NCBI GenBank assembly: GCA_021846515.1
Contig: JAJZWU010000009.1
Location: 1,587 to 65,586, forward strand
Reading direction: 5' to 3'
DNA: 64,000 nucleotides
Source of the DNA: Actinomycetes bacterium
Lineage (GTDB): Bacteria > Actinomycetota > Acidimicrobiia > Acidimicrobiales > JAMCPL01
Both the position numbers and the translations under genes were made by a program. Numbering within the stretch: position 1 is the stretch's first letter; the number at the start of each line of letters is the position of its first letter. The notes beneath the pieces are model-generated. The model was not told the DNA's origin and ran no database searches. It saw nothing but the letters and a program-made list of their open reading frames with translations. Shown piece by piece: positions 1 to 64,000 of the stretch.

Positions 1-1803
1 GAGCAGAGCCAAGACGAGCAAGGGAAGTATGCTGATAGAAACAACACAGCCCAACAGAGTAACGAAACTCCACGGGCAAGTCAGCCGGTAAAAAAGATTA
101 GCGGCAATGGTGGAGAGCTATCATTGGCTGCCCTACTGCAATTTGGCGTAAAAGAAGCATTTACGCTCTCCGGAGGGCACATATTCCCATTACTTGATGC
201 CTTCTACAAACAGAACATACCACTGTACGATACACGCCATGAACAGACTGCTACCTTCGCGGCCGAAGGGATCTCACGGCTGGCAAGAAGACCTGGAGTA
301 GCCCTGGTGACAGCAGGACCCGGTGTCACCAACTCAATCAGCGCACTGGTGACAGCTCAGATGAGTGGTTCACCATTGGTAGTCTTGGCGGGAAGGTCCC
401 CAGATTCTCAATGGGGAATGGGGGCATTACAGGAAATTGACCATGTGCCTATGGTCTCCAGTATCACAAAGAGATCAGCTACTATCCATAGCACAAAAGA
501 CATCTTCCCTGTAGTAACCGAGATGGCAACCGAAGCACTTTCGCCAAAAAGGGGTCCGGTATTTGCAGACATCCCCATGGATACTATTTTCTCTACAGCA
601 GAAATCGAGCTGGCGGAAACAGCGACACCTTATGCGAATTACAATATTGCACCTTCTCCTATCGACGAAAACAAGCTGGATGAACTCTGCTCCTTAATGG
701 CGGGGGCGGAAAGGGTTGCTATCATGATAGGCAGTGATCTCTGGTGGGCTGGATCATTTGATCAATTAAAATACCTTGCAGAGGAGGGACAATTCCCCGT
801 CTACTCCAATGGTCAGGGTCGAGGATGCCTACCTGCATCTCATCCTCTATCGTTTTCGCGAACCAGGTCCAAATTGGCAGAGGCAGACTTGGTAATAGTC
901 ATAGGAACTCCATTGGACTTCCGGCTCAACTATGGAAGGTTTGGCAATGCCAGGGTAGTGCATATAATGGATGTCGGTGCGCAGACGGGAGGTGTGGCCA
1001 CGGAAGCACATAACGGCGATTATCACTCGTCTGGACAATCCTATGAACAATCCCAGTTGCACGATAACAGGATATCTATAACAGGAGATATCACAGGAAT
1101 ACTTGCCTACCTGGGAGAACACCTCTCCAGGCTAATGAGCGCTCCTATGCGTAAAGCTCACGCTGAATGGGTCGGCCAGCTCCGTCAAGCTGAAAGCAGC
1201 ATTAGGCAGGATGAAAAAGCCGATCTGGAAAATGACTCCTCTCCGATACACCCAGCACGTATTTACGGCGAGCTCATCAAGCTGCTGGATAAGGATGCAA
1301 TCATCGTAGGTGACGGCGGAGACTTCGTCAGCTACGCAGGTAGGCTGGTCGACAGCTACCAGCCTGGGTGTTGGCTCGATCCGGGGCCATATGGCTGTCT
1401 TGGTTGCGGAATTGGTTACTCCATCGCAGCAAGAGTGTTATATCCGTCACGACAGGTAGTCTTGTTGCAAGGCGATGGCGCCTTCGGCTTTGCCGGCATG
1501 GATGTAGATACTCTCGTAAGGCATAACTTGCCAGTAGTCATTATCGTAGGGAACAACGGTATCTGGGGACTCGAGAAACACCCCATGCAAGCTATCTATG
1601 GGTACGATGTCGTAGCAGACTTGAAGCAGGAAACACGCTACGACCTCATCGTAGAAGCAATGGGCGGAGCCGGAGAAACGGTGGAGGAGCCTGATGGTCT
1701 TGCGCCCGCGCTAAAACGGGCATTCAACGCGCAGGCTCCTTACCTGATCAACGTACTCACCGATCCACGGGTAGCCTACCCCAGAAGAACAAGTATCGTA
1801 TAG
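1..1803 (+). CDS. Thiamine-diphosphate-dependent enzyme (acetolactate synthase / oxalyl-CoA decarboxylase-like); 5' end probably outside the window
   Basis: Track ORF 124..1803. It has the TPP_enzyme N-domain ([24 protein letters not shown]) and the C-terminal TPP-binding motif (GDGAFGF...IIVGNNG). Frame 1 is open from nt 1 with no ATG/GTG before the TTG at 124. The residues just upstream ([12 protein letters not shown]) still resemble the family's first helix. Confidence 0.85.
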
Positions 1804-1853
1804 AGATACATTACAAAACTGCTACAGGATACCGTAACAATTGCGCCCCCGGG

Positions 1854-3038
1854 TCAGGAAAGCCTGGTAAGGGCTTTCCTCAGATTCCGGATTGCCTGTG
1901 CGATACGTTGCTCATTTTCGATGAGAGCGAACCGCACGAAACCATCACCACCGGGACCAAACCCTATGCCCGGTGAAGTGGCCACCTCTGCCTCAGATAC
2001 AAGATACTTGGCAAATTCCAGCGAACCCATATCCTTGTAGGCGTCCGGTATGGGAGCCCATACAAACATAGTACCCTTTGGCTTGTCTACCTTCCATCCT
2101 ATACCTGCAAGCTTGTCACAAAGAACATCTCTTCGCGATTGATAGGTTTCATTGACCAGTTTGGGGTAATCGGGAGCCTCGTTCATAGTGACGATAGAGG
2201 CGATCTGAATCGGCTGGAATGTCCCATAGTCCAGATAGCTCTTAAGCTTGGTAAGCGCCTGCACTACCTCTGCGTTACCGACCGTAAATGCCACTCGCCA
2301 GCCTGCCATGGAAAAAGATTTCGTCAAAGAGTAAAGCTCTACCGATACATCCTTTGCTCCGGGAACCTGCAAAATCGACGGTGGAGAATAGCCGTCAAAG
2401 GCGATGTCGGCATAGGCAAAGTCGTGAACCAGTATTACATCGTGCTCTCTGGCGAAGTTGACCAATTTGGTCATCCATTCAAGGTCTACACAGGTAGTAG
2501 TAGGATTATGAGGAAACGATAGGACAACCACCCTGGGGCGCGGCCAGGTAGACTCCCATGCCTCCATAAGCGAATCAAAAAATATATCCGGATTGGCTGC
2601 CGGGCCAAGCGGCACCTGGCGCACATCTGCTCCGGCAAATACCGGTGCATAGATATGTATGGGGTAGGAAGGAGAAGGGACAAGCACGCTGTCTCCCGGC
2701 CCGGAAAGCACCCACATCAAGTGCGACAATCCCTCCTTCGCTCCCATAGTCGTCACCACTTCAGTCTCGGGATCCAGCTCTACCCCAAACCTGCGCAGGT
2801 ACAATGAAGATATTGCCTGACGCAATTTGGGAATTCCCCTGCTCGCCGAGTAACGATGGTTCCTTGGGTTGCGTGCCGCCTCTATCAACTTCTCCACGGC
2901 AAGATCGGGCGACGGTATGTCTGGGTTGCCAAACCCCATATCTATAACATCCTTACCTGCCCGCCTGGCCTGTAGCTTCAACTGATCTATCTGGGCAAAT
3001 ACATAAGGCGGTAGGCCGTTAATTCTCCTAAAGTCCAT
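1854..3038 (-). CDS. Class I/II PLP-dependent aminotransferase (AlaA/AlaC/aspartate aminotransferase-like)
   Basis: ORF 1854..3080. The likely start is the internal ATG at 3038 ([16 protein letters not shown], a typical family N-terminus). Motifs: FPHNPTT, and [14 protein letters not shown] with the PLP lysine. Confidence 0.88.
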
Positions 3039-3136
3039 CTTATTATAGTAGCGTGTCTGCAGTTGTCCCGCGTCACACATTACAGGATTGCCACCGTCAC
3101 TACGACGCCGGGAGAATTGCTGCTTTGACGCTCGCG

Positions 3137-4186
3137 TTACAGCTTGAGCGGTTGACCACTTTGAGCGGCAGACGAATATACTGCGTCCACCATGGCATGG
3201 ACACGTACTGCATCATCGACAGATGGAGATGGCGCCTCACCGGATACTATTGACTCGATAAAGTTCCGGTCCTGCTGAGCATACATACGTATTGCAAGCC
3301 CTATCTCTCCTTCGGGCAATGGCAGATCACCAACCCAGGAAGGGGGTGGACACTCTATCACCTCATCACCCTGTTCGCTCAGCTGGTGCAGAGGGCCAAT
3401 AAAGTCATTATCCAGCCAGACTATGCCATGTTCAAAGATCGCTTCAAGGCGGCGAGTAGATGGCCTGGTTAGTAATTGGTGCCACACGCTAACCAGCGCA
3501 GCACGCATTCCTCCGTCAAACTCGAAATTGGCAACAGCAACATCTTCGATACCGGCATGGCCTGCAAAGTTGGATGTAGTAGCAGAGATGCTATTCATCC
3601 GGCCAAAGCAATACTGAAGTATATCCAAATCATGTATAGAGTGCTCTATCACAGTGCCACCACCGGCCTGCTCCAGGTCGCCTCTCCACGTAGATGCGTA
3701 GTGACCCTGAATGGGAAAGAACTGGTCATCTCTGAACGACGCAGCCATAGGCATACCCAAGCGCCCCTGCTCGACTGTCTCTTTCAGCTTGATAAATACA
3801 GGACATGTACGCAACACCAGACCTACCTGAAAAGGTATGCCCGATGTTCGAATACTATCTGCAATAGCCCCAACTTCATCCATACTGCGCCCAAGTGGTT
3901 TCTCGCTGAACACTGCGATACCGCGTTCGGCTGCCATCTCGATCAATGGTTTGTGCTGCGCGGTAGGGGTACATATCCACACCGCATCCACACCGCCAAG
4001 AGCTTCCTCGGCACTGTGCATGACCTCGCATCCATGAACGGAGGCAAATTGCCCCGAACGGTCCTCATCTATGTCATAACATGATACAATTTTTGCATCC
4101 ACCACGGAGCTGTCTATCATCGACTTGATCGAGAGTGAATGTGCCCACGATATGAGACCTGTACCCAAAAATGCAATCTTAATCAT
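3137..4186 (-). CDS. Gfo/Idh/MocA family NAD(P)-dependent oxidoreductase
   Basis: N-terminal Rossmann fold ([16 protein letters not shown]), the EKP motif (FSEKPLG) and a C-terminal alpha/beta domain. Confidence 0.85.
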
Positions 4187-4272
4187 AGACCACCTCTCAT
4201 TCTCTCGTTTCCAATAGTTGCCGCTGCGTGCTGCCTATTCATATCAATATCCATACACATAAATATTCTAAG

Positions 4273-4281
4273 TGATAATAT
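4273..4281 (+). promoter_or_regulatory. Extended -10 element TGaTAATAT, 6 nt upstream of the SBP gene ATG
   Basis: TG at 4273-4274, TAATAT at 4276-4281, ATG at 4288. No Shine-Dalgarno. Confidence 0.35.
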
Positions 4282-4287
4282 AATCTC

Positions 4288-6033
4288 ATGGAAAGTTCAC
4301 CAACTAGATTCGATCCTCCCGGTAATCGGAATGTAAGAAAGAATGACTCCGCCAAGCTTAACCCGGGTGGACAACCTGAAGAAGATAGAGACCAGCAGCT
4401 ATTTGATCGGAGAAAATTCCTTGGAATAGCTGCAGGGGTGGGGGCAATAGGCATCGGAGGTCCCTTACTTCTGTCCAGCTGCTCAAGTTCGTCCTCTAAA
4501 TCTGTTGCCGAGCCTCTGGGTCATGCCGTAAGCACGCTCCCTCCAAAACGAGGAGGCCATCTTACGATAGGCATAGACTCGGAACAGGCAGGGTTTAATC
4601 CCACTCAATCCCCATGGTCGGCAAGCGGGGTGATGTATGCCCGCGCTCTCTTTGATCCCCTCACCATTGTAATGGCCGATGGATCCATCCAACCATACCT
4701 TGCTCAATCTATTACACCAAATCCTGACTACACAACCTGGACTATCACCATGCGTCCTGGCGTAACTTTCCATGATGGAACACCTTGTGATGCAAATGCA
4801 ATAGCATATAATATCGAGACATTCCGTAAATCCTTAGACTTCTCTATATTCACCACCAATATAAAGCACGTAAGTGTAACTGGGCCGCTCACCCTGGATA
4901 TAGAGATGAACGAGCCATGGGTAGCTTTCCCCGCCCAGCTTACTGGCGCAGTAGGGGCGCAATTGGGCTGGATAGCTGCACCAAGCATGTTGAAAGCAAA
5001 AAATGGTGCATCAAATCCAGTAGGTACAGGGCCCTTCCGTTTTGAGGAATGGATACCAAATGACCATATGAAGGCAACCCGTAACAATGCATACTGGCGA
5101 AAGGGTATGCCTTATCTTGATTCAATAGAGTACAAGCCCATACCTAGCTCCGCATCACGTTCGGCAAGTCTTCGCTCTGGCGTACTGGGACTCATGCATA
5201 CAGACACCACGGCGGTCATAGTCACCTACCAGCACAACCCAGGATACTCCTACATAGACGATGCCCACTCTACAATAGGCGAGCCGGATGTGAACTTTGT
5301 CATGCTAAACACCAAATCTGCACCCTTCAATGACATACGGGTACGCCAGGCAATGGCATACGCGACAGATACTGCCAGGATGAACACTGTTGTAGCAAAC
5401 AGCCTTCCGGAGTTGGCTACAGGCCCATTCTTCCCGGGCAGCAAATATTACTCCCCCACCGGATATCCGAGTTATAATCCCACTAAAGCAGCCCAGCTGA
5501 TAAAAGAAGTAGAACATGATACCGGCAAGCCTGTATCCTTCAGCCTTTCCGCCACAGCAGCCAACACGACCGAAAGCGAGATAGGTCAGCTCTGGCAAAG
5601 CATGTGGCAGGCGGTAGGAATGAAGGTAACATTGGAGTTCTACGATGAAGCTACTCTTATCCAAAACGCCATAAGCGGCAAGTACCAGGCAGACAATTGG
5701 ACACAGTTTGCTGCACCCGATCCGGACTGCAACTGGCCATTCTGGCATAGCCCATCATTTGGCAACTTTACAGGTAACGATGACCCTGAACTGAATAGTT
5801 ACCTGCACATAGGAAGAACCAATCCAGATCCTACTGCCAGAGCAGAAGCTTACCAAAACGTAGCCAAACGCTTTGCTGTAGACCTCCCCTACATATGGAC
5901 AAATCGCGGATTATGGGCAATAATAGGTAGGCCAAATGTGATGAACTTCGGAAATCCAACTTCACCGTCGGGCGGGAAAGCTCTGGCACTCGAAGGCGGG
6001 GTAGTCTGGCCAACACAGATATGGTTGCAGTAA
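4288..6033 (+). CDS. ABC transporter substrate-binding lipoprotein, family 5 (peptide/nickel, DppA/OppA-like)
   Basis: Tat-like RRKFLGIAAG signal followed by the lipobox LLLSSC. The length and body match family-5 SBPs. It is the first gene of a 5-gene ABC cluster. Confidence 0.88.
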   Translation: MESSPTRFDPPGNRNVRKNDSAKLNPGGQPEEDRDQQLFDRRKFLGIAAGVGAIGIGGPLLLSSCSSSSSKSVAEPLGHAVSTLPPKRGGHLTIGIDSEQAGFNPTQSPWSASGVMYARALFDPLTIVMADGSIQPYLAQSITPNPDYTTWTITMRPGVTFHDGTPCDANAIAYNIETFRKSLDFSIFTTNIKHVSVTGPLTLDIEMNEPWVAFPAQLTGAVGAQLGWIAAPSMLKAKNGASNPVGTGPFRFEEWIPNDHMKATRNNAYWRKGMPYLDSIEYKPIPSSASRSASLRSGVLGLMHTDTTAVIVTYQHNPGYSYIDDAHSTIGEPDVNFVMLNTKSAPFNDIRVRQAMAYATDTARMNTVVANSLPELATGPFFPGSKYYSPTGYPSYNPTKAAQLIKEVEHDTGKPVSFSLSATAANTTESEIGQLWQSMWQAVGMKVTLEFYDEATLIQNAISGKYQADNWTQFAAPDPDCNWPFWHSPSFGNFTGNDDPELNSYLHIGRTNPDPTARAEAYQNVAKRFAVDLPYIWTNRGLWAIIGRPNVMNFGNPTSPSGGKALALEGGVVWPTQIWLQ

Positions 6034-6080
6034 AAGCCTCAGCGGATATGGCTATCAGACTAGTCATCTTCTATTAGCAG

Positions 6081-7034
6081 TTGAAAACCCTTGCACTAAA
6101 GGTATTCACCAGACTGATCATACTGACAGGCGTGCTGCTTGTGGTCAGCGCCGGGGTGTTCTTTCTCATACATCTGCTTCCGGGTAATCCTGCCTATGCG
6201 ATCCTGGGTCCCGGAGCAACTCCATCTGCAGTAGCCAAGATAACAAAGCAACTCGGACTCAACAAACCTCTTTTAACCCAGTATCTGACCTGGCTTGGTA
6301 GGATGATCCAGGGTAATCTCGGCACCTCTTACATAACCAACCAGAGCGTCAGCTCAGCTATTGGGCATGCCCTGCCGGTAGACATAGAGTTGGTGATTTT
6401 ATCCCAGATCATATCCTTTGCCGTCGCCATACCGCTTGCGATGGCAGCCTCACAAAGATCAGGAGGTCTGATAGACCGTACGGCAACAGCCATGTCGCTT
6501 GGAGGATTATCACTTCCCGCGTTCGTAGTAGGCGTACCTCTGGTGCTTGTATTTGCCGTAATCATACACTGGTTTCCTGCAACCGGATATACTCCTCTGC
6601 TATCCAATCCAATCAGCAACCTGCACGACATGATACTCCCATCCATTACCCTCGCTATAGGATCAATTGCTATATACTTCCGCTTACTTAGAAGCGATCT
6701 CATAGCGACCCTTAAAGAAGACTTCGTGTCACTGGCGCGTTCCAAGGGACTGACACGACGTCAGATAATGTACAGGCATGTGCTGCGACCATCCACCTTC
6801 TCGCTCATGACTGCCGCTGCAATTAACGTAGGCTCACTTATCGGAGGTGCCGTGGTGGTGGAATACCTTTTCGATTTACCCGGAATGGGCCTGCTCCTTG
6901 TGAACAGCATCTACGCACGTGACTACCTGATGGCACAGGGAGTTATACTCACGCTGGCAGCACTGTTCATACTGGTAAATTTCATGGTAGACATTCTCTA
7001 TCATATGGTGGACCCCAGGGTAAGAAATGCTTGA
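6081..7034 (+). CDS. ABC transporter permease (DppB/OppB-like)
   Basis: Polytopic membrane protein with a BPD_transp_1-type EAA region (SLARSKGLTRRQIMYRHVLR). TTG start. Confidence 0.9.
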   Translation: MKTLALKVFTRLIILTGVLLVVSAGVFFLIHLLPGNPAYAILGPGATPSAVAKITKQLGLNKPLLTQYLTWLGRMIQGNLGTSYITNQSVSSAIGHALPVDIELVILSQIISFAVAIPLAMAASQRSGGLIDRTATAMSLGGLSLPAFVVGVPLVLVFAVIIHWFPATGYTPLLSNPISNLHDMILPSITLAIGSIAIYFRLLRSDLIATLKEDFVSLARSKGLTRRQIMYRHVLRPSTFSLMTAAAINVGSLIGGAVVVEYLFDLPGMGLLLVNSIYARDYLMAQGVILTLAALFILVNFMVDILYHMVDPRVRNA

Positions 7035-7878
7035 ACTTCCAACATCTGCACCCAATAACAAGCCGAAAAAACTAGGATGGGTATTCTGGGTGTCTGCCGG
7101 ATGGCTGGCAATTGTTATATTGGCTGCTATATTTGCCAACCTTCTCCCACTTCCGTCACCGGATGCAGTAGGAGTTGGAGCGCCATTTGCAGGACCCAGC
7201 CTGGCCCATCTTCTTGGTACCGACGAATTGGGTAGAAATATTTTATCACGAATCATATTCGGATCACGGGTATCTCTGATACTTGGATTCTCATCTATCG
7301 CAATAGGTACGTTAATTGGAGGAAGCCTTGGTCTGGTAGCCGGATACCTGGGTGGTCCCTTTGATTCCGTATGCAACGCAGTTGCATATATCATCCTGGC
7401 ATTTCCGCCTCTTCTGCTATTGCTTGCCATCGCCGCATTCTCTCCGGCCACATTGCTCAAACTGGTACTGGAATTTGCCTTTCTCAGTATTGCGCCGTTA
7501 TTCAGGGTAGTGCGCGCAGCAACTATCTCTGTTGCAACCCGAGATTTTGTGCAGGCTGCCTACGCCCTTGGAGCGAGCCGCACCAGGATATTACTACGTG
7601 AGATCTTGCCCAATGTCGCATCATCTATAGCCTCCTACGCTCTACTTGGCGTAGCTATCGTGATAGTCGGGGAGGGATCCCTCGCATTTCTCGGGCTTTC
7701 CATCTCCCTGCCGGCTCCATCGTGGGGGAATATGATTGCAGAAGGTCATACTTTCCTGTCGACCGATCCGTGGATATCGCTATTCCCCACAATAGCAATG
7801 TTCTCTGTACTACTTGCGCTGAACCTGATAGCCGATAAATTGAGTGCCCGCCTTGATGTAAGAGAGGCGCAGCTATGA
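7027..7878 (+). CDS. ABC transporter permease (DppC/OppC-like)
   Basis: N-terminal OppC-type segment (HLLGTDELGRNILSRIIFGSR) and an EAA loop (AAYALGASRTRILLREILPN). The start overlaps the upstream stop by 8 nt. Confidence 0.9.
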   Translation: MLELPTSAPNNKPKKLGWVFWVSAGWLAIVILAAIFANLLPLPSPDAVGVGAPFAGPSLAHLLGTDELGRNILSRIIFGSRVSLILGFSSIAIGTLIGGSLGLVAGYLGGPFDSVCNAVAYIILAFPPLLLLLAIAAFSPATLLKLVLEFAFLSIAPLFRVVRAATISVATRDFVQAAYALGASRTRILLREILPNVASSIASYALLGVAIVIVGEGSLAFLGLSISLPAPSWGNMIAEGHTFLSTDPWISLFPTIAMFSVLLALNLIADKLSARLDVREAQL

Positions 7879-7952
7879 GTAGGCGAGATAGTGAGTACGC
7901 AACGAAATACAACAGGGCTGGGTGGGTTATACGGGTAGAGGTGCGATAGGGT

Positions 7953-9140
7953 ATGGCGGGCGTAACAGGTAGTCCAGAGAGCCAGCCTCCATTGCTGGTA
8001 GTGAAAAATCTTACTACATGCTACGGGATGCCAGCCAACCCAAATAATGAGGCGGAAGCGGGTGGCGGGGTGAGTGGTGGAATGGAAGTGGACGGCGACG
8101 GGCTGAGCAGTAGCAAAAGAGTCAAGGGGAACGAGACAAACAACAGTGACGGAGTAAGGGCGAGTGGCGAGAGATCCAATGGCATAAAAGCGGTTGATAA
8201 CGTCTCTTTTACCTTACATGCCGGAGAAATAATGTCAATAGTTGGCGAATCCGGATCAGGAAAGACTGCACTGTGCCGATCAATAATGCGACTCTTCCCT
8301 ACCGCTCAGGTGCAGCTAACCGGTAAAGTGATCCTTAATGGAAAGGACCTGCTGTCGATGGATAACTCCCAATTACGCCAAGTGTGGGGGCTGGAAATGT
8401 CGATAGTCTTCCAGGATCCCATGACATCGCTCAATCCAGTCATGAGAATAGGGAATCAGGTCTCTGAGGGAATGAGAAAGCGTCAGGGTATGTCAAAAAA
8501 GCACTCTCGCGAATTGGCAATATCTTTGTTGAGGTCGGTAGGGATACCAGATGCCGAAGCGCGATACAGACAATATCCGATACAACTTTCAGGCGGCTTG
8601 CGCCAGAGGGTTGCTATAGCTATCGCGATATCGTGCAACCCATCCCTACTTATACTGGACGAGCCTACTACCGGCCTAGACGCTACCATACAGGCACATA
8701 TCATTGATCTAATTGCCAATCTGGTAACAAAACGCAGTATGGCAGCTATATTCGTTACTCACGACATCGGTATAGCTGCGAGCATCTCTTCTTCGATGGC
8801 CGTCATGTACGCTGGATCCATCGTAGAATATGGTGCGACAGAAGATGTAATCAGGCATCCCACCATGAGGTATACCAGCGCCCTACTCAATACCGCACCA
8901 AAGCTGGATGCCATACCCCATACTCGCCTCAAAACAATTCCAGGACAGCCGCCCAACCTGGCTGCACTTGGTAATGGGTGCCCGTTTGAACCCCGCTGCG
9001 ATGCCCCCATAGATCGCTGCAGCTACGAACGACCACAATTGACAGACTGTGATACACAGCCAGCTACACATCTGTGCGCCTGCTGGAACCCTCGCATGCC
9101 TGCAAACGTACCCGAAAATATAGAGGAATCCAGCCAATGA
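7953..9140 (+). CDS. ABC transporter ATP-binding protein (DppD/OppD-like) with an atypical ~50-aa N-terminal insertion
   Basis: Walker A GESGSGKT, signature LSGGLRQR, Walker B LLILDEPTTGLD and an oligopeptide-type C-terminal domain (GCPFEPRC). Confidence 0.9.
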   Translation: MAGVTGSPESQPPLLVVKNLTTCYGMPANPNNEAEAGGGVSGGMEVDGDGLSSSKRVKGNETNNSDGVRASGERSNGIKAVDNVSFTLHAGEIMSIVGESGSGKTALCRSIMRLFPTAQVQLTGKVILNGKDLLSMDNSQLRQVWGLEMSIVFQDPMTSLNPVMRIGNQVSEGMRKRQGMSKKHSRELAISLLRSVGIPDAEARYRQYPIQLSGGLRQRVAIAIAISCNPSLLILDEPTTGLDATIQAHIIDLIANLVTKRSMAAIFVTHDIGIAASISSSMAVMYAGSIVEYGATEDVIRHPTMRYTSALLNTAPKLDAIPHTRLKTIPGQPPNLAALGNGCPFEPRCDAPIDRCSYERPQLTDCDTQPATHLCACWNPRMPANVPENIEESSQ

Positions 9141-10291
9141 GTGACACGCTGTCATCTGCTACACCGGCACCGGAAGTACTGGAAGTACGAGGGCTACATG
9201 TGGAAATTGCCCAAGGATTTCATAAGTTGGTACATGCTGTATCAGGCATAGATTTTTCGATACATCGCAAGGAAACACTCGGCCTGGTAGGAGAATCGGG
9301 ATGCGGCAAGACTACAACCGGTAAAGCCATAGCAGGCCTTATTAAGCCCACCCAGGGAGATATCATTATTTCAGGAACCAAAGTGACCGGTCTCCCCGCA
9401 AAAGAATCGCGAAAATTACGGCGAAAGGTTCAGTTCATCTTCCAGGACCCGATCTCGTCACTCAATCCTCGCCGGAAGATTATTAACACAGTCATGGAGC
9501 CATCATCTATCTGGTCAATAGGAACACCGGATGAGCAAAGAAAACATGCAACCAACCTATTGGAGCAAGTCGGGCTGGATCCCAGGTTGATATCAGACCG
9601 TATGCCATACCAACTCTCCGGTGGTCAATGCCAGCGCGTCAGTATTGCCAGAGCATTGATGCTCTCTCCTGAACTGCTTATCTGTGATGAACCCGTCTCT
9701 GCGCTGGACGTATCGGTACAGGCAACAATCCTGAATCTACTCAACGATATTCAGGAACAATACCAACTATCAATGCTGTTTATCTCTCATGACCTAGCCG
9801 TAGTAAGGAGTATAAGCGACCGTATAGCGGTAATGTACATGGGGAGGCTGTGTGAAACTGCATCAACAGTAGATCTCTTCAACCACGCAATGCACCCTTA
9901 TACCCATGAACTGCTAAGTTCAGCGGCTTCTTCAAGCATCTACCTCTCCTCTACGGGCACCTACCGCTCTCTCCTCAAAGATTGTAACACGATAAATATA
10001 GATGATACTCCCAGCAATGTTGGCAAACAAAATGATGATCTGCCCATCATGACGGATCACGATGAAGACTCAGCAATACCAGATACTGATAAAAAGCTTA
10101 TAGAGCAAGTACAGCTACATGAGGTTCCCTCTGCCCTTAAGCCTCCCTCCGGGTGCAGGTTCCACACCAGGTGCCCATATGCTGATGATATATGTGTCTC
10201 CACTCAGCCCGAGATGCGTAGGCATCCGGTGGATACTTCCGAAAAATGCTCGGCTCATCTGGTGGCATGCCATCATCCACTCAATATCTAG
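9137..10291 (+). CDS. ABC transporter ATP-binding protein (DppF/OppF-like) with an insertion before the C-terminal Cys motif
   Basis: Walker A GESGCGKTT, LSGGQCQR, LLICDEPVSALD and GCRFHTRCP. The ATG at 9137 forms an ATGA overlap with the upstream stop; track ORF 9074 is probably too long. Confidence 0.9.
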   Translation: MSDTLSSATPAPEVLEVRGLHVEIAQGFHKLVHAVSGIDFSIHRKETLGLVGESGCGKTTTGKAIAGLIKPTQGDIIISGTKVTGLPAKESRKLRRKVQFIFQDPISSLNPRRKIINTVMEPSSIWSIGTPDEQRKHATNLLEQVGLDPRLISDRMPYQLSGGQCQRVSIARALMLSPELLICDEPVSALDVSVQATILNLLNDIQEQYQLSMLFISHDLAVVRSISDRIAVMYMGRLCETASTVDLFNHAMHPYTHELLSSAASSSIYLSSTGTYRSLLKDCNTINIDDTPSNVGKQNDDLPIMTDHDEDSAIPDTDKKLIEQVQLHEVPSALKPPSGCRFHTRCPYADDICVSTQPEMRRHPVDTSEKCSAHLVACHHPLNI

Positions 10292-10431
10292 TGTAGTTCC
10301 CCGGTTGTGTGCGAAAAGCCGCTCCCCTCATTCAGATGCGAAGAACCGCTTTCCCAGTTCCAGCTGAGAGAGCTGTCATGGGAGCTATGGTAGCTGCGGC
10401 AGGAGGGTAATCGTCCTTACAGGATAGCAAT

Positions 10432-11379
10432 TTACTTACCCAGCTCGTGCGATCGCGATGTCGCGCTACGGACGGCGTCTTGAAATGCCAAACGAACTTC
10501 CCTCTCTTCTAAAACTGCCAGTCCTGCTTCCGTCGTCCCTCCAGGTGATGTCACTTGAGCTCTGAGCGCTGCCGGATCTTCTCCAGTCTCGACCCAAAGC
10601 CTGGCTGCACCCAGGATGGTATTCGATGTCAGTATCTCTGCCGTAGAGCGATCAATCCCTACCGATACACCCCCCTCAATCAACGCCTCTGCTACTAAAA
10701 ATATATAGGCGGGGCCTGATCCCGATAAGCCTGTTACCGCGTCAAGGTATTCTTCTCCAAGTCTAACGGTTACACCCACTGCGCCAAGTATTTGTTCTGC
10801 CCATAAGATATCCTCTTCTACACAGCTGCTGCTTGGGGCAAGTGCCGACACTCCGGCACCAATCAGCGCAGGGGTGTTTGGCATGGACCGAATTATAGGG
10901 ATGCCGGTTCCAAGCAGGCTCTGCAACCGATCAATCGTAATCCCCGCAGCTATCGACAGCACCCTGGATGGCAGTCGGTCAAGTGCTGCTATATCTCTAC
11001 AAGCGCTCTCTACATCGCCAGGCTTGACCGCCAGTATAACACCGTCGACAGGATCTCCCAACGAGGCTATATTGCCTACAATTGATACTCCAGCTGGTAA
11101 AAGAGCAGCTAATTCTTCCCTACGATCGGGTGTACTCTCTACTATAACCAGATGCTCCGGCGGCACAACACCCGATTTGAGCATGCCGCCAGCCAGCGCA
11201 CCACCCATTTTCCCTCCGCCCACAATACAGAGAAAAACCGGCTGATGATGATTACTCTGGCCGGCAGCCTTCACTCCGACCGAGTCATTGACATCTCTCA
11301 CAAAGCTGTCAGATCTATCATCCAGTCGATCTCCCTGCTCAGTAGCTGACACCATAGCGCTCTTTCTGGTCCTGGACAT
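10432..11379 (-). CDS. proC: Pyrroline-5-carboxylate reductase
   Basis: Rossmann motif GGGKMGGALAGG, SMPNTPALIGAG, and VTSPGGTTEAGL in the C-terminal dimerisation domain. The true start is probably downstream of 11379. Confidence 0.9.
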   Translation of the reverse strand: MSRTRKSAMVSATEQGDRLDDRSDSFVRDVNDSVGVKAAGQSNHHQPVFLCIVGGGKMGGALAGGMLKSGVVPPEHLVIVESTPDRREELAALLPAGVSIVGNIASLGDPVDGVILAVKPGDVESACRDIAALDRLPSRVLSIAAGITIDRLQSLLGTGIPIIRSMPNTPALIGAGVSALAPSSSCVEEDILWAEQILGAVGVTVRLGEEYLDAVTGLSGSGPAYIFLVAEALIEGGVSVGIDRSTAEILTSNTILGAARLWVETGEDPAALRAQVTSPGGTTEAGLAVLEEREVRLAFQDAVRSATSRSHELGK

Positions 11380-12697
11380 CCTGGCCGACAGTCACTTTAT
11401 CAAGTGTATCCATGAAATCTCTTGCAGCGGCTGCCCATGTATATCGCAGAGAGCACCAGTTGGCAACCATGCCCATGTCGCGTGACAAGTCATTTTCAGT
11501 TATCAAACGATGACATGCAGCTGCAAAATCCAAAGGAGAGTCACTTTCGATGAGAAATCCGTTACGCCCGTCATCTATTAGACTGGTCAACCCACCGACT
11601 GCACGCGCCACAACGGGAGTACCGCAGGCCATAGATTCCAATGCAACCAGCCCGAAAGACTCGGATTCACTCGGAACCAGGCATACATCTGCTGCCCGGT
11701 AATAGCTGGATAGTATCTCATGTGCAACTGGTGGTACGAACTTTACATACCTTCCAATCTCCAATCTATCTGTCAATTCGTGCAGCTCTCTGGTATAACG
11801 TATCCCATCTGTACCGCTAGGTCCACCTATCAATACCAGTCGAGCACGATGGCATCCCTTCATCGTGTGGAGTATGTTTAATACCTTTATAGCTATATGT
11901 GCCCCCTTTAGTGACTGCAGCCTACCGGCAAACAAGAGCAATGGGTCACTCTGCTCAGATTGCATAAGGCCAATGGCTCGTCTTGCTTGCATCTTATCGC
12001 CAGGCTGGAAAAAGGCATGATCTACACCGGGAGTAACTATACTTGTCTTGTCGGGGTTGGTACCATACAAATCACGAAGCTCACCAGCTTCTGTCGAGGT
12101 AGCTACAGTCAGCGCGTCTGCAGTGCGTGCTATTTCCAGTTCTGACTCTAAACGCTTGCGTGAATTATCCTTTCTTACCCTGGAAAGTGTATGGAAGGTA
12201 CAGACTAGTGGTATATCTAGAATACGGCGTAATGAGAGTCCAGCAATACCGGACAGCCAGTAATTGGCATATATTGCCTGAGGTAACCGCACATCCATCG
12301 TAAAGCTATCGGCAACCGATCTGGTAAACTCACCTACTAAGCCATAAAGCGCATCCCTGCCAACTGGCGCCGGCGGACCTGCACGGACGCAGTTGACCCG
12401 GAAGCCCGGCTCTACCTCTTGCACCCCAAGCTCCTTGGGGGAGGTCGCCCTGGTGTATACGGTACAATCCAACCTCTGACGCGCCAACGCACTACAGAGA
12501 GCTTTCACATATACACTCATACCGCCGCCATCCCCTTCCCCCGGCTGAGCCAGTGGGGAGGCGTGAAAACATAGAACTGCAATCCTGGCAACATCACCTG
12601 ATGAGCTACCCCTGGATACAAGTTGCCTACTTGTCGTTGCTTTAACCGGCATGCTGCTCAGAGGACTGAGATACTCCGTCTTCCTCGGTTCGATCAT
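11339..12697 (-). CDS. mshA: GT4 glycosyltransferase, MshA-like (D-inositol-3-phosphate glycosyltransferase candidate)
   Basis: N-terminus RIAVLCFHASPLAQPGEGDGGGMSVYV closely resembles the MshA signature (HTSPLxQPGxGDxGGMNVYV). C-terminal GT4 motif PSESESFGLVALESMACGTPVV. The start is uncertain; the Met at 12652 is also possible. Confidence 0.75.
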   Translation of the reverse strand: MIEPRKTEYLSPLSSMPVKATTSRQLVSRGSSSGDVARIAVLCFHASPLAQPGEGDGGGMSVYVKALCSALARQRLDCTVYTRATSPKELGVQEVEPGFRVNCVRAGPPAPVGRDALYGLVGEFTRSVADSFTMDVRLPQAIYANYWLSGIAGLSLRRILDIPLVCTFHTLSRVRKDNSRKRLESELEIARTADALTVATSTEAGELRDLYGTNPDKTSIVTPGVDHAFFQPGDKMQARRAIGLMQSEQSDPLLLFAGRLQSLKGAHIAIKVLNILHTMKGCHRARLVLIGGPSGTDGIRYTRELHELTDRLEIGRYVKFVPPVAHEILSSYYRAADVCLVPSESESFGLVALESMACGTPVVARAVGGLTSLIDDGRNGFLIESDSPLDFAAACHRLITENDLSRDMGMVANWCSLRYTWAAAARDFMDTLDKVTVGQDVQDQKERYGVSY

Positions 12698-13040
12698 TCT
12701 CTCGACAGAACGACAGATATATTCTGATAAGTGTCTGCTTCTGCTCCTCGCTCATAAGGTGGTCCTCCAATATAGATCGAACCAAGTCATGATCAGTCCC
12801 CTGCGGTTCCAGTATACCTGCTTGAATGTACAGTGTCTCTGCGGATATCCTCAGCGCCCGTGCTATCTGCTGGAGTATCTCGGCAGAGGGCTTACGTAGC
12901 CCACGCTCTATCTGACTCAAGTAGGGATTTGATATACCCGCTAACTCAGATAATCTGCGCAAAGACATCCTGGCTGTACTGCGCTGTTCTCTGATAAATG
13001 AACCTAGGTCATGAAACCTATCTGGCAAATCTTTGACCAT
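12642..13040 (-). CDS. XRE-family helix-turn-helix transcriptional regulator
   Basis: HTH_3 motif LRRLSELAGISNPYLSQIERGLRKPSAEILQQIARAL, a conserved actinobacterial type. Confidence 0.88.
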   Translation of the reverse strand: MVKDLPDRFHDLGSFIREQRSTARMSLRRLSELAGISNPYLSQIERGLRKPSAEILQQIARALRISAETLYIQAGILEPQGTDHDLVRSILEDHLMSEEQKQTLIRIYLSFCRENDRTEEDGVSQSSEQHAG

Positions 13041-13049
13041 AAAAGCAGT

Positions 13050-13643
13050 TTAACCGGTAACCATGCCACGTCGTTCATTAACCAAAGAATCTACGGTAAC
13101 CAGCCCATCTTTATAACGTCTGGCTATCTCACCCTCTAGGGTATCCAATATACCATGCAGCGTGCGCCTCTGGCCGGATAGGCGTGATTCTATTGCAACC
13201 AACTTTGGCAAAATGTCGGAAAGTTCTTCTGAACTTAGTTCTTGCAAACGAGCAAGCCTATCTTCACTGATAATTGCATTGAGTTCTCCCATGATGTCGC
13301 CAGCTCCAAAATCGGGCACAAAGTCAGGTGAAAACGGCTTAGGTACCCTACCTGGTCCGGGCGGTCTGGATGGACCGGAAGCCATAATAGACGTAAGCCT
13401 CTCTATTGAATATTCTTCTTGCAGTGAGTGTTCTGTACTGTTTGAAGAGCTATCCGAGCTATCGAGAATTGACCTAATCAAGTCCAAACGTCCTTCTGTC
13501 ATCCTACGACCAAATGATAGAACTACTTCTACTCGTTCACATTCGGCTCGCATCTCTCTTAACCTCTGGAGATCGACGCTAAAAATATCACTAAGATAAT
13601 CAGGGGACAATATTTTGGCAAACTCTTCCTCTACCCAACTCAT
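13050..13643 (-). CDS. RsiG-like coiled-coil protein (candidate c-di-GMP-dependent anti-sigma factor family)
   Basis: It has two helical segments with ExxxSxxRxxx(Q)xxxD-type motifs: EVVLSFGRRMTEGRLD and ESRLSGQRRTLHGILD. The N-terminal SPDYL...LREMRAECE and C-terminal RRYKDG..VDSL segments are typical of this family. Confidence 0.6.
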   Translation of the reverse strand: MSWVEEEFAKILSPDYLSDIFSVDLQRLREMRAECERVEVVLSFGRRMTEGRLDLIRSILDSSDSSSNSTEHSLQEEYSIERLTSIMASGPSRPPGPGRVPKPFSPDFVPDFGAGDIMGELNAIISEDRLARLQELSSEELSDILPKLVAIESRLSGQRRTLHGILDTLEGEIARRYKDGLVTVDSLVNERRGMVTG

Positions 13644-14011
13644 GCCGATTCCCCAATTACGTATCCCTGGATATACTCGTCAGCAGCAGGTGTCATTTTA
13701 ATGTCACTGTCAATAGGTGAAACACCATTGGTATCGGTAGTACTACATGTACTGCACAAACGAACAAGCGGGTCAGCCGCCAGTATTTCGTGCTGTATCG
13801 CTGCCCCACATAGTTCACACTTGCCGTATACGCCGTCCGATACGCGCTCCAGCGCTCCCGATATTTGAGCAAGCACCTCTGCCGTTCGTGAAATCTCCGC
13901 TTGCTCACTCATCGTGTCAAACCCTCCGGCATTGTCTTCCATGAACAAGATTATAGCCGCAATTCTGTCTAGTTGGAAAGCTGCAGAAATATTCTGCCCG
14001 GCGTAATACAC
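13640..14011 (-). CDS. TraR/DksA-family C4 zinc-finger protein
   Basis: GKCELCGAAI...RLCSTCS four-Cys motif preceded by a helical region. The stop overlaps the downstream start (ATGA-type). The true start may be an internal Met (MEDNAGG or MSEQAEI). Confidence 0.7.
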   Translation of the reverse strand: MYYAGQNISAAFQLDRIAAIILFMEDNAGGFDTMSEQAEISRTAEVLAQISGALERVSDGVYGKCELCGAAIQHEILAADPLVRLCSTCSTTDTNGVSPIDSDIKMTPAADEYIQGYVIGESA

Positions 14012-14048
14012 ATTAAGTGATTCTACGCCGTTTTACTGCAAGGAAATT

Positions 14049-14468
14049 CTATTCAATGCCCTTCCACAGTGATTGGCCTTTTTGAGATAGCCTGGTCAAC
14101 TCTTCATGATGGAGTGCGGAGAGCTTCTCAAGGATGCGATTACCCTTGGGTGACAACCGCAGCCTTACTACCCTGCGATCATCATTATCTGACTTCCTCG
14201 TAATAAGGCCGGCCTTCTCTGCTCTATCTACCAAGCCAACCGCAGAATGATGCCTCAAGAGTAAGTGCTCTGCTACATTACTGATAGAGGGGCCCTGCTG
14301 GCCTGGGTACCCCTTAATAGCCAACAGCAACTCGTGCTGAGCCGGAGTAATACCACTGCCCTTAGCTGCATGCTCGCCCCATCTAAGATAGTGCTTCAAT
14401 CCAGTCTTCAATTCCAGCAAGCGCTGGTAATCTTCATCTTTCAACTGTGTACTAGTATTATTTGCCAT
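14049..14468 (-). CDS. MarR-family transcriptional regulator
   Basis: Winged-HTH pattern: ITPAQHELLLAI...ISNVAEHLLLRHHSAVGLVDRAEKAGLITR...DDRRVVRLRLSPKG. Confidence 0.88.
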   Translation of the reverse strand: MANNTSTQLKDEDYQRLLELKTGLKHYLRWGEHAAKGSGITPAQHELLLAIKGYPGQQGPSISNVAEHLLLRHHSAVGLVDRAEKAGLITRKSDNDDRRVVRLRLSPKGNRILEKLSALHHEELTRLSQKGQSLWKGIE

Positions 14469-14574
14469 ATTATCGCTCCAAGTTAATAGTCTGATCCATT
14501 ACTGTCGTATAAAATTATAGCATACTTCACAGATAATTGTAGTCGCGAGGAATCATGCGACATTATCCAAGTAT

Positions 14575-15768
14575 TTGCTTGTCGATTTTATTCCGTATGA
14601 CCCAACAGATACAATGGTAACTACTAGTAGAATAGAGAGGTGTAATACAGTGCAATCAAGAATATGTGAGATGCTGGGAATAGAATATCCTATATTGGCT
14701 TTCAGCCATCAGCGAGACGTTGTGGCGGCCGTCAGCAAGGCAGGTGGTATGGGAGTATTGGGTGCGGTAGCACTGGGCCCTGAGGCGTTGGATGTAGAGC
14801 TGAGTTGGCTGGAGGAACAGCTTGGGGAGACACCATACGGTATTGATGTTATAGTGCCCGCCCATTACATAGGTGATGAGCAGGGAGGCTTGGAGGCAAA
14901 AGACCTGGAAGCGTTCATCCCACAAGAACAGCGTGACTTTGTGAAAGAATTACTTGATCGCTACGGTGTGCCTGAATTGCCGAAAGAACGAGAAGCGAGC
15001 AGTGGACTTCTGTCCTGGTCGGCAAAGGGAGCTGCAAGCCTGCTCGATGTGGCTTTGCAACACCGTCCACGATTGATTGCCAATGCACTTGGCTCTCCAC
15101 CTCCGGATATGATTAAAAGGGCACATGATGGCAGCTTGATCGTCGCTGCTCTGGCAGGACGTCCAGAGCACGCCATTAAACACATAAAGGCAGGAGTAGA
15201 TATAGTAGTAGCTCAGGGATATGAAGCCGGTGGTCATACCGGGGAAATAAGCACTATGGTGCTCGTACCTCAGGTAGTCGATGCTGTCTCTCCCACGCCC
15301 GTACTGGCAGCCGGAGGTATTGCAAGCGGTAGGCAGATGGCTGCCGCAATGGCACTTGGCGCAGAAGGCGTATGGACAGGGTCGGTATGGCTAACCACAG
15401 AAGAGGCTGAAACGCACCCTGTCGTCAAAGAAAAGTTCCTCGCAGCCACCTCAAGCGATACGGTCCGCTCCAGATCAATAACCGGAAAACCTGCCCGCCA
15501 GCTAAAAAGTGCCTGGAATCAGGCTTGGGACAGCCCTGACGGTCCGGGGCCCTTGGGTATGCCACTTCAAACTATGCTCGTATCGGAGGCGCAGCTGCGC
15601 ATATCCAGAGCAGCGGCCAGCTCCCCGGGAGCAAGAGACTTAATCACCTACTTTGTAGGCCAGGTGGTGGGTCAGCTGAACCAGGTAAAGCCGGCAAGGC
15701 GCGTAGTGCTTGACATGGTGGAGGAGTATGCAGATACACTGGCTCGCATGTCGGAGCAGCTCAATTAA
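14575..15768 (+). CDS. Nitronate monooxygenase / NMO-family FMN oxidoreductase
   Basis: MLGIEYPILAFSH...GGMGVLGA, then VAQGYEAGGHTGE and AAGGIASGRQ. The start codon is uncertain (TTG 14575 or a downstream Met). Confidence 0.85.
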   Translation: MLVDFIPYDPTDTMVTTSRIERCNTVQSRICEMLGIEYPILAFSHQRDVVAAVSKAGGMGVLGAVALGPEALDVELSWLEEQLGETPYGIDVIVPAHYIGDEQGGLEAKDLEAFIPQEQRDFVKELLDRYGVPELPKEREASSGLLSWSAKGAASLLDVALQHRPRLIANALGSPPPDMIKRAHDGSLIVAALAGRPEHAIKHIKAGVDIVVAQGYEAGGHTGEISTMVLVPQVVDAVSPTPVLAAGGIASGRQMAAAMALGAEGVWTGSVWLTTEEAETHPVVKEKFLAATSSDTVRSRSITGKPARQLKSAWNQAWDSPDGPGPLGMPLQTMLVSEAQLRISRAAASSPGARDLITYFVGQVVGQLNQVKPARRVVLDMVEEYADTLARMSEQLN

Positions 15769-15863
15769 GCAGATCTCTCACTATGAGAACCTCTGCCCAA
15801 GAAGTAACAACAGGTAACGCTTGCGCTCTCACCTGCCGGCGAAGCCGCTAACCTTATATGTAG

Positions 15864-16340
15864 ATGGATATCAAAGTCGAAACACAAACAAAATCAGCGT
15901 GTAATAATTTTTTTGAGGTATGGAAGGCGTTGATTAAGGTACAGAGGCTAATTGCACCTGCCCTAGAATCTGACCTTCAAGCCAGGCATGGCATAGGACT
16001 GAGTGAATACGAAGCCATGGAGGAGTTGCGTAATGCAGATGGTGGAAGAATGCGCATGAATGAACTGGCCGCCTCAGTTATGCTAACGCCGAGTGGCCTC
16101 ACGCGTCTGGTAGATAGACTGGAGGCAGATGGAATAGCTGTACGAGAATCCTGCCCGACAGACGGGCGCGGCTCACATGTGCGGATTACAGAAAAAGGCA
16201 TGTCCCTGCTTACGCGCGCGGAAGAGACCTACCGGAAAGATATCCAGAGCTATTTTGGTGAACAGTTTACCGGCGCCGCCGCAGTAATAGAAGCGTGCAA
16301 TCAAATAGTAGAGGCCACGCTATCAGGCAAGGCCGTATAG
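15864..16340 (+). CDS. MarR-family transcriptional regulator
   Basis: LSEYEAMEEL...MNELAASVMLTPSGLTRLVDRLEADGIAVR...DGRGSHVRITEKG. Confidence 0.88.
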   Translation: MDIKVETQTKSACNNFFEVWKALIKVQRLIAPALESDLQARHGIGLSEYEAMEELRNADGGRMRMNELAASVMLTPSGLTRLVDRLEADGIAVRESCPTDGRGSHVRITEKGMSLLTRAEETYRKDIQSYFGEQFTGAAAVIEACNQIVEATLSGKAV

Positions 16341-16345
16341 AAAGC

Positions 16346-16837
16346 TCAAACTATCCGGTAGGTCTGAACGGCGTGAGCCACTACGTTGCCGTCTGCATCA
16401 GTGGCAGTTATCTCCGAGAAGCTCAATTCCTTACCACGTTTGATACATTTGGCATGACAAATCAGGTCGCTCTTCTTGCATGCACCCACATATTGTATGG
16501 ACATTGCTACGGTAGATGCCCTCGTGCCTTTGTTGAAATCGTGTTTTGACCACACTGCCGCAGCTCCTGCCGTATCCATGACTGCCGCGACCACCCCACC
16601 ATGATAATAGATGCCGTCATTTGTAAGATCATAGCGAAATGGTAGACGCATTGTCGCCTCGTCGGGAATGTATCTTTCCATAGATACCCCTATGCTCTTT
16701 ATATAAGGCGTATCAAGCATGAACTTGGGTATTGCTTGACGATATGACTCCTGCTCTTCTTCGCTGATGCCCTTCTTCGCACTGTCCCTAGAATTCAGTG
16801 TCTCGTTATTATCTCCAACCATCCGTTCTCCTTCCAT
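16346..16837 (-). CDS. PaaI-family (hotdog fold) thioesterase
   Basis: The size matches, and the GGVVAAVMDTAGAAAV motif is typical of 4HBT/PaaI thioesterases. Confidence 0.8.
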   Translation of the reverse strand: MEGERMVGDNNETLNSRDSAKKGISEEEQESYRQAIPKFMLDTPYIKSIGVSMERYIPDEATMRLPFRYDLTNDGIYYHGGVVAAVMDTAGAAAVWSKHDFNKGTRASTVAMSIQYVGACKKSDLICHAKCIKRGKELSFSEITATDADGNVVAHAVQTYRIV

Positions 16838-16996
16838 CTATACCTTTCGTTATACATGTTCTCGCCCTCTACGCAAGCAACCGTTGCGCTAGTGGCAGCT
16901 AGCTGGCTAAGCGCCCTCTTGCCAATAAACAGCAGGACATAACCGCTATTTAATCCGGTGCCCAGTTAAGCTATTGCTACTATATAAGTTGCGAGA

Positions 16997-17025
16997 TTGA
17001 CCTAATTGACTAATCAGTCTATTAT
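16997..17025 (+). promoter_or_regulatory. Candidate promoter TTGACC-N17-TATTAT, ~300 nt upstream of the acyl-CoA dehydrogenase gene
   Basis: -35 at 16997-17002 and -10 at 17020-17025. It would give a ~295-nt C-depleted leader. Confidence 0.35.
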
Positions 17026-17326
17026 ATACTTACACATTGTACAAGCTCCACTCGGCGGTACGGAGAATAGGGTAAAACTGTTGCTTGGAGGCGCGATAGG
17101 AGACGGAGAAGACAGGGATGGAACTAAAAGAAGCCGTAAAGGCAGAATGAGGATATGGGGCAAGTTTGACAATAGCAAACTGCTGGAAAGAGGAAGTGGC
17201 AGACGAAGCTGAGTGGTTTGGGAGGTAGAAGGCGGATGCAGTGTGTATTGCGTTAGCAAGACAGTTGCATAAGAGGTGCGATAGAAGGTAGGAAACGGAT
17301 AATGACAATTACACAAAGGAGACAAA

Positions 17327-18580
17327 ATGCTGGGGAAGATTGAGGATACAGAGGAACAGGCTGCTTTCCGCAAAGAGTTCAGGGAATGGCTGATAGGAGA
17401 GTTGGGCAGCGCATGGATAGATGCTGTCGACCGTGGAGACGAGGATTCCTTTGAAAAAGCTAAGAACGATGCAAATTGGAACTTCCTGACATGGATGACC
17501 ACTATCGGCCGTAGTCCATATGCAGCTCCGCTATGGCCAAAAGAATACGGAGGTCTCTCTGGTGAACCCTGGATGCAACAGGTAATTAGGTCAGAATTGT
17601 CAAACTATCGCTTACCAATATTTGGGGCAAACCTGCTTGGAGTTGGCTTGGCTGGGCCAACAATAATAGAACACGGTACCGAAGAACAGAAGAAGCGTTA
17701 CCTGTCAAAGATACTGAGTGGGGAGGAAATCTGGTGCCAGCTATTTTCTGAGCCGGGCTCCGGATCAGATCTTGCATCGCTGGCCACTAGGGCGGTAAGA
17801 GATGGAGATGAGTGGGTTGTAAATGGGCAGAAGGTATGGACTACAATTGCCCAATTCGCCAAATTCGGAATGCTACTGGCAAGAACGGATCCCGACGCTC
17901 CAAAGCATGATGGCTTGACCTACTTCATACTGGACATGAAGACTCCCGGCGTAGATGTCCGCCCATTGAAACAACTTACAGGCTCCTCTGAGTTCAACGA
18001 AGTATTCTTTACAGACGTTCGGATTCCCGACGAGAACAGAGTAGGCAATGTCGGCGACGGTTGGAGATGCGCCAGAACCACTTTGATGAATGAGCGGAGC
18101 GCTCTATCGGGTATATCCCTGGATCCTGTCTCCATCTTTGGCGGCACCAGGCGTGACCCCTGGCAGACGTTTCTTGACAGCCTGCCAAATAAATCAGATC
18201 CGGTCGCCAGACAACAGATAGCCAGGATGTATATAGAATCAGAAGTCAAGGAAATTACAAACTTCCGGGCAAATGCAGCCAGAATGAGAGGCGCTCAGCC
18301 AGGACCGGAAGGTAGCGTCAATAAGGTGTTTAACGCAGAATACAACCAGCGCAAATCCTCATTTGCCATCAACGCCAATGGCATGAACGGCGTAGCATGG
18401 CTTCCCGACGATAAGGAGCCTGAAGCAAGAACTCAGACATTCTTACGAGCAAGAGCAGCTACAATTGAGGGTGGCACATCAGAGGTACTGCGCAACCAGA
18501 TGGCGGAAAGAATTCTCGGCCTCCCCAGGGATCCAGATGTAGATAAAGGAGTTCCCTGGACGGAGATAAAACGAAACTAA
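17327..18580 (+). CDS. Acyl-CoA dehydrogenase family protein
   Basis: LFSEPGSGSDLASL, VNGQKVWTT, and the C-terminal IEGGTSEVLRNQMAE. Confidence 0.9.
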   Translation: MLGKIEDTEEQAAFRKEFREWLIGELGSAWIDAVDRGDEDSFEKAKNDANWNFLTWMTTIGRSPYAAPLWPKEYGGLSGEPWMQQVIRSELSNYRLPIFGANLLGVGLAGPTIIEHGTEEQKKRYLSKILSGEEIWCQLFSEPGSGSDLASLATRAVRDGDEWVVNGQKVWTTIAQFAKFGMLLARTDPDAPKHDGLTYFILDMKTPGVDVRPLKQLTGSSEFNEVFFTDVRIPDENRVGNVGDGWRCARTTLMNERSALSGISLDPVSIFGGTRRDPWQTFLDSLPNKSDPVARQQIARMYIESEVKEITNFRANAARMRGAQPGPEGSVNKVFNAEYNQRKSSFAINANGMNGVAWLPDDKEPEARTQTFLRARAATIEGGTSEVLRNQMAERILGLPRDPDVDKGVPWTEIKRN

Positions 18581-19353
18581 CGGATGCTAATTACCTGGCT
18601 CTTCCCGGCATAATCATGCCATGCCTGCCATGAGCGGCTCCACAGGGGAGATACAGCATTAACTATTCCCGGTACTACGAAAATAAAGAATAGAACTATA
18701 AATACGAATCGTCTGACCAATGCTCTGGCAGCACCGAGCTGACCACCAGTATTGGCATCTATTGTAGCTATGCCCATTGCCATCTTTCCGACTGTCTGTC
18801 CCCTCTGGCTACCATCAAGAAGTGCAAAATATCCCAGCAAAACAACCATTTCAAATACATACACCATAAAGAAATGTGCGTCAAAAACAGGTAATCCACT
18901 CTTAGTGGTCTTCAGATTGCCGGGGAAAAGCAGGCTAATCAATATAGAACTTACGATATCTATAAGTATTATATCGATGATATACGCGACGGCTCTCCTC
19001 CACCATTGAGCCAGCGGTCGACCTAGAATATCGAGATGGGATGAACCCTGCATGGGCTGGTACGGCACCCTACCATATCCATTAAACTGGTAGCGGCCAA
19101 ACTTGCCATATCTACCCTCCTGCTGGTACCCCTGATCGCCATTATAGGGAGCAGGACTATCGCCGCCATAGGATTTACCATTGACACGCGGAGCAGGTAG
19201 AGAAGGTGCGTTACCGCCGACATCGTCACTTTCCTCATCATGCCCGCCTCTATCGCCGTAGTCGCCATTCCCCCCATCACCAGATCCCCCCGATCCATAA
19301 AACGGTGCACCTTCATAGGTAGGCTTTTGCTTCTCTTTATCGTCATCTGCCAT
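18577..19353 (-). CDS. RDD-family membrane protein with a Gly/Asp/Tyr-rich N-terminal region
   Basis: RDD-type core (WWRRAVAYIIDIILI...LLDGSQRGQTVGKMAMGI) after ~110 low-complexity residues. Confidence 0.8.
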   Translation of the reverse strand: MADDDKEKQKPTYEGAPFYGSGGSGDGGNGDYGDRGGHDEESDDVGGNAPSLPAPRVNGKSYGGDSPAPYNGDQGYQQEGRYGKFGRYQFNGYGRVPYQPMQGSSHLDILGRPLAQWWRRAVAYIIDIILIDIVSSILISLLFPGNLKTTKSGLPVFDAHFFMVYVFEMVVLLGYFALLDGSQRGQTVGKMAMGIATIDANTGGQLGAARALVRRFVFIVLFFIFVVPGIVNAVSPLWSRSWQAWHDYAGKSQVISIR

Positions 19354-19605
19354 ATATTGTTATTTTAGCAGGCTTCTGCTTGCAATAGATAACGGACGCA
19401 GGTGGGGTGGGTGAACAGCCATTGGTGGCGGTTTGGATGTGAGCAACGGATGCAGGCGGACAGAAGGGATGTGGGCGGACAGGAAGCACAGATGACAGAG
19501 GGGGTTTACGGCAGTAGGATAGGTATAGACGACAGAAGGTACGGAAATTATGGAACCATGCCCGGCTGAATGGCGCTATAGCCAAATTTCGGTCATTATA
19601 TATAT

Positions 19606-20778
19606 ATGACCTGGGTAGACCTTGTAATCTTGGTACTTGTCGGACTGGCTGCAGTAAGGGGACTGCGCCTCGGCGCCGTCCAGCAGATACTCTCCTTCGG
19701 TGGATTCTGGCTCGGCCTATTTTTGGGTGCATTGGTTGCTCCTTTTTTTGCACATTCAGTGTCCTCCCCAGCTGCTAAAGCAATAATAGTTATTGTTACG
19801 GTACTCGGCGCAGCAACTATAGTGGGCGCCCTGGGGCGTATCGCCGGGTCATTTTTTTCTACGGCATTACGACGCGTGCATCTGGGAGGTGTAGACACTG
19901 TGCTGGGAGTAGGGGTTGCCGTGGTGGCTACCCTTCTGGCATGTTGGCTGGTAGCCAGCTTTCTGGTCAACTCAAGATGGTCGGCGCTTGACAGCGCTAT
20001 AGGTGGTTCGCGAATCGTACAGGCCATGGACAAGGTGCTTCCCGCTCCGCCGGAACTGTTTTCAAAGGTTGAAAGCTACATGACCCAGGTTGGTTTTCCG
20101 GTTGCATTTGCTGGCATACCACCACAGGTAACGGGAAAGGTGACACTCCCCAACAATGCTCAGACCCGTTCAGCTGTCTTGGCCGACAGTGCATCGACTG
20201 TAGAGATTGAGGGTCGCGCGTGCGGACTTATCCTTGAAGGAAGTGGATTCGTGGTGGCTCCCGGATACGTAGTGACAAACGCGCACGTCATTGCAGGAGA
20301 GAGACACACCTACGTACTTGAAGATGGCGGCCAATACCCGGCTACGCCGGTACTGTACGATCCCAAGCTCGACATATCGCTACTAAGGGCACCTACCTTC
20401 TCCAAACCTCCTCTCAAGCTGGATTCACACCTGGTAACCGATGGAACAGCAAGTATCGTAATGGGCTATCCCGAAGACGGACCATTTACTTACGGAACAG
20501 CCGGGGTAATGGCTCTTTACGATGCGAGAGGTCTGGACATCTACGGCAATACATACGTTACAAGGCAGATCTACGGACTTAAAGCCATAGTAAGACCCGG
20601 AAACTCGGGCGGTCCGCTCGCTGAGCCCAATGGAACGGTTATTGGGGTAGTGTTCGCCCGCTCGACTACAAACTCTCAGGTCGGTTACGCTATAGCGTCA
20701 CCTGCCGTGCTGTCGACTATCTCTCCCGCTCTGCACGACACAGCAAGAGTGTCTACCATGGGATGTACAAACGCATAA
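19606..20778 (+). CDS. CvpA-family membrane domain fused to an S1C trypsin-like serine protease (MarP-like)
   Basis: Four N-terminal TM helices of CvpA type. The C-terminal protease has His (VTNAHV), Asp (DISLL) and Ser (GNSGGP) motifs. This matches the architecture of mycobacterial MarP. Confidence 0.85.
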   Translation: MTWVDLVILVLVGLAAVRGLRLGAVQQILSFGGFWLGLFLGALVAPFFAHSVSSPAAKAIIVIVTVLGAATIVGALGRIAGSFFSTALRRVHLGGVDTVLGVGVAVVATLLACWLVASFLVNSRWSALDSAIGGSRIVQAMDKVLPAPPELFSKVESYMTQVGFPVAFAGIPPQVTGKVTLPNNAQTRSAVLADSASTVEIEGRACGLILEGSGFVVAPGYVVTNAHVIAGERHTYVLEDGGQYPATPVLYDPKLDISLLRAPTFSKPPLKLDSHLVTDGTASIVMGYPEDGPFTYGTAGVMALYDARGLDIYGNTYVTRQIYGLKAIVRPGNSGGPLAEPNGTVIGVVFARSTTNSQVGYAIASPAVLSTISPALHDTARVSTMGCTNA

Positions 20779-20861
20779 TCAGCAAACCAGATATAAATTT
20801 GATGTCAGGCAAATAAGGTCATACAAACGAATAAAGCCCACAAAAATATGAGAGGAGACAA

Positions 20862-22751
20862 ATGACACTTCCAATTGAAGATTACGGAATTATAGGAGAT
20901 ACCCATACAGCGGCACTCGTGGGCAAAAATGGATCAATAGATTGGCTCTGCCTACCGAGATTTGACTCAGAAGCGTGTTTCGCGGCACTACTTGGAGACG
21001 AATCTAACGGCTGCTGGAAGATAGCTCCGGCAGGTGGAGGGATGGCAACCAGGCGCCATTATATGGGAAACAGCCTGGTACTAATAAGCGAGTTTGACAC
21101 CGAGCAAGGTACTGTAAGGATCATTGATGCCATGCCCATACGCGAAAATCACCCCTGGGTGGTCAGGGTCGTAGAGGGCATATCGGGGAGGGTAGACATG
21201 AGCATGTGCCTTACCATCAGATTTGGATATGGTAACACTATACCCTGGGTACATCGTTCAGATGGGTTACTCGTAGCAGTAGCGGGTCCCGATGCGCTGG
21301 CTCTGTGGACACCCGTAGAGACCAAGGGTGTTGATTACTCCACAGTGGCAGAGTTCAGTGTATCTGAGGGTCAACGCATCCCCTTCACTCTTTCATGGAG
21401 CCAATCACACGACAACCCCCCAAGACCCATAGATGCCTGGTATTCCATAGAGGATACCCGCTCATGCTGGGAGGAGTGGAGCTCCCACTGCAGCTTTGAC
21501 GGAGAATGGGAGGATGCTGTAACGCGCTCCCTTATCACGTTGAAGGCACTGACCTATGAGCCGACCGGAGGCATAGTTGCAGCTGCAACAGCCGGGCTTC
21601 CCGAGACCCTGGGAGGAGAACGCAACTGGGACTACAGGTACTGCTGGCTCAGGGATGCCACCCTTACGCTGGGTGCACTAATGAGAAGCGGGTACCATGA
21701 AGAGGCTCTTGCCTGGAGGGATTGGTTACTGAGAGCAATTGCAGGTAGCCCGTCTGATTTGCAGATTATGTACGGGCCAGGAGGAGAGAGAAGACTATCT
21801 GAGTGGAATGCTGACTGGCTCTCCGGTTACGAGGGATCTAAACCGGTGCGTATAGGCAATGCCGCATCAGAGCAGTATCAGCTTGATGTCTATGGGGAGG
21901 TACTCTCTACAATGTATGAAGCCGCCAAGGTAGGAGACCATCCAACGCGGGCCACCTGGGGACTCACGGAATCTCTAATGGATTTCTTGGAAACCTCCTG
22001 GACAAAAGCTGATGACGGCATATGGGAGGTAAGAGGACCCCAGCGACATTTCACCCACTCAAAGGTAATGGCTTGGGCCGGAATAGACAAAGTAATAAAG
22101 ATGGCAGAAGCCTTTCCGCCTGCTACGATTGGAATGAGCGATGATCTTCCTCTGGATAGGTGGCGCAAGATGCGAAGCGCCATCCACGCAGAGGTGCTGG
22201 AAAAGGGATACAACCCGGAAGTGGGTGCATTTACACAATACTACGGGTCGACCGGCCTTGATGCGAGTGTGCTCATGATTCCGCTGGTAGGTTTCCTCCC
22301 CGCCACCGATAAGCGTATGGTTTCCACCATAAATGCGATAGAACACGATCTTAATGAGGATGGCTTCATTCTTCGATACATGACCGCCGACTCAGCCGAA
22401 GTAGACGGGCTTCACGGAAAGGAGGGGGCATTCCTGGCGTGTTCGTTTTGGATGGCCGATTGCCTTGCCCTTATTGGACGTCAGGCTGACGCAAGAGCTC
22501 TGTTTGAACGCTTACTTGGGATCAGAAATGACCTTGGGTTGCTCTCTGAAGAATACGATATTGATGCCAAACGGCTGGTTGGTAACTTCCCTCAAGCATT
22601 CTCACATGTATCGTTGGTAAATGCAGCATACAACCTCACCGGCCACCCAACCGCACATGAGCTGCCCGGTAGTAAGCAAATTCTGCACAAGGTCAGACAG
22701 GGATCGCGACGGAAGAAATCATCGCTTCATCGCCGCCATAGCATCTCCTAA
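20862..22751 (+). CDS. Glycoside hydrolase family 15 (glucoamylase/trehalase-like)
   Basis: N-terminus IEDYGIIGDTHTAALVGKNGSIDWLCLPRFDS, and catalytic-domain motifs ERNWDYRYCWLRDA and FPQAFSHVSL. Confidence 0.88.
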   Translation: MTLPIEDYGIIGDTHTAALVGKNGSIDWLCLPRFDSEACFAALLGDESNGCWKIAPAGGGMATRRHYMGNSLVLISEFDTEQGTVRIIDAMPIRENHPWVVRVVEGISGRVDMSMCLTIRFGYGNTIPWVHRSDGLLVAVAGPDALALWTPVETKGVDYSTVAEFSVSEGQRIPFTLSWSQSHDNPPRPIDAWYSIEDTRSCWEEWSSHCSFDGEWEDAVTRSLITLKALTYEPTGGIVAAATAGLPETLGGERNWDYRYCWLRDATLTLGALMRSGYHEEALAWRDWLLRAIAGSPSDLQIMYGPGGERRLSEWNADWLSGYEGSKPVRIGNAASEQYQLDVYGEVLSTMYEAAKVGDHPTRATWGLTESLMDFLETSWTKADDGIWEVRGPQRHFTHSKVMAWAGIDKVIKMAEAFPPATIGMSDDLPLDRWRKMRSAIHAEVLEKGYNPEVGAFTQYYGSTGLDASVLMIPLVGFLPATDKRMVSTINAIEHDLNEDGFILRYMTADSAEVDGLHGKEGAFLACSFWMADCLALIGRQADARALFERLLGIRNDLGLLSEEYDIDAKRLVGNFPQAFSHVSLVNAAYNLTGHPTAHELPGSKQILHKVRQGSRRKKSSLHRRHSIS

Positions 22752-22888
22752 AAGACACATGTCCAATGTCCGTGCTAAATGGCCGGATAGCAGAGCTTGA
22801 TATACGCACTGCACCCTCAAGGTGGTAACGGCTCATTATCACCGATAGCAAGCTAGATGTTTTCCAACCGGGGGTTGCTCTATACAGG

Positions 22889-25159
22889 TCACCGAGGAGT
22901 CAGTGCAGCATCTCGCACTGTAGCAGCAAAATCTATAGCCCTCGACTCCAGGTTGGAATGAGGGAACTGAGCCTTTGCAATGACTTTGGCACCTTTCTGC
23001 TCGAATGCCTTTGCCAACTCGTCAACCACATTCCTGGGAGAAATACCATAGGTGCAAAATACCGCTACACGTTTACCGCCAAGCCTGGGCAACCCCTCCA
23101 TCCATGCTCTGGTAGTCTTGGCCGGCTTTATTCCGACAAACACAAACCCCTCCACCCAGGTACCAAGTACGATTAGATCTGCCCATGCAATCTCTGCAAG
23201 CCCGACCCTTGAGATAGGTAGGAACTTGACTGACGCTCCCCTGCCCTTTAGGGAGCCCGCAATAACAGAACCTGCCTTTTCGGTGTGACCGGTAAGAGAG
23301 TCATATACGACCAGTACACGCTTGGCGCTTCGCTCTTGGGGCATTACAGGCGCTCCTGTGCCGCCCTCCAAGCCACCTACCTCTGTGTCACCCAACCCCA
23401 CAGAGGATTTATTCGATTCTGTCTTCAATGGTCGAGACGGCTTAGATCTTAAAATTGCCTCAGCTGCACGCTTGCCCTGTGACATGGCTTCTACCACTGT
23501 GGACGGCCCTATCAGCGCATCGCCTGCCACCCAGATCCTATCACGCACTGCAAGCGAGGCCGACACTAAACCAACTTCCCTGTTTATAGAAAGGGTACCT
23601 ACTGGATTGGAGTTACAAAAAGCCGATGCATCGTTGTGAAGAATTCCACTTGCAACCCACCGCCTGTCAGGCATGCCCTTTGCAGCCTTGCGTACAGGGG
23701 TGCCGGGCAGGAACTTGGTAAGCTCCTGATCTAGCCTGTAACCCATTGCCATTACTACCAGATCAACCTCTACCGTACGCTTCTTATCTTTCAGCACCTT
23801 TGGAAGCTTGGTTCTGTCCTTCTGAATGGTGGAAGCCAATACTGCCCTCTTCACCCTGCCTCCCTCTCCCTGGAGTTCTACCAGCGTGCTGGAGAAGTTT
23901 GCCACTACACCCTCAGATTCAGCCTCGGCCAGCTCATCGGGTCTCACCAGCGCAAACTTCCTGTCCAGCCAATCGACACAGGTAGCATTCGCTGCTCCCA
24001 AACGCATGGCGGAACGGGCTACATCCATAGCAGTATTGCCTGCACCAAGTACGAGTACTCTAGGCCCCTTGGAAGACTTCCCCGCAACTCCTGCCAGTCC
24101 GACTTCCTCTATACCCTCTCTTGCAGCCAGGGCATCTTTGGCGCGCTTCAAAAACCAGGTTGCATCCACTATCCCGTCAAGGTCGGCTCCGGGAACCGGA
24201 AGCCTAATAGGAATGCTTGCGCCATGACACATTATTACGGCATCCATCTCCTTGAGCAACCTATCCATATCGCCATCCTTCACCTCCACGCCCAACCTGG
24301 CCTCCACCCCGGCGGCCCTGAGAGTCTCTACAGGCCTCATAGCCACTTCGTCGGGCAGAGTGAAGTCGGGTATTCCCCATCTGGGCAATCCGCCGGCAAT
24401 ATCATCCTTTTCATAAAGAGTCACCGAGGCTCCTGCCTGCACCAGAGTAGACGCTGCTGCAATTCCGGCCGGTCCCGCACCGACAACCGCGACAGACAAG
24501 CCCTCACCATCGTTCGATACGCGCTGCAGGGGAGGTACGGGCTCATTGTCGGTAATAAACCTCTCTATGAGACCTACAGCCACCGGCCTCTCTCCCGCAA
24601 GTGACCATGTACAGGATCCTTCACACTGAGCTGCCTGGTCGCAGACCCGTGAACATATATCGGGCAAAAAGGAGGTGTTGCGCAATATTGAGTGTGCACC
24701 GGGGAGGTCACTGTCACGAACAGCTCGCATAAACCCCGGAATATCGTTGTGCGCAGGACAACCCCTCATGCAGGTAGGATCGGGGCAGTCCAGACAGCGT
24801 TCCGCCTCTTTACGGGCAGCTTCAAACGACTCTATTCCCTTACGTATCTCCTCGTTGTTGCCGAGCACTGAATCGAGGTGCAGCTCCTTACGCTCCACTC
24901 TCTCACCTGCCAGCACCGGGCCGTCGATCACTATAGCGGAAAACGGGCAGGTGCGCTCACACTGCCTGCAACCCACGCAGAGACTGTCGTCACCCTTGGC
25001 GATCCAAAGGTCAGTATTCATGGTAAGGGCACCCTGGGGGCACCTGATTACGCATTCCTGGCATCCGGCACAGCGCTCTACTAATACGTGTATAGATGGC
25101 GTTGCCACTTCAGAGCCGCCAACCACCTTGTATGCCTGCCTCTCTTCTGTTACGGTCAT
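22889..25159 (-). CDS. Triple-fusion oxidoreductase: 2x[4Fe-4S] ferredoxin + glutamate-synthase-small-subunit-like (GltD/NfnB/SudA-like) flavoenzyme + flavodoxin-like domain
   Basis: Ferredoxin motifs CAGCQECVIRCP and CVGCRQCERTCP. GltD-like part: RCLDCPDPTCMRGCPAHNDIP, CSRVCDQAAQCEGSC, VAVVGAGPAGIAAA and VLVLGAGNTAMD. C-terminal flavodoxin motif KRVLVVYDSLTGHTEK. Confidence 0.8.
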   Translation of the reverse strand: MTVTEERQAYKVVGGSEVATPSIHVLVERCAGCQECVIRCPQGALTMNTDLWIAKGDDSLCVGCRQCERTCPFSAIVIDGPVLAGERVERKELHLDSVLGNNEEIRKGIESFEAARKEAERCLDCPDPTCMRGCPAHNDIPGFMRAVRDSDLPGAHSILRNTSFLPDICSRVCDQAAQCEGSCTWSLAGERPVAVGLIERFITDNEPVPPLQRVSNDGEGLSVAVVGAGPAGIAAASTLVQAGASVTLYEKDDIAGGLPRWGIPDFTLPDEVAMRPVETLRAAGVEARLGVEVKDGDMDRLLKEMDAVIMCHGASIPIRLPVPGADLDGIVDATWFLKRAKDALAAREGIEEVGLAGVAGKSSKGPRVLVLGAGNTAMDVARSAMRLGAANATCVDWLDRKFALVRPDELAEAESEGVVANFSSTLVELQGEGGRVKRAVLASTIQKDRTKLPKVLKDKKRTVEVDLVVMAMGYRLDQELTKFLPGTPVRKAAKGMPDRRWVASGILHNDASAFCNSNPVGTLSINREVGLVSASLAVRDRIWVAGDALIGPSTVVEAMSQGKRAAEAILRSKPSRPLKTESNKSSVGLGDTEVGGLEGGTGAPVMPQERSAKRVLVVYDSLTGHTEKAGSVIAGSLKGRGASVKFLPISRVGLAEIAWADLIVLGTWVEGFVFVGIKPAKTTRAWMEGLPRLGGKRVAVFCTYGISPRNVVDELAKAFEQKGAKVIAKAQFPHSNLESRAIDFAATVRDAALTPR

Positions 25160-25190
25160 ATCTCAAAATCTCCTTTCTTTTTCCGTTCCG

Positions 25191-27113
25191 TCACGACGCA
25201 GCATGCATCGGGATATAAAGAAGTAACATACTCATACCAATGGCCAGGACCATAAATATCGACATCATTTTGGCTACTGCCGGGCGATCGGTCAACATCG
25301 CAAGATCCCGCTTAAAGATCCTCTTCATGACCCACAACGATAGAGCCAGGCCTATAGCCATCACTCCAAGCTGAATGCCGACTATCTGCCACCCAATATA
25401 TGAAGGCAGGTTGTCAAAGCTCTTCACATGCTGGGCAAATATAGTCATATTATACCAACCGGTATGCACTCCAAGCTCGCCCAGCACCGAACTCACCACC
25501 CTGGGGGTATGCTTGATAAACCTGGGCAACTGCCTGGCAAGATAATCTGCGGCAGTAACAGGTATAAGAGCATAGGCAAACGGTACGTACCACTGCTTCC
25601 ACGAGGAGGCAATCTTTTTCTTGGCAGCCTGTGGATGCAACCCCGTGTTGGCGCCTGGGCTTCCTGTCCTGTCGCCAGCCTGCCCCAGGTCGGCCAGACC
25701 ATCACCTCCCAGGCTGTCACCACTTGGGCATTCGCGTACCAGCGTACCGATTCCTCCTCCCGTCATGCCCGAGATAGATTCTGAACCTGCTCCGGCACCG
25801 GCGTAGGCTAATGCAGCCGATGAGGTGTTTATCAGGAGTCCTTCACTCACCTCGCCGTATGCCGTAGTGTGTCCGTTAAGATTATGTGCTTCGGATCCGC
25901 TGTAAGCTGCATTCACACGCTGCCTGCGCGCTGCCAGCGCCCGTATGGCCAGCCCCGCACCGACTACCACCAGTGCAAAGACTGCTATAAGCCCTAAGTA
26001 GTCTATAGGATTAGGGTAGGGGATGCCGGTATACTTGGTAAGCCAGGCATCTGCGGTGGCATATATATTGAGAGCATTTACCTGCTGAAAGACGACCAGG
26101 CCGATCAGTAGTGCTATGCCCAAAGCAATGTCTACCCGGCGCTTGGATGGAGCAACCACCGATGTCAGTGGCTTTTGGATAAACAGGCCGACGTTGTCGT
26201 AAGGACAGGCCTTGTAACATTCGCTGCACAGACCGCATAGCAGGTTCGAATCGGCACTTCCGGGCCACGTATACCACGGGCAACCAAATCCCTTCTCGTT
26301 GCCCCTCATGCAGTCCTTTGTCGGACACGATATGCACTTCTCTCGATCTCTGGTGCGAAATCCTGCCACAGACCCCATAGCCCCGACAGTTCCTATAAGG
26401 GAAGAAAGTGGACAGATGTAACGGCAGAATGTCCTGCGCTCAAAGAGGAGAAATACCATGAGGGCAGAGCCGACAATACCCATTACCATGAAGCTGGTGT
26501 CATACGCGGGACCTGGAGCAGCTATATTGAAGAACTCCTCTATCCAGGTAAGGACTATGAATGTGGCTACGGATATGAGTAGCCCGTATCCCGCCCACTT
26601 CTCAGGAAGCTTCCAACCCAGACCCAATGCCTTCTGGGTACGCTTGAAGAATGCCTTGCGCTGTATCCACTCGCCAAAGCCGCCAAAGGGACACATCGAG
26701 CACCAGGCTCTTCCCACGACAACCATCATCACAAATACCAGGCAGAACCAGACGTACCAGGTAATGGCGGCTCCGAAACTACGCCCTGGGAGCAGACTGG
26801 GGAAAACCAGGCCCAAAACGATCACCGCCCAGAAAATTACCTGATTGGGCAGTATGAGGAAGAATTGAAACTTTCTCGACTGCATCGCCCTAGCCAGTAG
26901 CTTGCCTACAATAGGAATGCGCGTAACGTCTATGGGGGGGTCAGTCTCTGCAAACCTTTTTCTTGCAGCTCTTCTCTCCGGAGGACGCAAACGCACCCTT
27001 ATCGGAGCCGGACCTGGAGATGGTTGTACCGTAGAATTCTCCTCCGGTGACCAATTCTCTATGGATACAGTATCCTCTGCTCTTCTTGTCTGTGTTTCCT
27101 CTGTTACAGTCAC
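25191..27113 (-). CDS. Polytopic membrane Fe-S protein (NapH/NosR/RdhC-like polyferredoxin)
   Basis: Multiple TM helices. Motifs WCSMCPFGG and FCRYICPLSS, then CISCPTKDC...GCPWY and CGLCSECYKACP. It also has a long Gly/Ser/Ala-rich loop and extra C-terminal TM helices. GTG start. Confidence 0.75.
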   Translation of the reverse strand: MTVTEETQTRRAEDTVSIENWSPEENSTVQPSPGPAPIRVRLRPPERRAARKRFAETDPPIDVTRIPIVGKLLARAMQSRKFQFFLILPNQVIFWAVIVLGLVFPSLLPGRSFGAAITWYVWFCLVFVMMVVVGRAWCSMCPFGGFGEWIQRKAFFKRTQKALGLGWKLPEKWAGYGLLISVATFIVLTWIEEFFNIAAPGPAYDTSFMVMGIVGSALMVFLLFERRTFCRYICPLSSLIGTVGAMGSVAGFRTRDREKCISCPTKDCMRGNEKGFGCPWYTWPGSADSNLLCGLCSECYKACPYDNVGLFIQKPLTSVVAPSKRRVDIALGIALLIGLVVFQQVNALNIYATADAWLTKYTGIPYPNPIDYLGLIAVFALVVVGAGLAIRALAARRQRVNAAYSGSEAHNLNGHTTAYGEVSEGLLINTSSAALAYAGAGAGSESISGMTGGGIGTLVRECPSGDSLGGDGLADLGQAGDRTGSPGANTGLHPQAAKKKIASSWKQWYVPFAYALIPVTAADYLARQLPRFIKHTPRVVSSVLGELGVHTGWYNMTIFAQHVKSFDNLPSYIGWQIVGIQLGVMAIGLALSLWVMKRIFKRDLAMLTDRPAVAKMMSIFMVLAIGMSMLLLYIPMHAAS

Positions 27114-27249
27114 TCTCGACTCCTTTCAAGCCAATTCCCAGTGCAGCACCAAACTTATTTACTTAAAGGGGTGCCCAACCGAGTCCGTTCCCTATACTTA
27201 TATATTGTTATTGTGCGCCTACGTGAAGTCGATATACAGGGTATTAGCT

Positions 27250-27278
27250 CCCTTACGTAGTGACTAATTACGTAGGGG
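27250..27278. promoter_or_regulatory. Imperfect 10-bp inverted repeat immediately 3' of HK1 and upstream of the Fe-S module
   Basis: CCCTTACGTA-gtgactaat-TACGTAGGGG. It is part of a cluster of TACGTA hexamers. Confidence 0.35.
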
Positions 27279-27279
27279 A

Positions 27280-28410
27280 CTACCGCAATACGTACGGTAC
27301 GTATACACGTACGGTACATCCACGACCTGGAGAGGAATGTACGTATAGGTTTCCGCCTATGAGCTGGGCACGCTCGTGCATACCGAGCATACCAAAATGC
27401 TCGCCGTGATACACTCCTACGACCCCCTGGTGATTGCTACCGCCAATCAGAAAGTCGTCCGATACAGGGAATCCAATCCCGTCATCCGCCACCTCCAGCT
27501 CTACGCCGGATCCACCAAATCGAAGCCTGACATAGCCATGACGGGCACGGGAGTGCCGCTGTACATTTGACAACGCCTCCTGAGCGATACGGTATAGAGC
27601 CAACTCGATGTCGTCGGGAAGATGTAATGGCTCGCTACCCACCTCTTCAAACTCTACGTCAAGGATTTCGTTGGACACATCTTCTGCCAATCTCGACAAC
27701 GCCACCTCCAAGCCCAAATCCTGCAATGCCGGAGGGCGAAGTCCCTTGACCACCTCACGCAGTCTCCTTACCGACTCATCCACGAGTTGGCGCGATTGAA
27801 TAAATGCCTCTTTTGCGTCCAAGGGGATCTCAGATGACTTGGCAACTGAAGATATTTTTCTACCCAGCTGTATCAAGGTCTGCAATGTCTCATCATGTAA
27901 CTCTCTGGCTATACGGCTACGCTCCTCTTCAAGGCTGGAGAGTACAGTTTGGGCATATGCCTCGACTTTTTCCCTGGCAGCGCTGTAGGCATCGTTCAGG
28001 TCGTGTTCACGTTGCATCCTCCAGCCAGCAAACATTCCTACCGCAACAACCACACCTATCATGACTATATCGCCCGACATATCAAGAAATTCGCCGTGAC
28101 TATAGTCTGTTACGAAATCGGGCAGCCATAGGATGGTCACCCAAGCAGTAAGCAGAGTCGAACCAACGAATCCAAATCTTAATGCTCCATACAGTATCGG
28201 CAGTATAAGTAAGGCAGGTATCACGCTATCGGGAAAGATATGAAACGAGTGACTGTCGAGAAACATTTGAGCACCCACTACCGCTGCACATACCCCAGTT
28301 ACCAGCCAAAACCTCCAATTCCTGAGTGGAGCAAGCGCCATACCCCTAGATATGAGCATCTCCCGCCTCCTCCGTCTATCTATAGCTCTTACCCCCACCT
28401 GCCTTATCAT
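27280..28410 (-). CDS. Sensor histidine kinase, HisKA_3/NarX-DesK type, membrane-embedded sensor (HK1)
   Basis: N-terminal TM bundle, H-box RIARELHDETLQ, HATPase_c N-box (AQEALSNVQRHS) and G-box (DDGIGF). Confidence 0.88.
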   Translation of the reverse strand: MIRQVGVRAIDRRRRREMLISRGMALAPLRNWRFWLVTGVCAAVVGAQMFLDSHSFHIFPDSVIPALLILPILYGALRFGFVGSTLLTAWVTILWLPDFVTDYSHGEFLDMSGDIVMIGVVVAVGMFAGWRMQREHDLNDAYSAAREKVEAYAQTVLSSLEEERSRIARELHDETLQTLIQLGRKISSVAKSSEIPLDAKEAFIQSRQLVDESVRRLREVVKGLRPPALQDLGLEVALSRLAEDVSNEILDVEFEEVGSEPLHLPDDIELALYRIAQEALSNVQRHSRARHGYVRLRFGGSGVELEVADDGIGFPVSDDFLIGGSNHQGVVGVYHGEHFGMLGMHERAQLIGGNLYVHSSPGRGCTVRVYVPYVLR

Positions 28411-29168
28411 TCACCCGAGGGCGATGTACCAGTGGGCGTAGACGAGAATGTTGTGACAGGAACGCTGGATGCATCAGGGCTGGAGGCATTCTGGGGCGGA
28501 TTTGATGAGCCAACCAATCCCCTCTCCATTGCAAGCACAGATAATTTGGTTCTTGAGTTAACTCCGAGTTTGTCAAATATATGGCGTATATGGGTTTCCA
28601 CAGTACGCCTCGATATTTCCAATCTGTCAGCTATCTCCTTATTCGGCAGCCCCTCCACTACCATTTTTACCACCTCCATCTCGCGATCAGACAGGGTGGA
28701 TGGCTGCCCGCTCGGCTCCGGGGGAAGCTCGTCTGTGCCCTCCCTGAGTCCCATTGCAAGCGATCTATCTACCACTACCGCCCCCGACCTCAAGGCATAT
28801 ACTGCATTTATAATCTCTTCATCCGGAGCGCTTTTCAGCAAATAGCCAGAGACTCCCGCAGAAAGAGCTGACCTGAGATAATCGCTATCTCCATACGCAG
28901 ACAGGATAAGCAATCTCATCCGTGGAAACTCTTTTGACAGCCTCCTCGAAAACTCTATGCCGTTCTCACCCGGCAAACGGACATCGAGCACCATAATGTC
29001 GGGCTGGCTGTCTGTCAGCAGTTCGTAGGCATCCTTCGTATTGCTGGCCTCTCCTATCACCACGACATCGCCGCTCTCCTCAAGAATCTCCCTTGTACCT
29101 TGACGGACTACCGGATGATCGTCCACCAAAATTACGCTAAGAGGATGATGTTCCACAAGCATATCCAC
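28407..29168 (-). CDS. NarL/LuxR-family response regulator (RR1)
   Basis: Receiver domain (ILVDDHPVVR...MVLDVRLPGENG...GYLLKS) and LuxR HTH (LSDREMEVVKMVVEGLPNKEIADRLEISRRTVETH). There is a Ser/Pro/Thr-rich C-terminal tail. It overlaps HK1 by 4 nt. Confidence 0.9.
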   Translation of the reverse strand: MDMLVEHHPLSVILVDDHPVVRQGTREILEESGDVVVIGEASNTKDAYELLTDSQPDIMVLDVRLPGENGIEFSRRLSKEFPRMRLLILSAYGDSDYLRSALSAGVSGYLLKSAPDEEIINAVYALRSGAVVVDRSLAMGLREGTDELPPEPSGQPSTLSDREMEVVKMVVEGLPNKEIADRLEISRRTVETHIRHIFDKLGVNSRTKLSVLAMERGLVGSSNPPQNASSPDASSVPVTTFSSTPTGTSPSGE

Positions 29169-29368
29169 CTTCTCTCACTGGGTATATAAATTATACCACT
29201 ATCCATTATGTGTTCTACTTCATTATGCTACAACAACATCGCATGCACAACGGTACCATCACTGATATCCTATGCGTGTTTACCCCGATTTTCCTCATAG
29301 GCATTTACCGCAATACTGGTCTTTCTACCCAGGACGACCCTAATGGATGGAGCAGGCACCTGAGATGG

Positions 29369-29377
29369 TGCTATAAT
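29369..29377 (+). promoter_or_regulatory. Extended -10 element TGcTATAAT, 7 nt upstream of the RR2 GTG start
   Basis: TG at 29369-29370, TATAAT at 29372-29377, GTG at 29385. There is no obvious -35 and no Shine-Dalgarno, so the gene is a leaderless candidate. Confidence 0.45.
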
Positions 29378-29384
29378 TGTTCCA

Positions 29385-30200
29385 GTGGAAGGATCTAAAG
29401 ACTCAGCAGATCGGGAGGTTGGAATAGGGAGTCGTCCATCCAAGCGAGCAGGGCAAGGCGGAGAGACCAGCCGGAGTGCCCGCACTACGACGGCAACGCA
29501 GCAATACGAAGCTTCAGGGACGAGGCGCCCGAGATCCCTATCCGCTGAGTCTCCTATTACAATATTACTTGCAGACGACCATGCCGTAGTGAGAGAAGGT
29601 ATCCGGCAAATTATCGAAAGAAGCCCGGACATGGAGGTTGTTGGGGAAGCCGGAGATGGCGAGCAGGCAGTGGAAATTGCTCGAAGTACTATGCCGGAGG
29701 TGGCATTGCTGGACATAAAACTGCCTGGCATTACCGGGATTGATGCTGCACAGCAGATCACCAAAATATCACCCAATACCAAGGTATTGATATTAAGCGC
29801 TTACGCAGAAAGAGCTTACGTAGAAGCCGCCATGGATGCAGGGGTACACGGCTACCTGCTGAAGAGCGCCCCCGGTAGGGTGTTGCTCGATTCAATAAGA
29901 GCGGTACGCTCAGGTGCTATGGTATTGGACAGTTCGTTGCCGAGAGGACCAATAGGCCACTCTACGGAGTCTCTATCTGAGCAGTCGGAGGCTCCAACCC
30001 TTACTCCTCGTGAAATAGAAATAGTCTCCCTGGTTACAAAGGGATACCGCAACAAACAAATTGCAATTGAACTGGGAGTATCCCTGCGTACCGTGGAGAG
30101 CCACCTTGAGCATGTATTCGACAAGGTCGGAAGCACGTCGCGTACCGAGCTGTCGATGTACGCCGTAGCGCATGGGTGGGTGGACCCCTCCACTGATTAG
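29385..30200 (+). CDS. NarL/LuxR-family response regulator (RR2) with a ~60-aa N-terminal extension
   Basis: Receiver domain (ILLADDHAVVR...ALLDIKLPGITG...GYLLKS) and LuxR HTH (LTPREIEIVSLVTKGYRNKQIAIELGVSLRTVESH). GTG start, preceded by an extended -10 element. Confidence 0.88.
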   Translation: MEGSKDSADREVGIGSRPSKRAGQGGETSRSARTTTATQQYEASGTRRPRSLSAESPITILLADDHAVVREGIRQIIERSPDMEVVGEAGDGEQAVEIARSTMPEVALLDIKLPGITGIDAAQQITKISPNTKVLILSAYAERAYVEAAMDAGVHGYLLKSAPGRVLLDSIRAVRSGAMVLDSSLPRGPIGHSTESLSEQSEAPTLTPREIEIVSLVTKGYRNKQIAIELGVSLRTVESHLEHVFDKVGSTSRTELSMYAVAHGWVDPSTD

Positions 30201-30227
30201 CCGGAGACCGGCTATGGTGACCGACTA

Positions 30228-31823
30228 ATGGCTACCAACCCCATACATCACACAGCTGACGACACCGGCAACATACTGTGGCCGCCTCCAATTGGTAGCA
30301 GCCGTTTCTGGATAGTGCAGGTACTTGTCGTGGGTGTGGCAATAATTCAAGAGTTGCTGTGGCTACCTGGTATCAAGGGATGGGGTCTGAATATACCTCC
30401 ATTCATAGCCGTAGGGCTGTTCGGCGTACCTGTTCTCTATGCTGCATTGAATTATGGATTCGCGGCATCCATGGCAACTGCCACTATAGCTACGGGAATA
30501 ACAGCCATGACGGTAGCAATAAACGGAATACTTGGGATGTTGCCGACACTATACGCTTGGGCATATGCAGTAGAACTGGCATCCCTACTGGTTGTAGCAG
30601 CCTCCGTCGGCTCACGATTCGAGCGTGAAACCCTGGCAAGAATTGAGATAGAAAGAGCTGCCGCTGCTGCTACGGCTGCCGAACTGCGTTACCATTCGCT
30701 CTTCGAAGCAAGCGCGGCTCCCGTATTGCTGGTAGATAGCAACGGCGTCATACGGGAAGCAAATGAATCAGCACGAAAGATATTCTCTCCCAGCACCATG
30801 TTTGGAAAGACGCTTGAAGAAGTCACGGGCAATAAGGTATCACTAACACTTCTAAATCGCAATCGGCAATTATCTGCTCCTACACATCTGGTTACGCCTG
30901 AGGGTACGCAGTATATGCTCCTGGCTACAACAGTGCCGCACGACATTACGTCAGAAATATCAGGAGAATCCAGCAACGAACAACAACGCGAGATGATACA
31001 GGTTATCTTTCAGGATGTAACCGAAGAAGTGGAGCAGCAACGGCGTACAGAGGCATATGCAGAGCATGTTTTGCGAGCGCAGGAAGAGGAGAGAAGAAGG
31101 ATAGCGCGTGAACTCCACGACGAACCGGTTCAGTCACTGGTACATCTATGCCATAGGATAGATGCAGTAATGGATTCGACTGATCTGCCCGAAAATACAC
31201 TCGTAGAATTGGAATCTACGCGCACATTGACGGAAAATACAATTACCGAACTTCGCAATATCGCGACCGCACTGCGACCTCCAGCCCTGGACGACCTTGG
31301 CCTAATGGCATCGCTACGCAATCTCGTAGCAGAGTACCGTGAACGCAACACGATCAAGATATGGCTTAAAACTGCCGGTACAATCCCAAAACTCGACAAA
31401 TGGCAAGAACTGACGATCTACAGAGTCGCTCAAGAAGCACTTTCAAACGTTGAACGGCATTCAGGGGCTACGCAGGTGACAGTGTCGCTAAAGAGCACGC
31501 CATCCATGCTCAGGCTGGTAGTTGCGGATAACGGCCATGGGTTTACAGGTGCGGTTTTTGATGGTTCCATGATCGCCGATCAAATGATACAGAACCGTAC
31601 AGGCACTTACTCCAAACGAAATCGATTAAGAGGCTCCAATGCCACAGCCAGCAAAGCTACAGTCGGCAATGCTGTAACCGGTGATATATCGTCCAATGAT
31701 CGCGCCCATCTCGGCCTATTGGGTATGACCGAACGCGCTCAACTGGTCGGCGCCCATCTCGGAGTAGTATCACATCCAGGCCAAGGTACACTGGTAAGCC
31801 TTAGACTGAGGTATGATCATTAA
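30228..31823 (+). CDS. Sensor histidine kinase, HisKA_3 type, with TM sensor + PAS-like domain (HK2)
   Basis: The TM bundle contains PVLYAALNYGF, paralogous to PILYGALRFGF in HK1. PAS-like segment LRYHSLFEASAAPVLLVD. H-box RIARELHDEPVQ. HATPase_c with a ~45-aa insertion before LGLLGMTERA. Confidence 0.88.
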   Translation: MATNPIHHTADDTGNILWPPPIGSSRFWIVQVLVVGVAIIQELLWLPGIKGWGLNIPPFIAVGLFGVPVLYAALNYGFAASMATATIATGITAMTVAINGILGMLPTLYAWAYAVELASLLVVAASVGSRFERETLARIEIERAAAAATAAELRYHSLFEASAAPVLLVDSNGVIREANESARKIFSPSTMFGKTLEEVTGNKVSLTLLNRNRQLSAPTHLVTPEGTQYMLLATTVPHDITSEISGESSNEQQREMIQVIFQDVTEEVEQQRRTEAYAEHVLRAQEEERRRIARELHDEPVQSLVHLCHRIDAVMDSTDLPENTLVELESTRTLTENTITELRNIATALRPPALDDLGLMASLRNLVAEYRERNTIKIWLKTAGTIPKLDKWQELTIYRVAQEALSNVERHSGATQVTVSLKSTPSMLRLVVADNGHGFTGAVFDGSMIADQMIQNRTGTYSKRNRLRGSNATASKATVGNAVTGDISSNDRAHLGLLGMTERAQLVGAHLGVVSHPGQGTLVSLRLRYDH

Positions 31824-31826
31824 GTT

Positions 31827-33272
31827 ATGCCACAACCAGCAAATACACCCAAACAGGGGAAGGTGAGTTCCATCACCTCCCAGCAGGCAGACTTTCCGGC
31901 TTGGTACCAGGACGTCATCTCCAAAACCGAATTAGCCGACAATGGCCCCGTGCGAGGCACAATGGTAATAAGACCATATGGATACGCGCTATGGGAACGA
32001 ATCCAGGGCGAGTTGGACGAACGTATAAAGGCTGCCGGAGCACAAAACGCGTACTTTCCGTTACTCATACCCGAATCTTACCTGCATCGCGAATCGGAGC
32101 ACGTAGAAGGTTTTAGCCCGGAGCTTGCTGTAGTAACTCACGGAGGAGGCAGGGAACTGGAGGAACCGGCCGTAGTAAGACCGACAAGCGAAACTATAAT
32201 CAATGCCTACTTTGCCAAGTGGATACAGAGCTATCGTGACTTGCCGCTACTAATAAATCAATGGGCAAACGTAGTTCGCTGGGAACTGAGACCAAGACTT
32301 TTCTTGAGAACAACCGAGTTCCTCTGGCAGGAAGGCCATACTGCACACGCATCTGCCGAAGAGGCGCGTGACTATGCAATAAAGATACTGCAAGAGGTCT
32401 ACGAGGACTTCATGGTGCACGTCATGGCAGTGCCTGTTATCACGGGTCGCAAAACTGCCAGAGAACGCTTTCCCGGCGCCGAAGAGAGTTGGACATGTGA
32501 AGGCATGATGCGCGACGGAAAGGCTCTCCAAATGGGAACCAGCCACGAGCTTGGGCAACGATTCTCCAATATGTTTGGTACGACCTTCCAGACTCCGGAA
32601 GGAGTCGATACTCATGTGTGGCAAACATCCTGGGGGGTATCCACACGCCTGCTGGGGGCGCTTATAATGGCGCACGGTGACGATTACGGATTGCGCCTGC
32701 CTCCAGAGCTTGCCCCTATACAAGTAGTCATAATACTAATATCACCGGACAGCACCATAGAAGCAACCGGGATGCAACTGATGCAAGAACTCAAAGAAGC
32801 AGGTTGCCGTGTAGAGATGGACAGTGACACCCATACCTCTTATGGCCGCAGGGTAACTAATTGGGAGCTCAAGGGAGTTCCGGTAAGGATAGAGATGGGA
32901 CAACGCGAACTGGATACCGGCAATGTAACTATAGCATTGCGCGATACAAGAGAGAAGCAATCAATTCCAGTAACATCTACTGTCACCGTAGTGCCGAAAA
33001 CCCTGTCTTCCATCCAACACGGGATGCTTAAACAAGCACAATCATTTCGCGATGAACATACCTATCCGGCTACGACCCTGGAAGACGCCGCAGAAAAAGC
33101 CATAGAGGGAAAGGGCTTCGCGACCATCCCATGGAGCAAAGTAGGAGATAAGGGCGAGGAGCGGCTGGCAGAAAGCGGATTAACAGTACGTTGCCTCGTC
33201 ACCGAAGATGGATCACTTCCGGTGGGTATGGACGAGAAAGACCTGCTGGCTATCATTGCCAAGGCGTATTGA
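31827..33272 (+). CDS. proS: Proline--tRNA ligase (archaeal/eukaryote-like type)
   Basis: FPAWYQDVISKTELAD...VRGTMVIRPYGYALWE, class II motifs, and ~480 aa without the bacterial INS editing domain. It starts 3 nt after the HK2 stop. Confidence 0.9.
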   Translation: MPQPANTPKQGKVSSITSQQADFPAWYQDVISKTELADNGPVRGTMVIRPYGYALWERIQGELDERIKAAGAQNAYFPLLIPESYLHRESEHVEGFSPELAVVTHGGGRELEEPAVVRPTSETIINAYFAKWIQSYRDLPLLINQWANVVRWELRPRLFLRTTEFLWQEGHTAHASAEEARDYAIKILQEVYEDFMVHVMAVPVITGRKTARERFPGAEESWTCEGMMRDGKALQMGTSHELGQRFSNMFGTTFQTPEGVDTHVWQTSWGVSTRLLGALIMAHGDDYGLRLPPELAPIQVVIILISPDSTIEATGMQLMQELKEAGCRVEMDSDTHTSYGRRVTNWELKGVPVRIEMGQRELDTGNVTIALRDTREKQSIPVTSTVTVVPKTLSSIQHGMLKQAQSFRDEHTYPATTLEDAAEKAIEGKGFATIPWSKVGDKGEERLAESGLTVRCLVTEDGSLPVGMDEKDLLAIIAKAY

Positions 33273-33287
33273 CTGAGCTTAACGTGT

Positions 33288-34103
33288 TTAGGCTCTCTGA
33301 GAAAAGTTGGGTGGCCTCTTTCCTTTGACCGCAGCAACGCCCTCTTTCACGTCCTCTCCAAGAAAACAGAGCATCTCAAGTGCAAGAGACTCTCCAAAAA
33401 TTGGCATCGACTGCCTGTACCAACCATTGAGCGCTTTTTTGGTCCATTCAATTGCCAGCTGGCTTCCTGCAGCCAAGCGCTCCGCAATTGCAATTGCTTC
33501 CGGCAATACCTGGTCATCAGGAACACACTTGGACACAAGACCAATTCGCTCAGCTTCACGACCGTCCAGAAAATCAGCAGTCATGAGGTAGTACTTGGCT
33601 TTCGCCATGCCACACAACATTGGCCAAACTAATGCTCCATGGTCGCCCGCAGCGACTCCGATACGGACATGACCATCGGTCAATCTGACAGATTCACCCA
33701 TGACGCTAATATCAGCCATCAATGCAATAGCGAGTCCGGCCCCTACGGCAACTCCGTTTATGGCAGACACAACAGGCTTTCGCGAAGAGATCAGTTTCTC
33801 TACGATTGCTCCTGCATCTCTCCACTGAACGAGCATAGCCTCATATGAAGAGGTCATCTCCTCAATCATCCCCATGTCTCCACCCGCGCTGAACGCTCGC
33901 CCCGCTCCGGTAACCACCACACACCTGACCTGCTCGTCGGCATCCACCACGTGCCATATTTCAGACATCTCACGATGAAGCCTCACGTTGGCTGAGTTGA
34001 GAGTATCAGGTCTATTGAAAGTAGCTATTACAACACCGTTGTCGCGTCTATCAAAATCAATGTATTCAAAATCTTCATAACTTGAAAAATTATCTACTGC
34101 CAT
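33288..34103 (-). CDS. Enoyl-CoA hydratase/isomerase (crotonase) family protein
   Basis: VVTGAGRAFSAGGD and ISAINGVAVGAGLAIAL oxyanion-hole motifs. The start was moved to the ATG at 34103 (MAVDNFSS...), since the upstream 45 codons look non-coding. Confidence 0.88.
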   Translation of the reverse strand: MAVDNFSSYEDFEYIDFDRRDNGVVIATFNRPDTLNSANVRLHREMSEIWHVVDADEQVRCVVVTGAGRAFSAGGDMGMIEEMTSSYEAMLVQWRDAGAIVEKLISSRKPVVSAINGVAVGAGLAIALMADISVMGESVRLTDGHVRIGVAAGDHGALVWPMLCGMAKAKYYLMTADFLDGREAERIGLVSKCVPDDQVLPEAIAIAERLAAGSQLAIEWTKKALNGWYRQSMPIFGESLALEMLCFLGEDVKEGVAAVKGKRPPNFSQRA

Positions 34104-34246
34104 ACACTGAAAGGTATACCTGATACACCCATACTTGCAAGTCGTCCGCCGTCCTATTGTTACGCGCCTGCCATATATACCCTGTATTCCCAATTGCACT
34201 TCGAGATATTGTGCCGGCCATACTACTGCTTGCGTCAATAATATAC

Positions 34247-35368
34247 ATGAGGTATCATCTAAGCATGACTACAGTTCCCCCAAATAATAAGAATAACGAA
34301 CTTAACGATAGGGCTTCTCTCATTGCCTCACTGACGGCATTCTCGCTGCAGCACATCTTACGTATAATTATAGAGTCATCTCAGAATGGTGAGCTTTACG
34401 TCGGTGGCACAGACCAGGATGGTAGAGCTTGGATTGATAATGGCAAGATAACCGGCTTCTCTGTCAGTACTCTGGACAACTCAGTAACCTCTGCCGAAAA
34501 AGCCCTCTTTGAGATGGCACTGTTCGACAACGCTTGGGCATACTTTACCCTGGGGCGCGCTGCTCCCACAAATACCTGTTCAGAGGAGCTGAAGGGTATC
34601 GTAGATCGTATAGGTCCGCAACTGGAAGAGTACCACTCTCTTATTAAAAAGATGCCGCTCAATGCAACTGTACGGCTGAATCAGGATTCTCCTTCCGACT
34701 CTGTGCAAATGTCTTCAGCGCAGTGGAAAGTCCTTACCAAGATAGGATCAGGAACCGGACAACAGGTCCGTGACATAATATCCAGCACAGATGTATCGCA
34801 AGTAGATACCCTGAAGATACTGGACCAGCTTGTAGCGGCACAACTTATTGCGGTCGAGAAAGCTGATGAGTCCACATTCCCTAACGCAGCAGCGAATGCG
34901 GCTCCCTCGGGTAACAGCAGCAATGTTGGCAATGCTTCAATAAGCAATCCTGCCGAGACTATTACTGTGTCAACAATACCCTCTACCACAACAATTCCTC
35001 CTGTGGGCTTGCCAACGGCACTTTCAGATGAGACTCCACCGGTATTGGCATCTTTGCCTGCTCCTACACCTGTACCACCTTCGGCTTCAGGAACCTCCGC
35101 AGAAAGCACCCCTACCGATCCCGGATCTATGCCCACATCCACTACGACTACTCCACCTGCTGGCTCTACACCCCTCAGCTCAGTAAACACATCAGAACCG
35201 GATCGTGAGGTAGTAAATGCGCTAAGAGAGACGGTAGACCCTCTCGGTGGGTTCATCCTTGTAACCGATTCACCGGCCAGGTACGACACAAGGCCAGAAC
35301 AGCAATCTATCGATCCCAGTAAATCAAGTGATGCGCAGTTCCCTACTGGGCTTGGAGATATCAGCTAG
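34247..35368 (+). CDS. Hypothetical protein: DUF4388-like N-terminal domain + Pro/Thr/Ser-rich C-terminal half
   Basis: The N-terminus LQHILRIIIESSQNGELYV...GRAWIDNGKITG resembles the DUF4388 (PATAN-like) pattern. Residues ~230-340 are PT/S-rich low complexity. The start is 34247 or 34265. Confidence 0.55.
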   Translation: MRYHLSMTTVPPNNKNNELNDRASLIASLTAFSLQHILRIIIESSQNGELYVGGTDQDGRAWIDNGKITGFSVSTLDNSVTSAEKALFEMALFDNAWAYFTLGRAAPTNTCSEELKGIVDRIGPQLEEYHSLIKKMPLNATVRLNQDSPSDSVQMSSAQWKVLTKIGSGTGQQVRDIISSTDVSQVDTLKILDQLVAAQLIAVEKADESTFPNAAANAAPSGNSSNVGNASISNPAETITVSTIPSTTTIPPVGLPTALSDETPPVLASLPAPTPVPPSASGTSAESTPTDPGSMPTSTTTTPPAGSTPLSSVNTSEPDREVVNALRETVDPLGGFILVTDSPARYDTRPEQQSIDPSKSSDAQFPTGLGDIS

Positions 35369-35417
35369 AAAGACCTACTCTGCGCCGCATCGGTCCAACT
35401 CTATTAGCGAAACTTCA

Positions 35418-36842
35418 TTAGTGCAGATCCCTGGATCTAAGCCTTGTGCCCTCGGCGGTGTCCTCAACTATCCAACCCCTTTTCACGAGTTCGTCTCTCA
35501 AGGCATCCGCCTTCTGCCAATCACGCTCGTTGCGTGCAATATCTCTCTCTCTCGCCAGTTCCAGGGTCTCCTCGTCAAATGCTTCTTCATCCGTACTGTC
35601 AAATACAAAACCAAGGGCATTGCACAATACCTGAACTGTTATAGCCAATTGCTCACCACGTCCGATATCACCGGCATCAAAGGCGCTATTAGCCCGTCTG
35701 GCAAGTTCAAACACGCTGGCAAGTGCTGCCGGGGTATCCAGGTCGTCATCCATATGGCGGCAAAATTCGTCCAGCTCATCTCTGCCTGCACCCATTCGTA
35801 CGGCCTCTTCAATGGTAATAAACGTTGTCGCCAACTCCGGTAATTCTGCAACGCCCGATACCGCTTTGTATCTTCTTACCAGCAAATCAAGTCGAGCAAG
35901 AGACTCCTCAGCATCAGATACGGTACGTGGAGTCACTTCCATGGGAGATCGGTAATGGGATCGTAATACAAGCAGCCTGTAGGCACGGGGGTCTGACCTG
36001 GAGAGAAAGTCACTCAACGAGGTGTAATTCCCCAATGATTTCGCCATTTTTTCACCACCGACGGTGACCCAACCATTATGCACCCAGTGACGGGCAAAGC
36101 TTTTCCCCAACGCAACTGATTGCGCTCTCTCATTCTCGTGATGTGGAAATGCCAAATCGGCGCCTCCCCCATGAATATCAAATCCTTCTCCCAAGATACC
36201 GAGGGACATCACCACACATTCCGTATGCCACCCGGGTCTCCCATCCCCCCAGGGAGATGGCCAAGATGGCTCCCCCGCCTTTGCCCTCTTCCATAAAGCG
36301 AAATCCAACGGAGATCGTTTCTCGTCGTTCTCCTCAACTCGTGCCCCTGCCCTCAACGTGTCCAGCCGCTGACGAGCCAACAGGCCGTATCCACTTATAC
36401 TACCAGTGGAAAAATAAATCCCATCGCTAGCCTCATAAGCGTAACCCTTATCTATCATCTCACCAATGGCCTCTACCATAGACGGCACGTAACTGGTAGC
36501 GTGTGGTATATCATCCGGCCTAGCTACCCCCAGACTATCCATAGCAGACCACCACACATTTTCAAATTCCCTGGCCACTTCCGTATACGACCTATTCTCT
36601 TGTTGCGCTCTCATAATGATCTTGTCGTCTATATCGGTGATGTTAGAAACATAGTGCACCCTGTTTCCAAGGAACTCCATGTAACGCCGGAGGATGTCGA
36701 ACACAAGGGCAAAACGGCCATGTCCCAAATGGGGTACGTCGTACACCGTGGGACCACATACATACATGGCAATCTCTCCAGGTCTACGCGAAACTATACT
36801 TTCCTGTTTCCCGGTTGCAGAATCATAAAGATTGATCACCAT
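35418..36842 (-). CDS. cysS: Cysteine--tRNA ligase
   Basis: HIGH-type motif (CGPTVYDVPHLGHGR), KMSKS variant (KMAKSLGN), the Zn-binding Cys context, and a 474-aa length that includes the anticodon-binding domain. Confidence 0.9.
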   Translation of the reverse strand: MVINLYDSATGKQESIVSRRPGEIAMYVCGPTVYDVPHLGHGRFALVFDILRRYMEFLGNRVHYVSNITDIDDKIIMRAQQENRSYTEVAREFENVWWSAMDSLGVARPDDIPHATSYVPSMVEAIGEMIDKGYAYEASDGIYFSTGSISGYGLLARQRLDTLRAGARVEENDEKRSPLDFALWKRAKAGEPSWPSPWGDGRPGWHTECVVMSLGILGEGFDIHGGGADLAFPHHENERAQSVALGKSFARHWVHNGWVTVGGEKMAKSLGNYTSLSDFLSRSDPRAYRLLVLRSHYRSPMEVTPRTVSDAEESLARLDLLVRRYKAVSGVAELPELATTFITIEEAVRMGAGRDELDEFCRHMDDDLDTPAALASVFELARRANSAFDAGDIGRGEQLAITVQVLCNALGFVFDSTDEEAFDEETLELARERDIARNERDWQKADALRDELVKRGWIVEDTAEGTRLRSRDLH

Positions 36843-36957
36843 GCCAAGATAACACTTATACGACCAATGTGCAGGCTGATCCAGAATGAACCTCCGAACA
36901 GTGCATTAAACGGTGCTGCTATCACCCTGAGACTCTCCAATAAGGTATCCTGTAAAT

Positions 36958-39549
36958 ATGGCAAAATCACGTATACTGCAATTCCCCGGGAAGCCGAACG
37001 TCCCCGAACGTCCATCTATTGATGGACTATCCGAGAAGTGGCCTGGAAGATGGCAGGAGGCAGGAGTCTATAAGTTTGATGAGCGCTGTGAACGCTCAGA
37101 CGTATTCTCCATAGATACCCCCCCGCCAACAGTATCGGGATCTCTTCACTTGGGCCATATTTTTTCATACACACATACCGATACGATAGCCCGATATAAA
37201 CGCATGAGAGGCTACGAAGTATTTTACCCGATGGGGTGGGATGACAACGGCCTGCCGACCGAGAGAAGAGTGCAGTCCTATTACGGGGTGGCTTGCGATC
37301 CCTCTCTGACGCCCGACCTTGACTTCGTGCCCCCAAGCACGCCATATACTCAGACGAAATCTATATCACGCAGAAATTTCATTGAGCTCTGTAATCAGCT
37401 GGCATACCAGGATGAGCAGGCATTTGAAAGGCTGTGGAAGCATCTGGGGTTGTCGGTAGACTGGTCACGCACATACGCAACAATCGACGATCGTGCTCGT
37501 CGCATATCCCAGTTGGGTTTCCTGGAAATGCTTAAAAATGGTCACGTATACTCGGCGGAATCACCTACGCTATGGGACGTAGACTACCAGACGGCAGTGT
37601 CACAGGCAGAGCTTGAAGACAGGACGGTTATGGGGGCATACCACAGGATAGCCTTTACCGCACCGGATGGCAGCCGGGTAGAGATAGACACCACACGACC
37701 CGAGCTACTGCCAGCATGCGTGGCTCTTGTCGCTCATCCGGAAGACGACCGCTACAGGCACTTGTTTGGCACATCTGCCGCTACCCCATTGTTTGATGTA
37801 AGAGTTCCCATACACCCGCATCCTTTGGCCGATCCTGAAAAAGGTACCGGCATAGCGATGGTATGCACATTCGGAGACCTCACAGATGTCACCTGGTGGA
37901 AGGAATTGTCTCTCCCCCTACGAGATATAATGGCTCGTAATGGAAGATTGACTGAGGTGGACTGGGGTAAACCTGGCTGGGAGTGCACAGACCCTGAAGT
38001 AGCCACGCGCTATTACAAGGAGTTGACAGGGCTGCCGGTTGCAAAGGCCAGAAAGAAAATAGTTGAATATCTGGCTCAAGAGGGTTATTTACTTGGAGAC
38101 CCCATGCCGATTACCCACGCGGTTAAGTACTACGAGAAGGGAGATCATCCTCTGGAGATAGTATCGTCTCGCCAATGGTACATACGGACCTTGAACATCA
38201 AGGAAAGGCTGATGCAATTGGCGCATGAGCTGTTATGGCATCCACCTCATATGGTACATCGTCTCGAGGCATGGATCGAAGGCTTGAACTCTGACTGGAA
38301 TATATCTAGGCAGCGTTATTTTGGGGTACCCTTCCCTATATGGTACGGGGTATCTGCTGATGGCAGCATAAATTACGATGAAATATTCACGCCAGATGAC
38401 CTACCGGCTGACCCGTCATACCAAGTGCCTCCCGGATTCGAAGAAAGCCAACGAGGAAAGCCAGGAGGGTTCGTCCCGGATCCTGACGTAATGGATACTT
38501 GGGCGACTTCTTCATTGACACCACAAATTGCTGGTGGTTACTCTCTCGATCCGGATCTGTTCGCTAAGGTCTTCCCGATGGATTTGCGCCCGCAGAGTCA
38601 CGAAATAATACGTACATGGCTTTTCTCCACAATGGTGCGGTCGGAGTTGGCTTTTGGAGAGCTTCCGTGGAAACACGCCGCAATATCAGGATGGGTGCTT
38701 GACCCCGATAGAAAAAAGATGTCAAAGTCAAAGGGTAATGTAGTCACGCCACTGCCGCTACTGGAATCTTACGGCCCTGATGCACTACGCTACTGGTCAT
38801 CCAGCGGTAGGCCGGGAGTAGATACCGCAGTAGACGAAAACCAGATGAAAGTCGGGCGAAGGCTCTCAATCAAGCTGCTGAATGCCTCTAAGTTTGTCCT
38901 TGACAGAATAGCCAATTCGCTCGATGATCGTCCACTTGGCGATCCGTCACCACTGGTTACTATGCCTCTTGACCTGTCAATGCTGGCATACCTTGCAAGA
39001 TGCATAGATGATGCAACAAAGTCATTTGACGAGTTCGATTACGCAAAAGCATTGGAGATAACAGAAAATTTTTTCTGGGATTTTTGCGATGACTACTTGG
39101 AGTTGGTCAAAATAAGATCTTACGGCGATAGCCACAACGAGGGAACACTCAGCGCCCTATCGTCACTGGGTATTGCTCTATCCTCAGTACTCCGGCTATT
39201 TGCGCCTTTCCTGCCATTTGCAACAGAAGAAGCATGGTCATGGTGGCACAACGACTCTATACATCTATCCCCATGGCCAGAAACATCCAACCTCCCTGCA
39301 CTATGTGAAAGTGCAGATCCAGAGCTGTTCAAGACAGCGTCTACCTTGCTCACTACGGTCAGGCGGCATAAATCAAACAACAAGGTATCCATGCGTGCCG
39401 AGGTTGCATCCATACATATACTTGCACCTGGAACTACCATCGACATGGTACCCAAAATCGAAGATGACCTGAAGGCCGCCGGCAACATCAACCAAGTATC
39501 TACCGATATAGCAGATGAGTTATCTGTGGATATAGAGCTGAAAGACTAG
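36958..39549 (+). CDS. valS: Valine--tRNA ligase
   Basis: PPPTVSGSLHLGHIFSYTHTD (HIGH region), the CP1 editing domain, KMSKSKGN, and ~860 aa as in the actinobacterial type. Confidence 0.9.
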   Translation: MAKSRILQFPGKPNVPERPSIDGLSEKWPGRWQEAGVYKFDERCERSDVFSIDTPPPTVSGSLHLGHIFSYTHTDTIARYKRMRGYEVFYPMGWDDNGLPTERRVQSYYGVACDPSLTPDLDFVPPSTPYTQTKSISRRNFIELCNQLAYQDEQAFERLWKHLGLSVDWSRTYATIDDRARRISQLGFLEMLKNGHVYSAESPTLWDVDYQTAVSQAELEDRTVMGAYHRIAFTAPDGSRVEIDTTRPELLPACVALVAHPEDDRYRHLFGTSAATPLFDVRVPIHPHPLADPEKGTGIAMVCTFGDLTDVTWWKELSLPLRDIMARNGRLTEVDWGKPGWECTDPEVATRYYKELTGLPVAKARKKIVEYLAQEGYLLGDPMPITHAVKYYEKGDHPLEIVSSRQWYIRTLNIKERLMQLAHELLWHPPHMVHRLEAWIEGLNSDWNISRQRYFGVPFPIWYGVSADGSINYDEIFTPDDLPADPSYQVPPGFEESQRGKPGGFVPDPDVMDTWATSSLTPQIAGGYSLDPDLFAKVFPMDLRPQSHEIIRTWLFSTMVRSELAFGELPWKHAAISGWVLDPDRKKMSKSKGNVVTPLPLLESYGPDALRYWSSSGRPGVDTAVDENQMKVGRRLSIKLLNASKFVLDRIANSLDDRPLGDPSPLVTMPLDLSMLAYLARCIDDATKSFDEFDYAKALEITENFFWDFCDDYLELVKIRSYGDSHNEGTLSALSSLGIALSSVLRLFAPFLPFATEEAWSWWHNDSIHLSPWPETSNLPALCESADPELFKTASTLLTTVRRHKSNNKVSMRAEVASIHILAPGTTIDMVPKIEDDLKAAGNINQVSTDIADELSVDIELKD

Positions 39550-39619
39550 CGTTTTCGGTTGATTCGGTAAAACTTGCAATTTATGCAACCTGCGGTATTT
39601 TGGTATAGAGTAGTTTAAT

Positions 39620-40615
39620 ATGACAAAAAGCGTTCAGGCTCCCGACCGTAATCTGGCTATGGAATTAGCAAGAGTGACAGAAGCAGCAGCCATGGCTGCC
39701 GGGAGGTGGATGGGACGGGGAGACAAGGAGGGAGCTGACGGCGCAGCAGTCAACGCCATGCGCGTAGTGCTGCAAACTATCTCCATGGATGGCATTGTAG
39801 TGATAGGAGAGGGAGAGAAGGACAACGCTCCAATGCTTTACAATGGCGAAAAAATTGGAGACGGCACACCACCTATGACTGATATCGCCGTAGACCCAAT
39901 TGATGGTACCACCTTGACTGCACTTGGCCGTGGTGGCGCGTTGTCGGTAATTGCCGTCTCTGAACGGGACACGCTGTTTGATCCCGGTCCTTGCGTATAC
40001 ATGGAAAAGATCGCTGTTGGCCCCCAGGCTGTCGGCTCCATAGACATAAACGCCACTCCGACAGAGAATATAAGTTCCATTGCCAAAGCACTTGGAAAAT
40101 CAGTGAGAGATGTTACTGCTGTCATACTTGAAAGAGACAGGCACGCTGATCTCATTGAAGAAGTGCGCTCGACAGGCGCACGGATAAAACTCATCACCGA
40201 CGGGGACGTCGCTGCGTCAATATCTGCCGCATGGCCTGAGTCCGGAGTAGATGTCCTGATTGGCATAGGAGGTACTCCGGAGGGAGTAATATCTGCCGTT
40301 GCACTAAAGTGTCTGGGCGGAGAGATGCAGGGCAAACTATGGCCGCGCAATGACAGGGAGCGCCAACTTGCCATAAATGCTGGGTACCAGCTCAATGAAG
40401 TACTTACAACTGATCAGATGGCCAAGAGTGACAACTGTTTCTTTGCAGCCACCGGCATTACCGACGGTGATCTCTTGCAGGGCGTGCGTTACTATGATTT
40501 TGGCGCCACCACACAATCTATCGTCATGCGTTCAAGGTCAGGAACTGTACGATTCCTGCACTCAAGGCACCGGCTGGCAAAGCTGAACTCTTTCTCTGAG
40601 ATATCCTTCGACTGA
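39620..40615 (+). CDS. glpX: Fructose-1,6-bisphosphatase class II
   Basis: [26 protein letters not shown]...DGAAVNAMR and DPIDGTT are typical GlpX motifs. Confidence 0.92.
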
Positions 40616-40744
40616 AATATCTTTTCGCTGGTCGGTTTCACGAATCGACTGACCTGACCGCAAGAACAATCCCCGTCTTTAGCCATAGGAAGGAGGCCAA
40701 AGGGTATGCTATTTCGCTACCGGCAAGCTCATGCAGACAAAAAA

Positions 40745-40784
40745 CAACTCCCATGCAGGGCAAGCACGGGAGTTGTTTGGTTTT
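40745..40784. terminator. Bidirectional rho-independent terminator between convergent glpX and the anti-sigma gene
   Basis: Stem CAACTCCC (40745-40752) pairs with GGGAGTTG (40768-40775). An A-run lies upstream (40737-40744) and TTTGGTTTT downstream. Confidence 0.7.
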
Positions 40785-40806
40785 GATAGCAAGGAGATTT
40801 ATTAAA

Positions 40807-41937
40807 TTATCGAGTAGGCGCACCTCCAACGCTGCCCGCCCCAGATGGGTAGCTGCTGCCGCTGTCGGAAGAGCTGCCCGATCCTGACGGAGCGGCGCCG
40901 GTACCGGAGGGTTGCCCGGTGCCGGAGGGCTTGCCGGTGCCGGAGGGTTGCCCGGTGCCGGAAGAGCTGCCCGATCCTGACGGAGCGGTGCCGGTGCCGG
41001 AGGGTTGCCCGGTGCCGGAGGGTTGTCCCACACCGGAGGGCTTGCCGGTGCCGGAGGGTTGCCCGGTGCCGGAGGGTTGTCCCACACCAGAGGGCTTGCC
41101 GGTGCCAGAGGGTTGACCCACACCAGAGGGCTTGCCGGTGCCGGAGGGTTGACCCACACCAGAGGGCTTGCCGGTGCCGGAGGGTTGCCCCACACCAGAG
41201 GGCTTGCCGGTGCCGGAGGGTTGCCCCACACCAGAGGGCTTGCCAGTGCCGGAGGGAATCTTACCCTGTCCGGGTGTCACCGAAGCACAGAATGTCGTTA
41301 TGCTCTCTCCCGCCTTACCTGCAGCCTCCAAAAGGTTCCTGAACGCAATGTCATTGGCGCTCGTATTACCTTTGGTTGCTACATATGCATGGCATAGCCC
41401 GTAAGCTGCCGCCTTGTTTGCATTTGGTCCAACTGCCTTTGAGTTGTGCGATGTGGCAGTAGTACTGGTAGTGGTCGTTGGTGAACTGGGCTTTCCTGAC
41501 GTAGTATTCGGATTCGGAATCGATATACCGACATGTGACAGAGCGCTGGAAATAGGTGCCTGTATGGATGCCGGCAACGAGCCTGTAGCTGCAGCGGCAC
41601 CTCCACCTACTACCGCAGCAGCAACTATCCCAGATGCCACCTTTGCACTAAGTAATTTAGCTGATAATTTTCCTATCATGGTTTTTCTCCCTATTGTCTT
41701 TCTCCCGAGCCGGGCAATTTCTTTACCTGCCTGGATGTTGGGAACCGCCCGAACGGCTGCAGACATAGCGGATATAGCATGCTCGCGCCCTACCATTTCA
41801 GCAGCTTGCACGGGTGCCTTGGCTGCCCTTGCAAGACTTGCCGTCCTGGCAAGGCCAGGGGGTGCGTCCTCAGGGTGCATGAGGCCATTGAGCAACTTGT
41901 CTATGGTGCTGTCGTCAAGCGATTTCCCAAACATCAC
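40807..41937 (-). CDS. Putative membrane-anchored anti-sigma factor with a C-terminal PSG(T/V)G(K/Q) hexapeptide repeat array
   Basis: It lies immediately downstream of the ECF sigma gene (43-nt gap). It has a cytoplasmic N-terminus, one TM helix ([18 protein letters not shown]), a Cys-containing conserved-looking segment ([10 protein letters not shown]...[19 protein letters not shown]), and then ~18 hexapeptide repeats. Confidence 0.6.
40868..41262. repeat. Nested tandem repeats (18-nt / 36-nt units plus a ~92-nt duplication) inside the anti-sigma gene
   Basis: There are repeated 18-mers such as ggtgccggagggttgccc, ggtgccggagggcttgcc and cacaccagagggcttgcc. The block ggaagagctgcccgatcctgacggagcgg occurs at ~40868 and again at ~40960. 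Confidence 0.9.
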
Positions 41938-41980
41938 ACTATTCCAATCGCACGAGAGGTGAAAAACGTTACAAGTTCAA

Positions 41981-42613
41981 TCAAAGTTTTTCTCCGTTTC
42001 TGTCTACCTCACCAATATTGCTTCTCTTGCCGCCCCGACCAGCACCTCCAAACCTGCCACCAGCACGCCCAGGCTGTCCGCCAATATCCCCTGACAGTTG
42101 CTGTAGAGCTCGATGCTGCAGTACCCTGATCGTTCCGGCCCGTTTGCCGGTAATCTCTGCAACGTCGTTTACTCCAAGCCCACCCAGCACCCGCAATATA
42201 ATGACCTCTGCCTGATCCTTGGGTAAGCCGGCTACCAACTGATTCACAGCTTCTTGCGCGGACATGGATTCAATGGCATCTTGTGCTGTGTCGTTTGCCG
42301 AACTATATACATAAAGCGTCTCAGGAACAACGAATGAGACCTTACTGCGTGCCCGTTTGCGCTGCATGTCAATCACGCGTCGGCGAGCTATCGTAAACAG
42401 CCACGCCTTGAAATTCCGCTCGTCGCCCTTGAACCGTTTGACGTTTTGAGCAACTGCAAGCCATACTTCGCTTGCAATATCATCGGTTTCCCGCGGATCC
42501 TGCCACTTAAGGTATCTGAGTACAATGTGGTGATAGGTGTCATACAGCCACGCCACTCCCTCATTGTCACCTGCTTTGGCGAGTTCGATCGCCTGGCTAA
42601 AATCGTATACCAT
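41981..42613 (-). CDS. ECF-type RNA polymerase sigma factor (sigma-70 family, group 4) with a Gly/Arg-rich C-terminal tail
   Basis: Region 2 (DIASEVWLAVAQNVKRFKGDERNFKAWLFTIARRRVIDMQR) and region 4 (VNDVAEITGKRAGTIRVLQHRALQQL). Confidence 0.88.
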   Translation of the reverse strand: MVYDFSQAIELAKAGDNEGVAWLYDTYHHIVLRYLKWQDPRETDDIASEVWLAVAQNVKRFKGDERNFKAWLFTIARRRVIDMQRKRARSKVSFVVPETLYVYSSANDTAQDAIESMSAQEAVNQLVAGLPKDQAEVIILRVLGGLGVNDVAEITGKRAGTIRVLQHRALQQLSGDIGGQPGRAGGRFGGAGRGGKRSNIGEVDRNGEKL

Positions 42614-42735
42614 TGCCTCATTCTATCGAGAGGAAGCACAGATAACTTTAACCTGCATCAACAATTATCTCTCGCAACAATAACCCCTCTCAGCGAGATG
42701 TTATGCATAAGAGGAAATGAGACACGCAAATAGAT

Positions 42736-42989
42736 TTAAGTTGTCTCGGCTACAGGAGCAGAAACAGTGACCACCTCGCCATCTACTTCGACAAATCCAC
42801 GCATCTCCTGTATGGCGCTCATCGCATCATCACCGCCATCGAATCTGACCGAGCCGCCGGGAACCAAAGCGGCTATAAAAGGAGTGTGCCCAGCCAGAAA
42901 TGTGGCATCGCCCTCAAGAGTTCTCACCACAACTCCGGTTACCTCACCCTCGTAAACTATACGATCGGGCAAAACAAGCCTACCTAACA

Positions 42990-42990
<1 letters not shown>
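42736..42990 (-). CDS. atpC: F-type ATP synthase epsilon subunit, beta-sandwich domain only (84 aa)
   Basis: VLPDRIVYEGEVTGVVVRTLEGDATFLAGHTPFIAAL...GFVEVDGEVVTVSA matches the epsilon N-domain. The GTG start overlaps the atpD stop by 1 nt. Confidence 0.85.
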
Positions 42991-44447
<1,457 letters not shown>

Positions 44448-44525
44448 TCATCTATTGATGGCTTACTTTGCATATTCATCAGCATCTCTCGCACCTTGGA
44501 ACTGTTCACTGGATGATCATTCTGC

Positions 44526-45515
44526 CTAATCAGCCCGAGATGCCTGTCTCAATGCCTCGGCGCCTCCGACTATCTCCATTATCTCAGTGGTAATCGCATC
44601 CTGCCTGGCCCTGTTTACCGCTCTGGTAAGAGTCTTTATTAGCTCGTCTGCATTCTCGGTAGCTGCTGCCATCGCTCTTTGACGTGCAGAGTGCTCACTT
44701 GTAGCTGCCTCCAATAGCGCTGTAAACAACTCGGATTCTACATACCGCCTGATTACTATCGGCAACAATTCATCCGGCTCAGGCTCAAGTTCCAAATACC
44801 CGGATCGTGCTTTTTCCAATGCTGAATGCTCCGCCCATTCATTCAAAGCCAGCGCCGTTGACGACCCGGAGTCCGATCCCGAAGCCGGATCCTGCCCTGA
44901 GTGGCTGCCGGCAGATCCTGAGTCATGCCCGGAAGCATGGCTCACGCTGGTATCTACAGGAAATATTTTACGAACCTCTACCACCTGCGAACCGGCAGAC
45001 CTGAATCTGGTAGACACCAAATCAATTTCTCCAATTTCTCCTGCATCGAGTAGCTCAAGGATGGGATTGGCAATCTCTGTTGCATCCTCGTAAGATGGTT
45101 TATCGGAAAACCCAGCGAACGAAGCAGTCAATTCCTGCCCGCTGAACTTGAAAAATGAAGCTGCCTTCTTGCCCACAGCCACTACTTTGTACTGCTTCGA
45201 TAAACCTGTGATCTCTTCAAGCAAATGCGTCGTAGCACGTAGTACCGACACATTGTAACCTCCGCAAAGACCACGATCGGCAGCTATAGTGCATACCAAT
45301 ACAGAACCTTCAGAAGTCGCGGTATTGCCACTCTCATACATAACCCCACGTAAAACATTCTGTACAGCATGGCTGTAGGGAATTGCGGATTCGAGGCGTG
45401 CCCTCGCCCTCATGATCCTTGATGCGGCAATCAACTCCATTGCCCGTGTGATTTTCTTGGTTGCCTGCACGCTCTTTATGCGGCGACGCAATACACGCTC
45501 TTGCGCTCCTGGCAT
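44526..45515 (-). CDS. atpG: F-type ATP synthase gamma subunit with a Ser/Gly/His/Asp-rich insertion
   Basis: N-terminus RRIKSVQATKKITRAMELIAASR and C-terminus NRARQDAITTEIMEIVGGAEAL. Confidence 0.95.
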   Translation of the reverse strand: MPGAQERVLRRRIKSVQATKKITRAMELIAASRIMRARARLESAIPYSHAVQNVLRGVMYESGNTATSEGSVLVCTIAADRGLCGGYNVSVLRATTHLLEEITGLSKQYKVVAVGKKAASFFKFSGQELTASFAGFSDKPSYEDATEIANPILELLDAGEIGEIDLVSTRFRSAGSQVVEVRKIFPVDTSVSHASGHDSGSAGSHSGQDPASGSDSGSSTALALNEWAEHSALEKARSGYLELEPEPDELLPIVIRRYVESELFTALLEAATSEHSARQRAMAAATENADELIKTLTRAVNRARQDAITTEIMEIVGGAEALRQASRAD

Positions 45516-45551
45516 AGGCTAACCTACCCTCGTATCTGTAAAAGACATATA

Positions 45552-47078
45552 TTAAGAGCCCTCCACATCAAAGACTTTTTGGAATTCCTCTATTGCGTCT
45601 TTCAGCTTGTCGCCATCTGGTAATGTCCCCGTCTCTCTAATATGCGACAGCAAATCTGCGTGCTGTGCTCTCATATACTTGAGCAACTCGTGTTCAAACC
45701 TCTGCACCTGGCCGGTTGGGATCCCATCCACGTAACCACCTGTCCCCACATATACTACAACTACCTGCTCTTCTACCGCCATGGGAGAATGCTGAGACTG
45801 CTTCAATAGTTCGGTTAGCCTGTACCCACGCTCCAACTGCGCTTGGGATACTTTATCAAGCTCCGACCCAAAGGTTGCAAAAGATTCCAACTCCCTAAAC
45901 TGCGCCAAGTCTATCTTGAGGGTTCCAGAAACCTGCTTCATGGCCTTTATCTGGGCATTACCTCCAACCCTTGACACGGATATACCGACATTCATAGCAG
46001 GCCTTACACCTGCGTAAAATAGTTCGGTTTCCAGGTAGACCTGCCCATCGGTAATGGAAATTACGTTGGTCGGTATATAGGCAGATACATCTCCTGCCTT
46101 TGTCTCTATTATAGGAAGCGCAGTGAGGGATCCACCACCAAGGGCATCTGATAGCCTGGCTGCACGCTCCAGCAACCTGCTATGCAGGTAAAACACATCG
46201 CCTGGATATGCCTCACGACCTGGAGGTCTACGCAACAACAAAGATAGCTGGCGGTACGCCTCAGCCTGCTTGGACAGATCGTCATACACTATAAGCGCAT
46301 CTTCACCTTTTTCCATCCAGTGTTGTCCCATGGCACATCCGCCATATGGGGCAAGATACTTGAACGGCGCCGGGTCTGATGCGGGAGCGGATACCACTAC
46401 CGTATAATCCATGGCGCCATGCTCTGTAAGAGTAGCTACCGTACTGGCTACGGACGATCCTTTCTGCCCGACTACCACGTATATGCACTTAACACCCAGT
46501 CCCTTCTGGTGGATAATCGTGTCTATGGCCACTGTAGTCTTACCGGTCTTACGGTCACCGATTATAAGCTCTCTCTGGCCACGGCCGATCGGCGTCATGG
46601 CATCAATGGCCTTTATTCCCGTCTGAAGTGGTACTGATACAGGTTGGCGATTGACCACGCCAGGGGCCTGAATCTCCATGCGTCTAAGCTCCTCAGCCTG
46701 TACCGGACCCTTGCCGTCTATAGGCTCACCAAGTGCATTTACCACCCTTCCAAGCAGTCCGTCGCCGACAGGCACTGAAAGGATCCTGCCGGTGGCCCTG
46801 ACTATCTGGTCTTCTTCGAGATGCTCGTCACCTCCCAGAATAACCGTACCGATTACGTCTTCCTCCAGGTTCAGTGCAATCCCCAATGTCCCGTCCTCAA
46901 ACTCAAGCAGCTCATTCACCCCGACACCCGGTAAACCGGAAACTCTTGCTACGCCATCACCCACCTCCATGATGCGCCCAACCTGTTCCACCGAAGCCGT
47001 CGCGACCTCTCCGGTAAGATACTTATTCAATACACTTTCAATCTCTTTGGCATCAATGGTTAATTCAGCCACATCCAT
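45552..47078 (-). CDS. atpA: F-type ATP synthase alpha subunit
   Basis: Walker A GDRKTGKT and full-length conservation. The GAAAGGAG Shine-Dalgarno abuts the ATG, so the GTG at 47072 may be the real start. Confidence 0.97.
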
Positions 47079-47259
47079 CTCCTTTCACGCTAGTAATCCT
47101 ACTCAACTCCACCTGCAGTGCCCCATACAATGTCTGGCATATCTCTGCCACCTCTCTGCACTATGCCATCTCCCATTTGGAACCACTGCATTAAAGCAGG
47201 CATACCCACAGATGCAGATGCGCCCATAGCACCGGCAAGAGCACGGCAACTTATCATAG

Positions 47260-48276
47260 CTATGCAGCACCTCGATCTGCCGTACCAACACTGACAGCCT
47301 GATGAACGGCGTCTCTACCCAGCAACGGGGTTCCGAGCGCCTCCAGATAGCGGCGTGCACTGGAATCTACCACCAGATCACCTATACTTACAATTACCCC
47401 GCCCAATAAAGAACCGTCCACATCCACCTGAACGTCTACCGGGCAACCTGCGACATCTTCAAGAATACCGGCAAGCATATCAAGTTCATCGGCGCCAAGA
47501 GGCCTGGCAGATCGTACTCTTCCTATGCGCCAACCGCGAATAGCGGACACAAAATCTGCCAGCCACATAAGAGTCGTCGCCATGTCTCTCGGCCTTGACG
47601 ATAACGAATGAACTACTATCCTTACCGTAGCAGAGCTCACCTTCCCATCAAGCAGCTCAAACATGGCACGGCGCCTTGCAAGCAGTGGAATAGACCTGTC
47701 GATAAACGTAAAACCAGGAAACGTATCACTACCAAACAACCTGGCAAGTGCAAGGACTTCTTCCTCGATAGTTGCCAAGACATCAGCATTGTCTACTTCA
47801 TCCAGCACCGCTCTACAGTATCCACCTATGTATTTACGTGCCGCCGAACGAGAGAGGTCCTCTTCCTCTTCTGCGGCAACTCTTGACATCACTATCTCCA
47901 GATGGCCGTAGGAAGCACCGGAACTACCTCCCACCTGCTGGGAAGATATGTCTTGCGAAGATACTTCGTCTATCAAATTAACTACCTCCGCCATCTCGGC
48001 AAAGACTACCGGAAGATCATCTGCCGGTTCTTCCAAGACTGCCCGCTGTATGATCCGTAAGGCATATTTATCCATACGTGACACCAATAAATCGGTCAGT
48101 ATGCTTTTACGTACCAAACTACCAATACCGGAATCGGTAACCACCGCAAACAATGAAGAGTTGGTAAGGATAAACCTGTTGAATGAGCTCAAATCCGATG
48201 CCACCCGGCCAAGCGCTTCATCCGATGATGCAGACTCAACCACTGCATGTACGTATCCTTTTAGGGAGGGGATCAT
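47260..48276 (-). CDS. atpH: F-type ATP synthase delta (OSCP) subunit, elongated (338 aa) with an apparently duplicated N-terminal domain
   Basis: The C-terminus LLGGVIVSIGDLVVDSSARRYLEAL is the delta signature. There are two successive OSCP-N-like helical segments (aa ~5-100 and ~150-250). Confidence 0.85.
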   Translation of the reverse strand: MIPSLKGYVHAVVESASSDEALGRVASDLSSFNRFILTNSSLFAVVTDSGIGSLVRKSILTDLLVSRMDKYALRIIQRAVLEEPADDLPVVFAEMAEVVNLIDEVSSQDISSQQVGGSSGASYGHLEIVMSRVAAEEEEDLSRSAARKYIGGYCRAVLDEVDNADVLATIEEEVLALARLFGSDTFPGFTFIDRSIPLLARRRAMFELLDGKVSSATVRIVVHSLSSRPRDMATTLMWLADFVSAIRGWRIGRVRSARPLGADELDMLAGILEDVAGCPVDVQVDVDGSLLGGVIVSIGDLVVDSSARRYLEALGTPLLGRDAVHQAVSVGTADRGAA

Positions 48277-48285
48277 CCAAACAGT

Positions 48286-48846
48286 CTATGCACTTGTTGA
48301 GGAGGACGTTTCTGTCCCGGTTGATACCAATGCCGATACTTTGAACGCAGCAACCGCCTCTTCAATGAGATCACGATGGCGTTCAGTGTCCATCTCCCGG
48401 CCTACCACTCTCGCGGCCAACGACATCGCCAACTCCCCCATCTTGGCAGAGAGATCTTCCACTGCCAGAGACCTGTCCCTGGCTATCTCAGACTTTGCCG
48501 CCTCAACAAGGCGATCAAACTCCGCCTGCCCTCTTTGTTCGCCCTCGGCACGCAATTGATCAGCAACCCTATTTGCCTGAGCAATCAATTCTCTCGCCTT
48601 ATCTCTGGCCTCACTGATAATCTGGTCCCGCTGGCTACGTATCTCTTCAGCTTCCTTCTTTGCCTTACTCGCATCATCCAACGAAGTCCTGATGAGATCC
48701 TGGCGCTCTTTTATCTTTCCATCCACCCATGGTATCACCCATATAGCCAGCACAAGCAGGGTCAGTATAAAGGCGCCAACCTCTACTATTATCGTACCAT
48801 TTGGCACCAGGAAGTTACTTGCCACCATCGGTAATGACAACAACAT
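48286..48846 (-). CDS. atpF: F-type ATP synthase subunit b
   Basis: A single N-terminal TM helix followed by a long charged helix (KERQDLIRTSLDDASKAKKEAEE...). Confidence 0.9.
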   Translation of the reverse strand: MLLSLPMVASNFLVPNGTIIVEVGAFILTLLVLAIWVIPWVDGKIKERQDLIRTSLDDASKAKKEAEEIRSQRDQIISEARDKARELIAQANRVADQLRAEGEQRGQAEFDRLVEAAKSEIARDRSLAVEDLSAKMGELAMSLAARVVGREMDTERHRDLIEEAVAAFKVSALVSTGTETSSSTSA

Positions 48847-48854
48847 GGAACTAT

Positions 48855-49124
48855 TTACTTCTTATACAATGAGAATACGAACAACGCTGTAAAGGCAAGG
48901 TTGATGAAGTACATGGCCTCCACCAAACCAACCGTCAAGAACATAATGGTGAACAGCCTTCCCTGTGCTTCAGGTTGCCTTGCAACTCCCGCTATGGTCT
49001 GGCTTCCGGCCAACCCATCACCTATGGATGCTCCAACCGCACCCCCACCCAAAGCCATACCTCCACCAATCATTGCTCCAGCCAATTTTATAGCGTCAGC
49101 CGTAGCGCTGGTACTTGCTGCCAT
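48855..49124 (-). CDS. atpE: F-type ATP synthase subunit c
   Basis: Hairpin of two TM helices with the loop GVARQPE and a carboxylate in helix 2 ([10 protein letters not shown]). Confidence 0.92.
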
Positions 49125-49233
49125 TTATCACACTCCTTTACTGGTCAATCCAATGTGCAGTAGATGGTATTTTTAGCACATAACAGGTATGCAATGCAAC
49201 CTGGCGACCAAAAATATTAAAAATATTCTTACC

Positions 49234-49248
49234 GGCTACCTAGTAGCC
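49234..49248 (-). terminator. Weak hairpin after ilvC (possible partial terminator before atpE)
   Basis: Minus strand reads GGCTAC-tag-GTAGCC, followed ~9 nt later by TATTTTTAATATTTTT. Confidence 0.3.
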
Positions 49249-49257
49249 ACCAAGCCA

Positions 49258-50283
49258 TCAACCACCCGATACATCTCTGACGCTCTTACGGCCAGAAGAT
49301 ATAAAAGGCATCATCTTCCTGAGCTCTGCACCTACCTTCTCTATAGGAGCCTCGGCAGCCTTACGCCTCATCTCATTAAAGTTTGGGCGTCCGGCCTTAT
49401 TCTCAGCAACCCATTCTTCTGCAAACCTCCCGGAACGAATATCCTCAAGCAGGCTACGCATAGTCTCACGCACATGCTCATCAATTACCCTTGGCCCCCT
49501 GGTCATATCTCCGTATTCTGCCGTGTCCGACACCGAGTAGCGCATACCGCTAATCCCCTCCTCGTATATCAGGTCCACTATCAGCTTCAACTCATGGAGA
49601 CATTCGAAGTAGGCAGACTCAGGCTGATACCCCGCCTCCACCAAGGTGTCAAACCCAGCCTGTATAAGCGAAGTCACCCCACCACACAAAACAGCCTGCT
49701 CTCCAAATAGGTCGGTCTCGGTTTCCTCTGCAAAAGTGGTGTCCAGCACACCTGCCCTGGTGGCTCCTATACCATAGGCATAAGAGATAGCAAGCTCCCT
49801 TGCCTTGCCGGAATGGTCCTGCGCAACCGCTACCAATGAGGGCACTCCACCTCCCTCGGTAAAGGTTCTCCTGACAAGATGGCCGGGACTCTTCGGTGCA
49901 ACCATGGCTACGTCTACAAATGCAGGCGGCTTAATCTGCCCAAAGTGGATATTAAATCCATGCGCAAAGAAGAGAGCATCTCCTTCATGCAATGCCGGTT
50001 CGATGTCGCGTATATAGGCTTCAGGTTGCTCTGTATCGGGCAGAAGAATCATGATCAGGTCAGCCTCTTCGGAAGCATCGCGCAGTCCCAACACCCTCAA
50101 TCCGGCCTCTTCGGCCTTTTTCCTGGAAGAAGAACCTTCACGCAATCCAACCCTGACATCCACCCCCGATTCAGCCAAGTTCAGAGCATGTGCATGCCCC
50201 TGAGACCCATAGCCGAGAATTGCCACTTTTCTCCCTTTTATGAGAGATGTATCGGCATCCTTGTCGTAGTACAAAATAGCCAT
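49258..50283 (-). CDS. ilvC: Ketol-acid reductoisomerase
   Basis: [11 protein letters not shown]...[17 protein letters not shown] and a class I KARI length. Confidence 0.96.
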
Positions 50284-50337
50284 TTAATTACTCCTTTCAC
50301 TTCTTGTCGTCATTGTCTATTTACAGTTCCGCTACAA

Positions 50338-50835
50338 CTATAGCCTAGGTAGAGCCACCCTGCCCGTCCTCTGTATGTCCACTATCCCGTAGGGTCTGAT
50401 CAACTCCTCGAAGTTATCGAGCTTGCTGGGATGACCGGCAAGCATAATAGTCAGACTGGCAACTCCCACATCTACTATCTTTCCCTCAAATACCCCAACC
50501 AACTGGATAATCTGTCCTCTCGTGTCGTTATCCGATTTAACTGTAGCCAAGAGGAGCTCAGCTTCTATGGCATCCGAGGGAGCCAGCTCGCTTATAGATA
50601 CGACATTGATCAATTTATCCAGCTGCATAATAATCTGTTCCAGCGGAGCGGAATCCAAATCGACAACTGCAGTCAGCCTGCTAAATCTCTTATCATCCGT
50701 GGGCGCTACCGCAAGAGAATAGATATTGAATCCCCGTCGTGAAAAAAGACCTGCCACTCTCGCAAGTACGCCGGATTTGTTCTCCACAAGAACAGAGATA
50801 ATGTGAAGATGCTCCATGCCGGTTACTGTTTTCAT
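50338..50835 (-). CDS. ilvN: Acetolactate synthase small (regulatory) subunit
   Basis: ACT domain HIISVLVENKSGVLARVAGLFSRRGFNI. It overlaps the ilvB stop by 4 nt. Confidence 0.93.
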   Translation of the reverse strand: MKTVTGMEHLHIISVLVENKSGVLARVAGLFSRRGFNIYSLAVAPTDDKRFSRLTAVVDLDSAPLEQIIMQLDKLINVVSISELAPSDAIEAELLLATVKSDNDTRGQIIQLVGVFEGKIVDVGVASLTIMLAGHPSKLDNFEELIRPYGIVDIQRTGRVALPRL

Positions 50836-52640
50836 CGTCTCTCAACCTTTCCTTCGTTAATTTCCTGGACATCCGTAGTAGAATCTTCGTACTGCCCGGG
50901 AAACAGAATAATATCGTCATTAGATGCACCTGCCGGCACCATAGGATATACTTTTTCAAAAGCGTCAGTACGAAAGTCTATGACAACAGGACGGTCATCG
51001 ATGGAATTTGCCTTCTCTATGACCGGAGCAACGTCATTGGGTGAATCCACGCGCATTCCGACACAGCCCATAGCCTCCGCCCATTTAACGTAATCGGGCA
51101 AATCAGGTGAGAGATACACCTCTGAGTAACGCTCGTCATAAAAGAGCTCCTGCCACTGACGCACCATTCCGAGATAGGCGTTGTTCAAGATGGCGATCTT
51201 GACCGGGATACCCTCAGCCGCAGCGGTAACCAGTTCCTGGGCGGTCATCTGGAAACATCCATCACCGTCAATTGCCCAAACCATCCGTTCAGGATGACCC
51301 ACCTTTGCGCCAATTGCCGCAGGTACTGCAAATCCCATAGTGCCCAGACCACCGGATGTAATAAACGTCCTGGGCATCTTGAACTGCCAAAACATTGAAG
51401 CCCACATTTGATGCTGGCCGACACCGGTCACCAGAATCGTATCATCTGGAGTCAACTCCCGAAGCATTTCAATGACCATCTGTGGCTTTAGGAGTTCACC
51501 CTCTTTGGACTGCTGATACACCAACGGATATCTTTCCTGCCATTCATGAATATCGTCCAACCATGCAGAGATATCTCGGCGAGTGTCCGTACCGGTGGTA
51601 TTCCCGCTTTCTGTATCTCCTAGGATGCCGCGTTTTTCCAGTGAATTGATAATCTCTCTTGCAACCAGCTTGCAGTCGCCACAGATAGACACATCCGGCC
51701 TACGGATCTTGCCAAGCTCGGCAGGATCAATATCCACGTGAATTACCTTTGCCTCCGGTGCAAATGCGTCCACTCTCCCGGTAACCCTGTCATCAAACCT
51801 GGCCCCAAGTGTAATGAGAAGATCTGATTTTTGCATAGCAGTTACTGCCGTATAGTTACCGTGCATACCGGGCATCCCAAGGCTAAGTGAATGTGCGCTT
51901 GGAAATACACTTCTGGCCATCAGGGTAGTGACTACGGGAATCCCGGTCATCTCCGCCAACTCCAAGAGTTCGTCAGATGCGTTGGACTTGACAACTCCTC
52001 CTCCTACATAAAAAACCGGACGTTCGGAGGCGCAAATCAAATCGACAGCCTGTTCAATTATATCTTGGTCTACTGCACCGGCCGGATGATATCCAGGGAG
52101 ATCCAGCTCATCAGCAGATGACGGCCAATGCCATTCCATCATTGCATTGGACACATCCTTTGGCAGGTCGATCAAGACGGGACCCGGCCGGCCGGTAGTT
52201 GCAATGTAAAATGCTGCCGCCACAATCTCCGGTATCTCGTTTGGGTCAGTAACAAGCCAGTTGTGCTTGGTTACTCCCATGGTAATACCGGTTGTATCAC
52301 TTTCCTGGAAAGCATCTGTGCCGATAAACGGGCGGGCGACCTGTCCGGTAATTACCACCAGGGGGATAGAATCCATATAGGCATCCGCCAGGGCCGTAAC
52401 TATATTCGTTGCGGCAGGACCGCTGGTGACAATCGCAACGCCGGGACGTCCCGTGGCATGTGCATATCCCTCTGCCGCATGACCCGCACCCTGCTCATGG
52501 CGGACAAGTATATGGCGAATTGACGTATCCAGCATTGGATCATATACCGGCAGTATCGCCCCACCCGGCATACCGAATACTACTTCTACCCCTTCCATCT
52601 CCAAACTCTTAACAAGGGCCTGTGCTCCAGTAATTTCCAC
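50832..52640 (-). CDS. ilvB: Acetolactate synthase large subunit
   Basis: ITGAQALVKSLEMEGVEVVFGMPGGAILPVYD, the GDGCFQM TPP motif, and a GTG start behind a GAAAGGAG Shine-Dalgarno. Confidence 0.95.
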   Translation of the reverse strand: MEITGAQALVKSLEMEGVEVVFGMPGGAILPVYDPMLDTSIRHILVRHEQGAGHAAEGYAHATGRPGVAIVTSGPAATNIVTALADAYMDSIPLVVITGQVARPFIGTDAFQESDTTGITMGVTKHNWLVTDPNEIPEIVAAAFYIATTGRPGPVLIDLPKDVSNAMMEWHWPSSADELDLPGYHPAGAVDQDIIEQAVDLICASERPVFYVGGGVVKSNASDELLELAEMTGIPVVTTLMARSVFPSAHSLSLGMPGMHGNYTAVTAMQKSDLLITLGARFDDRVTGRVDAFAPEAKVIHVDIDPAELGKIRRPDVSICGDCKLVAREIINSLEKRGILGDTESGNTTGTDTRRDISAWLDDIHEWQERYPLVYQQSKEGELLKPQMVIEMLRELTPDDTILVTGVGQHQMWASMFWQFKMPRTFITSGGLGTMGFAVPAAIGAKVGHPERMVWAIDGDGCFQMTAQELVTAAAEGIPVKIAILNNAYLGMVRQWQELFYDERYSEVYLSPDLPDYVKWAEAMGCVGMRVDSPNDVAPVIEKANSIDDRPVVIDFRTDAFEKVYPMVPAGASNDDIILFPGQYEDSTTDVQEINEGKVERR

Positions 52641-52704
52641 TCTACTCTCTCCTTTCTTCTATCGGCGTAAAATTGATTTGCGTAGAACCTTCCAAATTGC
52701 ACTA

Positions 52705-52726
52705 AAAAACCTCCCTTTCGGGAGGT
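52705..52726 (-). terminator. Attenuator terminator in the ilvB leader
   Basis: Minus strand reads CCTCCC-GAAA-GGGAGG followed by TTTTTT. It lies 64 nt upstream of the ilvB start. Confidence 0.75.
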
Positions 52727-52757
52727 TCAGCGTACGTGTCTAGGCGGCAACGTACGC

Positions 52758-52805
52758 TATGTTGTCAGTACTACTACAAGAATACGTGCCGAGCTATTTT
52801 TCATG
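52758..52805 (-). CDS. ilvB leader peptide MKNSSARILVVVLTT (15 aa)
   Basis: Hand translation of the minus strand: ATG AAA AAT AGC TCG GCA CGT ATT CTT GTA GTA GTA CTG ACA ACA TAG. It contains a run of six consecutive branched-chain codons (I L V V V L). It is followed by a 9-bp stem (AGCGTACGT/ACGTACGCT) and then the terminator. Confidence 0.7.
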
Positions 52806-52920
52806 TTACTTTTTATATTACCACATAATTAGCTGCAGTGTGCAAGCAGGAAAGCAATTTTTACTCGTTTCTTGTCCGGCACAATTTTCAGCCGGCACAA
52901 TCTTTACTCGGCATGAATAG

Positions 52921-52929
52921 TGCTATAGT
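52921..52929 (+). promoter_or_regulatory. Extended -10 element TGcTATAGT, 8 nt upstream of the stand-alone receiver gene ATG
   Basis: TG at 52921-52922, TATAGT at 52924-52929, ATG at 52938. Confidence 0.4.
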
Positions 52930-52937
52930 ATTGGAAA

Positions 52938-53387
52938 ATGCACAATATCATAGTAGTAAGTGACGTCCCCACCATAAGGCAGGCAATTAGACAGGCAATT
53001 GAATCTACAGACATTTCTGTGAGGGAGGCCAGCTCGGGTCAGCGAATGCTGGATATGATTGCAAACGAACCTCCAGATTTGGCCATTCTTGATATGCAGG
53101 TTGGCAGCATGGGAGGAATCGCAATTGCTCTCGAAATGAGATTAGAGGAATCCTACGGACACCTGCCTCATATTCCGATATTGATGCTGCTTGACCGGAG
53201 AGCAGATGTATTCCTGGCTAAACGCATTCACGTTGAAGGCTGGATATTAAAGCCTCTTGACCCCATACGGATAAAAAAGGCTGCAGAAACAGTACTTGAT
53301 GGAAGGACTTTTTATGACCGCCGGCTCACCCCTGTTCCGGTGTCGACTCCGGCATTCCATGCTCTTAACGCTACGGGGAGTCGTTAA
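52938..53387 (+). CDS. Stand-alone response-regulator receiver domain protein
   Basis: CheY-like fold: IIVVSD...LAILDMQVGSMGG...ILMLLDR...GWILKP. There is no output domain. Confidence 0.8.
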   Translation: MHNIIVVSDVPTIRQAIRQAIESTDISVREASSGQRMLDMIANEPPDLAILDMQVGSMGGIAIALEMRLEESYGHLPHIPILMLLDRRADVFLAKRIHVEGWILKPLDPIRIKKAAETVLDGRTFYDRRLTPVPVSTPAFHALNATGSR

Positions 53388-53425
53388 TCCTGATCCACAG
53401 GCACAAAAATACTGCAAACCGTACC

Positions 53426-54235
53426 TTGCATGGATCCGATCAAGCCACTCAGCAGGAACAGTATATTCTGTCTACCCTAAACGACCTCAGGGAGATGGAG
53501 ATACGGGAGGTCATGACACCCAGGATGAACGTCATAGCTCTGGCTATTCCGGTAAACTCATCAGGTGTAGCCAGGGCTGTTAAAGAGACCGGGCACAGCA
53601 GGTTCCCTGTTTATGATGGAGACCTTGACGACCTAATAGGAGTACTCTTCGTAAACGATCTTTTCAGGGCTGGGTGGGAAATAGACAACAACCCCAACGA
53701 CACCTCGTCCAGACACAAGCTCTCCCCTCTGGACATTTCAAGACGGATTCGCCAACCCTACATGGTTCCCGAGTCGCGCCACGTACTGGACACGCTGGCC
53801 GACATGAGACACGATAGGCGTGCGTTTGCAATCGCAGTTGATGAGTACGGCGGAGTAGCTGGAATAGTCACTCTGAACGACCTGTTGTCTGCCCTGGTGG
53901 GTGACTTGAAAGACGAATTGGACCAGGTGGGAGAGCCGGAAATAGTGCGGGTAGACCACGAACGCTGGCTGGTAAACGGCGGATTGAATATAGACGATCT
54001 CCGTGAGCGCCTTTCTATCGAAATTCCTGATGGAGAATATGTTACTCTTGCGGGATTCTTACTGGACATCCTCGGTCATATTCCAGAAGAAGGGGAACAG
54101 GTCACCTATAATGATTGGACGTTTAAGGTCCAGGAGATGGATAAACGGAGGATTGCCATCGTAGTTATAACCCGGCCACCTCTTTCGGAAAAAAGCAGCG
54201 AGGCGCCCACAGGAAACCTCAATTTTGAGCAATAA
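53426..54235 (+). CDS. CBS-pair + CorC_HlyC domain protein (CorC/YbeX-like, no DUF21 membrane domain)
   Basis: EIREVMTPRMNVIAL, two CBS motifs, and a C-terminal transporter-associated domain (GFLLDILGHIPEEGEQV...WTFKVQEMDKRRI). Confidence 0.85.
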   Translation: MHGSDQATQQEQYILSTLNDLREMEIREVMTPRMNVIALAIPVNSSGVARAVKETGHSRFPVYDGDLDDLIGVLFVNDLFRAGWEIDNNPNDTSSRHKLSPLDISRRIRQPYMVPESRHVLDTLADMRHDRRAFAIAVDEYGGVAGIVTLNDLLSALVGDLKDELDQVGEPEIVRVDHERWLVNGGLNIDDLRERLSIEIPDGEYVTLAGFLLDILGHIPEEGEQVTYNDWTFKVQEMDKRRIAIVVITRPPLSEKSSEAPTGNLNFEQ

Positions 54236-54437
54236 TGGTAATGTGACAGTAAAAGCTGACTGCAGGCACTATCTGATGCAAACCGCATCCAACGGCGACC
54301 GGTTGGAAAAATGTCGCTTGGGCGCTAACGAACAGATCCCTTTTGCCTGCCCGGAAGGATGTGTGCTCTACGAAAAAAGCAAGCTATCCCAGGTGGGATG
54401 GCATATGCCCGATAAAACTCCCAAAAAGCACGATTGA
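54225..54437 (+). CDS. Small hypothetical four-Cys protein (70 aa from TTG; 64 aa from GTG 54243)
   Basis: The ORF overlaps the upstream stop by 11 nt. The spacing CRHY...CRLG...PFACPEGC suggests a small metal-binding module. I have no family assignment. Confidence 0.4.
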   Translation: MSNNGNVTVKADCRHYLMQTASNGDRLEKCRLGANEQIPFACPEGCVLYEKSKLSQVGWHMPDKTPKKHD

Positions 54438-54495
54438 ACCGATTAACAGCCGTGTCCTTGAAAACTTTTAGAATCTGTATTGCCCGTATTGCAAT

Positions 54496-55023
54496 ATGAG
54501 CATGAATATACGTATTTTAGAAGCCACTTACTCGGACATATTATCACTGGATTCAATCAACTCTCTTCTCGCCAGCCTATCGCCGGATGCCCCTGCCATC
54601 ACAGATGATGTACTGAGGGAGTTGATAGAGGGGCCGGTCACCAGGCTTCTACTGGCAACTATAGATTCTCCTACCGCCAAAGGAACAGCAAATGAGGATA
54701 CTCCGACGGTTACTTCATCAGGAGAAGTCTTAGAAAATGAAGATAGTATGCCACAAATCGTAGGGATGCTGACATTGGCAATATTTCGCATCCCCTCAGG
54801 GATAAGAGCATGGATAGAGGATGTAGTGGTGGATACGGAGATGCGGGGCAATGGAATTGGCGCCGCACTTGTAAGACAAGCAATAGAAATTGCCCAGCGC
54901 AGTGGAGCAAGAACAATCGACCTTACCTCGCGACCAGGCCGAGAAGCAGCCAACAGGCTATATCAGAGGCTCGGCTTCAAGCAACGTTCAACCAACGTAT
55001 ACAGATACACTATTGACAATTAA
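54496..55023 (+). CDS. GNAT-family N-acetyltransferase
   Basis: Acetyl-CoA-binding motif RGNGIGAALVRQAIEIAQRSGA...ANRLYQRLGF. Confidence 0.88.
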   Translation: MSMNIRILEATYSDILSLDSINSLLASLSPDAPAITDDVLRELIEGPVTRLLLATIDSPTAKGTANEDTPTVTSSGEVLENEDSMPQIVGMLTLAIFRIPSGIRAWIEDVVVDTEMRGNGIGAALVRQAIEIAQRSGARTIDLTSRPGREAANRLYQRLGFKQRSTNVYRYTIDN

Positions 55024-55028
55024 GTAAC

Positions 55029-56312
55029 CTATCTGGGTTGCCGGTCGATACACTGCACTAGATACTCCGCTTGAAGAATAACTTCGCGCAACGGCATACC
55101 GGTCTCCGCAGCCACTTTGGCTGCATCCGATTGCTCTATCTTGACTCGGTGGCCTGCCACTTTGGTCCTCACCGGAAAACCCTTGACACTAACGATCATT
55201 TCATCCCTGGCCGATGGCCACCTCTGAACCATGATTCCCCTAACTCCAAGTGTGCCGGTCTCTCTGCGTAATATGTCGCGCAAATAAGCAGCACTACTTG
55301 GATCACATAGAACGCTGGCTACAAACCCCGGGCGACCCTTCTTTGCCACAACAGGCGTCACCCAGGCATCATATGCACCTGCATCCATCAACGACGAGAT
55401 AGCCCAAGCCATAGCTTCTCCGCTTACGTCATCCACATTGGTTTCAATCAACATTGCATCCATGCCACTACCTGCTGTATTTTCTTGATCGCCAGCCGAC
55501 TCACCAACGATTACCTGCAACAAATTTGGCAACTCTTCTATTTCCCTATCGCCAGCCCCATACCCGGATGCAACAATATTCATTGGGGGAATCGGGCCAT
55601 AGGAGTCTACAAGGGTACGTAATATCGCTGCACCGGTAGGCGTAGTCAACTCATAAGGCAATGAGCGCCCATAAACCGGTACTTTTTCCAGTATCCTTAG
55701 CACTGCCGGAGCGGGATTGGGCAAGTGACCATGCGCACCACTAAGTGCACCCCCCAGCCCAAGGGCTACGCCGGAAGAATAGACTTTTGCGGTTCCAAGT
55801 ATCTCCACGGCGACCATTGTACCCACAATGTCTATAATCGCATCGTGACCGCCAACTTCATGAAAGTGTGTACTTCCAATATCACCGGAGTGAACAGTAG
55901 ATTCAGCTTCTGCCAGAATACGAAAACAGGCCAACGACCTCTTTACCACCTTGGGAGACAAGCTTGATGTGGCAATCATATTCACTATATCCGTGTAGCT
56001 GCGCACCGTAACGGGATCGTCAACCGTTACATTAACAGAAGTCGAAGCAATCCCTCCACGCATAACCTTATTGGCCGATAGTTTCCATCCCTTAAATGGC
56101 AATTTCTTAAGCTCTGTCTCTACCTGCCCAATATCTACGCCTGAATCTACCAATCCCCCCAAAAGCATATCTCCCGATACCCCCGAAAAGCAATGCAACC
56201 AAAGTGCCGTTTCGGAAGTGGACGGTGCTTTTCCGGAGTCGGATAGTGCCGTTTCGGAGCCAGACAGTGCCTGGATGGGGTCGGTCTCTGATCGATCGGT
56301 GGACAAGTTCAT
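55029..56312 (-). CDS. larC: LarC-family nickel insertion protein (DUF111)
   Basis: LWLHCFSGVSGDMLLGGLVDSG at the N-domain, and the length and architecture of LarC. It has a ~35-aa N-terminal extension. Confidence 0.85.
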   Translation of the reverse strand: MNLSTDRSETDPIQALSGSETALSDSGKAPSTSETALWLHCFSGVSGDMLLGGLVDSGVDIGQVETELKKLPFKGWKLSANKVMRGGIASTSVNVTVDDPVTVRSYTDIVNMIATSSLSPKVVKRSLACFRILAEAESTVHSGDIGSTHFHEVGGHDAIIDIVGTMVAVEILGTAKVYSSGVALGLGGALSGAHGHLPNPAPAVLRILEKVPVYGRSLPYELTTPTGAAILRTLVDSYGPIPPMNIVASGYGAGDREIEELPNLLQVIVGESAGDQENTAGSGMDAMLIETNVDDVSGEAMAWAISSLMDAGAYDAWVTPVVAKKGRPGFVASVLCDPSSAAYLRDILRRETGTLGVRGIMVQRWPSARDEMIVSVKGFPVRTKVAGHRVKIEQSDAAKVAAETGMPLREVILQAEYLVQCIDRQPR

Positions 56313-56436
56313 AGTATGATTCTATTGCAGCTATTATAGTTATGCCATCGCTGTAGAATAACATTAGAATATCTTGAGCATGGTTGCTGCGGTGACTGGC
56401 TTCAATATCGCTATAAATTGGCTTAAAGGCGCCTCG

Positions 56437-56520
56437 GGAGGGGTGGCAGAGTGGACGAATGCGAGGCTCTTGAAAAGCCTTGACCCAAAAGGTCCGTGGG
56501 TTCGAATCCCACCCCCTCCG
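56437..56520 (+). tRNA. tRNA-Ser (anticodon UGA)
   Basis: Hand-folded. Acceptor GGAGGGG/CCCCTCC. Anticodon stem AGGCT/AGCCT with loop CTTGAAA. Long variable arm GACC-CAAAA-GGTC. T-arm GTGGG-TTCGAAT-CCCAC. Discriminator G. CCA is not encoded. Confidence 0.92.
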
Positions 56521-56843
56521 CTTATTCACCCATGCAGATTCTATGTCCCCTCAAAACGTCGTCTCTGGCGGCTTGGGCGATGCTATGACTGACAAAACCT
56601 GGATTTATCCTTATTATGCCGTCCCATACCGTCTGAGCTGGGTTCTCCACAGCATGGTGACGATACAAAATACCTGGTAATAGGCACTTGACAGAGGGGT
56701 TACAATAATGTATGGAAGCATTCCAATTTACTCTGGATTAACGTGCATAATTCAAGTACCTGAAGAGGTGCCTCTATGCATTTAGCTGGGTTCGTTTGAT
56801 CGCATGAGATGGCGGCCGTAAGAATTAAAATAATAATTGGCAA

Positions 56844-56942
56844 GTGGCAGGGCAGTCGAATGATGACCGCTACGTCCGTGGTGGCGGTGGTCAAACCCAA
56901 AGTGGGAGGCCGGTGGCAGGGCAGCCGGATGATGACCGCTAC
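56844..56942 (+). repeat. Two 30-nt direct repeats (28/30 identical) separated by 39 nt, upstream of the sigma factor gene
   Basis: 56844-56873 is GTGGCAGGGCAGTCGAATGATGACCGCTAC. 56913-56942 is GTGGCAGGGCAGCCGGATGATGACCGCTAC. Confidence 0.9.
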
Positions 56943-57007
56943 TATAGAGTGTCGATAGTGACAGTAGAGACGGCTGGTAGAGAGAGAAAGGTAGTAAAGG
57001 ATAGAAG

Positions 57008-57946
57008 TTGGCCAAAGAACGCATAGATAGGGACGATGAAGATCTTGTCAGGCTATACCTTACTGATATAGGTCAGTATATGCTGCTGAGCAAGGATGAC
57101 GAAGTGCATCTCGCTCAGATCATGGAGATGGGGAGGGAAGCGCAGAAAGAGATTGAGTCTGGAGCCAAGAACCTTACCCCTGCGCGTAAAAGGGAACTAA
57201 GGCGAATGCTACGCCAGGGTGAAGAAGCTCAACAGGCATTCGTTAAATCAAATCTACGCTTGGTCGTGTCAATCGCCAAGAAATACCAGGCATCGGGACT
57301 GCCACTACTCGACCTGATACAGGAAGGCAACTTGGGTTTAATGCATGCAGTCGAAAAATTCGACTGGAGAAAAGGTTTTAAGTTTTCCACTTACGCGACA
57401 TGGTGGATCCGTCAGGCCATAACCAGAGGTATAGCAAACACCGGTAGAACCATTAGGTTGCCCGTACATGCAGGTGACACCCTGACTCGCGTACAAAAAG
57501 CACAGGCCAGGCTGGAGCTTAAATTGGGTAGACCTCCCACGCTGGACGAGTTGGGTCTTGAAGTGGAGTTGGCAGGGGATAAACTGGTAGAAGCTCTAAG
57601 ATTCAGATCTGAGCCGCTTTCTCTGTCAGATCCATTAAGAGAGGACGGTGATGCGGAACTGGGAGATGTGGTAGAGGATCGCTCAGCGGAATCACCCTTT
57701 GAAGTCGCCGCTATGACTATGCTGCCCGAAGAGATAGATAAGCTTCTATCCCCGCTTGATGAACGCGAACGTGAGATACTGAAGCTGAGGTTTGGATTGG
57801 ATCGCGGAGAATCGCGAACTCTCGAAGAAGTCGGAGAATACTTCAATCTGACCAGAGAAAGAATTCGCCAGATAGAAGCCAGAGCGATGTCCAAGCTCCG
57901 TCATCCATCTTCAGATACCGGAGCAAGGGATCTGCTTACGGTCTAA
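57008..57946 (+). CDS. RNA polymerase sigma-70 family factor, group 1/2-like (SigB-like size, 312 aa)
   Basis: Region 2 DLIQEGNLGLMHAVEKFDWRKGFKFSTYATWWIRQAITR, region 3, and region 4 TLEEVGEYFNLTRERIRQIEARAMSKLRH. TTG start. Confidence 0.9.
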   Translation: MAKERIDRDDEDLVRLYLTDIGQYMLLSKDDEVHLAQIMEMGREAQKEIESGAKNLTPARKRELRRMLRQGEEAQQAFVKSNLRLVVSIAKKYQASGLPLLDLIQEGNLGLMHAVEKFDWRKGFKFSTYATWWIRQAITRGIANTGRTIRLPVHAGDTLTRVQKAQARLELKLGRPPTLDELGLEVELAGDKLVEALRFRSEPLSLSDPLREDGDAELGDVVEDRSAESPFEVAAMTMLPEEIDKLLSPLDEREREILKLRFGLDRGESRTLEEVGEYFNLTRERIRQIEARAMSKLRHPSSDTGARDLLTV

Positions 57947-57978
57947 TACCGCTTAAATCTGATATTCTCTTCCAAGAC

Positions 57979-58006
57979 TTGACCTACTGCCAAATAGTGC
58001 TATGAT
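57979..58006 (+). promoter_or_regulatory. Candidate promoter TTGACC-N16-TGcTATGAT
   Basis: -35 TTGACC at 57979-57984, TG at 57998-57999, -10 TATGAT at 58001-58006. The ATG at 58014 follows after 7 nt, which is leaderless geometry. Confidence 0.5.
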
Positions 58007-58013
58007 CGTCGAT

Positions 58014-58088
58014 ATGAAGAAACTTTTATTTTTACTCATAGTAGCTGGATTGGGTGCAGTAATAGCCAAAAGGCTATTGGACGCCTGA
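58014..58088 (+). CDS. Small hydrophobic peptide MKKLLFLLIVAGLGAVIAKRLLDA (24 aa), probably leaderless
   Basis: Hand translation. It is a single predicted TM helix flanked by Lys/Arg, with a near-consensus promoter at exactly leaderless spacing. It is not in the ORF track because it is too short. Confidence 0.45.
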   Translation: MKKLLFLLIVAGLGAVIAKRLLDA

Positions 58089-58130
58089 TCAGCCTGGCCT
58101 GATTATTCAGTAGCTATTCACAGCTGCCCA

Positions 58131-58943
58131 TCAGCTGGCTGGGCGTAATTTCATGGGATGTCGTCGTGAGCCGTGTTTCCACATATATACCGCGGCTCCG
58201 GTTGCAGCTGCAAGTGCTACCCCGGTAAACGCCATGGCCTGGATACCTGAGGGAACGGGCATCCTGTCACGCAACCTTACCGGACTGGTAAAGTGCAGTA
58301 TCCCCCATCCCTTATTGGTTGCTGTCCTCGCCAGGTCGCGATCAGGGTTAACCGCGTATGGATGTCCCACAGTTTCAAGCATAGGAAGATCAGTAATTGA
58401 ATCACTGTAGGCATAGGATTCACTCAAATCTATCCCCTTGGCGGCAGCCAGAGATTTGATGGCATCTGCCTTGGCGGCGCCGTACACATATACCTCCAGT
58501 TCTCCCGTATACCTACCCTCTTCATCAACTACTGCCCTACTGGCAATAGCACCGTCAGCTCCCAAGTACTCAGAGAGCGGGATAACAATTTCTTCCGGAG
58601 ATGCAGAGACTATATACACCAGGCGCCCCTCTGCCCGATGACTTTCTATAAGATCAAGGGCTTCTGCAAAGATTATCGGCTCTATGACCTCGCCGAGCGT
58701 CTCTCTTACCAGCCTGGCCACTTCTCTTCTGTCTGCCCCTTTTGCGGTTGCAAGTGCCCTCTCTCTTATCTTTGCCATCCGCTCCTCACCAGCGCCATAG
58801 TGAAGATATATAAGTTGCATAGCCAGCGCACGTACAAGAGTCCGTGTAGACAAAAGACCTTCTCGCAACAGTGGGCGTCCGTAAGCAACCATTGAGGCGC
58901 GAGCAATAATAGTCTTGTCCAGATCAAAGAATGCAGCCTTCAT
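58131..58943 (-). CDS. HAD-IB family hydrolase (SerB-like) with a C-terminal hydrophobic segment
   Basis: Motif I FFDLDKTII, motif II SASPEEIV, motif IV YSDSITDLPML, and a C-terminal TM-like segment AMAFTGVALAAATGAAVYMW. Confidence 0.85.
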   Translation of the reverse strand: MKAAFFDLDKTIIARASMVAYGRPLLREGLLSTRTLVRALAMQLIYLHYGAGEERMAKIRERALATAKGADRREVARLVRETLGEVIEPIIFAEALDLIESHRAEGRLVYIVSASPEEIVIPLSEYLGADGAIASRAVVDEEGRYTGELEVYVYGAAKADAIKSLAAAKGIDLSESYAYSDSITDLPMLETVGHPYAVNPDRDLARTATNKGWGILHFTSPVRLRDRMPVPSGIQAMAFTGVALAAATGAAVYMWKHGSRRHPMKLRPAS

Positions 58944-59188
58944 ATATATACTATAGTAGTAGAGAAAATGTCCTGGTTGGGCGATACCCTGAAAGTTGTT
59001 CTATAATGCGACTCTATGACAATAAGTCTATAATGTCAGAAAAGTCTTGCTTTCTGATGCCGAGTGGGGCTATATTGCGTTATTGCACTTGTTGTAATTT
59101 TTGGGCTGATAGCTGAAGTACCGACTCGGGTGCTGTGACGCTATGGATTATGAGTCTTGATATGTATAAAAAGGAGAAAATGATATAA

Positions 59189-61507
59189 GTGAGTACCATA
59201 CTGGCAACTCAGGGTAATTACCAAAGCTTTACTATGAATTCTGCTGACCGAGCATGGTTGATATTTGCTCTTGTAGCGGCAGTAGCAGCTTTAGCGGTCG
59301 GCTTATGGCTCATGAAGGGGATCCTGCGGCGCGATCAGGGAACACAAAAAATGCAAGAAATCGCCAAGGCGATACAAGAGGGCGCAGTGGCTTTCCTGAA
59401 GAGGCAATTCAAAACTATTTCACTGATTGTTATACCACTGGCAGTTCTTATCTTCTTTACAGCCACGAAGGTAGTGAAACCTGATCATGTCGTAGCTCTC
59501 AGCTTCGCAGACGTAGGGGGATACAGGGTACTGGCATTTCTATTTGGCGCCGCCTGTTCGGGATTGACCGGTTTTGTAGGGATGTCATTGGCGGTCAGAG
59601 GAAACGTAAGAACTGCCGCAGCGGCAAGATCGGGAACGTTGCCCAGTGCGCTCAAGGTCGCCTTCCGTACGGGGGGTATTACCGGCATGTTCTGCGTAGG
59701 ACTGGGGCTGCTCGGAGCATCTACCATAGTGTTTATTTTCCAGAACATGGCAACTGCTGTACTGGTCGGTTTTGGATTTGGCGCCTCGTTGTTGGCTCTC
59801 TTCATGAGGGTAGGTGGAGGTATATTTACCAAGGCAGCCGATGTCGGCGCTGATCTGGTTGGTAAGGTGGAAGCAGGCATCCCCGAGGATGATCCCAGAA
59901 ATGCAGCAACTATCGCAGACAACGTGGGGGACAACGTCGGGGACTGTGCAGGAATGGCGGCTGACCTGTTTGAGTCATTTGAAATAATGATCATAGCGTC
60001 GCTGATCCTGAGTATCACCGCATTTCACTCCATAGGAGTAAAGAATGCTGCTCCTGCTCTGATCTTTCCGTTGATAGTTCCTGCCATAGGCATACTGTCA
60101 TCTGCCATAGGAATCTTTTCCGTAAGAGCAAGCTCTAAAGACAAGACAGCCATGGCGCCGATAAACAGAGGATTCAGGCTTGCAGGTCTGCTTACAGTAA
60201 TTGGGGCGCTACTGGTCGCTCATTTCTACGTACACAACTGGCTGGTATTCTGGGCGGTGTTCACAGGGGTAATCCTGGTACAGGTAGCCAGCTTGATCAC
60301 GGAGCACTTTACTTCTACTGAAAGGTCGCCGGTTAGAGAAATTGCAGACTCCACCCTGACTGGTCCGGCCACTACAATACTCTCCGGAATAAGCTCGGGA
60401 CTGGAGTCGTCGGTATGGGCGATCATAGCTATTGCTGTTGCCCTGGCGGTAGCCGTACTGCTCGGGCATGGTAATGTGGAGCTGATCCTCTACCTGGTCT
60501 CGTTGGTGGGAATTGGCATGCTGTCAACTACCGGAATGGTAGTATCCGAAGACAGCTTTGGTCCGGTAGCAGACAACGCTGCAGGCATCGCTGAGATGGC
60601 CGGAGAATTCGGCGGGGAAGCTGAATCGATTATGGTCAACCTGGATGCAGTAGGAAACACAACCAAAGCTATCACAAAGGGTGTGGCCATCGGGTCGGCA
60701 GTTATAGCTGCCGTGGCTCTATTTGCCTCGTTCGTAGAGACAATCCATTCGGAGGGTGCCCACCTGTCAACCGTTGTCAACATAGCCAACCCCACTATAT
60801 TCATCGGCCTGCTGGTTGGCGGTTCAATAGCTTTTATGTTCTCCTCGCTCACCATAAGAGCAGTAGGCAGATCGGCTGGAACGGTAGTCCAGGAGGTTCG
60901 CCGCCAGTTCAGAGAGCACCCCGGCATCATGGACGGCAGCGAGAAGCCTGAATACAGCCGGGTAATCAGTATTTGCACTGCCGGTGCCCAGAGGGAGCTT
61001 GCCACTCCGGCGCTATTGGCCGTATTGACTCCAGTTATTATTGGCTTCGGTATTGGCTATCTGGCGCTGGGGGCGTTCGTGGCAGCCGTCATCCTCACCG
61101 GTCAGCTAATGGCAAACTTCCTATCCAACTCAGGTGGCGCTTGGGACAACGCCAAGAAATACGTAGAAGACGGCCATCTCGGCGGTAAAGGCTCAGACGC
61201 ACATAAGGCAGCCGTAATAGGTGATACTGTCGGTGACCCATTCAAGGATACTGCCGGCCCGGCGATGAACCCAATGGTCAAGGTAATCAATCTTGTCTCA
61301 TTGCTTATACTCCCAGCAGTCATTACAACGGCACACAACGATGCAGCGCGGTATTCAATTGCAGGAGTCGCCCTGGTGATTGTGCTGGCTGTGATAGCCA
61401 TATCCAAGCGCAAGGTCGATAGCATGGGAGCTTACCCCAATGACTCATCTGAGTCTGGTGGTCCCAAAGCTGAGGTGGCAGATGCTGTTTCCGCTACTGC
61501 CGAATGA
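59189..61507 (+). CDS. hppA: Membrane-integral proton-pumping pyrophosphatase, K+-independent signature
   Basis: GGIFTKAADVGADLVGKVE, DNVGDNVGDCAGMAADLFESF, and GNTTKA (Lys codon at 60665-60667). The start codon is uncertain (GTG 59189 or ATG 59234). Confidence 0.93.
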   Translation: MSTILATQGNYQSFTMNSADRAWLIFALVAAVAALAVGLWLMKGILRRDQGTQKMQEIAKAIQEGAVAFLKRQFKTISLIVIPLAVLIFFTATKVVKPDHVVALSFADVGGYRVLAFLFGAACSGLTGFVGMSLAVRGNVRTAAAARSGTLPSALKVAFRTGGITGMFCVGLGLLGASTIVFIFQNMATAVLVGFGFGASLLALFMRVGGGIFTKAADVGADLVGKVEAGIPEDDPRNAATIADNVGDNVGDCAGMAADLFESFEIMIIASLILSITAFHSIGVKNAAPALIFPLIVPAIGILSSAIGIFSVRASSKDKTAMAPINRGFRLAGLLTVIGALLVAHFYVHNWLVFWAVFTGVILVQVASLITEHFTSTERSPVREIADSTLTGPATTILSGISSGLESSVWAIIAIAVALAVAVLLGHGNVELILYLVSLVGIGMLSTTGMVVSEDSFGPVADNAAGIAEMAGEFGGEAESIMVNLDAVGNTTKAITKGVAIGSAVIAAVALFASFVETIHSEGAHLSTVVNIANPTIFIGLLVGGSIAFMFSSLTIRAVGRSAGTVVQEVRRQFREHPGIMDGSEKPEYSRVISICTAGAQRELATPALLAVLTPVIIGFGIGYLALGAFVAAVILTGQLMANFLSNSGGAWDNAKKYVEDGHLGGKGSDAHKAAVIGDTVGDPFKDTAGPAMNPMVKVINLVSLLILPAVITTAHNDAARYSIAGVALVIVLAVIAISKRKVDSMGAYPNDSSESGGPKAEVADAVSATAE

Positions 61508-61577
61508 ACTCTTCTGCCATTGCACGCCGGCTTTTCGCCTACTTGGTGCTGTCCGTATAGCGTTGAGGTAAAATAAT

Positions 61578-64000
61578 TTGGCTAAGGGCAAGAAAACTTC
61601 TACCGCAGAAAATGACCAGCCAGAGGATACGCCCAACGGCTCATCATATGCTTCGTCATCAAATGCTTCATCGGGAGCAAAGCCTCTGGTCATAGTAGAA
61701 TCACCCACAAAAGCGCGCACCATTAGTAACGTACTCGGCTCAGGATACCTGGTCGAATCATCAGTAGGTCACATACGCGATCTGCCGCGAAATGCTGAAG
61801 AGGTTCCTGAATCCATGAAGGGACTGACATGGGCACGCTTGGGTGTAGATACCGATAATGAGTTCAAGCCACTCTATGTAATACCCAAGGAAAAAAAGCA
61901 GGTCGTATCCAAACTAAAAAATGTCGTTCGCCAGGCAAGCACTATATATCTTGCAACAGATGAGGACAGAGAGGGCGAGTCTATAGCATGGCACCTGCTT
62001 GAGGTACTATCTCCCAAGGTACCGGTAAAACGCATGGTCTTTCACGAGATTACGCCATCAGCCATACAACACGCAGTCCAAGAGTGCAGAGACTTGGACA
62101 GAAAGATGGTTAAAGCCCAAGAAGCCAGAAGGATACTGGATCGCCTCTACGGATACGAACTATCTCCGGTACTATGGAAAAAGGTTATGCCACGCCTGTC
62201 GGCCGGCAGGGTTCAAAGCGTTGCATGCAGGATACTGGTAGAAAGGGAAAGAGAAAGAATTGCCTTCCGCTCCGCTACCTGGTGGGATTTAGATGGCATT
62301 TTTTCAAAGGAAGCCACCGGCAGCCAATTCAAGGCAACTCTTATCTCTATAGGGGGTGATACCGTTGCCACAGGAAGAGATTTCCAAAGTGATGGCTCCG
62401 TCGAATCCGGCAAACACGTAAGGGTAATAGGTGAGGAGGAAGCTGCAAACATTGCTGAACGCCTCTCAGGCACTTTGTTCGATGTGATATCAGTATCCAA
62501 AAAGCCTTACCGTAGATCTCCCGCAGCGCCATTTACTACGTCTACCCTCCAGCAGGAAGCAGGACGGAAGCTGAGATTCAGTTCCAAGCGCACCATGCAG
62601 GTAGCCCAGCGCCTGTACGAACAGGGATGGATTACCTATATGAGGACTGACTCTACAATCCTATCGGAAGAAGCCCTTGCTGCGGCCAGGAGTCAGGCAA
62701 TCTCTCTCTATGGCGCAGAATCGGTCTCCTCGGCGCCTCGCATTTACAAAAACAAGGTAAAAAACGCCCAAGAAGCACACGAGGCCATTCGCCCGGCTGG
62801 AGAAAGGTTCAGGACGCTCGACGAAGCAAACCAACAGCTTCAGGGTGACGAGCTCCACTTATACGAGTTGATCTGGAAACGTACCATAGCATCACAGATG
62901 AACGATGCTACCGGTACTACGGTACAGGTAAGGCTCCAGGGAATTGACCCGGAGACATCTATTCCTGTCGTAATGTCTGCCAGCGGCACAACTATTACAC
63001 AGATGGGATTTTTGAGTGCTTACGAAGAGAGTACCGACGACCAGATACCCGGGAACGATCAGGGCATAAATAATGAAGACGCTAGCGGGAGCAACCGCCT
63101 TCCTCCCCTGGAAGAGGGCGATAAGGTAACTGCAGTATCTCTTGAAGCCAATTCTCATACAACTCAACCACCCCCCCGCTTTACCGAGGCATCATTGGTA
63201 AAATCACTTGAGGAAAAAGGTATAGGCAGACCTTCTACGTATGCCAGCATTATATCCACCATCCAGGACAGAGGATACGCGTGGAAAAAGGGGAATGCCC
63301 TGGTACCGTCATTCGTGGCCTTTGCCGTAGTGGGTCTGCTGGAGACATACTTTCCTCACCTGGTAGATTACGGTTTTACCGCCGCCATGGAAGATGATCT
63401 CGACAACATTGCAATAGGAAACCAGAACGTCGTTCCCTGGCTGAACAAGTTTTACTTTGGCGACAATTCACCTGGGGAGCCTACATGCGACCATTCTGAG
63501 GACAATGCAAATGATAGTGCTCGTGGACTCAAATATCAGGTGGCTGCAGAGCTGGAACACATAGACGCCAGGAAAGTTAATGAAATTGACATTGGAAACG
63601 ACAGTGCTGGAAATAGTGTTCTGGTTCGTGTAGGTCGTTACGGTCCCTATGTGCAGCGTGGAGAGGATAGGGCGTCGGTTCCTGAAGATATGTGCCCAGA
63701 TGAGCTCACCTTGGACCAGGCACTGGAAATTCTTGAAAAGCCAGAGCAGGAAAATGCTATCTTGGGAACTGACCCTTCAAGTGGCCTGGAAGTTTCCCTC
63801 CGTAAAGGTAGGTACGGTCCGTACGTACAGCTGGGCGATGACCATTATACGGATTCTACCAAGGGCAAAAAGGGCGAACCTGCCGGAAAATCTGCCGGAA
63901 AAGACAAACCAAAGCGTGCCTCGCTATTTGCTTCCATGTCACCGGCAGATGTTACTCTTGAGATAGCTCTTAAGCTGCTCTCGCTACCCAGATCCGTCGG
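61578..64000 (+). CDS. topA: DNA topoisomerase I (3'-partial, runs off the window)
   Basis: It is not in the supplied ORF track because there is no stop in the window. Hand translation from TTG 61578 (GAGG 9 nt upstream, in-frame TAA at 61569) gives KPLVIVESPTKARTISNVLG...VGHIRDLP (TOPRIM), LATDEDREGESIAWHL, GWITYMRTDS (catalytic Tyr), and C-terminal GRYGPYVQ repeats of the actinobacterial zinc-finger-less type. Confidence 0.93.
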   Translation, partial: MAKGKKTSTAENDQPEDTPNGSSYASSSNASSGAKPLVIVESPTKARTISNVLGSGYLVESSVGHIRDLPRNAEEVPESMKGLTWARLGVDTDNEFKPLYVIPKEKKQVVSKLKNVVRQASTIYLATDEDREGESIAWHLLEVLSPKVPVKRMVFHEITPSAIQHAVQECRDLDRKMVKAQEARRILDRLYGYELSPVLWKKVMPRLSAGRVQSVACRILVERERERIAFRSATWWDLDGIFSKEATGSQFKATLISIGGDTVATGRDFQSDGSVESGKHVRVIGEEEAANIAERLSGTLFDVISVSKKPYRRSPAAPFTTSTLQQEAGRKLRFSSKRTMQVAQRLYEQGWITYMRTDSTILSEEALAAARSQAISLYGAESVSSAPRIYKNKVKNAQEAHEAIRPAGERFRTLDEANQQLQGDELHLYELIWKRTIASQMNDATGTTVQVRLQGIDPETSIPVVMSASGTTITQMGFLSAYEESTDDQIPGNDQGINNEDASGSNRLPPLEEGDKVTAVSLEANSHTTQPPPRFTEASLVKSLEEKGIGRPSTYASIISTIQDRGYAWKKGNALVPSFVAFAVVGLLETYFPHLVDYGFTAAMEDDLDNIAIGNQNVVPWLNKFYFGDNSPGEPTCDHSEDNANDSARGLKYQVAAELEHIDARKVNEIDIGNDSAGNSVLVRVGRYGPYVQRGEDRASVPEDMCPDELTLDQALEILEKPEQENAILGTDPSSGLEVSLRKGRYGPYVQLGDDHYTDSTKGKKGEPAGKSAGKDKPKRASLFASMSPADVTLEIALKLLSLPRSV

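Follow-up and report, generated by a model that had tools for sequence, protein, structure and literature searches.

The DNA analysed here (the window) is a stretch of 64,000 nt from an uncultured member of the Acidimicrobiales, and on its plus strand it carries an acyl-CoA dehydrogenase (ACAD) gene at 17327-18580. The 417-aa product has the Pfam domains Acyl-CoA_dh_N, _M and _1, and its orthologues are found across the Acidimicrobiales. A gene for a 4HBT-type thioesterase (16346-16837, minus strand) diverges from it, an arrangement that is maintained in distant relatives; on the minus strand, C is scarce in the region upstream of the thioesterase (about 16838-16900). In front of the ACAD gene is a candidate sigma-70-type promoter, TTGACC-N17-TATTAT (16997-17025, plus strand), which agrees with the consensus at 10 of 12 positions. 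It is 95% identical over 55 nt in a sister species of the same genus (G003; the genome under study is G000), despite the saturation of four-fold sites between the two, and it is recognisable in G002 too. A TTGACC-N3-TTGACT direct repeat and the imperfect palindrome GACTAATCAGTC within it resemble an operator. Finally, a Shine-Dalgarno (SD) sequence, AAGGAG, can be read at 17316-17321 (plus strand), 5 nt 5' of the ATG, and both G003 and G005 have this AAGGAG as well.

A first-pass annotation of this DNA had proposed both the promoter and a long leader extending from it to the ACAD start codon. The promoter is well supported by its conservation, and the region does indeed have the appearance of a long leader. 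With transcription presumed to start about 7 nt past the -10 element, the 5' UTR would be about 295 nt long (17032-17326, plus strand). Both this start site and the leader status rest on the conserved promoter match; the segment is most likely an untranslated leader of the ACAD mRNA.

The composition of this segment is its most conspicuous property. Between 17040 and 17326 the sense strand has A 35.2 / C 13.2 / G 34.5 / T 17.1%, i.e. 70% purine and a G>C skew of +0.45. The claim of a C-poor plus strand is confirmed; T, at 17%, is depleted as well. The presumed 5' UTR as a whole is likewise 13% C and 70% purine. It folds weakly, as would be expected from the earlier description: the minimum free energy (MFE) is -65 kcal/mol against -90.5 +/- 13 kcal/mol for random genomic 314-mers, which is the 2nd percentile and weaker than 98% of them, with z = -1.6 against its own shuffles. 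The reverse complement of the leader has an MFE of only -38 kcal/mol, so the removal of G would reduce structure more than the removal of C. The only duplication in the leader is a 15-nt direct repeat, with one copy at 17088-17102 (GAGGCGCGATAGGAG, plus strand) and a second 185 nt downstream at 17273-17287 (GAGGTGCGATAGAAG, plus strand). There is no detectable copy of the gene's own start junction in it, and TRF finds no tandem arrays. A G-quadruplex leader is rejected for G000 because its G-runs (5) are below expectation (11.9); the G003 leader is rich in G-runs.

The same annotation had treated this region as the largest of eight similar islands in the window. In the seven others the skew is real (12-17% C on the plus strand, or 13-17% G for the minus-strand islands), and for all of the listed islands the C-poor strand is, as claimed, the sense strand of the adjacent downstream gene. 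What these islands are differs from case to case. The one at 7879-7952 (plus strand) is a C-poor intercistronic spacer of 74 nt between the permease and OppD-type ATPase genes. That at 8028-8185 (plus strand) had been taken for a leader or spacer and turns out to be coding: it is a low-complexity insertion in the OppD-type ATPase, in frame and about 50 codons long; the translation reads LLVVKNLTTCYG, then the insert, then IKAVDNVSFTLHAGE, with the ABC_tran domain from residue 82. A C-poor region at 19354-19605 (plus strand), upstream of a CvpA/trypsin-like protease gene, contains a 19-nt unit three times (19391, 19445 and 19464). At 56688-57007 (plus strand) a conserved promoter-like block precedes the C-poor leader, some 300 nt long, of a sigma-70 family gene; the candidate promoter, TTGACA...TACAAT, is at 56688-56706, with a tentative -35/-10 assignment, and a 35-nt direct repeat (56839-56873 / 56908-56942) is specific to G000. 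The 181-nt atpH-atpA spacer (47079-47259, minus strand) is, as stated, C-poor on its G-rich sense strand, but it has only 57% purine, and a 52-codon ORF (47257-47099) nearly fills it. The two weaker cases on the minus strand are a 90-nt spacer with a weakly C-poor sense strand (44436-44525), upstream of a 481-aa gene that is the putative closing gene of the ATP synthase cluster, and a C-poor region at 29169-29340, upstream of the gene at 28407-29168. These supposed copies are independent cases of a weak genome-wide avoidance of C on the sense strand, plus the one coding insertion, and they are unrelated to the ACAD leader.

On the scale of the genome the feature is above chance: 124 stretches reach at least 68% purine over 150 nt, as against 13 in locally shuffled sequence. 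Only about a dozen of the 124 lie mainly over genes of the opposite strand. The one that holds the ACAD leader is 392 nt long, which makes it third by length in the genome and first among those that are mostly non-coding. Using home-made and rather crude gene calls, we find that 49 of 753 upstream regions are equally C-poor as the ACAD leader, and that among co-directional spacers of at least 100 nt, C is below 16% in 88 and G is below 16% in 8. In divergent spacers the sign of the skew reverses between the two halves (p = 3e-8), and the convergent ones have no such skew. The average effect is small: untranslated sense strands have a mean G>C skew of about +0.05 with a heavy tail, and upstream regions (+0.06) do not exceed coding DNA (+0.074; the coding sense strand has 27.5% G and 23.3% C). 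When the skew is anchored on 37 predicted promoters, it is about -0.03 on their upstream side and about +0.11 on their downstream side, a suggestive but weak change. The genome-wide effect is a heavy tail, not a rule. If one asks whether the same skew is present everywhere, the answer is affirmative for its direction and negative for its magnitude, the means of +0.04 to +0.11 being far short of the +0.45 found here. The ACAD leader is most likely the extreme of this mild genome-wide trend and not a copy of a repeated element.

Richness in G and A, which had been proposed as the shared trait of the islands, is not the common denominator in the genome; a shortage of C is (A 31 / C 12 / G 26 / T 30% in the C-poor leaders). 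The loss of C in these leaders is offset by gains of 4.8 points in A, 3.4 in G and 5.1 in T, and such a roughly proportional replacement would not result from C-to-T deamination alone. When 67 C-poor leaders are compared with dinucleotide shuffles, the only enriched k-mers are promoter words (TTGACA) and TGGCAG. Against mononucleotide shuffles there is no depletion of ATG in the C-poor leaders, and an earlier ATGT signal is not robust. The average upstream profile is most C-poor at -20..-1. C depletion does not increase with the length of the untranslated gap, which runs counter to what a simple Rho-avoidance model might predict. We found no prior description of C-poor bacterial leaders in the open-access literature.

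The comparison with related genomes is what separates composition from sequence. The ACAD leaders of G000 and G003 align no better than shuffles (z = 0.83, P = 0.26), and the four-fold sites of the adjacent CDS, at 47% identity, are saturated. Partial conservation is limited to ~20 nt at the 5' end and ~50 nt at the 3' end of the leader, and the central ~220 nt are unalignable. Yet the -10 element and the ATG are 307 nt apart in G000 and 300 nt apart in G003, the leader has 12.6% C in both species, and its purine content is 70% and 74%, respectively. Each leader also carries a direct repeat with one copy towards either end (15 nt in G000, 20-26 nt in G003), although the repeated words differ. 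The behavior of C extends beyond this gene. Among 46 orthologous upstream regions of G000 and G002 the C fractions correlate with r = 0.70, a value reached by no permutation, and in the poorly alignable half of these pairs rho is still 0.69, whereas the G fraction gives r = -0.13; purine content, like G, is not conserved between species. A strict filter requiring that all six frames be closed leaves 8 pairs, with r = 0.68 and p = 0.065. The C content of leaders is thus gene-specific and conserved across the genus and the G content is not, even if part of the correlation could stem from missed ORFs or from promoters that keep their positions, and with them the boundary between transcribed and untranscribed DNA. 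In G002 itself the ACAD gene is a pseudogene, and its leader is short and ordinary. Outside the genus, whose GC content is lowered relative to its order, the trait was not seen: scans of metagenomes and genome collections for closer relatives gave orthologues of at most 76% identity, all of them GC-rich and without the leader.

In our best reading, to which we give about even odds, the ACAD leader is a 5' UTR that is free of constraint on its sequence and constrained in its composition: it would be single-stranded, without the C>G windows that load Rho and with few RNase E sites. Transcription would begin at the conserved promoter with its operator-like repeat, and what appears to be maintained downstream is scant C, G in large excess over C, a high purine content and the length; neither a sequence nor a structure nor an ORF is conserved. 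Local duplication seems to be the source of new leader material, as in several of the islands. If the RNA of the leader is free of ribosome cover, its cytosines may become liabilities in three ways. They could form G-C pairs, including pairs with the G-rich Shine-Dalgarno sequence; they could create YC-rich loading sites for Rho, if the E. coli specificity applies here; and they could provide RN|CNU sites for an RNase E of the actinobacterial type, if the mycobacterial specificity does. Selection would then remove C from long untranslated segments, and the sequence would otherwise be left to drift.

Several observations on the two enzymes are pertinent. Rho requires RNA in which C exceeds G without interruption and which is rich in YC (Nadiras et al. 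2018, PMC6144790). The genome has a Rho gene, and in the ACAD leader none of 198 windows of 78 nt has C>G (the maximum of C-G is -11), whereas 30% of coding sense windows do; there are 4 YC dimers where 11.6 would be expected (P = 0.003). By its composition the leader contains no C>G window and few YC, and by analogy it may resist Rho loading. Mycobacterial RNase E cleaves single-stranded RNA 5' of C (RN|CNU), and 5' UTRs are enriched in its cleavage sites (Zhou et al. 2023, PMC10641625). An RNase E is encoded here (RNase E/G domain, 337 bits), and at the position of E. coli F67 it has a Val, as do the enzymes of M. smegmatis and M. tuberculosis; this single residue is suggestive of an enzyme of the mycobacterial type. 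RNCNT occurs once in the ACAD leader against 4.5 expected (P = 0.046), and its genome-wide ratio is 0.94-0.95, without significance in the C-poor set. There is a modest additional loss of UC genome-wide, and the other tests of context beyond plain C depletion are without significance; rho(TC) is 0.72 against a rho(GA) of 0.86. A wider claim can be built on these observations, namely that the genus writes its long untranslated mRNA with minimal C, that C is what RNase E and Rho read, and that leader C is a selected, gene-specific dial for mRNA survival and read-through that outlasts the saturation of neutral sites. We put this forward as speculation that is rather unlikely to hold.

A neutral origin for the leaders deserves the most serious consideration among the alternatives, and we regard it as possible, if on the unlikely side. 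Leaders would grow by duplication or slippage of the purine-rich, C-poor DNA near the SD, under a strand-biased mutation linked to transcription, and their composition would then reflect origin and mutation and not function. In its favor, several of the islands contain local direct repeats (35 nt twice at 56839/56908, 19 nt three times within 19391-19482, and 15 nt twice at 17088/17273), the ACAD leader of G002 has a 23-nt duplication that includes the SD sequence, and start junctions match their own upstream DNA by at least 12 nt in 11 genes, where 0 are expected. The enrichment of GGA and GGAGG words in the G003 leader, the C minimum of the average profile at -20..-1 and the drop in GC content of the genus relative to its order all fit such a history too. 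However, at the saturation seen in the four-fold sites a neutral stretch of 250 nt should have relaxed to about 23% C, the level of third codon positions, yet both species hold 12.6%. Moreover, T is depleted here and not enriched, nor is it the preferred replacement of the lost C elsewhere; recent junction duplications occur in genes other than the C-poor ones; there are no tandem arrays; and leader C, unlike leader G, is gene-specific and conserved.

An improbable alternative is that the leader is a specific cis-regulatory RNA, a platform for a protein, an sRNA or the 30S subunit (as a standby site or enhancer) that acts through purine or GGA motifs and steers ACAD translation or decay. The conserved length (300-307 nt), the pair of direct repeats near both ends in both species and the partly conserved ends (~20 nt and ~50 nt) could be taken in its favor, together with the GGA/GGAGG enrichment in G003. 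The motifs themselves are less encouraging. GGA words number 30 against 14.6 expected in the G003 leader and only 13 against 11.5 in that of G000, and the repeated words differ between the species. SD-like words are at chance in the ACAD leader of G000, and across the genome the C-poor leaders have somewhat fewer of them than expected (GGAGG 8 against 20.4), so the suggestion of a landing pad for ribosomes or sRNAs finds no support. A CsrA/RsmA-type GGA-rich leader or sponge was rejected, there being no match to PF02599 in this 92%-complete genome and GGA being enriched solely in G003. A structured leader (a riboswitch, T-box or r-protein leader) was likewise rejected: at the gathering score Rfam finds a single tRNA in the whole window, at E <= 1 it finds nothing in 16950-17400, no sequence or fold is conserved with G003, and the fold is weaker than that of nearly all genomic segments of its size.

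It is very improbable that the purine-rich stretch hides a coding sequence, either a small protein or an N-terminal extension of the ACAD. There are a 68-codon ORF with a TTG start at 17006-17212, a 47-codon ORF in G003 and an in-frame ATG at 17303, and long open frames are typical of purine-rich DNA. The ORFs of G000 and G003 nevertheless differ in position, frame and sequence (tblastx <=20 bits), in accord with the earlier view that the leader has no credible ORF; the 17006 ORF would start within the promoter, and in G003 there is no upstream ATG in frame and AAGGAG-N5-ATG is retained where the annotated gene starts.

The islands had also been linked by shared motifs and were thought to be possible relics of a dispersed element. 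The motif coordinates need corrections of 1-3 nt: GAGGYGCGATAG lies at 7938, 17088 and 17273, CGGATGCAG at 17233 and 19447, and GTGGCAG on the minus strand at 47145-47151. Most copies of these words lie in coding DNA. The genome has 547 of GTGGCAG (which contains TGGCAG and is over-represented generally), 188 of GCAGGTGG and 29 of CGGATGCAG, and their intergenic share is 11-17%, when about 14% of the genome is non-genic according to our gene calls. The repeated k-mers among the eight islands do exceed dinucleotide shuffles, because of one 35-nt duplication (56839/56908) and one 13-mer, AGAGGTGCGATAG, which is at 17272-17284 and reappears at 7937-7949, immediately upstream of the oppD start; a 12-mer in three copies with at most one mismatch is seen in 11 of 200 composition-matched shuffles. 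Common genome-wide words, a local duplication and a 13-mer do not amount to a family. When the leader is compared with the genome by BLAST (word size 9), it matches only itself, the next match having E = 0.5, and an all-against-all comparison of the 124 purine-rich islands links none of them to it. A true three-copy G-rich repeat family exists elsewhere in the genome (C10:27825, C44:157 and C44:1451), and TGGTGGCGGTGG was rejected as a link among G-rich islands (57 matches against 43 in the control). That all of the listed islands are relics of one mobile element is therefore effectively refuted, in spite of some shared short words: the genome BLAST is negative, the 13-mer is the only island-to-island match in the window, the motifs are at chance or common, the islands are leaders, spacers and one coding insertion, and the ACAD leader has no terminal inverted repeats, its sole repeat being the internal 15-nt direct repeat.

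If the reading of the leader as a composition-constrained 5' UTR is correct, selection would act in bacterial 5' UTRs on base composition as such, in the absence of any motif or fold, and this would join the recently found specificity of actinobacterial RNase E for cytidine, the compositional requirements of Rho loading and the old, unexplained phenomenon of purine loading. If it fails, the leader is an ordinary compositional outlier in a MAG. The lesson for annotators is that conspicuous purine-rich islands may share short words without being repeats or RNA genes.

With respect to known systems, the structure of bacterial mRNA is reduced over ~30-40 nt around start codons, and unstructured leaders enhance translation. 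The weak folding of the ACAD leader and the C minimum at -20..-1 in the average profile are reminiscent of this, but here some 300 nt are involved and it is C that is removed, although the removal of G would weaken the folding further. Actinobacterial Rho has an extra N-terminal insertion and perhaps relaxed preferences. The rut sites of Rho (PMC6144790) are described by the same variables as the leader (the C/G balance over ~78 nt, YC dimers and naked, unstructured RNA), and Rho is encoded here; the ACAD leader is nevertheless their mirror image, with no C>G window and 4 YC where 11.6 are expected. The parallel with mycobacterial RNase E (PMC10641625) is that the host is an actinobacterium with Val at the F67 equivalent, that untranslated leaders are the most-cut type of region and that fewer C means fewer sites. 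For this organism cleavage is predicted from sequence, and the depletion of RNCNU beyond the loss of C is borderline in the leader (1 against 4.5) and not significant genome-wide. Purine loading of transcripts has been proposed to limit RNA-RNA pairing. As treated by Bell and Forsdyke and by Lao and Forsdyke, along with Szybalski's transcription-direction rule, it is a mild transcript-wide bias, mainly of coding DNA. This genome shares with it a sense-strand excess of purine and of G over C that is genome-wide and oriented with transcription. The ACAD leader differs in being extreme (a skew of +0.45 and 70% purine) and confined to 300 nt of untranslated sequence, and in these genomes it is the C content that is conserved between species, and not that of G or of purine.

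The acyl-CoA dehydrogenase (ACAD) gene (17327-18580, plus strand) lies in the window (C42:1587-65586) of a 2.27-Mb assembly (50% GC, 77 contigs), and the named relatives of the organism's genes are Acidimicrobiales/Acidimicrobiaceae MAGs. It is preceded by a presumed 5' untranslated leader (~17032-17326), with a divergent 4HBT thioesterase gene (16346-16837, minus strand) on the other flank; a MarR gene occupies 15864-16340. The first-pass annotation had described a C-poor, G/A-rich stretch here, and 17040-17326 is indeed 35.2% A, 13.2% C, 34.5% G and 17.1% T. The promoter it proposed, TTGACC-N17-TATTAT at 16997-17025, matches 10 of the 12 consensus positions; no terminator-like site was found after it, and an AAGGAG Shine-Dalgarno (SD) sequence lies 5 nt upstream of the ATG. 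The composition of the leader exceeds chance. The genome holds 124 stretches in which purine reaches 68% or more over 150 nt, whereas locally shuffled sequence gives 13. The leader's own stretch, 392 nt when the first codons are counted, ranks third in length among the 124 and first among those that are mainly non-coding. In addition, 130-nt windows with C at or below 13% make up 0.2% of coding but 4.8% of upstream (-150..-21) windows (1.7% of the latter have G at or below 13%). The promoter region (16997-17040) also has a TTGACC-N3-TTGACY direct repeat plus an imperfect palindrome between -35 and -10. Both are kept at the loci of two same-genus genomes, G003 (L008) and G002 (L022), and more distant ACAD orthologues have perfect palindromes at the equivalent place (e.g. 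GTACTTGACCAAGCGGTCAAGTAC in locus L006); a TetR- or MarR-type repressor probably uses this site as its operator.

Genes were called by a home-made procedure (1694 genes, 86% coding). In the 481 co-directional intergenic regions that are 100 nt or longer, sense-strand C falls below 16% in 88 and sense-strand G below 16% in 8. C-poor islands span gene starts in sense orientation; in divergent spacers (177) the GC skew of the plus strand changes sign between the halves, being -0.045 on the left and +0.043 on the right (paired t = 5.8, p = 3e-8), and 57 convergent spacers show no skew. The genome-wide mean effect is small, however: the upstream skew at -150..-21 is +0.06, no larger than that of coding DNA (+0.074), and is about zero at -300..-171. 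The first-pass annotation's own refuting condition, an equal skew everywhere, thus has a mixed result: the direction is general, but the size is not, since the leader's skew of +0.45 ranks among the highest few per cent (C is as scarce in 49 of 753 upstream regions). The upstream distribution is unimodal and over-dispersed, and the C-poor leaders taken together (A 31, C 12, G 26, T 30%) are short of C, not necessarily G/A-rich. The genes behind non-coding purine-rich islands include two ACADs, a PilT-like ATPase, ABC components, a histidine kinase, a sigma factor and GroES; no functional theme was found among them (names read from translations). The genome's extreme is near the end of contig C23 (5337-5520, minus strand), ~185 nt that are almost C-free (1% C, A 35, G 34, T 30); directly 3' of it, on the minus strand as read, a TGTCCAC cluster resembles actinobacterial DnaA boxes, and the area is possibly a replication origin region.

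Eight islands in the window had been proposed as a family of leaders or spacers marked by shared motifs. Their skews are present as described, and in every one the C-poor strand is the sense strand of the next gene, but the set is heterogeneous. The island at 8028-8185 is coding, an in-frame insertion of ~50 codons in an OppD-type ATPase, between LLVVKNLTTCYG and IKAVDNVSFTLHAGE. That at 47079-47259, the atpH-atpA spacer, is only 57% purine and nearly filled by an ORF; this 52-codon frame (47099-47257, minus strand) begins 2 nt past the atpH stop and ends 20 nt short of the atpA start, in a spacer unusually long at 181 nt. Besides the ACAD leader, the others are intercistronic spacers (7879-7952 and 44436-44525) or upstream regions (19354-19605, 29169-29340 and 56840-57007). 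BLAST of the leader against the genome (word size 9) gave no match (best E = 0.5), none of the 124 purine-rich islands matches it, and the supposed family motifs are genome-wide, mainly coding words (GTGGCAG, 547 copies; GCAGGTGG, 188; CGGATGCAG, 29). The eight islands do have more k-mers in common than dinucleotide shuffles, because the sigma-factor leader contains a 35-nt local duplication (56839/56908, 89% identical, in this genome only) and because one 13-mer, AGAGGTGCGATAG, is shared. The 13-mer occurs at 7937-7949, 3 nt upstream of the oppD start, where its GAGG could act as SD, and at 17272-17284, 42 nt upstream of the ACAD start; in the whole genome it is confined to C-poor islands. 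Its sharing could reflect chance (~0.15 expected, a rough estimate) or the copying of initiation regions between genes. A three-copy 12-mer (at most one mismatch) arises in 5.5% of composition-matched shuffles. Having no BLAST relatives, inverted termini or tandem arrays that we could find, the leader was rejected as a repeat element. The genome does have a true three-copy repeat (C10:27825-28378, C44:157-564 and C44:1451-1823; 77-90% identity over 95-330 nt), C-poor with 43-51% G and with one copy directly 5' of a PilT-like ATPase gene; it has no sequence relation to the leader.

Comparison with relatives is the most informative line of the analysis. The G003 ACAD orthologue has 93% amino-acid identity and a promoter 95% identical over 55 nt; the coding sequences are 82% identical, with four-fold sites near saturation (47%, 43/91). 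The alignment score of the two leaders is within the range of dinucleotide shuffles (z = 0.83, P = 0.26) and they hold no conserved ORF, yet both have 12.6% C (purine 70% in G000, the genome under study, and 74% in G003), and from -10 element to ATG they measure 307 and 300 nt, respectively. C content and length are thus kept while the sequence drifts freely; for rough comparison with unconstrained composition, C is ~23% at third codon positions. The sigma-70 family gene at 57008 repeats this pattern of a conserved promoter-like block followed by a poorly alignable, C-poor leader (56688-57007). Its block, CACTTGACAGAGGGGTTACAATAATGTATG, ~300 nt upstream, is conserved across two genera (five genomes), and the leader 3' of it is poorly alignable and C-poor in the four same-genus genomes; TTGACA and TACAAT in the block are 7 nt apart, which makes them tentative candidates for the -35/-10 elements. 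Over 46 orthologous upstream regions, compared between G000 and 392 kb sampled from G002 (56% GC), the C fractions correlate at r = 0.70 (reached by 0 of 2000 permutations), and at rho = 0.69 in the poorly alignable half, whereas G fraction (r = -0.13) and purine content (r = 0.12) do not; the extra GC of G002 leaders goes into G, not C. Conserved promoter positions or missed ORFs may account for part of this correlation. Only 8 pairs pass a strict filter, with r = 0.68 and p = 0.065. In G000 and G002, 10-12% of leaders are strongly skewed; in G005 and G018, from outside the genus, the share is 2-3%, and leader C content there shows no correlation with that of G000. GC-rich relatives' ACAD orthologues (61-76% identity) have no such leader. 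Judged from these genomes, the trait fades outside the genus. The G002 ACAD (L022; G002:C36:52326-55376, reverse strand) is itself a pseudogene (residues ~84-226 deleted, plus an in-frame TAG), with a leader of only ~115 nt and a 23-nt duplication spanning the SD, two copies of ATCGCCATCGAGATGCAAAGGAG.

The best reading is that C has been purged by selection from ribosome-free RNA in this lineage. Cytosine there would be a liability, by exposing the RNA to cleavage, by letting Rho load and by pairing with G-rich SD sequences, and would therefore be removed while all else drifts; new leader material would plausibly arise by local duplication. RNase E of M. smegmatis and M. tuberculosis cleaves single-stranded RNA 5' of cytidine (RNCNU, cut between N and C), and such sites are more frequent than expected in 5' UTRs and intergenic RNA (PMC10641625). 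Rho requires unstructured, YC-rich RNA with uninterrupted C>G, and without a C>G bubble there is no termination (PMC6144790). G000 encodes Rho and RNase E/G, its RNase E having, as in these mycobacteria, Val at the position of E. coli F67. None of 198 78-nt leader windows has C>G (maximum C-G = -11); in coding sequence, 30% of sense-strand windows do. The leader has 4 YC dimers where 11.6 would be expected (P = 0.003) and 1 RNCNT where 4.5 would be (P = 0.046), with SD-like and GGA words at chance level. Genome-wide, past plain C depletion, only UC is further reduced (rho 0.72; its complement GA, 0.86), RNCNT shows no significant depletion, and C-poor leaders contain fewer GGAGG words than expected. 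What speaks against a simple model based on Rho or RNase E is that C depletion does not rise with spacer length and that mean upstream skew equals that of coding DNA. The weak folding anticipated by the first-pass annotation is borne out, unlike its dispersed element: the leader's MFE is -65.1 kcal/mol (314 nt; z = -1.6 against its own shuffles), whereas random 314-mers from the genome average -90.5 +/- 13.3 and only 2.3% of them are as weak. Lack of structure alone nevertheless fails to explain the missing C, because removing G instead would lower structure further (-38 kcal/mol for the reverse complement).

The main rival is a neutral origin of the leaders by local duplication, which we think less likely than selection. 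Local duplications are visible in several islands and over-represented at the gene junctions of G000: 11 of 753 start junctions (-35..+15) share 12 or more consecutive nt with their own upstream region, against 0 expected from swapped controls, so such duplication is recurrent. A solely mutational cause, namely C-to-T deamination on the non-template strand, is a poor fit because T is depleted in the ACAD leader (17.1%) and C-poor leaders in general replace lost C with A, G and T about proportionally.

With respect to known systems, a riboswitch-like RNA was tested for the ACAD leader and rejected, as was a CsrA-type leader, no CsrA being found in the genome and GGA words being at chance. We found no earlier description of such C-poor leaders in the open-access literature searched. 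The phenomenon is akin to purine loading (Szybalski's rule) and to unstructured leaders; it differs from both in that the bias is extreme, is confined to a 300-nt leader and has its C content specifically conserved across species without conservation of sequence.

Follow-up and report, generated by a model that had tools for sequence, protein, structure and literature searches.

A conserved actinobacterial gene pair encoding a NapH-like membrane polyferredoxin and a ferredoxin-GltD-flavodoxin fusion protein

NapH, which together with NapG forms the quinol-dehydrogenase module of periplasmic nitrate reductase, is a putative quinone-binding subunit, and NapH-like proteins are modular electron conduits (PMC8238504), a role also filled by the membrane polyferredoxins NosR, NirI, and RdhC (PceC) in N2O reductase and reductive dehalogenase systems (PMC8238504). 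Another membrane-bound Fer4_5 protein, CcoG (FixG/RdxA), is an Fe-S cupric reductase that reduces Cu(II) via two [4Fe-4S] clusters and whose physiological donor is unknown (PMC7558416). Among NAD(P)H flavoenzymes, an NADPH-FAD-2x[4Fe-4S] module is found in NfnB, Xfn, GltD, and the N-terminal part of DPD, and it occurs with a ferredoxin domain in the fusions AegA, YgfT, and YgfK.

Here, we describe two adjacent genes that join these protein types in a 64,000-nucleotide stretch of Actinomycetes DNA (the window). The first encodes MEM (25191..27113, minus strand; 640 amino acids [aa], GTG start) and the second, after a gap of 31 nt, encodes FUS (22889..25159, minus strand; 756 aa, ATG start); a GGAG-type ribosome-binding site lies ahead of each. 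ORF calls and translation returned both reading frames, the gap, and every motif quoted in the first-pass annotation, and Pfam recovered the domains that it had assigned. Our preferred interpretation is that the pair forms an Fe-S electron conduit anchored in the membrane and supplied by NAD(P)H.

The membrane polyferredoxin MEM

MEM is a polytopic membrane polyferredoxin that consists of a NapH-like core and an extra C-terminal helix bundle, and it has more than 600 homologs. Pfam Fer4_5 matched it twice (2e-11), and profile-profile alignment (hhalign) matched residues 138 to 307 to Escherichia coli NapH with a probability of 96.3% and an E value of 2e-9, in keeping with its first description as a NapH/NosR-like protein. 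Topology prediction and an AF2 model indicate approximately nine transmembrane (TM) helices and an N terminus on the inside. MEM shares with NapH a four-helix core in which two membrane-edge Cys-X-Cys-Pro motifs at cytoplasmic helix ends precede a 2x[4Fe-4S] segment on the cytoplasmic side. The first of these motifs, in WCSMCPFGG (residues 137 to 145), is CX2CP (C138, C141, and P142; 26688..26702, minus strand) at the end of TM2, where NapH has CX3CP in the hhalign alignment; an alignment of 69 sequences shows no variation at C138 or C141, and CxxCP is invariant also across the distant MEM superfamily. The second, in FCRYICPLSS (residues 229 to 238), is an invariant CX3CP (C230, C234, and P235; 26409..26426, minus strand) at the end of TM4 that aligns with the second CX3CP of NapH. 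The 2x[4Fe-4S]-type segment (26202..26336, minus strand), comprising CISCPTKDC...GCPWY (residues 260 to 281) and CGLCSECYKACP (residues 293 to 304), sits in a loop spanning residues 225 to 326, and the K/R-rich character of this loop places the Fe-S loops in the cytoplasm. Its cysteines (C260, C263, C268, C278, C293, C296, C299, and C303) are all invariant, as are all 12 cysteines of MEM. Unlike NapH, MEM has a first cluster motif of the form CxxCxxxxC...CP and five further helices, is accompanied by no NapG, NapA, or nap operon, and has a cytoplasmic NAD(P)H flavoenzyme as its partner.

The variable Gly/Ser/Ala-rich cytoplasmic loop of MEM (residues ~395 to 505; 25599..25931, minus strand) has pLDDT values below 50 and is missing or short in most homologs; the loop of ~100 aa reported earlier is present in this protein, but as a lineage-specific insert and not as a trait of the family. 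Beyond it lies a conserved C-terminal membrane module (residues ~506 to 640; 25194..25598, minus strand; pLDDT, 85 to 97) with conserved alignment columns; it includes three long helices, bears the motif DYxARQLPKFxKH, and has MHAAS at its C terminus. Distant relatives match this module as far as the end of the profile. The predicted outer loops carry the invariant residues EEFFNIAGPG, QQVNA, and YPNPxDY, which hint at an outward-facing site that a simple quinone reductase would not need. We found no solved structural relative of MEM and could recognize no quinone-binding motif in it.

MEM is orthologous to no named member of these families. It scored 31.7 bits against the NapH model TIGR02163 (cutoff, 213) and 15.5 bits against the CcoG model TIGR02745 (cutoff, 316.7), which rules out both assignments, and it is not a NosR ortholog. 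A NosR-like layout (outside domain, one helix, and core) is found in distant MEM relatives, and one relative adjoins RdhA and RdhB, as in reductive dehalogenase systems; in contrast to NosR, NirI, and RdhC, MEM itself carries no extracytoplasmic domain, FMN-binding or otherwise, and no ApbE, nos, or rdh genes accompany it. With CcoG, MEM has in common a membrane-bound Fer4_5 architecture with two [4Fe-4S] clusters, and copper-related domains fused to MEM relatives provide a further link. Unlike CcoG, MEM lacks a FixG_C domain and a ccoNOQP or ccoHIS context, and its putative donor is encoded next door.

The flavoenzyme FUS and its pairing with MEM

FUS is a cytoplasmic fusion of a ferredoxin, a GltD/NfnB-like NAD(P)H flavoenzyme, and a flavodoxin-like domain, and its translation carries CAGCQECVIRCP, CVGCRQCERTCP, RCLDCPDPTCMRGCPAHNDIP, CSRVCDQAAQCEGSC, VAVVGAGPAGIAAA, VLVLGAGNTAMD, and KRVLVVYDSLTGHTEK and no signal peptide. 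The N-terminal 2x[4Fe-4S] ferredoxin domain (residues 29 to 75; 24935..25075, minus strand; Pfam Fer4_7) is a feature shared with AegA-type proteins. A GltD/DPD-type Fe-S domain with two [4Fe-4S] sites follows (residues 102 to 206; 24542..24856, minus strand; Pfam Fer4_20, 2e-31) and lines up with NfnB and GltD at their cluster motifs. No variation was seen in 61 sequences at any of the 16 cluster cysteines, eight of them in the first domain (C30, C33, C36, C40, C61, C64, C67, and C71) and eight in the second (C122, C125, C130, C134, C169, C173, C179, and C183). The FAD- and NAD(P)H-binding domains (residues 222 to 570; 23450..24496, minus strand; Pyr_redox_2 at residues 222 to 481, 5e-21) have invariant GxGxxG and GAGNTA motifs, so that the core, ~30 to 40% identical to NfnB, keeps the eight cluster cysteines, the FAD motif, and the NAD(P)H motif of NfnB/GltD-type enzymes. 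The best PDB sequence match was NfnB (4ylf_B, 2.8e-60), and Foldseek matched Xfn, NfnB, and GltD; the AF2 models were of only moderate quality (pLDDT, ~72). FUS differs from these enzymes in a family-specific insert of ~33 aa within residues 490 to 541 (a gap in the NfnB alignment), in its added C-terminal flavodoxin domain, in the lack of an NfnA, GltB, or PreA partner, and in its obligate pairing with a membrane protein.

The flavodoxin-like domain (residues 615 to 752; 22904..23317, minus strand) matched Pfam Flavodoxin_3 and Flavodoxin_1 at residues 616 to 729 slightly under their cutoffs, and the assignment is backed by TIGR01753 (1e-9) and by the PDB flavodoxin 2fz5 (6e-6); residues S621, G624, and T626 are invariant. 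Because the domain is missing in 6 species, we regard it as accessory. This bears on the suggestion, which we consider doubtful, that the pair is a flavin-based electron-bifurcating complex, in which the NfnB-like FAD would split the electron pair of NADPH, with one electron running downhill along the Fe-S wire and on through MEM to menaquinone and the other driven uphill onto the fused flavodoxin domain or a ferredoxin; the complex would then be a functional analog of FixABCX/EtfABCX. In its favor, the bifurcating subunits NfnB and NfnI-L are among the solved structures closest to the FUS core, and electrons could leave FUS singly by either of two routes, through the Fe-S chain or through the flavodoxin-like FMN domain. 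A precedent is EtfABCX, which couples NADH oxidation to the reduction of menaquinone and ferredoxin (PMC10734219). Yet the pair persists in the 6 species without the flavodoxin domain, the nonbifurcating GltD and DPD are equally close relatives, and all eight ligands of the GltD-type clusters are cysteines, as in GltD.

Among 75 species loci with room downstream of MEM, FUS directly follows on the same strand in every one (75/75; gap, -18 to 196 nt), and the same order holds in five further contexts; synteny, which had been put forward as a check on the pair, is thus conserved. Several hundred actinobacteria, most of them uncultured, have the pair; Aciditerrimonas ferrireducens, which reduces Fe(III), is one carrier that has been cultured. 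Since both proteins have hundreds of conserved homologs, their features lie far beyond chance. The idea that the adjacency is incidental or artefactual, with FUS an ordinary soluble glutamate synthase small, dihydropyrimidine dehydrogenase, or Nfn subunit, MEM unrelated to it, and the fusion possibly an assembly or frameshift error, could draw on JGI pipelines that label homologs "glutamate synthase small chain" and on the origin of the window as a metagenome contig. It is scarcely credible and is refuted by this co-occurrence, by full-length homologs of FUS (~735 aa, 52 to 57% identity) in >100 clusters and complete fusions in ~64 species loci, and by distant relatives that carry a GltD module within MEM (see below). 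In addition, FUS scores far below every equivalog cutoff, and none of the pair loci inspected encodes a GltB, PreA, or NfnA partner. The triple fusion first seen in the window is accordingly genuine.

Within ±8 kb of the pair, we found no gene for GltB, a hydrogenase, a dehalogenase, or a reductase of nitrate or N2O, as had been observed at the outset. Searches of family profiles, the PDB, and the literature yielded no characterized complex that matches it and no publication on it, which agrees with the initial impression of an architecture unlike any characterized enzyme. What the first-pass annotation had named as grounds for rejecting its reading (a known complex, an artefactual fusion, or genes that never co-occur) is contrary to what we found.

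Proposed electron path and the distant relatives of MEM

We lean toward the view, on the evidence of sequence, that MEM and FUS are two subunits of a membrane-bound NAD(P)H-linked electron-transfer complex whose likeliest acceptor is menaquinone; more broadly, such a complex probably connects cellular NAD(P)H to the membrane or cell exterior by electron transfer. The two proteins can meet because FUS has no signal peptide and the Fe-S loops of MEM are cytoplasmic. Our analysis shows which domains are present, how they are conserved, that the genes are obligately paired, that every cofactor motif lies on the cytoplasmic side, and that relatives join both modules in one chain; the direction in which electrons flow, what accepts them, and the signals sensed by the regulators are inferred. 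FUS would sit at the cytoplasmic face and bind NAD(P)H at its GltD/NfnB-type FAD site, consistent with the NADPH-oxidizing activity of its closest solved relatives (NfnB, Xfn, and GltD), and single electrons would then pass along the GltD-type pair of [4Fe-4S] clusters and the pair in the N-terminal ferredoxin domain to reach, on the same face, MEM with its own two [4Fe-4S] clusters and its CX2CP/CX3CP cysteine site. From the NapH-like core they would enter the membrane, and menaquinone as acceptor would make the pair an NAD(P)H:quinone oxidoreductase; electrons might also go on, from the quinone or directly, to an outer-face acceptor, and the flavodoxin-like domain may offer an optional extra entry or exit point. 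Electrons from NAD(P)H take a comparable route, via flavin and one-electron centers, to the quinone pool or metals outside in EtfABCX/FixABCX (ETF flavins with ETF-QO) and in eukaryotic NOX/FRE/STEAP enzymes (heme b), which belong to unrelated families and are functional analogs only; the likeness is one of logic, not ancestry.

The complex could instead run in reverse, with MEM a menaquinol dehydrogenase like NapH that feeds FUS, helped by the membrane potential, to make NADPH or reduced flavodoxin. Quinol dehydrogenase activity is ascribed to NapGH-type modules (PMC8238504), and the additional C-terminal helix bundle of MEM, which is highly conserved and has the charged residues D523, R527, K531, H535, and R538, could form an ion path. 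We nonetheless judge this very unlikely: the sequence gives no sign of ion translocation, and we know of no precedent for a NapH-like pump. The standard potentials of the two couples also put electron transfer from menaquinol to NADP+ uphill by ~250 mV.

The wiring from NAD(P)H through FAD and Fe-S clusters to a membrane Fe-S conduit, as first proposed for this locus, gains independent support from distant relatives of MEM. In P0282, P0294, P0369, and P0374, a GltD module is inserted between the TM4/CX3CP motif and the ferredoxin segment, and in a Chloroflexota relative a gene for a cupredoxin-MEM protein is followed, two genes further downstream, by one for GltD. Distant relatives with a match over the whole MEM profile also bear signal peptide-led domains, namely cupredoxin (16/56), COX2-like (10), and YHS (5) as well as cytochrome c, AhpC/TSA, NosL, and HMBD; such secreted redox domains favor delivery beyond the quinone pool. 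Two single chains contain all three parts, P0282 with an outside cupredoxin and P0369 with an outside AhpC/TSA, each together with the membrane core and an inside GltD module, and genes for a dihaem peroxidase, cupredoxins, or a reductive dehalogenase lie beside some relatives.

These relatives argue for an NAD(P)H-powered reductase that acts on the outer side of the membrane, in which MEM would carry electrons from FUS across to an extracytoplasmic acceptor; candidates are metal ions, for instance Cu(II) or Fe(III), and a secreted redox protein with its gene at another locus. Such an enzyme would be an Fe-S analog of eukaryotic NOX/FRE/STEAP or a CcoG-like cupric reductase with its own donor, for which Cu(II) reduction by CcoG is a precedent (PMC7558416). 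The invariant or nearly invariant predicted outer loops and C-terminal Met-His tail of MEM, the Fe(III) reduction by A. ferrireducens, and the ArsR- and Fur-type regulators that neighbor some loci are in line with it. We hold it to be plausible but unlikely, because the actinobacterial MEM has no extracytoplasmic domain and falls outside the CcoG family, its helices contain no conserved Cys or His pairs for a membrane-bridging cofactor, no conserved secreted partner was found near the pair, and the metal-related fusions are confined to distant relatives.

Regulators and the upstream region

Under the favored NAD(P)H-linked reading, local regulators of redox or metal type would control expression: two NarL-type two-component systems in this organism and an Fe-S-type Rrf2 protein in most relatives. 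Both systems flank the pair in the window. Immediately upstream are HK1 (27280..28410, minus strand), a histidine kinase of the HisKA_3 type whose N-terminal domain is in the membrane and which lacks a PAS domain (Pfam), and RR1 (28407..29168, minus strand), a NarL/LuxR-type response regulator (Pfam Response_reg and GerE). Divergent from the pair are RR2 (29385..30200, plus strand), a second NarL/LuxR-type regulator, and HK2 (30228..31823, plus strand), a membrane-anchored PAS-HisKA_3 kinase of which HK1 is a paralog. RR2 and HK2 are orthologs of a regulator and a kinase conserved with the pair elsewhere, and HK2 is 32% identical over its full length to the kinase of locus L002. The pair had been described as lying downstream of one system and beside a second; the placement holds, but it is the PAS-bearing RR2/HK2 system (29385 to 31823), and not the upstream RR1/HK1, that is conserved with the pair in other loci.

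Family loci are nearly always flanked by a local regulator, most often Rrf2 (58/80) in place of the NarL-type two-component system (25/80), with ArsR in 4/80; the Rrf2 neighbors carry a C-x6/7-C-x5-C motif. The intergenic region upstream of MEM (27114..27279, minus strand) is a candidate operator or promoter, with two direct copies of CTACGTAA 15 bp apart (27253 to 27275) and an inverted TCACGTAG (27219 to 27226), an arrangement kept in the close relative L013. Across the family, ACGTA motifs are enriched 8-fold upstream of MEM genes.

Anatomy and family membership of the two proteins

The gene for the NapH-like membrane polyferredoxin, here called MEM (25191..27113(-), 640 aa), is followed on the same strand, after an intergenic gap of 31 nt, by the gene for FUS, a fusion of ferredoxin, GltD/NfnB-like, and flavodoxin-like parts (22889..25159(-), 756 aa); a GGAG-type ribosome-binding site lies 6 to 10 nt 5' of the start codon of each. 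Both open reading frames of the first-pass annotation, with all the motifs it had quoted, are found in the two translations, and the observation of a redox gene pair is confirmed. The domain content it had read from the sequence was recovered in profile-HMM searches, with Pfam Fer4_5 in two stretches of MEM and, in FUS, Fer4_7 (residues 29 to 75), Fer4_20 (102 to 206), Pyr_redox_2 (222 to 481), and a flavodoxin-like C terminus (616 to 729). The two proteins also have identical first six residues, (M/V)-T-V-T-E-E (window 27090-27113 for MEM and 25136-25159 for FUS, both on the minus strand), a start that for MEM is common to close relatives only; the hexapeptide they have in common may be a coincidence.

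Hydropathy, the positive-inside rule, and an AF2 model (pLDDT 72.5, pTM 0.76) were used to lay out MEM, for which they predict a cytoplasmic N terminus and about nine helices in total. The first four helices carry a CX2CP (C138, C141) and a CX3CP (C230, C234) motif at their predicted cytoplasmic ends; a cytoplasmic segment (residues 260 to 304) holds eight cysteines for two predicted clusters and is followed by two helices, a variable loop, and a C-terminal bundle in which three long helices are predicted well. FUS carries no signal peptide, and with this topology of MEM the cofactor sites of the two proteins all lie on the cytoplasmic side.

MEM scores 44.1 bits against a gathering score of 22 for Fer4_5 (PF12801), over two stretches, and is a member of this "NapH-like" superfamily. 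In a profile-profile alignment (hhalign; probability 96.3%, E = 2e-9), its residues 138 to 307 align to residues 109 to 274 of Escherichia coli NapH, with both Cys-Pro motifs and both cluster motifs in register. NapH has four transmembrane helices, two CX3CP motifs, and two CxxCxxCxxxCP clusters, whereas the first motif of MEM is CX2CP, its first cluster motif is atypical, and its helices number about nine. The closest NCBIfam families are NapH/MauN and CcoG, with all scores far under the curated cutoffs. We rejected NapH itself on its scores (TIGR02163, 31.7 bits versus 213; PRK09477, 23.7 versus 234), and no nap genes (napG/napA) occur in the window or in the homologous loci with annotated or tallied neighbors. 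NosR and NirI, which begin with an extracytoplasmic domain that binds FMN (flavinylated) and are encoded among nos or nir genes, were set aside because MEM has no FMN-binding domain, matches only Fer4_5 in Pfam, and has a predicted cytoplasmic N terminus; no nos, nir, or apbE genes are among the annotated genes around the pair. Orthology to CcoG/FixG was likewise rejected (TIGR02745, 15.5 bits versus 316.7; no FixG_C match), and the same annotated genes include no cco genes. A PDB sequence search gave no match even at E ≤ 1 and Foldseek with the MEM model found nothing in the PDB under E = 1, so there is no structural template for MEM. As a NapH-like conduit, MEM has no outside domain and is paired with an NAD(P)H flavoenzyme dedicated to it.

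The core of that flavoenzyme is closest by sequence and fold to Thermotoga NfnB, Pyrococcus Xfn and NfnI-L, and Azospirillum GltD (Foldseek 5e-30 for Xfn and NfnB), and differs from NfnB in a family-specific insert of about 33 aa ahead of the final GD motif. All eight cluster ligands of its GltD-type module are cysteines, and with 108 bits for Fer4_20, 75.8 bits for Pyr_redox_2, and invariant ligands and motifs, FUS holds a genuine module of the GltD/NfnB type. When 61 of the best 120 FUS homologues are aligned, the 16 cysteines that make up the four predicted [4Fe-4S] sites are all invariant, as are the FAD GxGxxG and NAD(P)H GAGNTA motifs. The flavodoxin-like C terminus falls just below the Pfam cutoffs (Flavodoxin_1 and Flavodoxin_3, 24 to 26 bits), matches TIGR01753 at 1e-9 and PDB 2fz5 at 6e-6, and is modeled by AF2 as an alpha/beta fold with a pLDDT of about 90. 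The predicted FMN phosphate loop (pattern S/T-x-T/x-G-x-T) reads SLTGHT, with S621, G624, and T626 invariant in the same alignment.

Among the nearest NCBIfam families, all of the GltD/NfnB type, every score is far under the curated cutoff. FUS was rejected as a glutamate synthase small subunit, GltD (TIGR01317, 239 bits versus 483; TIGR01318, 189 versus 448), and no GltB large subunit is present in any locus examined. A role as a DPD subunit was discarded on absent partner genes and scores under the cutoffs, and one as an NfnAB subunit on similarly low scores and the absence of an NfnA partner, since no gene for NfnA (PyrK-like, [2Fe-2S] plus FAD) adjoins the pair in any locus. The ferredoxin-GltD fusions AegA and YgfT are also too distant (210 bits versus 1003 and 191 versus 1154).

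Conservation of the pair and its distant relatives

FUS has more than 1,000 homologues, of which the best 120 are almost all 715 to 780 aa long, with 52 to 57% identity at a query coverage of at least 94%. MEM has more than 600, with 62 to 69% identity over the N-terminal 55 to 60% of the query; all 12 of its cysteines are invariant, together with many helix and loop residues, and its Gly/Ser-rich loop of about 110 aa is limited to close relatives of the window. A scan of one genome per species placed MEM relatives in 389 species, the best 80 of which are nearly all Acidimicrobiia or unclassified actinomycete MAGs; a single Pseudonocardiales MAG is among the 80, as is Aciditerrimonas ferrireducens, an iron reducer in culture. 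Across these 80, the FUS gene lies 3' of MEM on the same strand in 75 of the 75 loci with room downstream, which bears out the earlier reading of the two genes as a pair. Neighbor counts are tblastn tallies, preferred to crude ORF clustering because spurious, long antisense ORFs of high-GC genomes interfered with the latter.

Complete FUS genes among the 80 loci number about 64 and encode 711 to 844 aa, and an assembly or frameshift artifact was rejected on this conservation of the fusion. In six species FUS is 565 to 602 aa long and lacks the flavodoxin domain, and none of the nearby genes encodes a flavodoxin. MEM plus ferredoxin-GltD thus makes up the core unit, to which a flavodoxin domain is commonly added as an accessory. 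A bifurcating mechanism through this domain is possible but unlikely, and the species without the domain weaken the case for it. MEM-FUS itself is a regulated two-gene unit conserved across Acidimicrobiia and some other Actinomycetota.

A MEM profile search over 1.84 billion representative proteins recovered 1,029 matches at E ≤ 1e-10 and 307 at E ≤ 1e-30, and many of the distant relatives match almost end to end, C-terminal helices included. Extra domains in 56 long representatives were Cupredoxin_1 (16), COX2-like (10), YHS (5), cytochrome c554 (3), AhpC/TSA (2), and NosL, cytochrome c, and heavy-metal-binding domains (1 each), and 4 of the 56 carry a GltD module. The N-terminal extra domains stand behind signal peptides, with one added helix before the core, and this order of signal peptide, domain, helix, and core is the NosR layout. 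In the four GltD-containing relatives, one of them from a Chloroflexota MAG, the module interrupts the membrane protein and separates its CX3CP motif from its ferredoxin segment, and two of the four also carry an outside cupredoxin or AhpC/TSA domain. One relative's locus consists of a cupredoxin-MEM gene followed by genes for a diheme cytochrome c and a GltD-like protein, with a HisKA_3/GerE system ahead; a relative in Desulfurispirillum indicum is clustered with a diheme peroxidase and cupredoxins, and others occur in an RdhA-RdhB-MEM cluster and a copper-protein cluster. Together, these data show that the MEM core and a GltD-type flavoenzyme act as one unit and that in relatives the core joins the cytoplasm or quinone pool to redox proteins outside the membrane, in agreement with the description of NapH-like proteins as modular conduits (PMC8238504). 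In a Chloroflexi MAG (locus L101, 4124-8088), RdhA and a VcrB-like anchor are directly followed by a cupredoxin-MEM-like protein, which suggests an RdhC-type role with the copper domain replacing the usual FMN-binding domain.

Proposed electron route

Membrane polyferredoxins of the NapH/NosR/RdhC/CcoG type are widespread, and their electron source and route across the membrane are unclear. The MEM-FUS family is a clean minimal case with one membrane protein and one NAD(P)H flavoenzyme, and the constant adjacency of the two genes in about 390 species, together with their single-chain fusion in some relatives, makes the donor side explicit and testable. The pair is a concrete and tractable answer to where a NapH/CcoG-type polyferredoxin can get electrons.

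The best-supported reading is that MEM and FUS form a two-subunit, NAD(P)H-fed membrane complex, and the interpretation in the first-pass annotation, of a flavoenzyme wired to a membrane Fe-S conduit, is supported. NAD(P)H would reduce the FAD of FUS, and electrons would pass through the four FUS [4Fe-4S] clusters to the two MEM clusters and a four-Cys site at the membrane surface, from which they would enter the membrane. If NapH is taken as a guide, menaquinone is the most likely immediate acceptor, and transfer from NADPH to quinone is the downhill one. The pairing, the topology, the cofactor ligands, and the fusion of the modules are established by the analysis; we infer both the acceptor and the direction of flow in the pair, as we do the signals sensed by its regulators. 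An NADPH:menaquinone oxidoreductase would be a new NADPH entry point into actinobacterial respiration.

In another reading, MEM may pass electrons on to an acceptor outside the cytoplasm, which could be a metal ion. The outside domains fused to MEM relatives leave room for this, as do the invariant residues in the outer loops of the predicted topology (EEFFNIAGPG, QQVNA, YPNPxDY, and a C-terminal Met-His tail). The related Fe-S membrane protein CcoG acts as a cupric reductase with an unknown donor (PMC7558416). If electrons are exported, this would be a new kind of transmembrane reductase. It is rather unlikely that the pair goes as far as being a heme-free Fe-S NAD(P)H transmembrane reductase, a prokaryotic counterpart of NOX/FRE/STEAP, in which a GltD-type flavoenzyme would feed a nine-helix NapH-like core and, through it, an outside acceptor such as Cu(II), Fe(III), or a secreted cupredoxin or peroxidase; if true, this would reveal a long-sought type of physiological donor for CcoG/NosR-like polyferredoxins. 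In the library searched, no paper on the MEM-FUS pair was found, the only relevant ones being a survey of NapH-like proteins (PMC8238504) and a review of CcoG (PMC7558416).

Regulators and genomic surroundings

Regulatory genes accompany the pair at most loci. By tblastn tally over the best 80 of 389 species, an Rrf2 gene is present in 58 loci, a HisKA_3 kinase and/or NarL-type regulator in 25, both Rrf2 and two-component genes in 15, and an ArsR-type gene in 4; no regulator was seen in 8, several of them on short contigs. The family marks a regulon unit, in which Rrf2, a two-component system, or ArsR accompanies the pair, in the Acidimicrobiia, an abundant but poorly studied lineage of soil and water. 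The Rrf2 gene is usually divergent from MEM and 55 to 290 bp away, and encodes about 310 to 380 aa, with a C-x6/7-C-x5-C motif in the Rrf2 domain and a weakly SRPBCC-like (Polyketide_cyc2) C-terminal part. This two-domain arrangement, unusual for Rrf2, recurs at L034 (899-1927), L092 (7731-8879), and about 45 other loci, and in several genomes two Rrf2 copies flank the pair. L092 (ENA ERZ27237373 k141_244442) belongs to another organism of the metagenome sample that also contains the window, and its Rrf2-type version of the module consists of Rrf2 (382 aa), MEM (526 aa), and FUS (745 aa). NCBIfam typing is generic and under the cutoffs for both regulator types: IscR/SufR/RirA-like for Rrf2 and NarL/MctSR-like for the kinase/regulator pair.

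No Rrf2 gene is present in the window. The first-pass annotation had placed the pair directly downstream of one two-component system and next to a second, and both are present, but the conserved one is not HK1/RR1, directly upstream (27280-29168(-)). The pair-linked kinase elsewhere combines a membrane N-terminal domain with a PAS domain; HK2/RR2 (29385-31823(+)) are orthologues of that system, and HK1/RR1 are paralogues without PAS. Two-component-type loci also hold a small single-helix membrane ORF of 77 to 94 aa between the response regulator and MEM (L002, 7949-8182; L006, 6064-6348; L008, 5928-6179), with a conserved ELAE(L/I)D...L motif, no Pfam match, and no counterpart in the window.

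ACGTA/TACGT is enriched 8-fold upstream of MEM genes, and Rrf2-type loci have a common upstream sequence, GACTTGACGTA(T/G)AGC. Just 5' of MEM in the window (27219-27275(-)) are two exact CTACGTAA copies 15 bp apart and an inverted TCACGTAG, and these are kept in the closest relative, L013. Judged by sequence, these ACGTA-type elements are candidate operators. The last 13 codons of HK1 (27283-27325(-); CTVRVYVPYVLR) consist almost entirely of overlapping GTACGT/TACGTA words, also conserved in L013, so the putative ACGTA-rich operator region seems to reach into the HK1 coding sequence. Exact copies of the CTACGTAA-type motif number only 4 in the 64 kb, and a second pair with 15-bp spacing, CTGCGTAA plus CTACGTAA, lies inside the RR2 coding region (29801-29823(-)). 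Matches in a promoter/terminator consensus scan were not above shuffled expectation, and an Rfam scan of the window found one tRNA only and no known RNA element upstream of the pair.

Genes near the pair encode an acyl-CoA dehydrogenase, an RDD protein, a CvpA-trypsin protein, a GH15 glycosidase, the two NarL-type two-component systems, a class II aminoacyl-tRNA synthetase, and an enoyl-CoA hydratase; as first described, no known partner enzyme of the MEM or FUS families is among the annotated neighbors. Two ORFs have no Pfam match at E ≤ 1e-5 (34157-35368(+), 403 aa; 40807-41937(-), 376 aa). The window, part of a metagenome contig, is a stretch of core chromosome that carries genes for ATP synthase, ilv genes, and genes for tRNA synthetases and a membrane H+-pyrophosphatase (59189-61507(+)), and its core region also holds a LarC-type nickel-insertion protein (55029-56312(-)); a tRNA gene lies at 56437-56520. 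The ATP synthase delta (OSCP) ORF (47260-48276(-)) encodes 338 aa, about twice the usual length, and its OSCP domain fills only residues 153 to 315, pointing to either a b-delta fusion or an extension at the N terminus.
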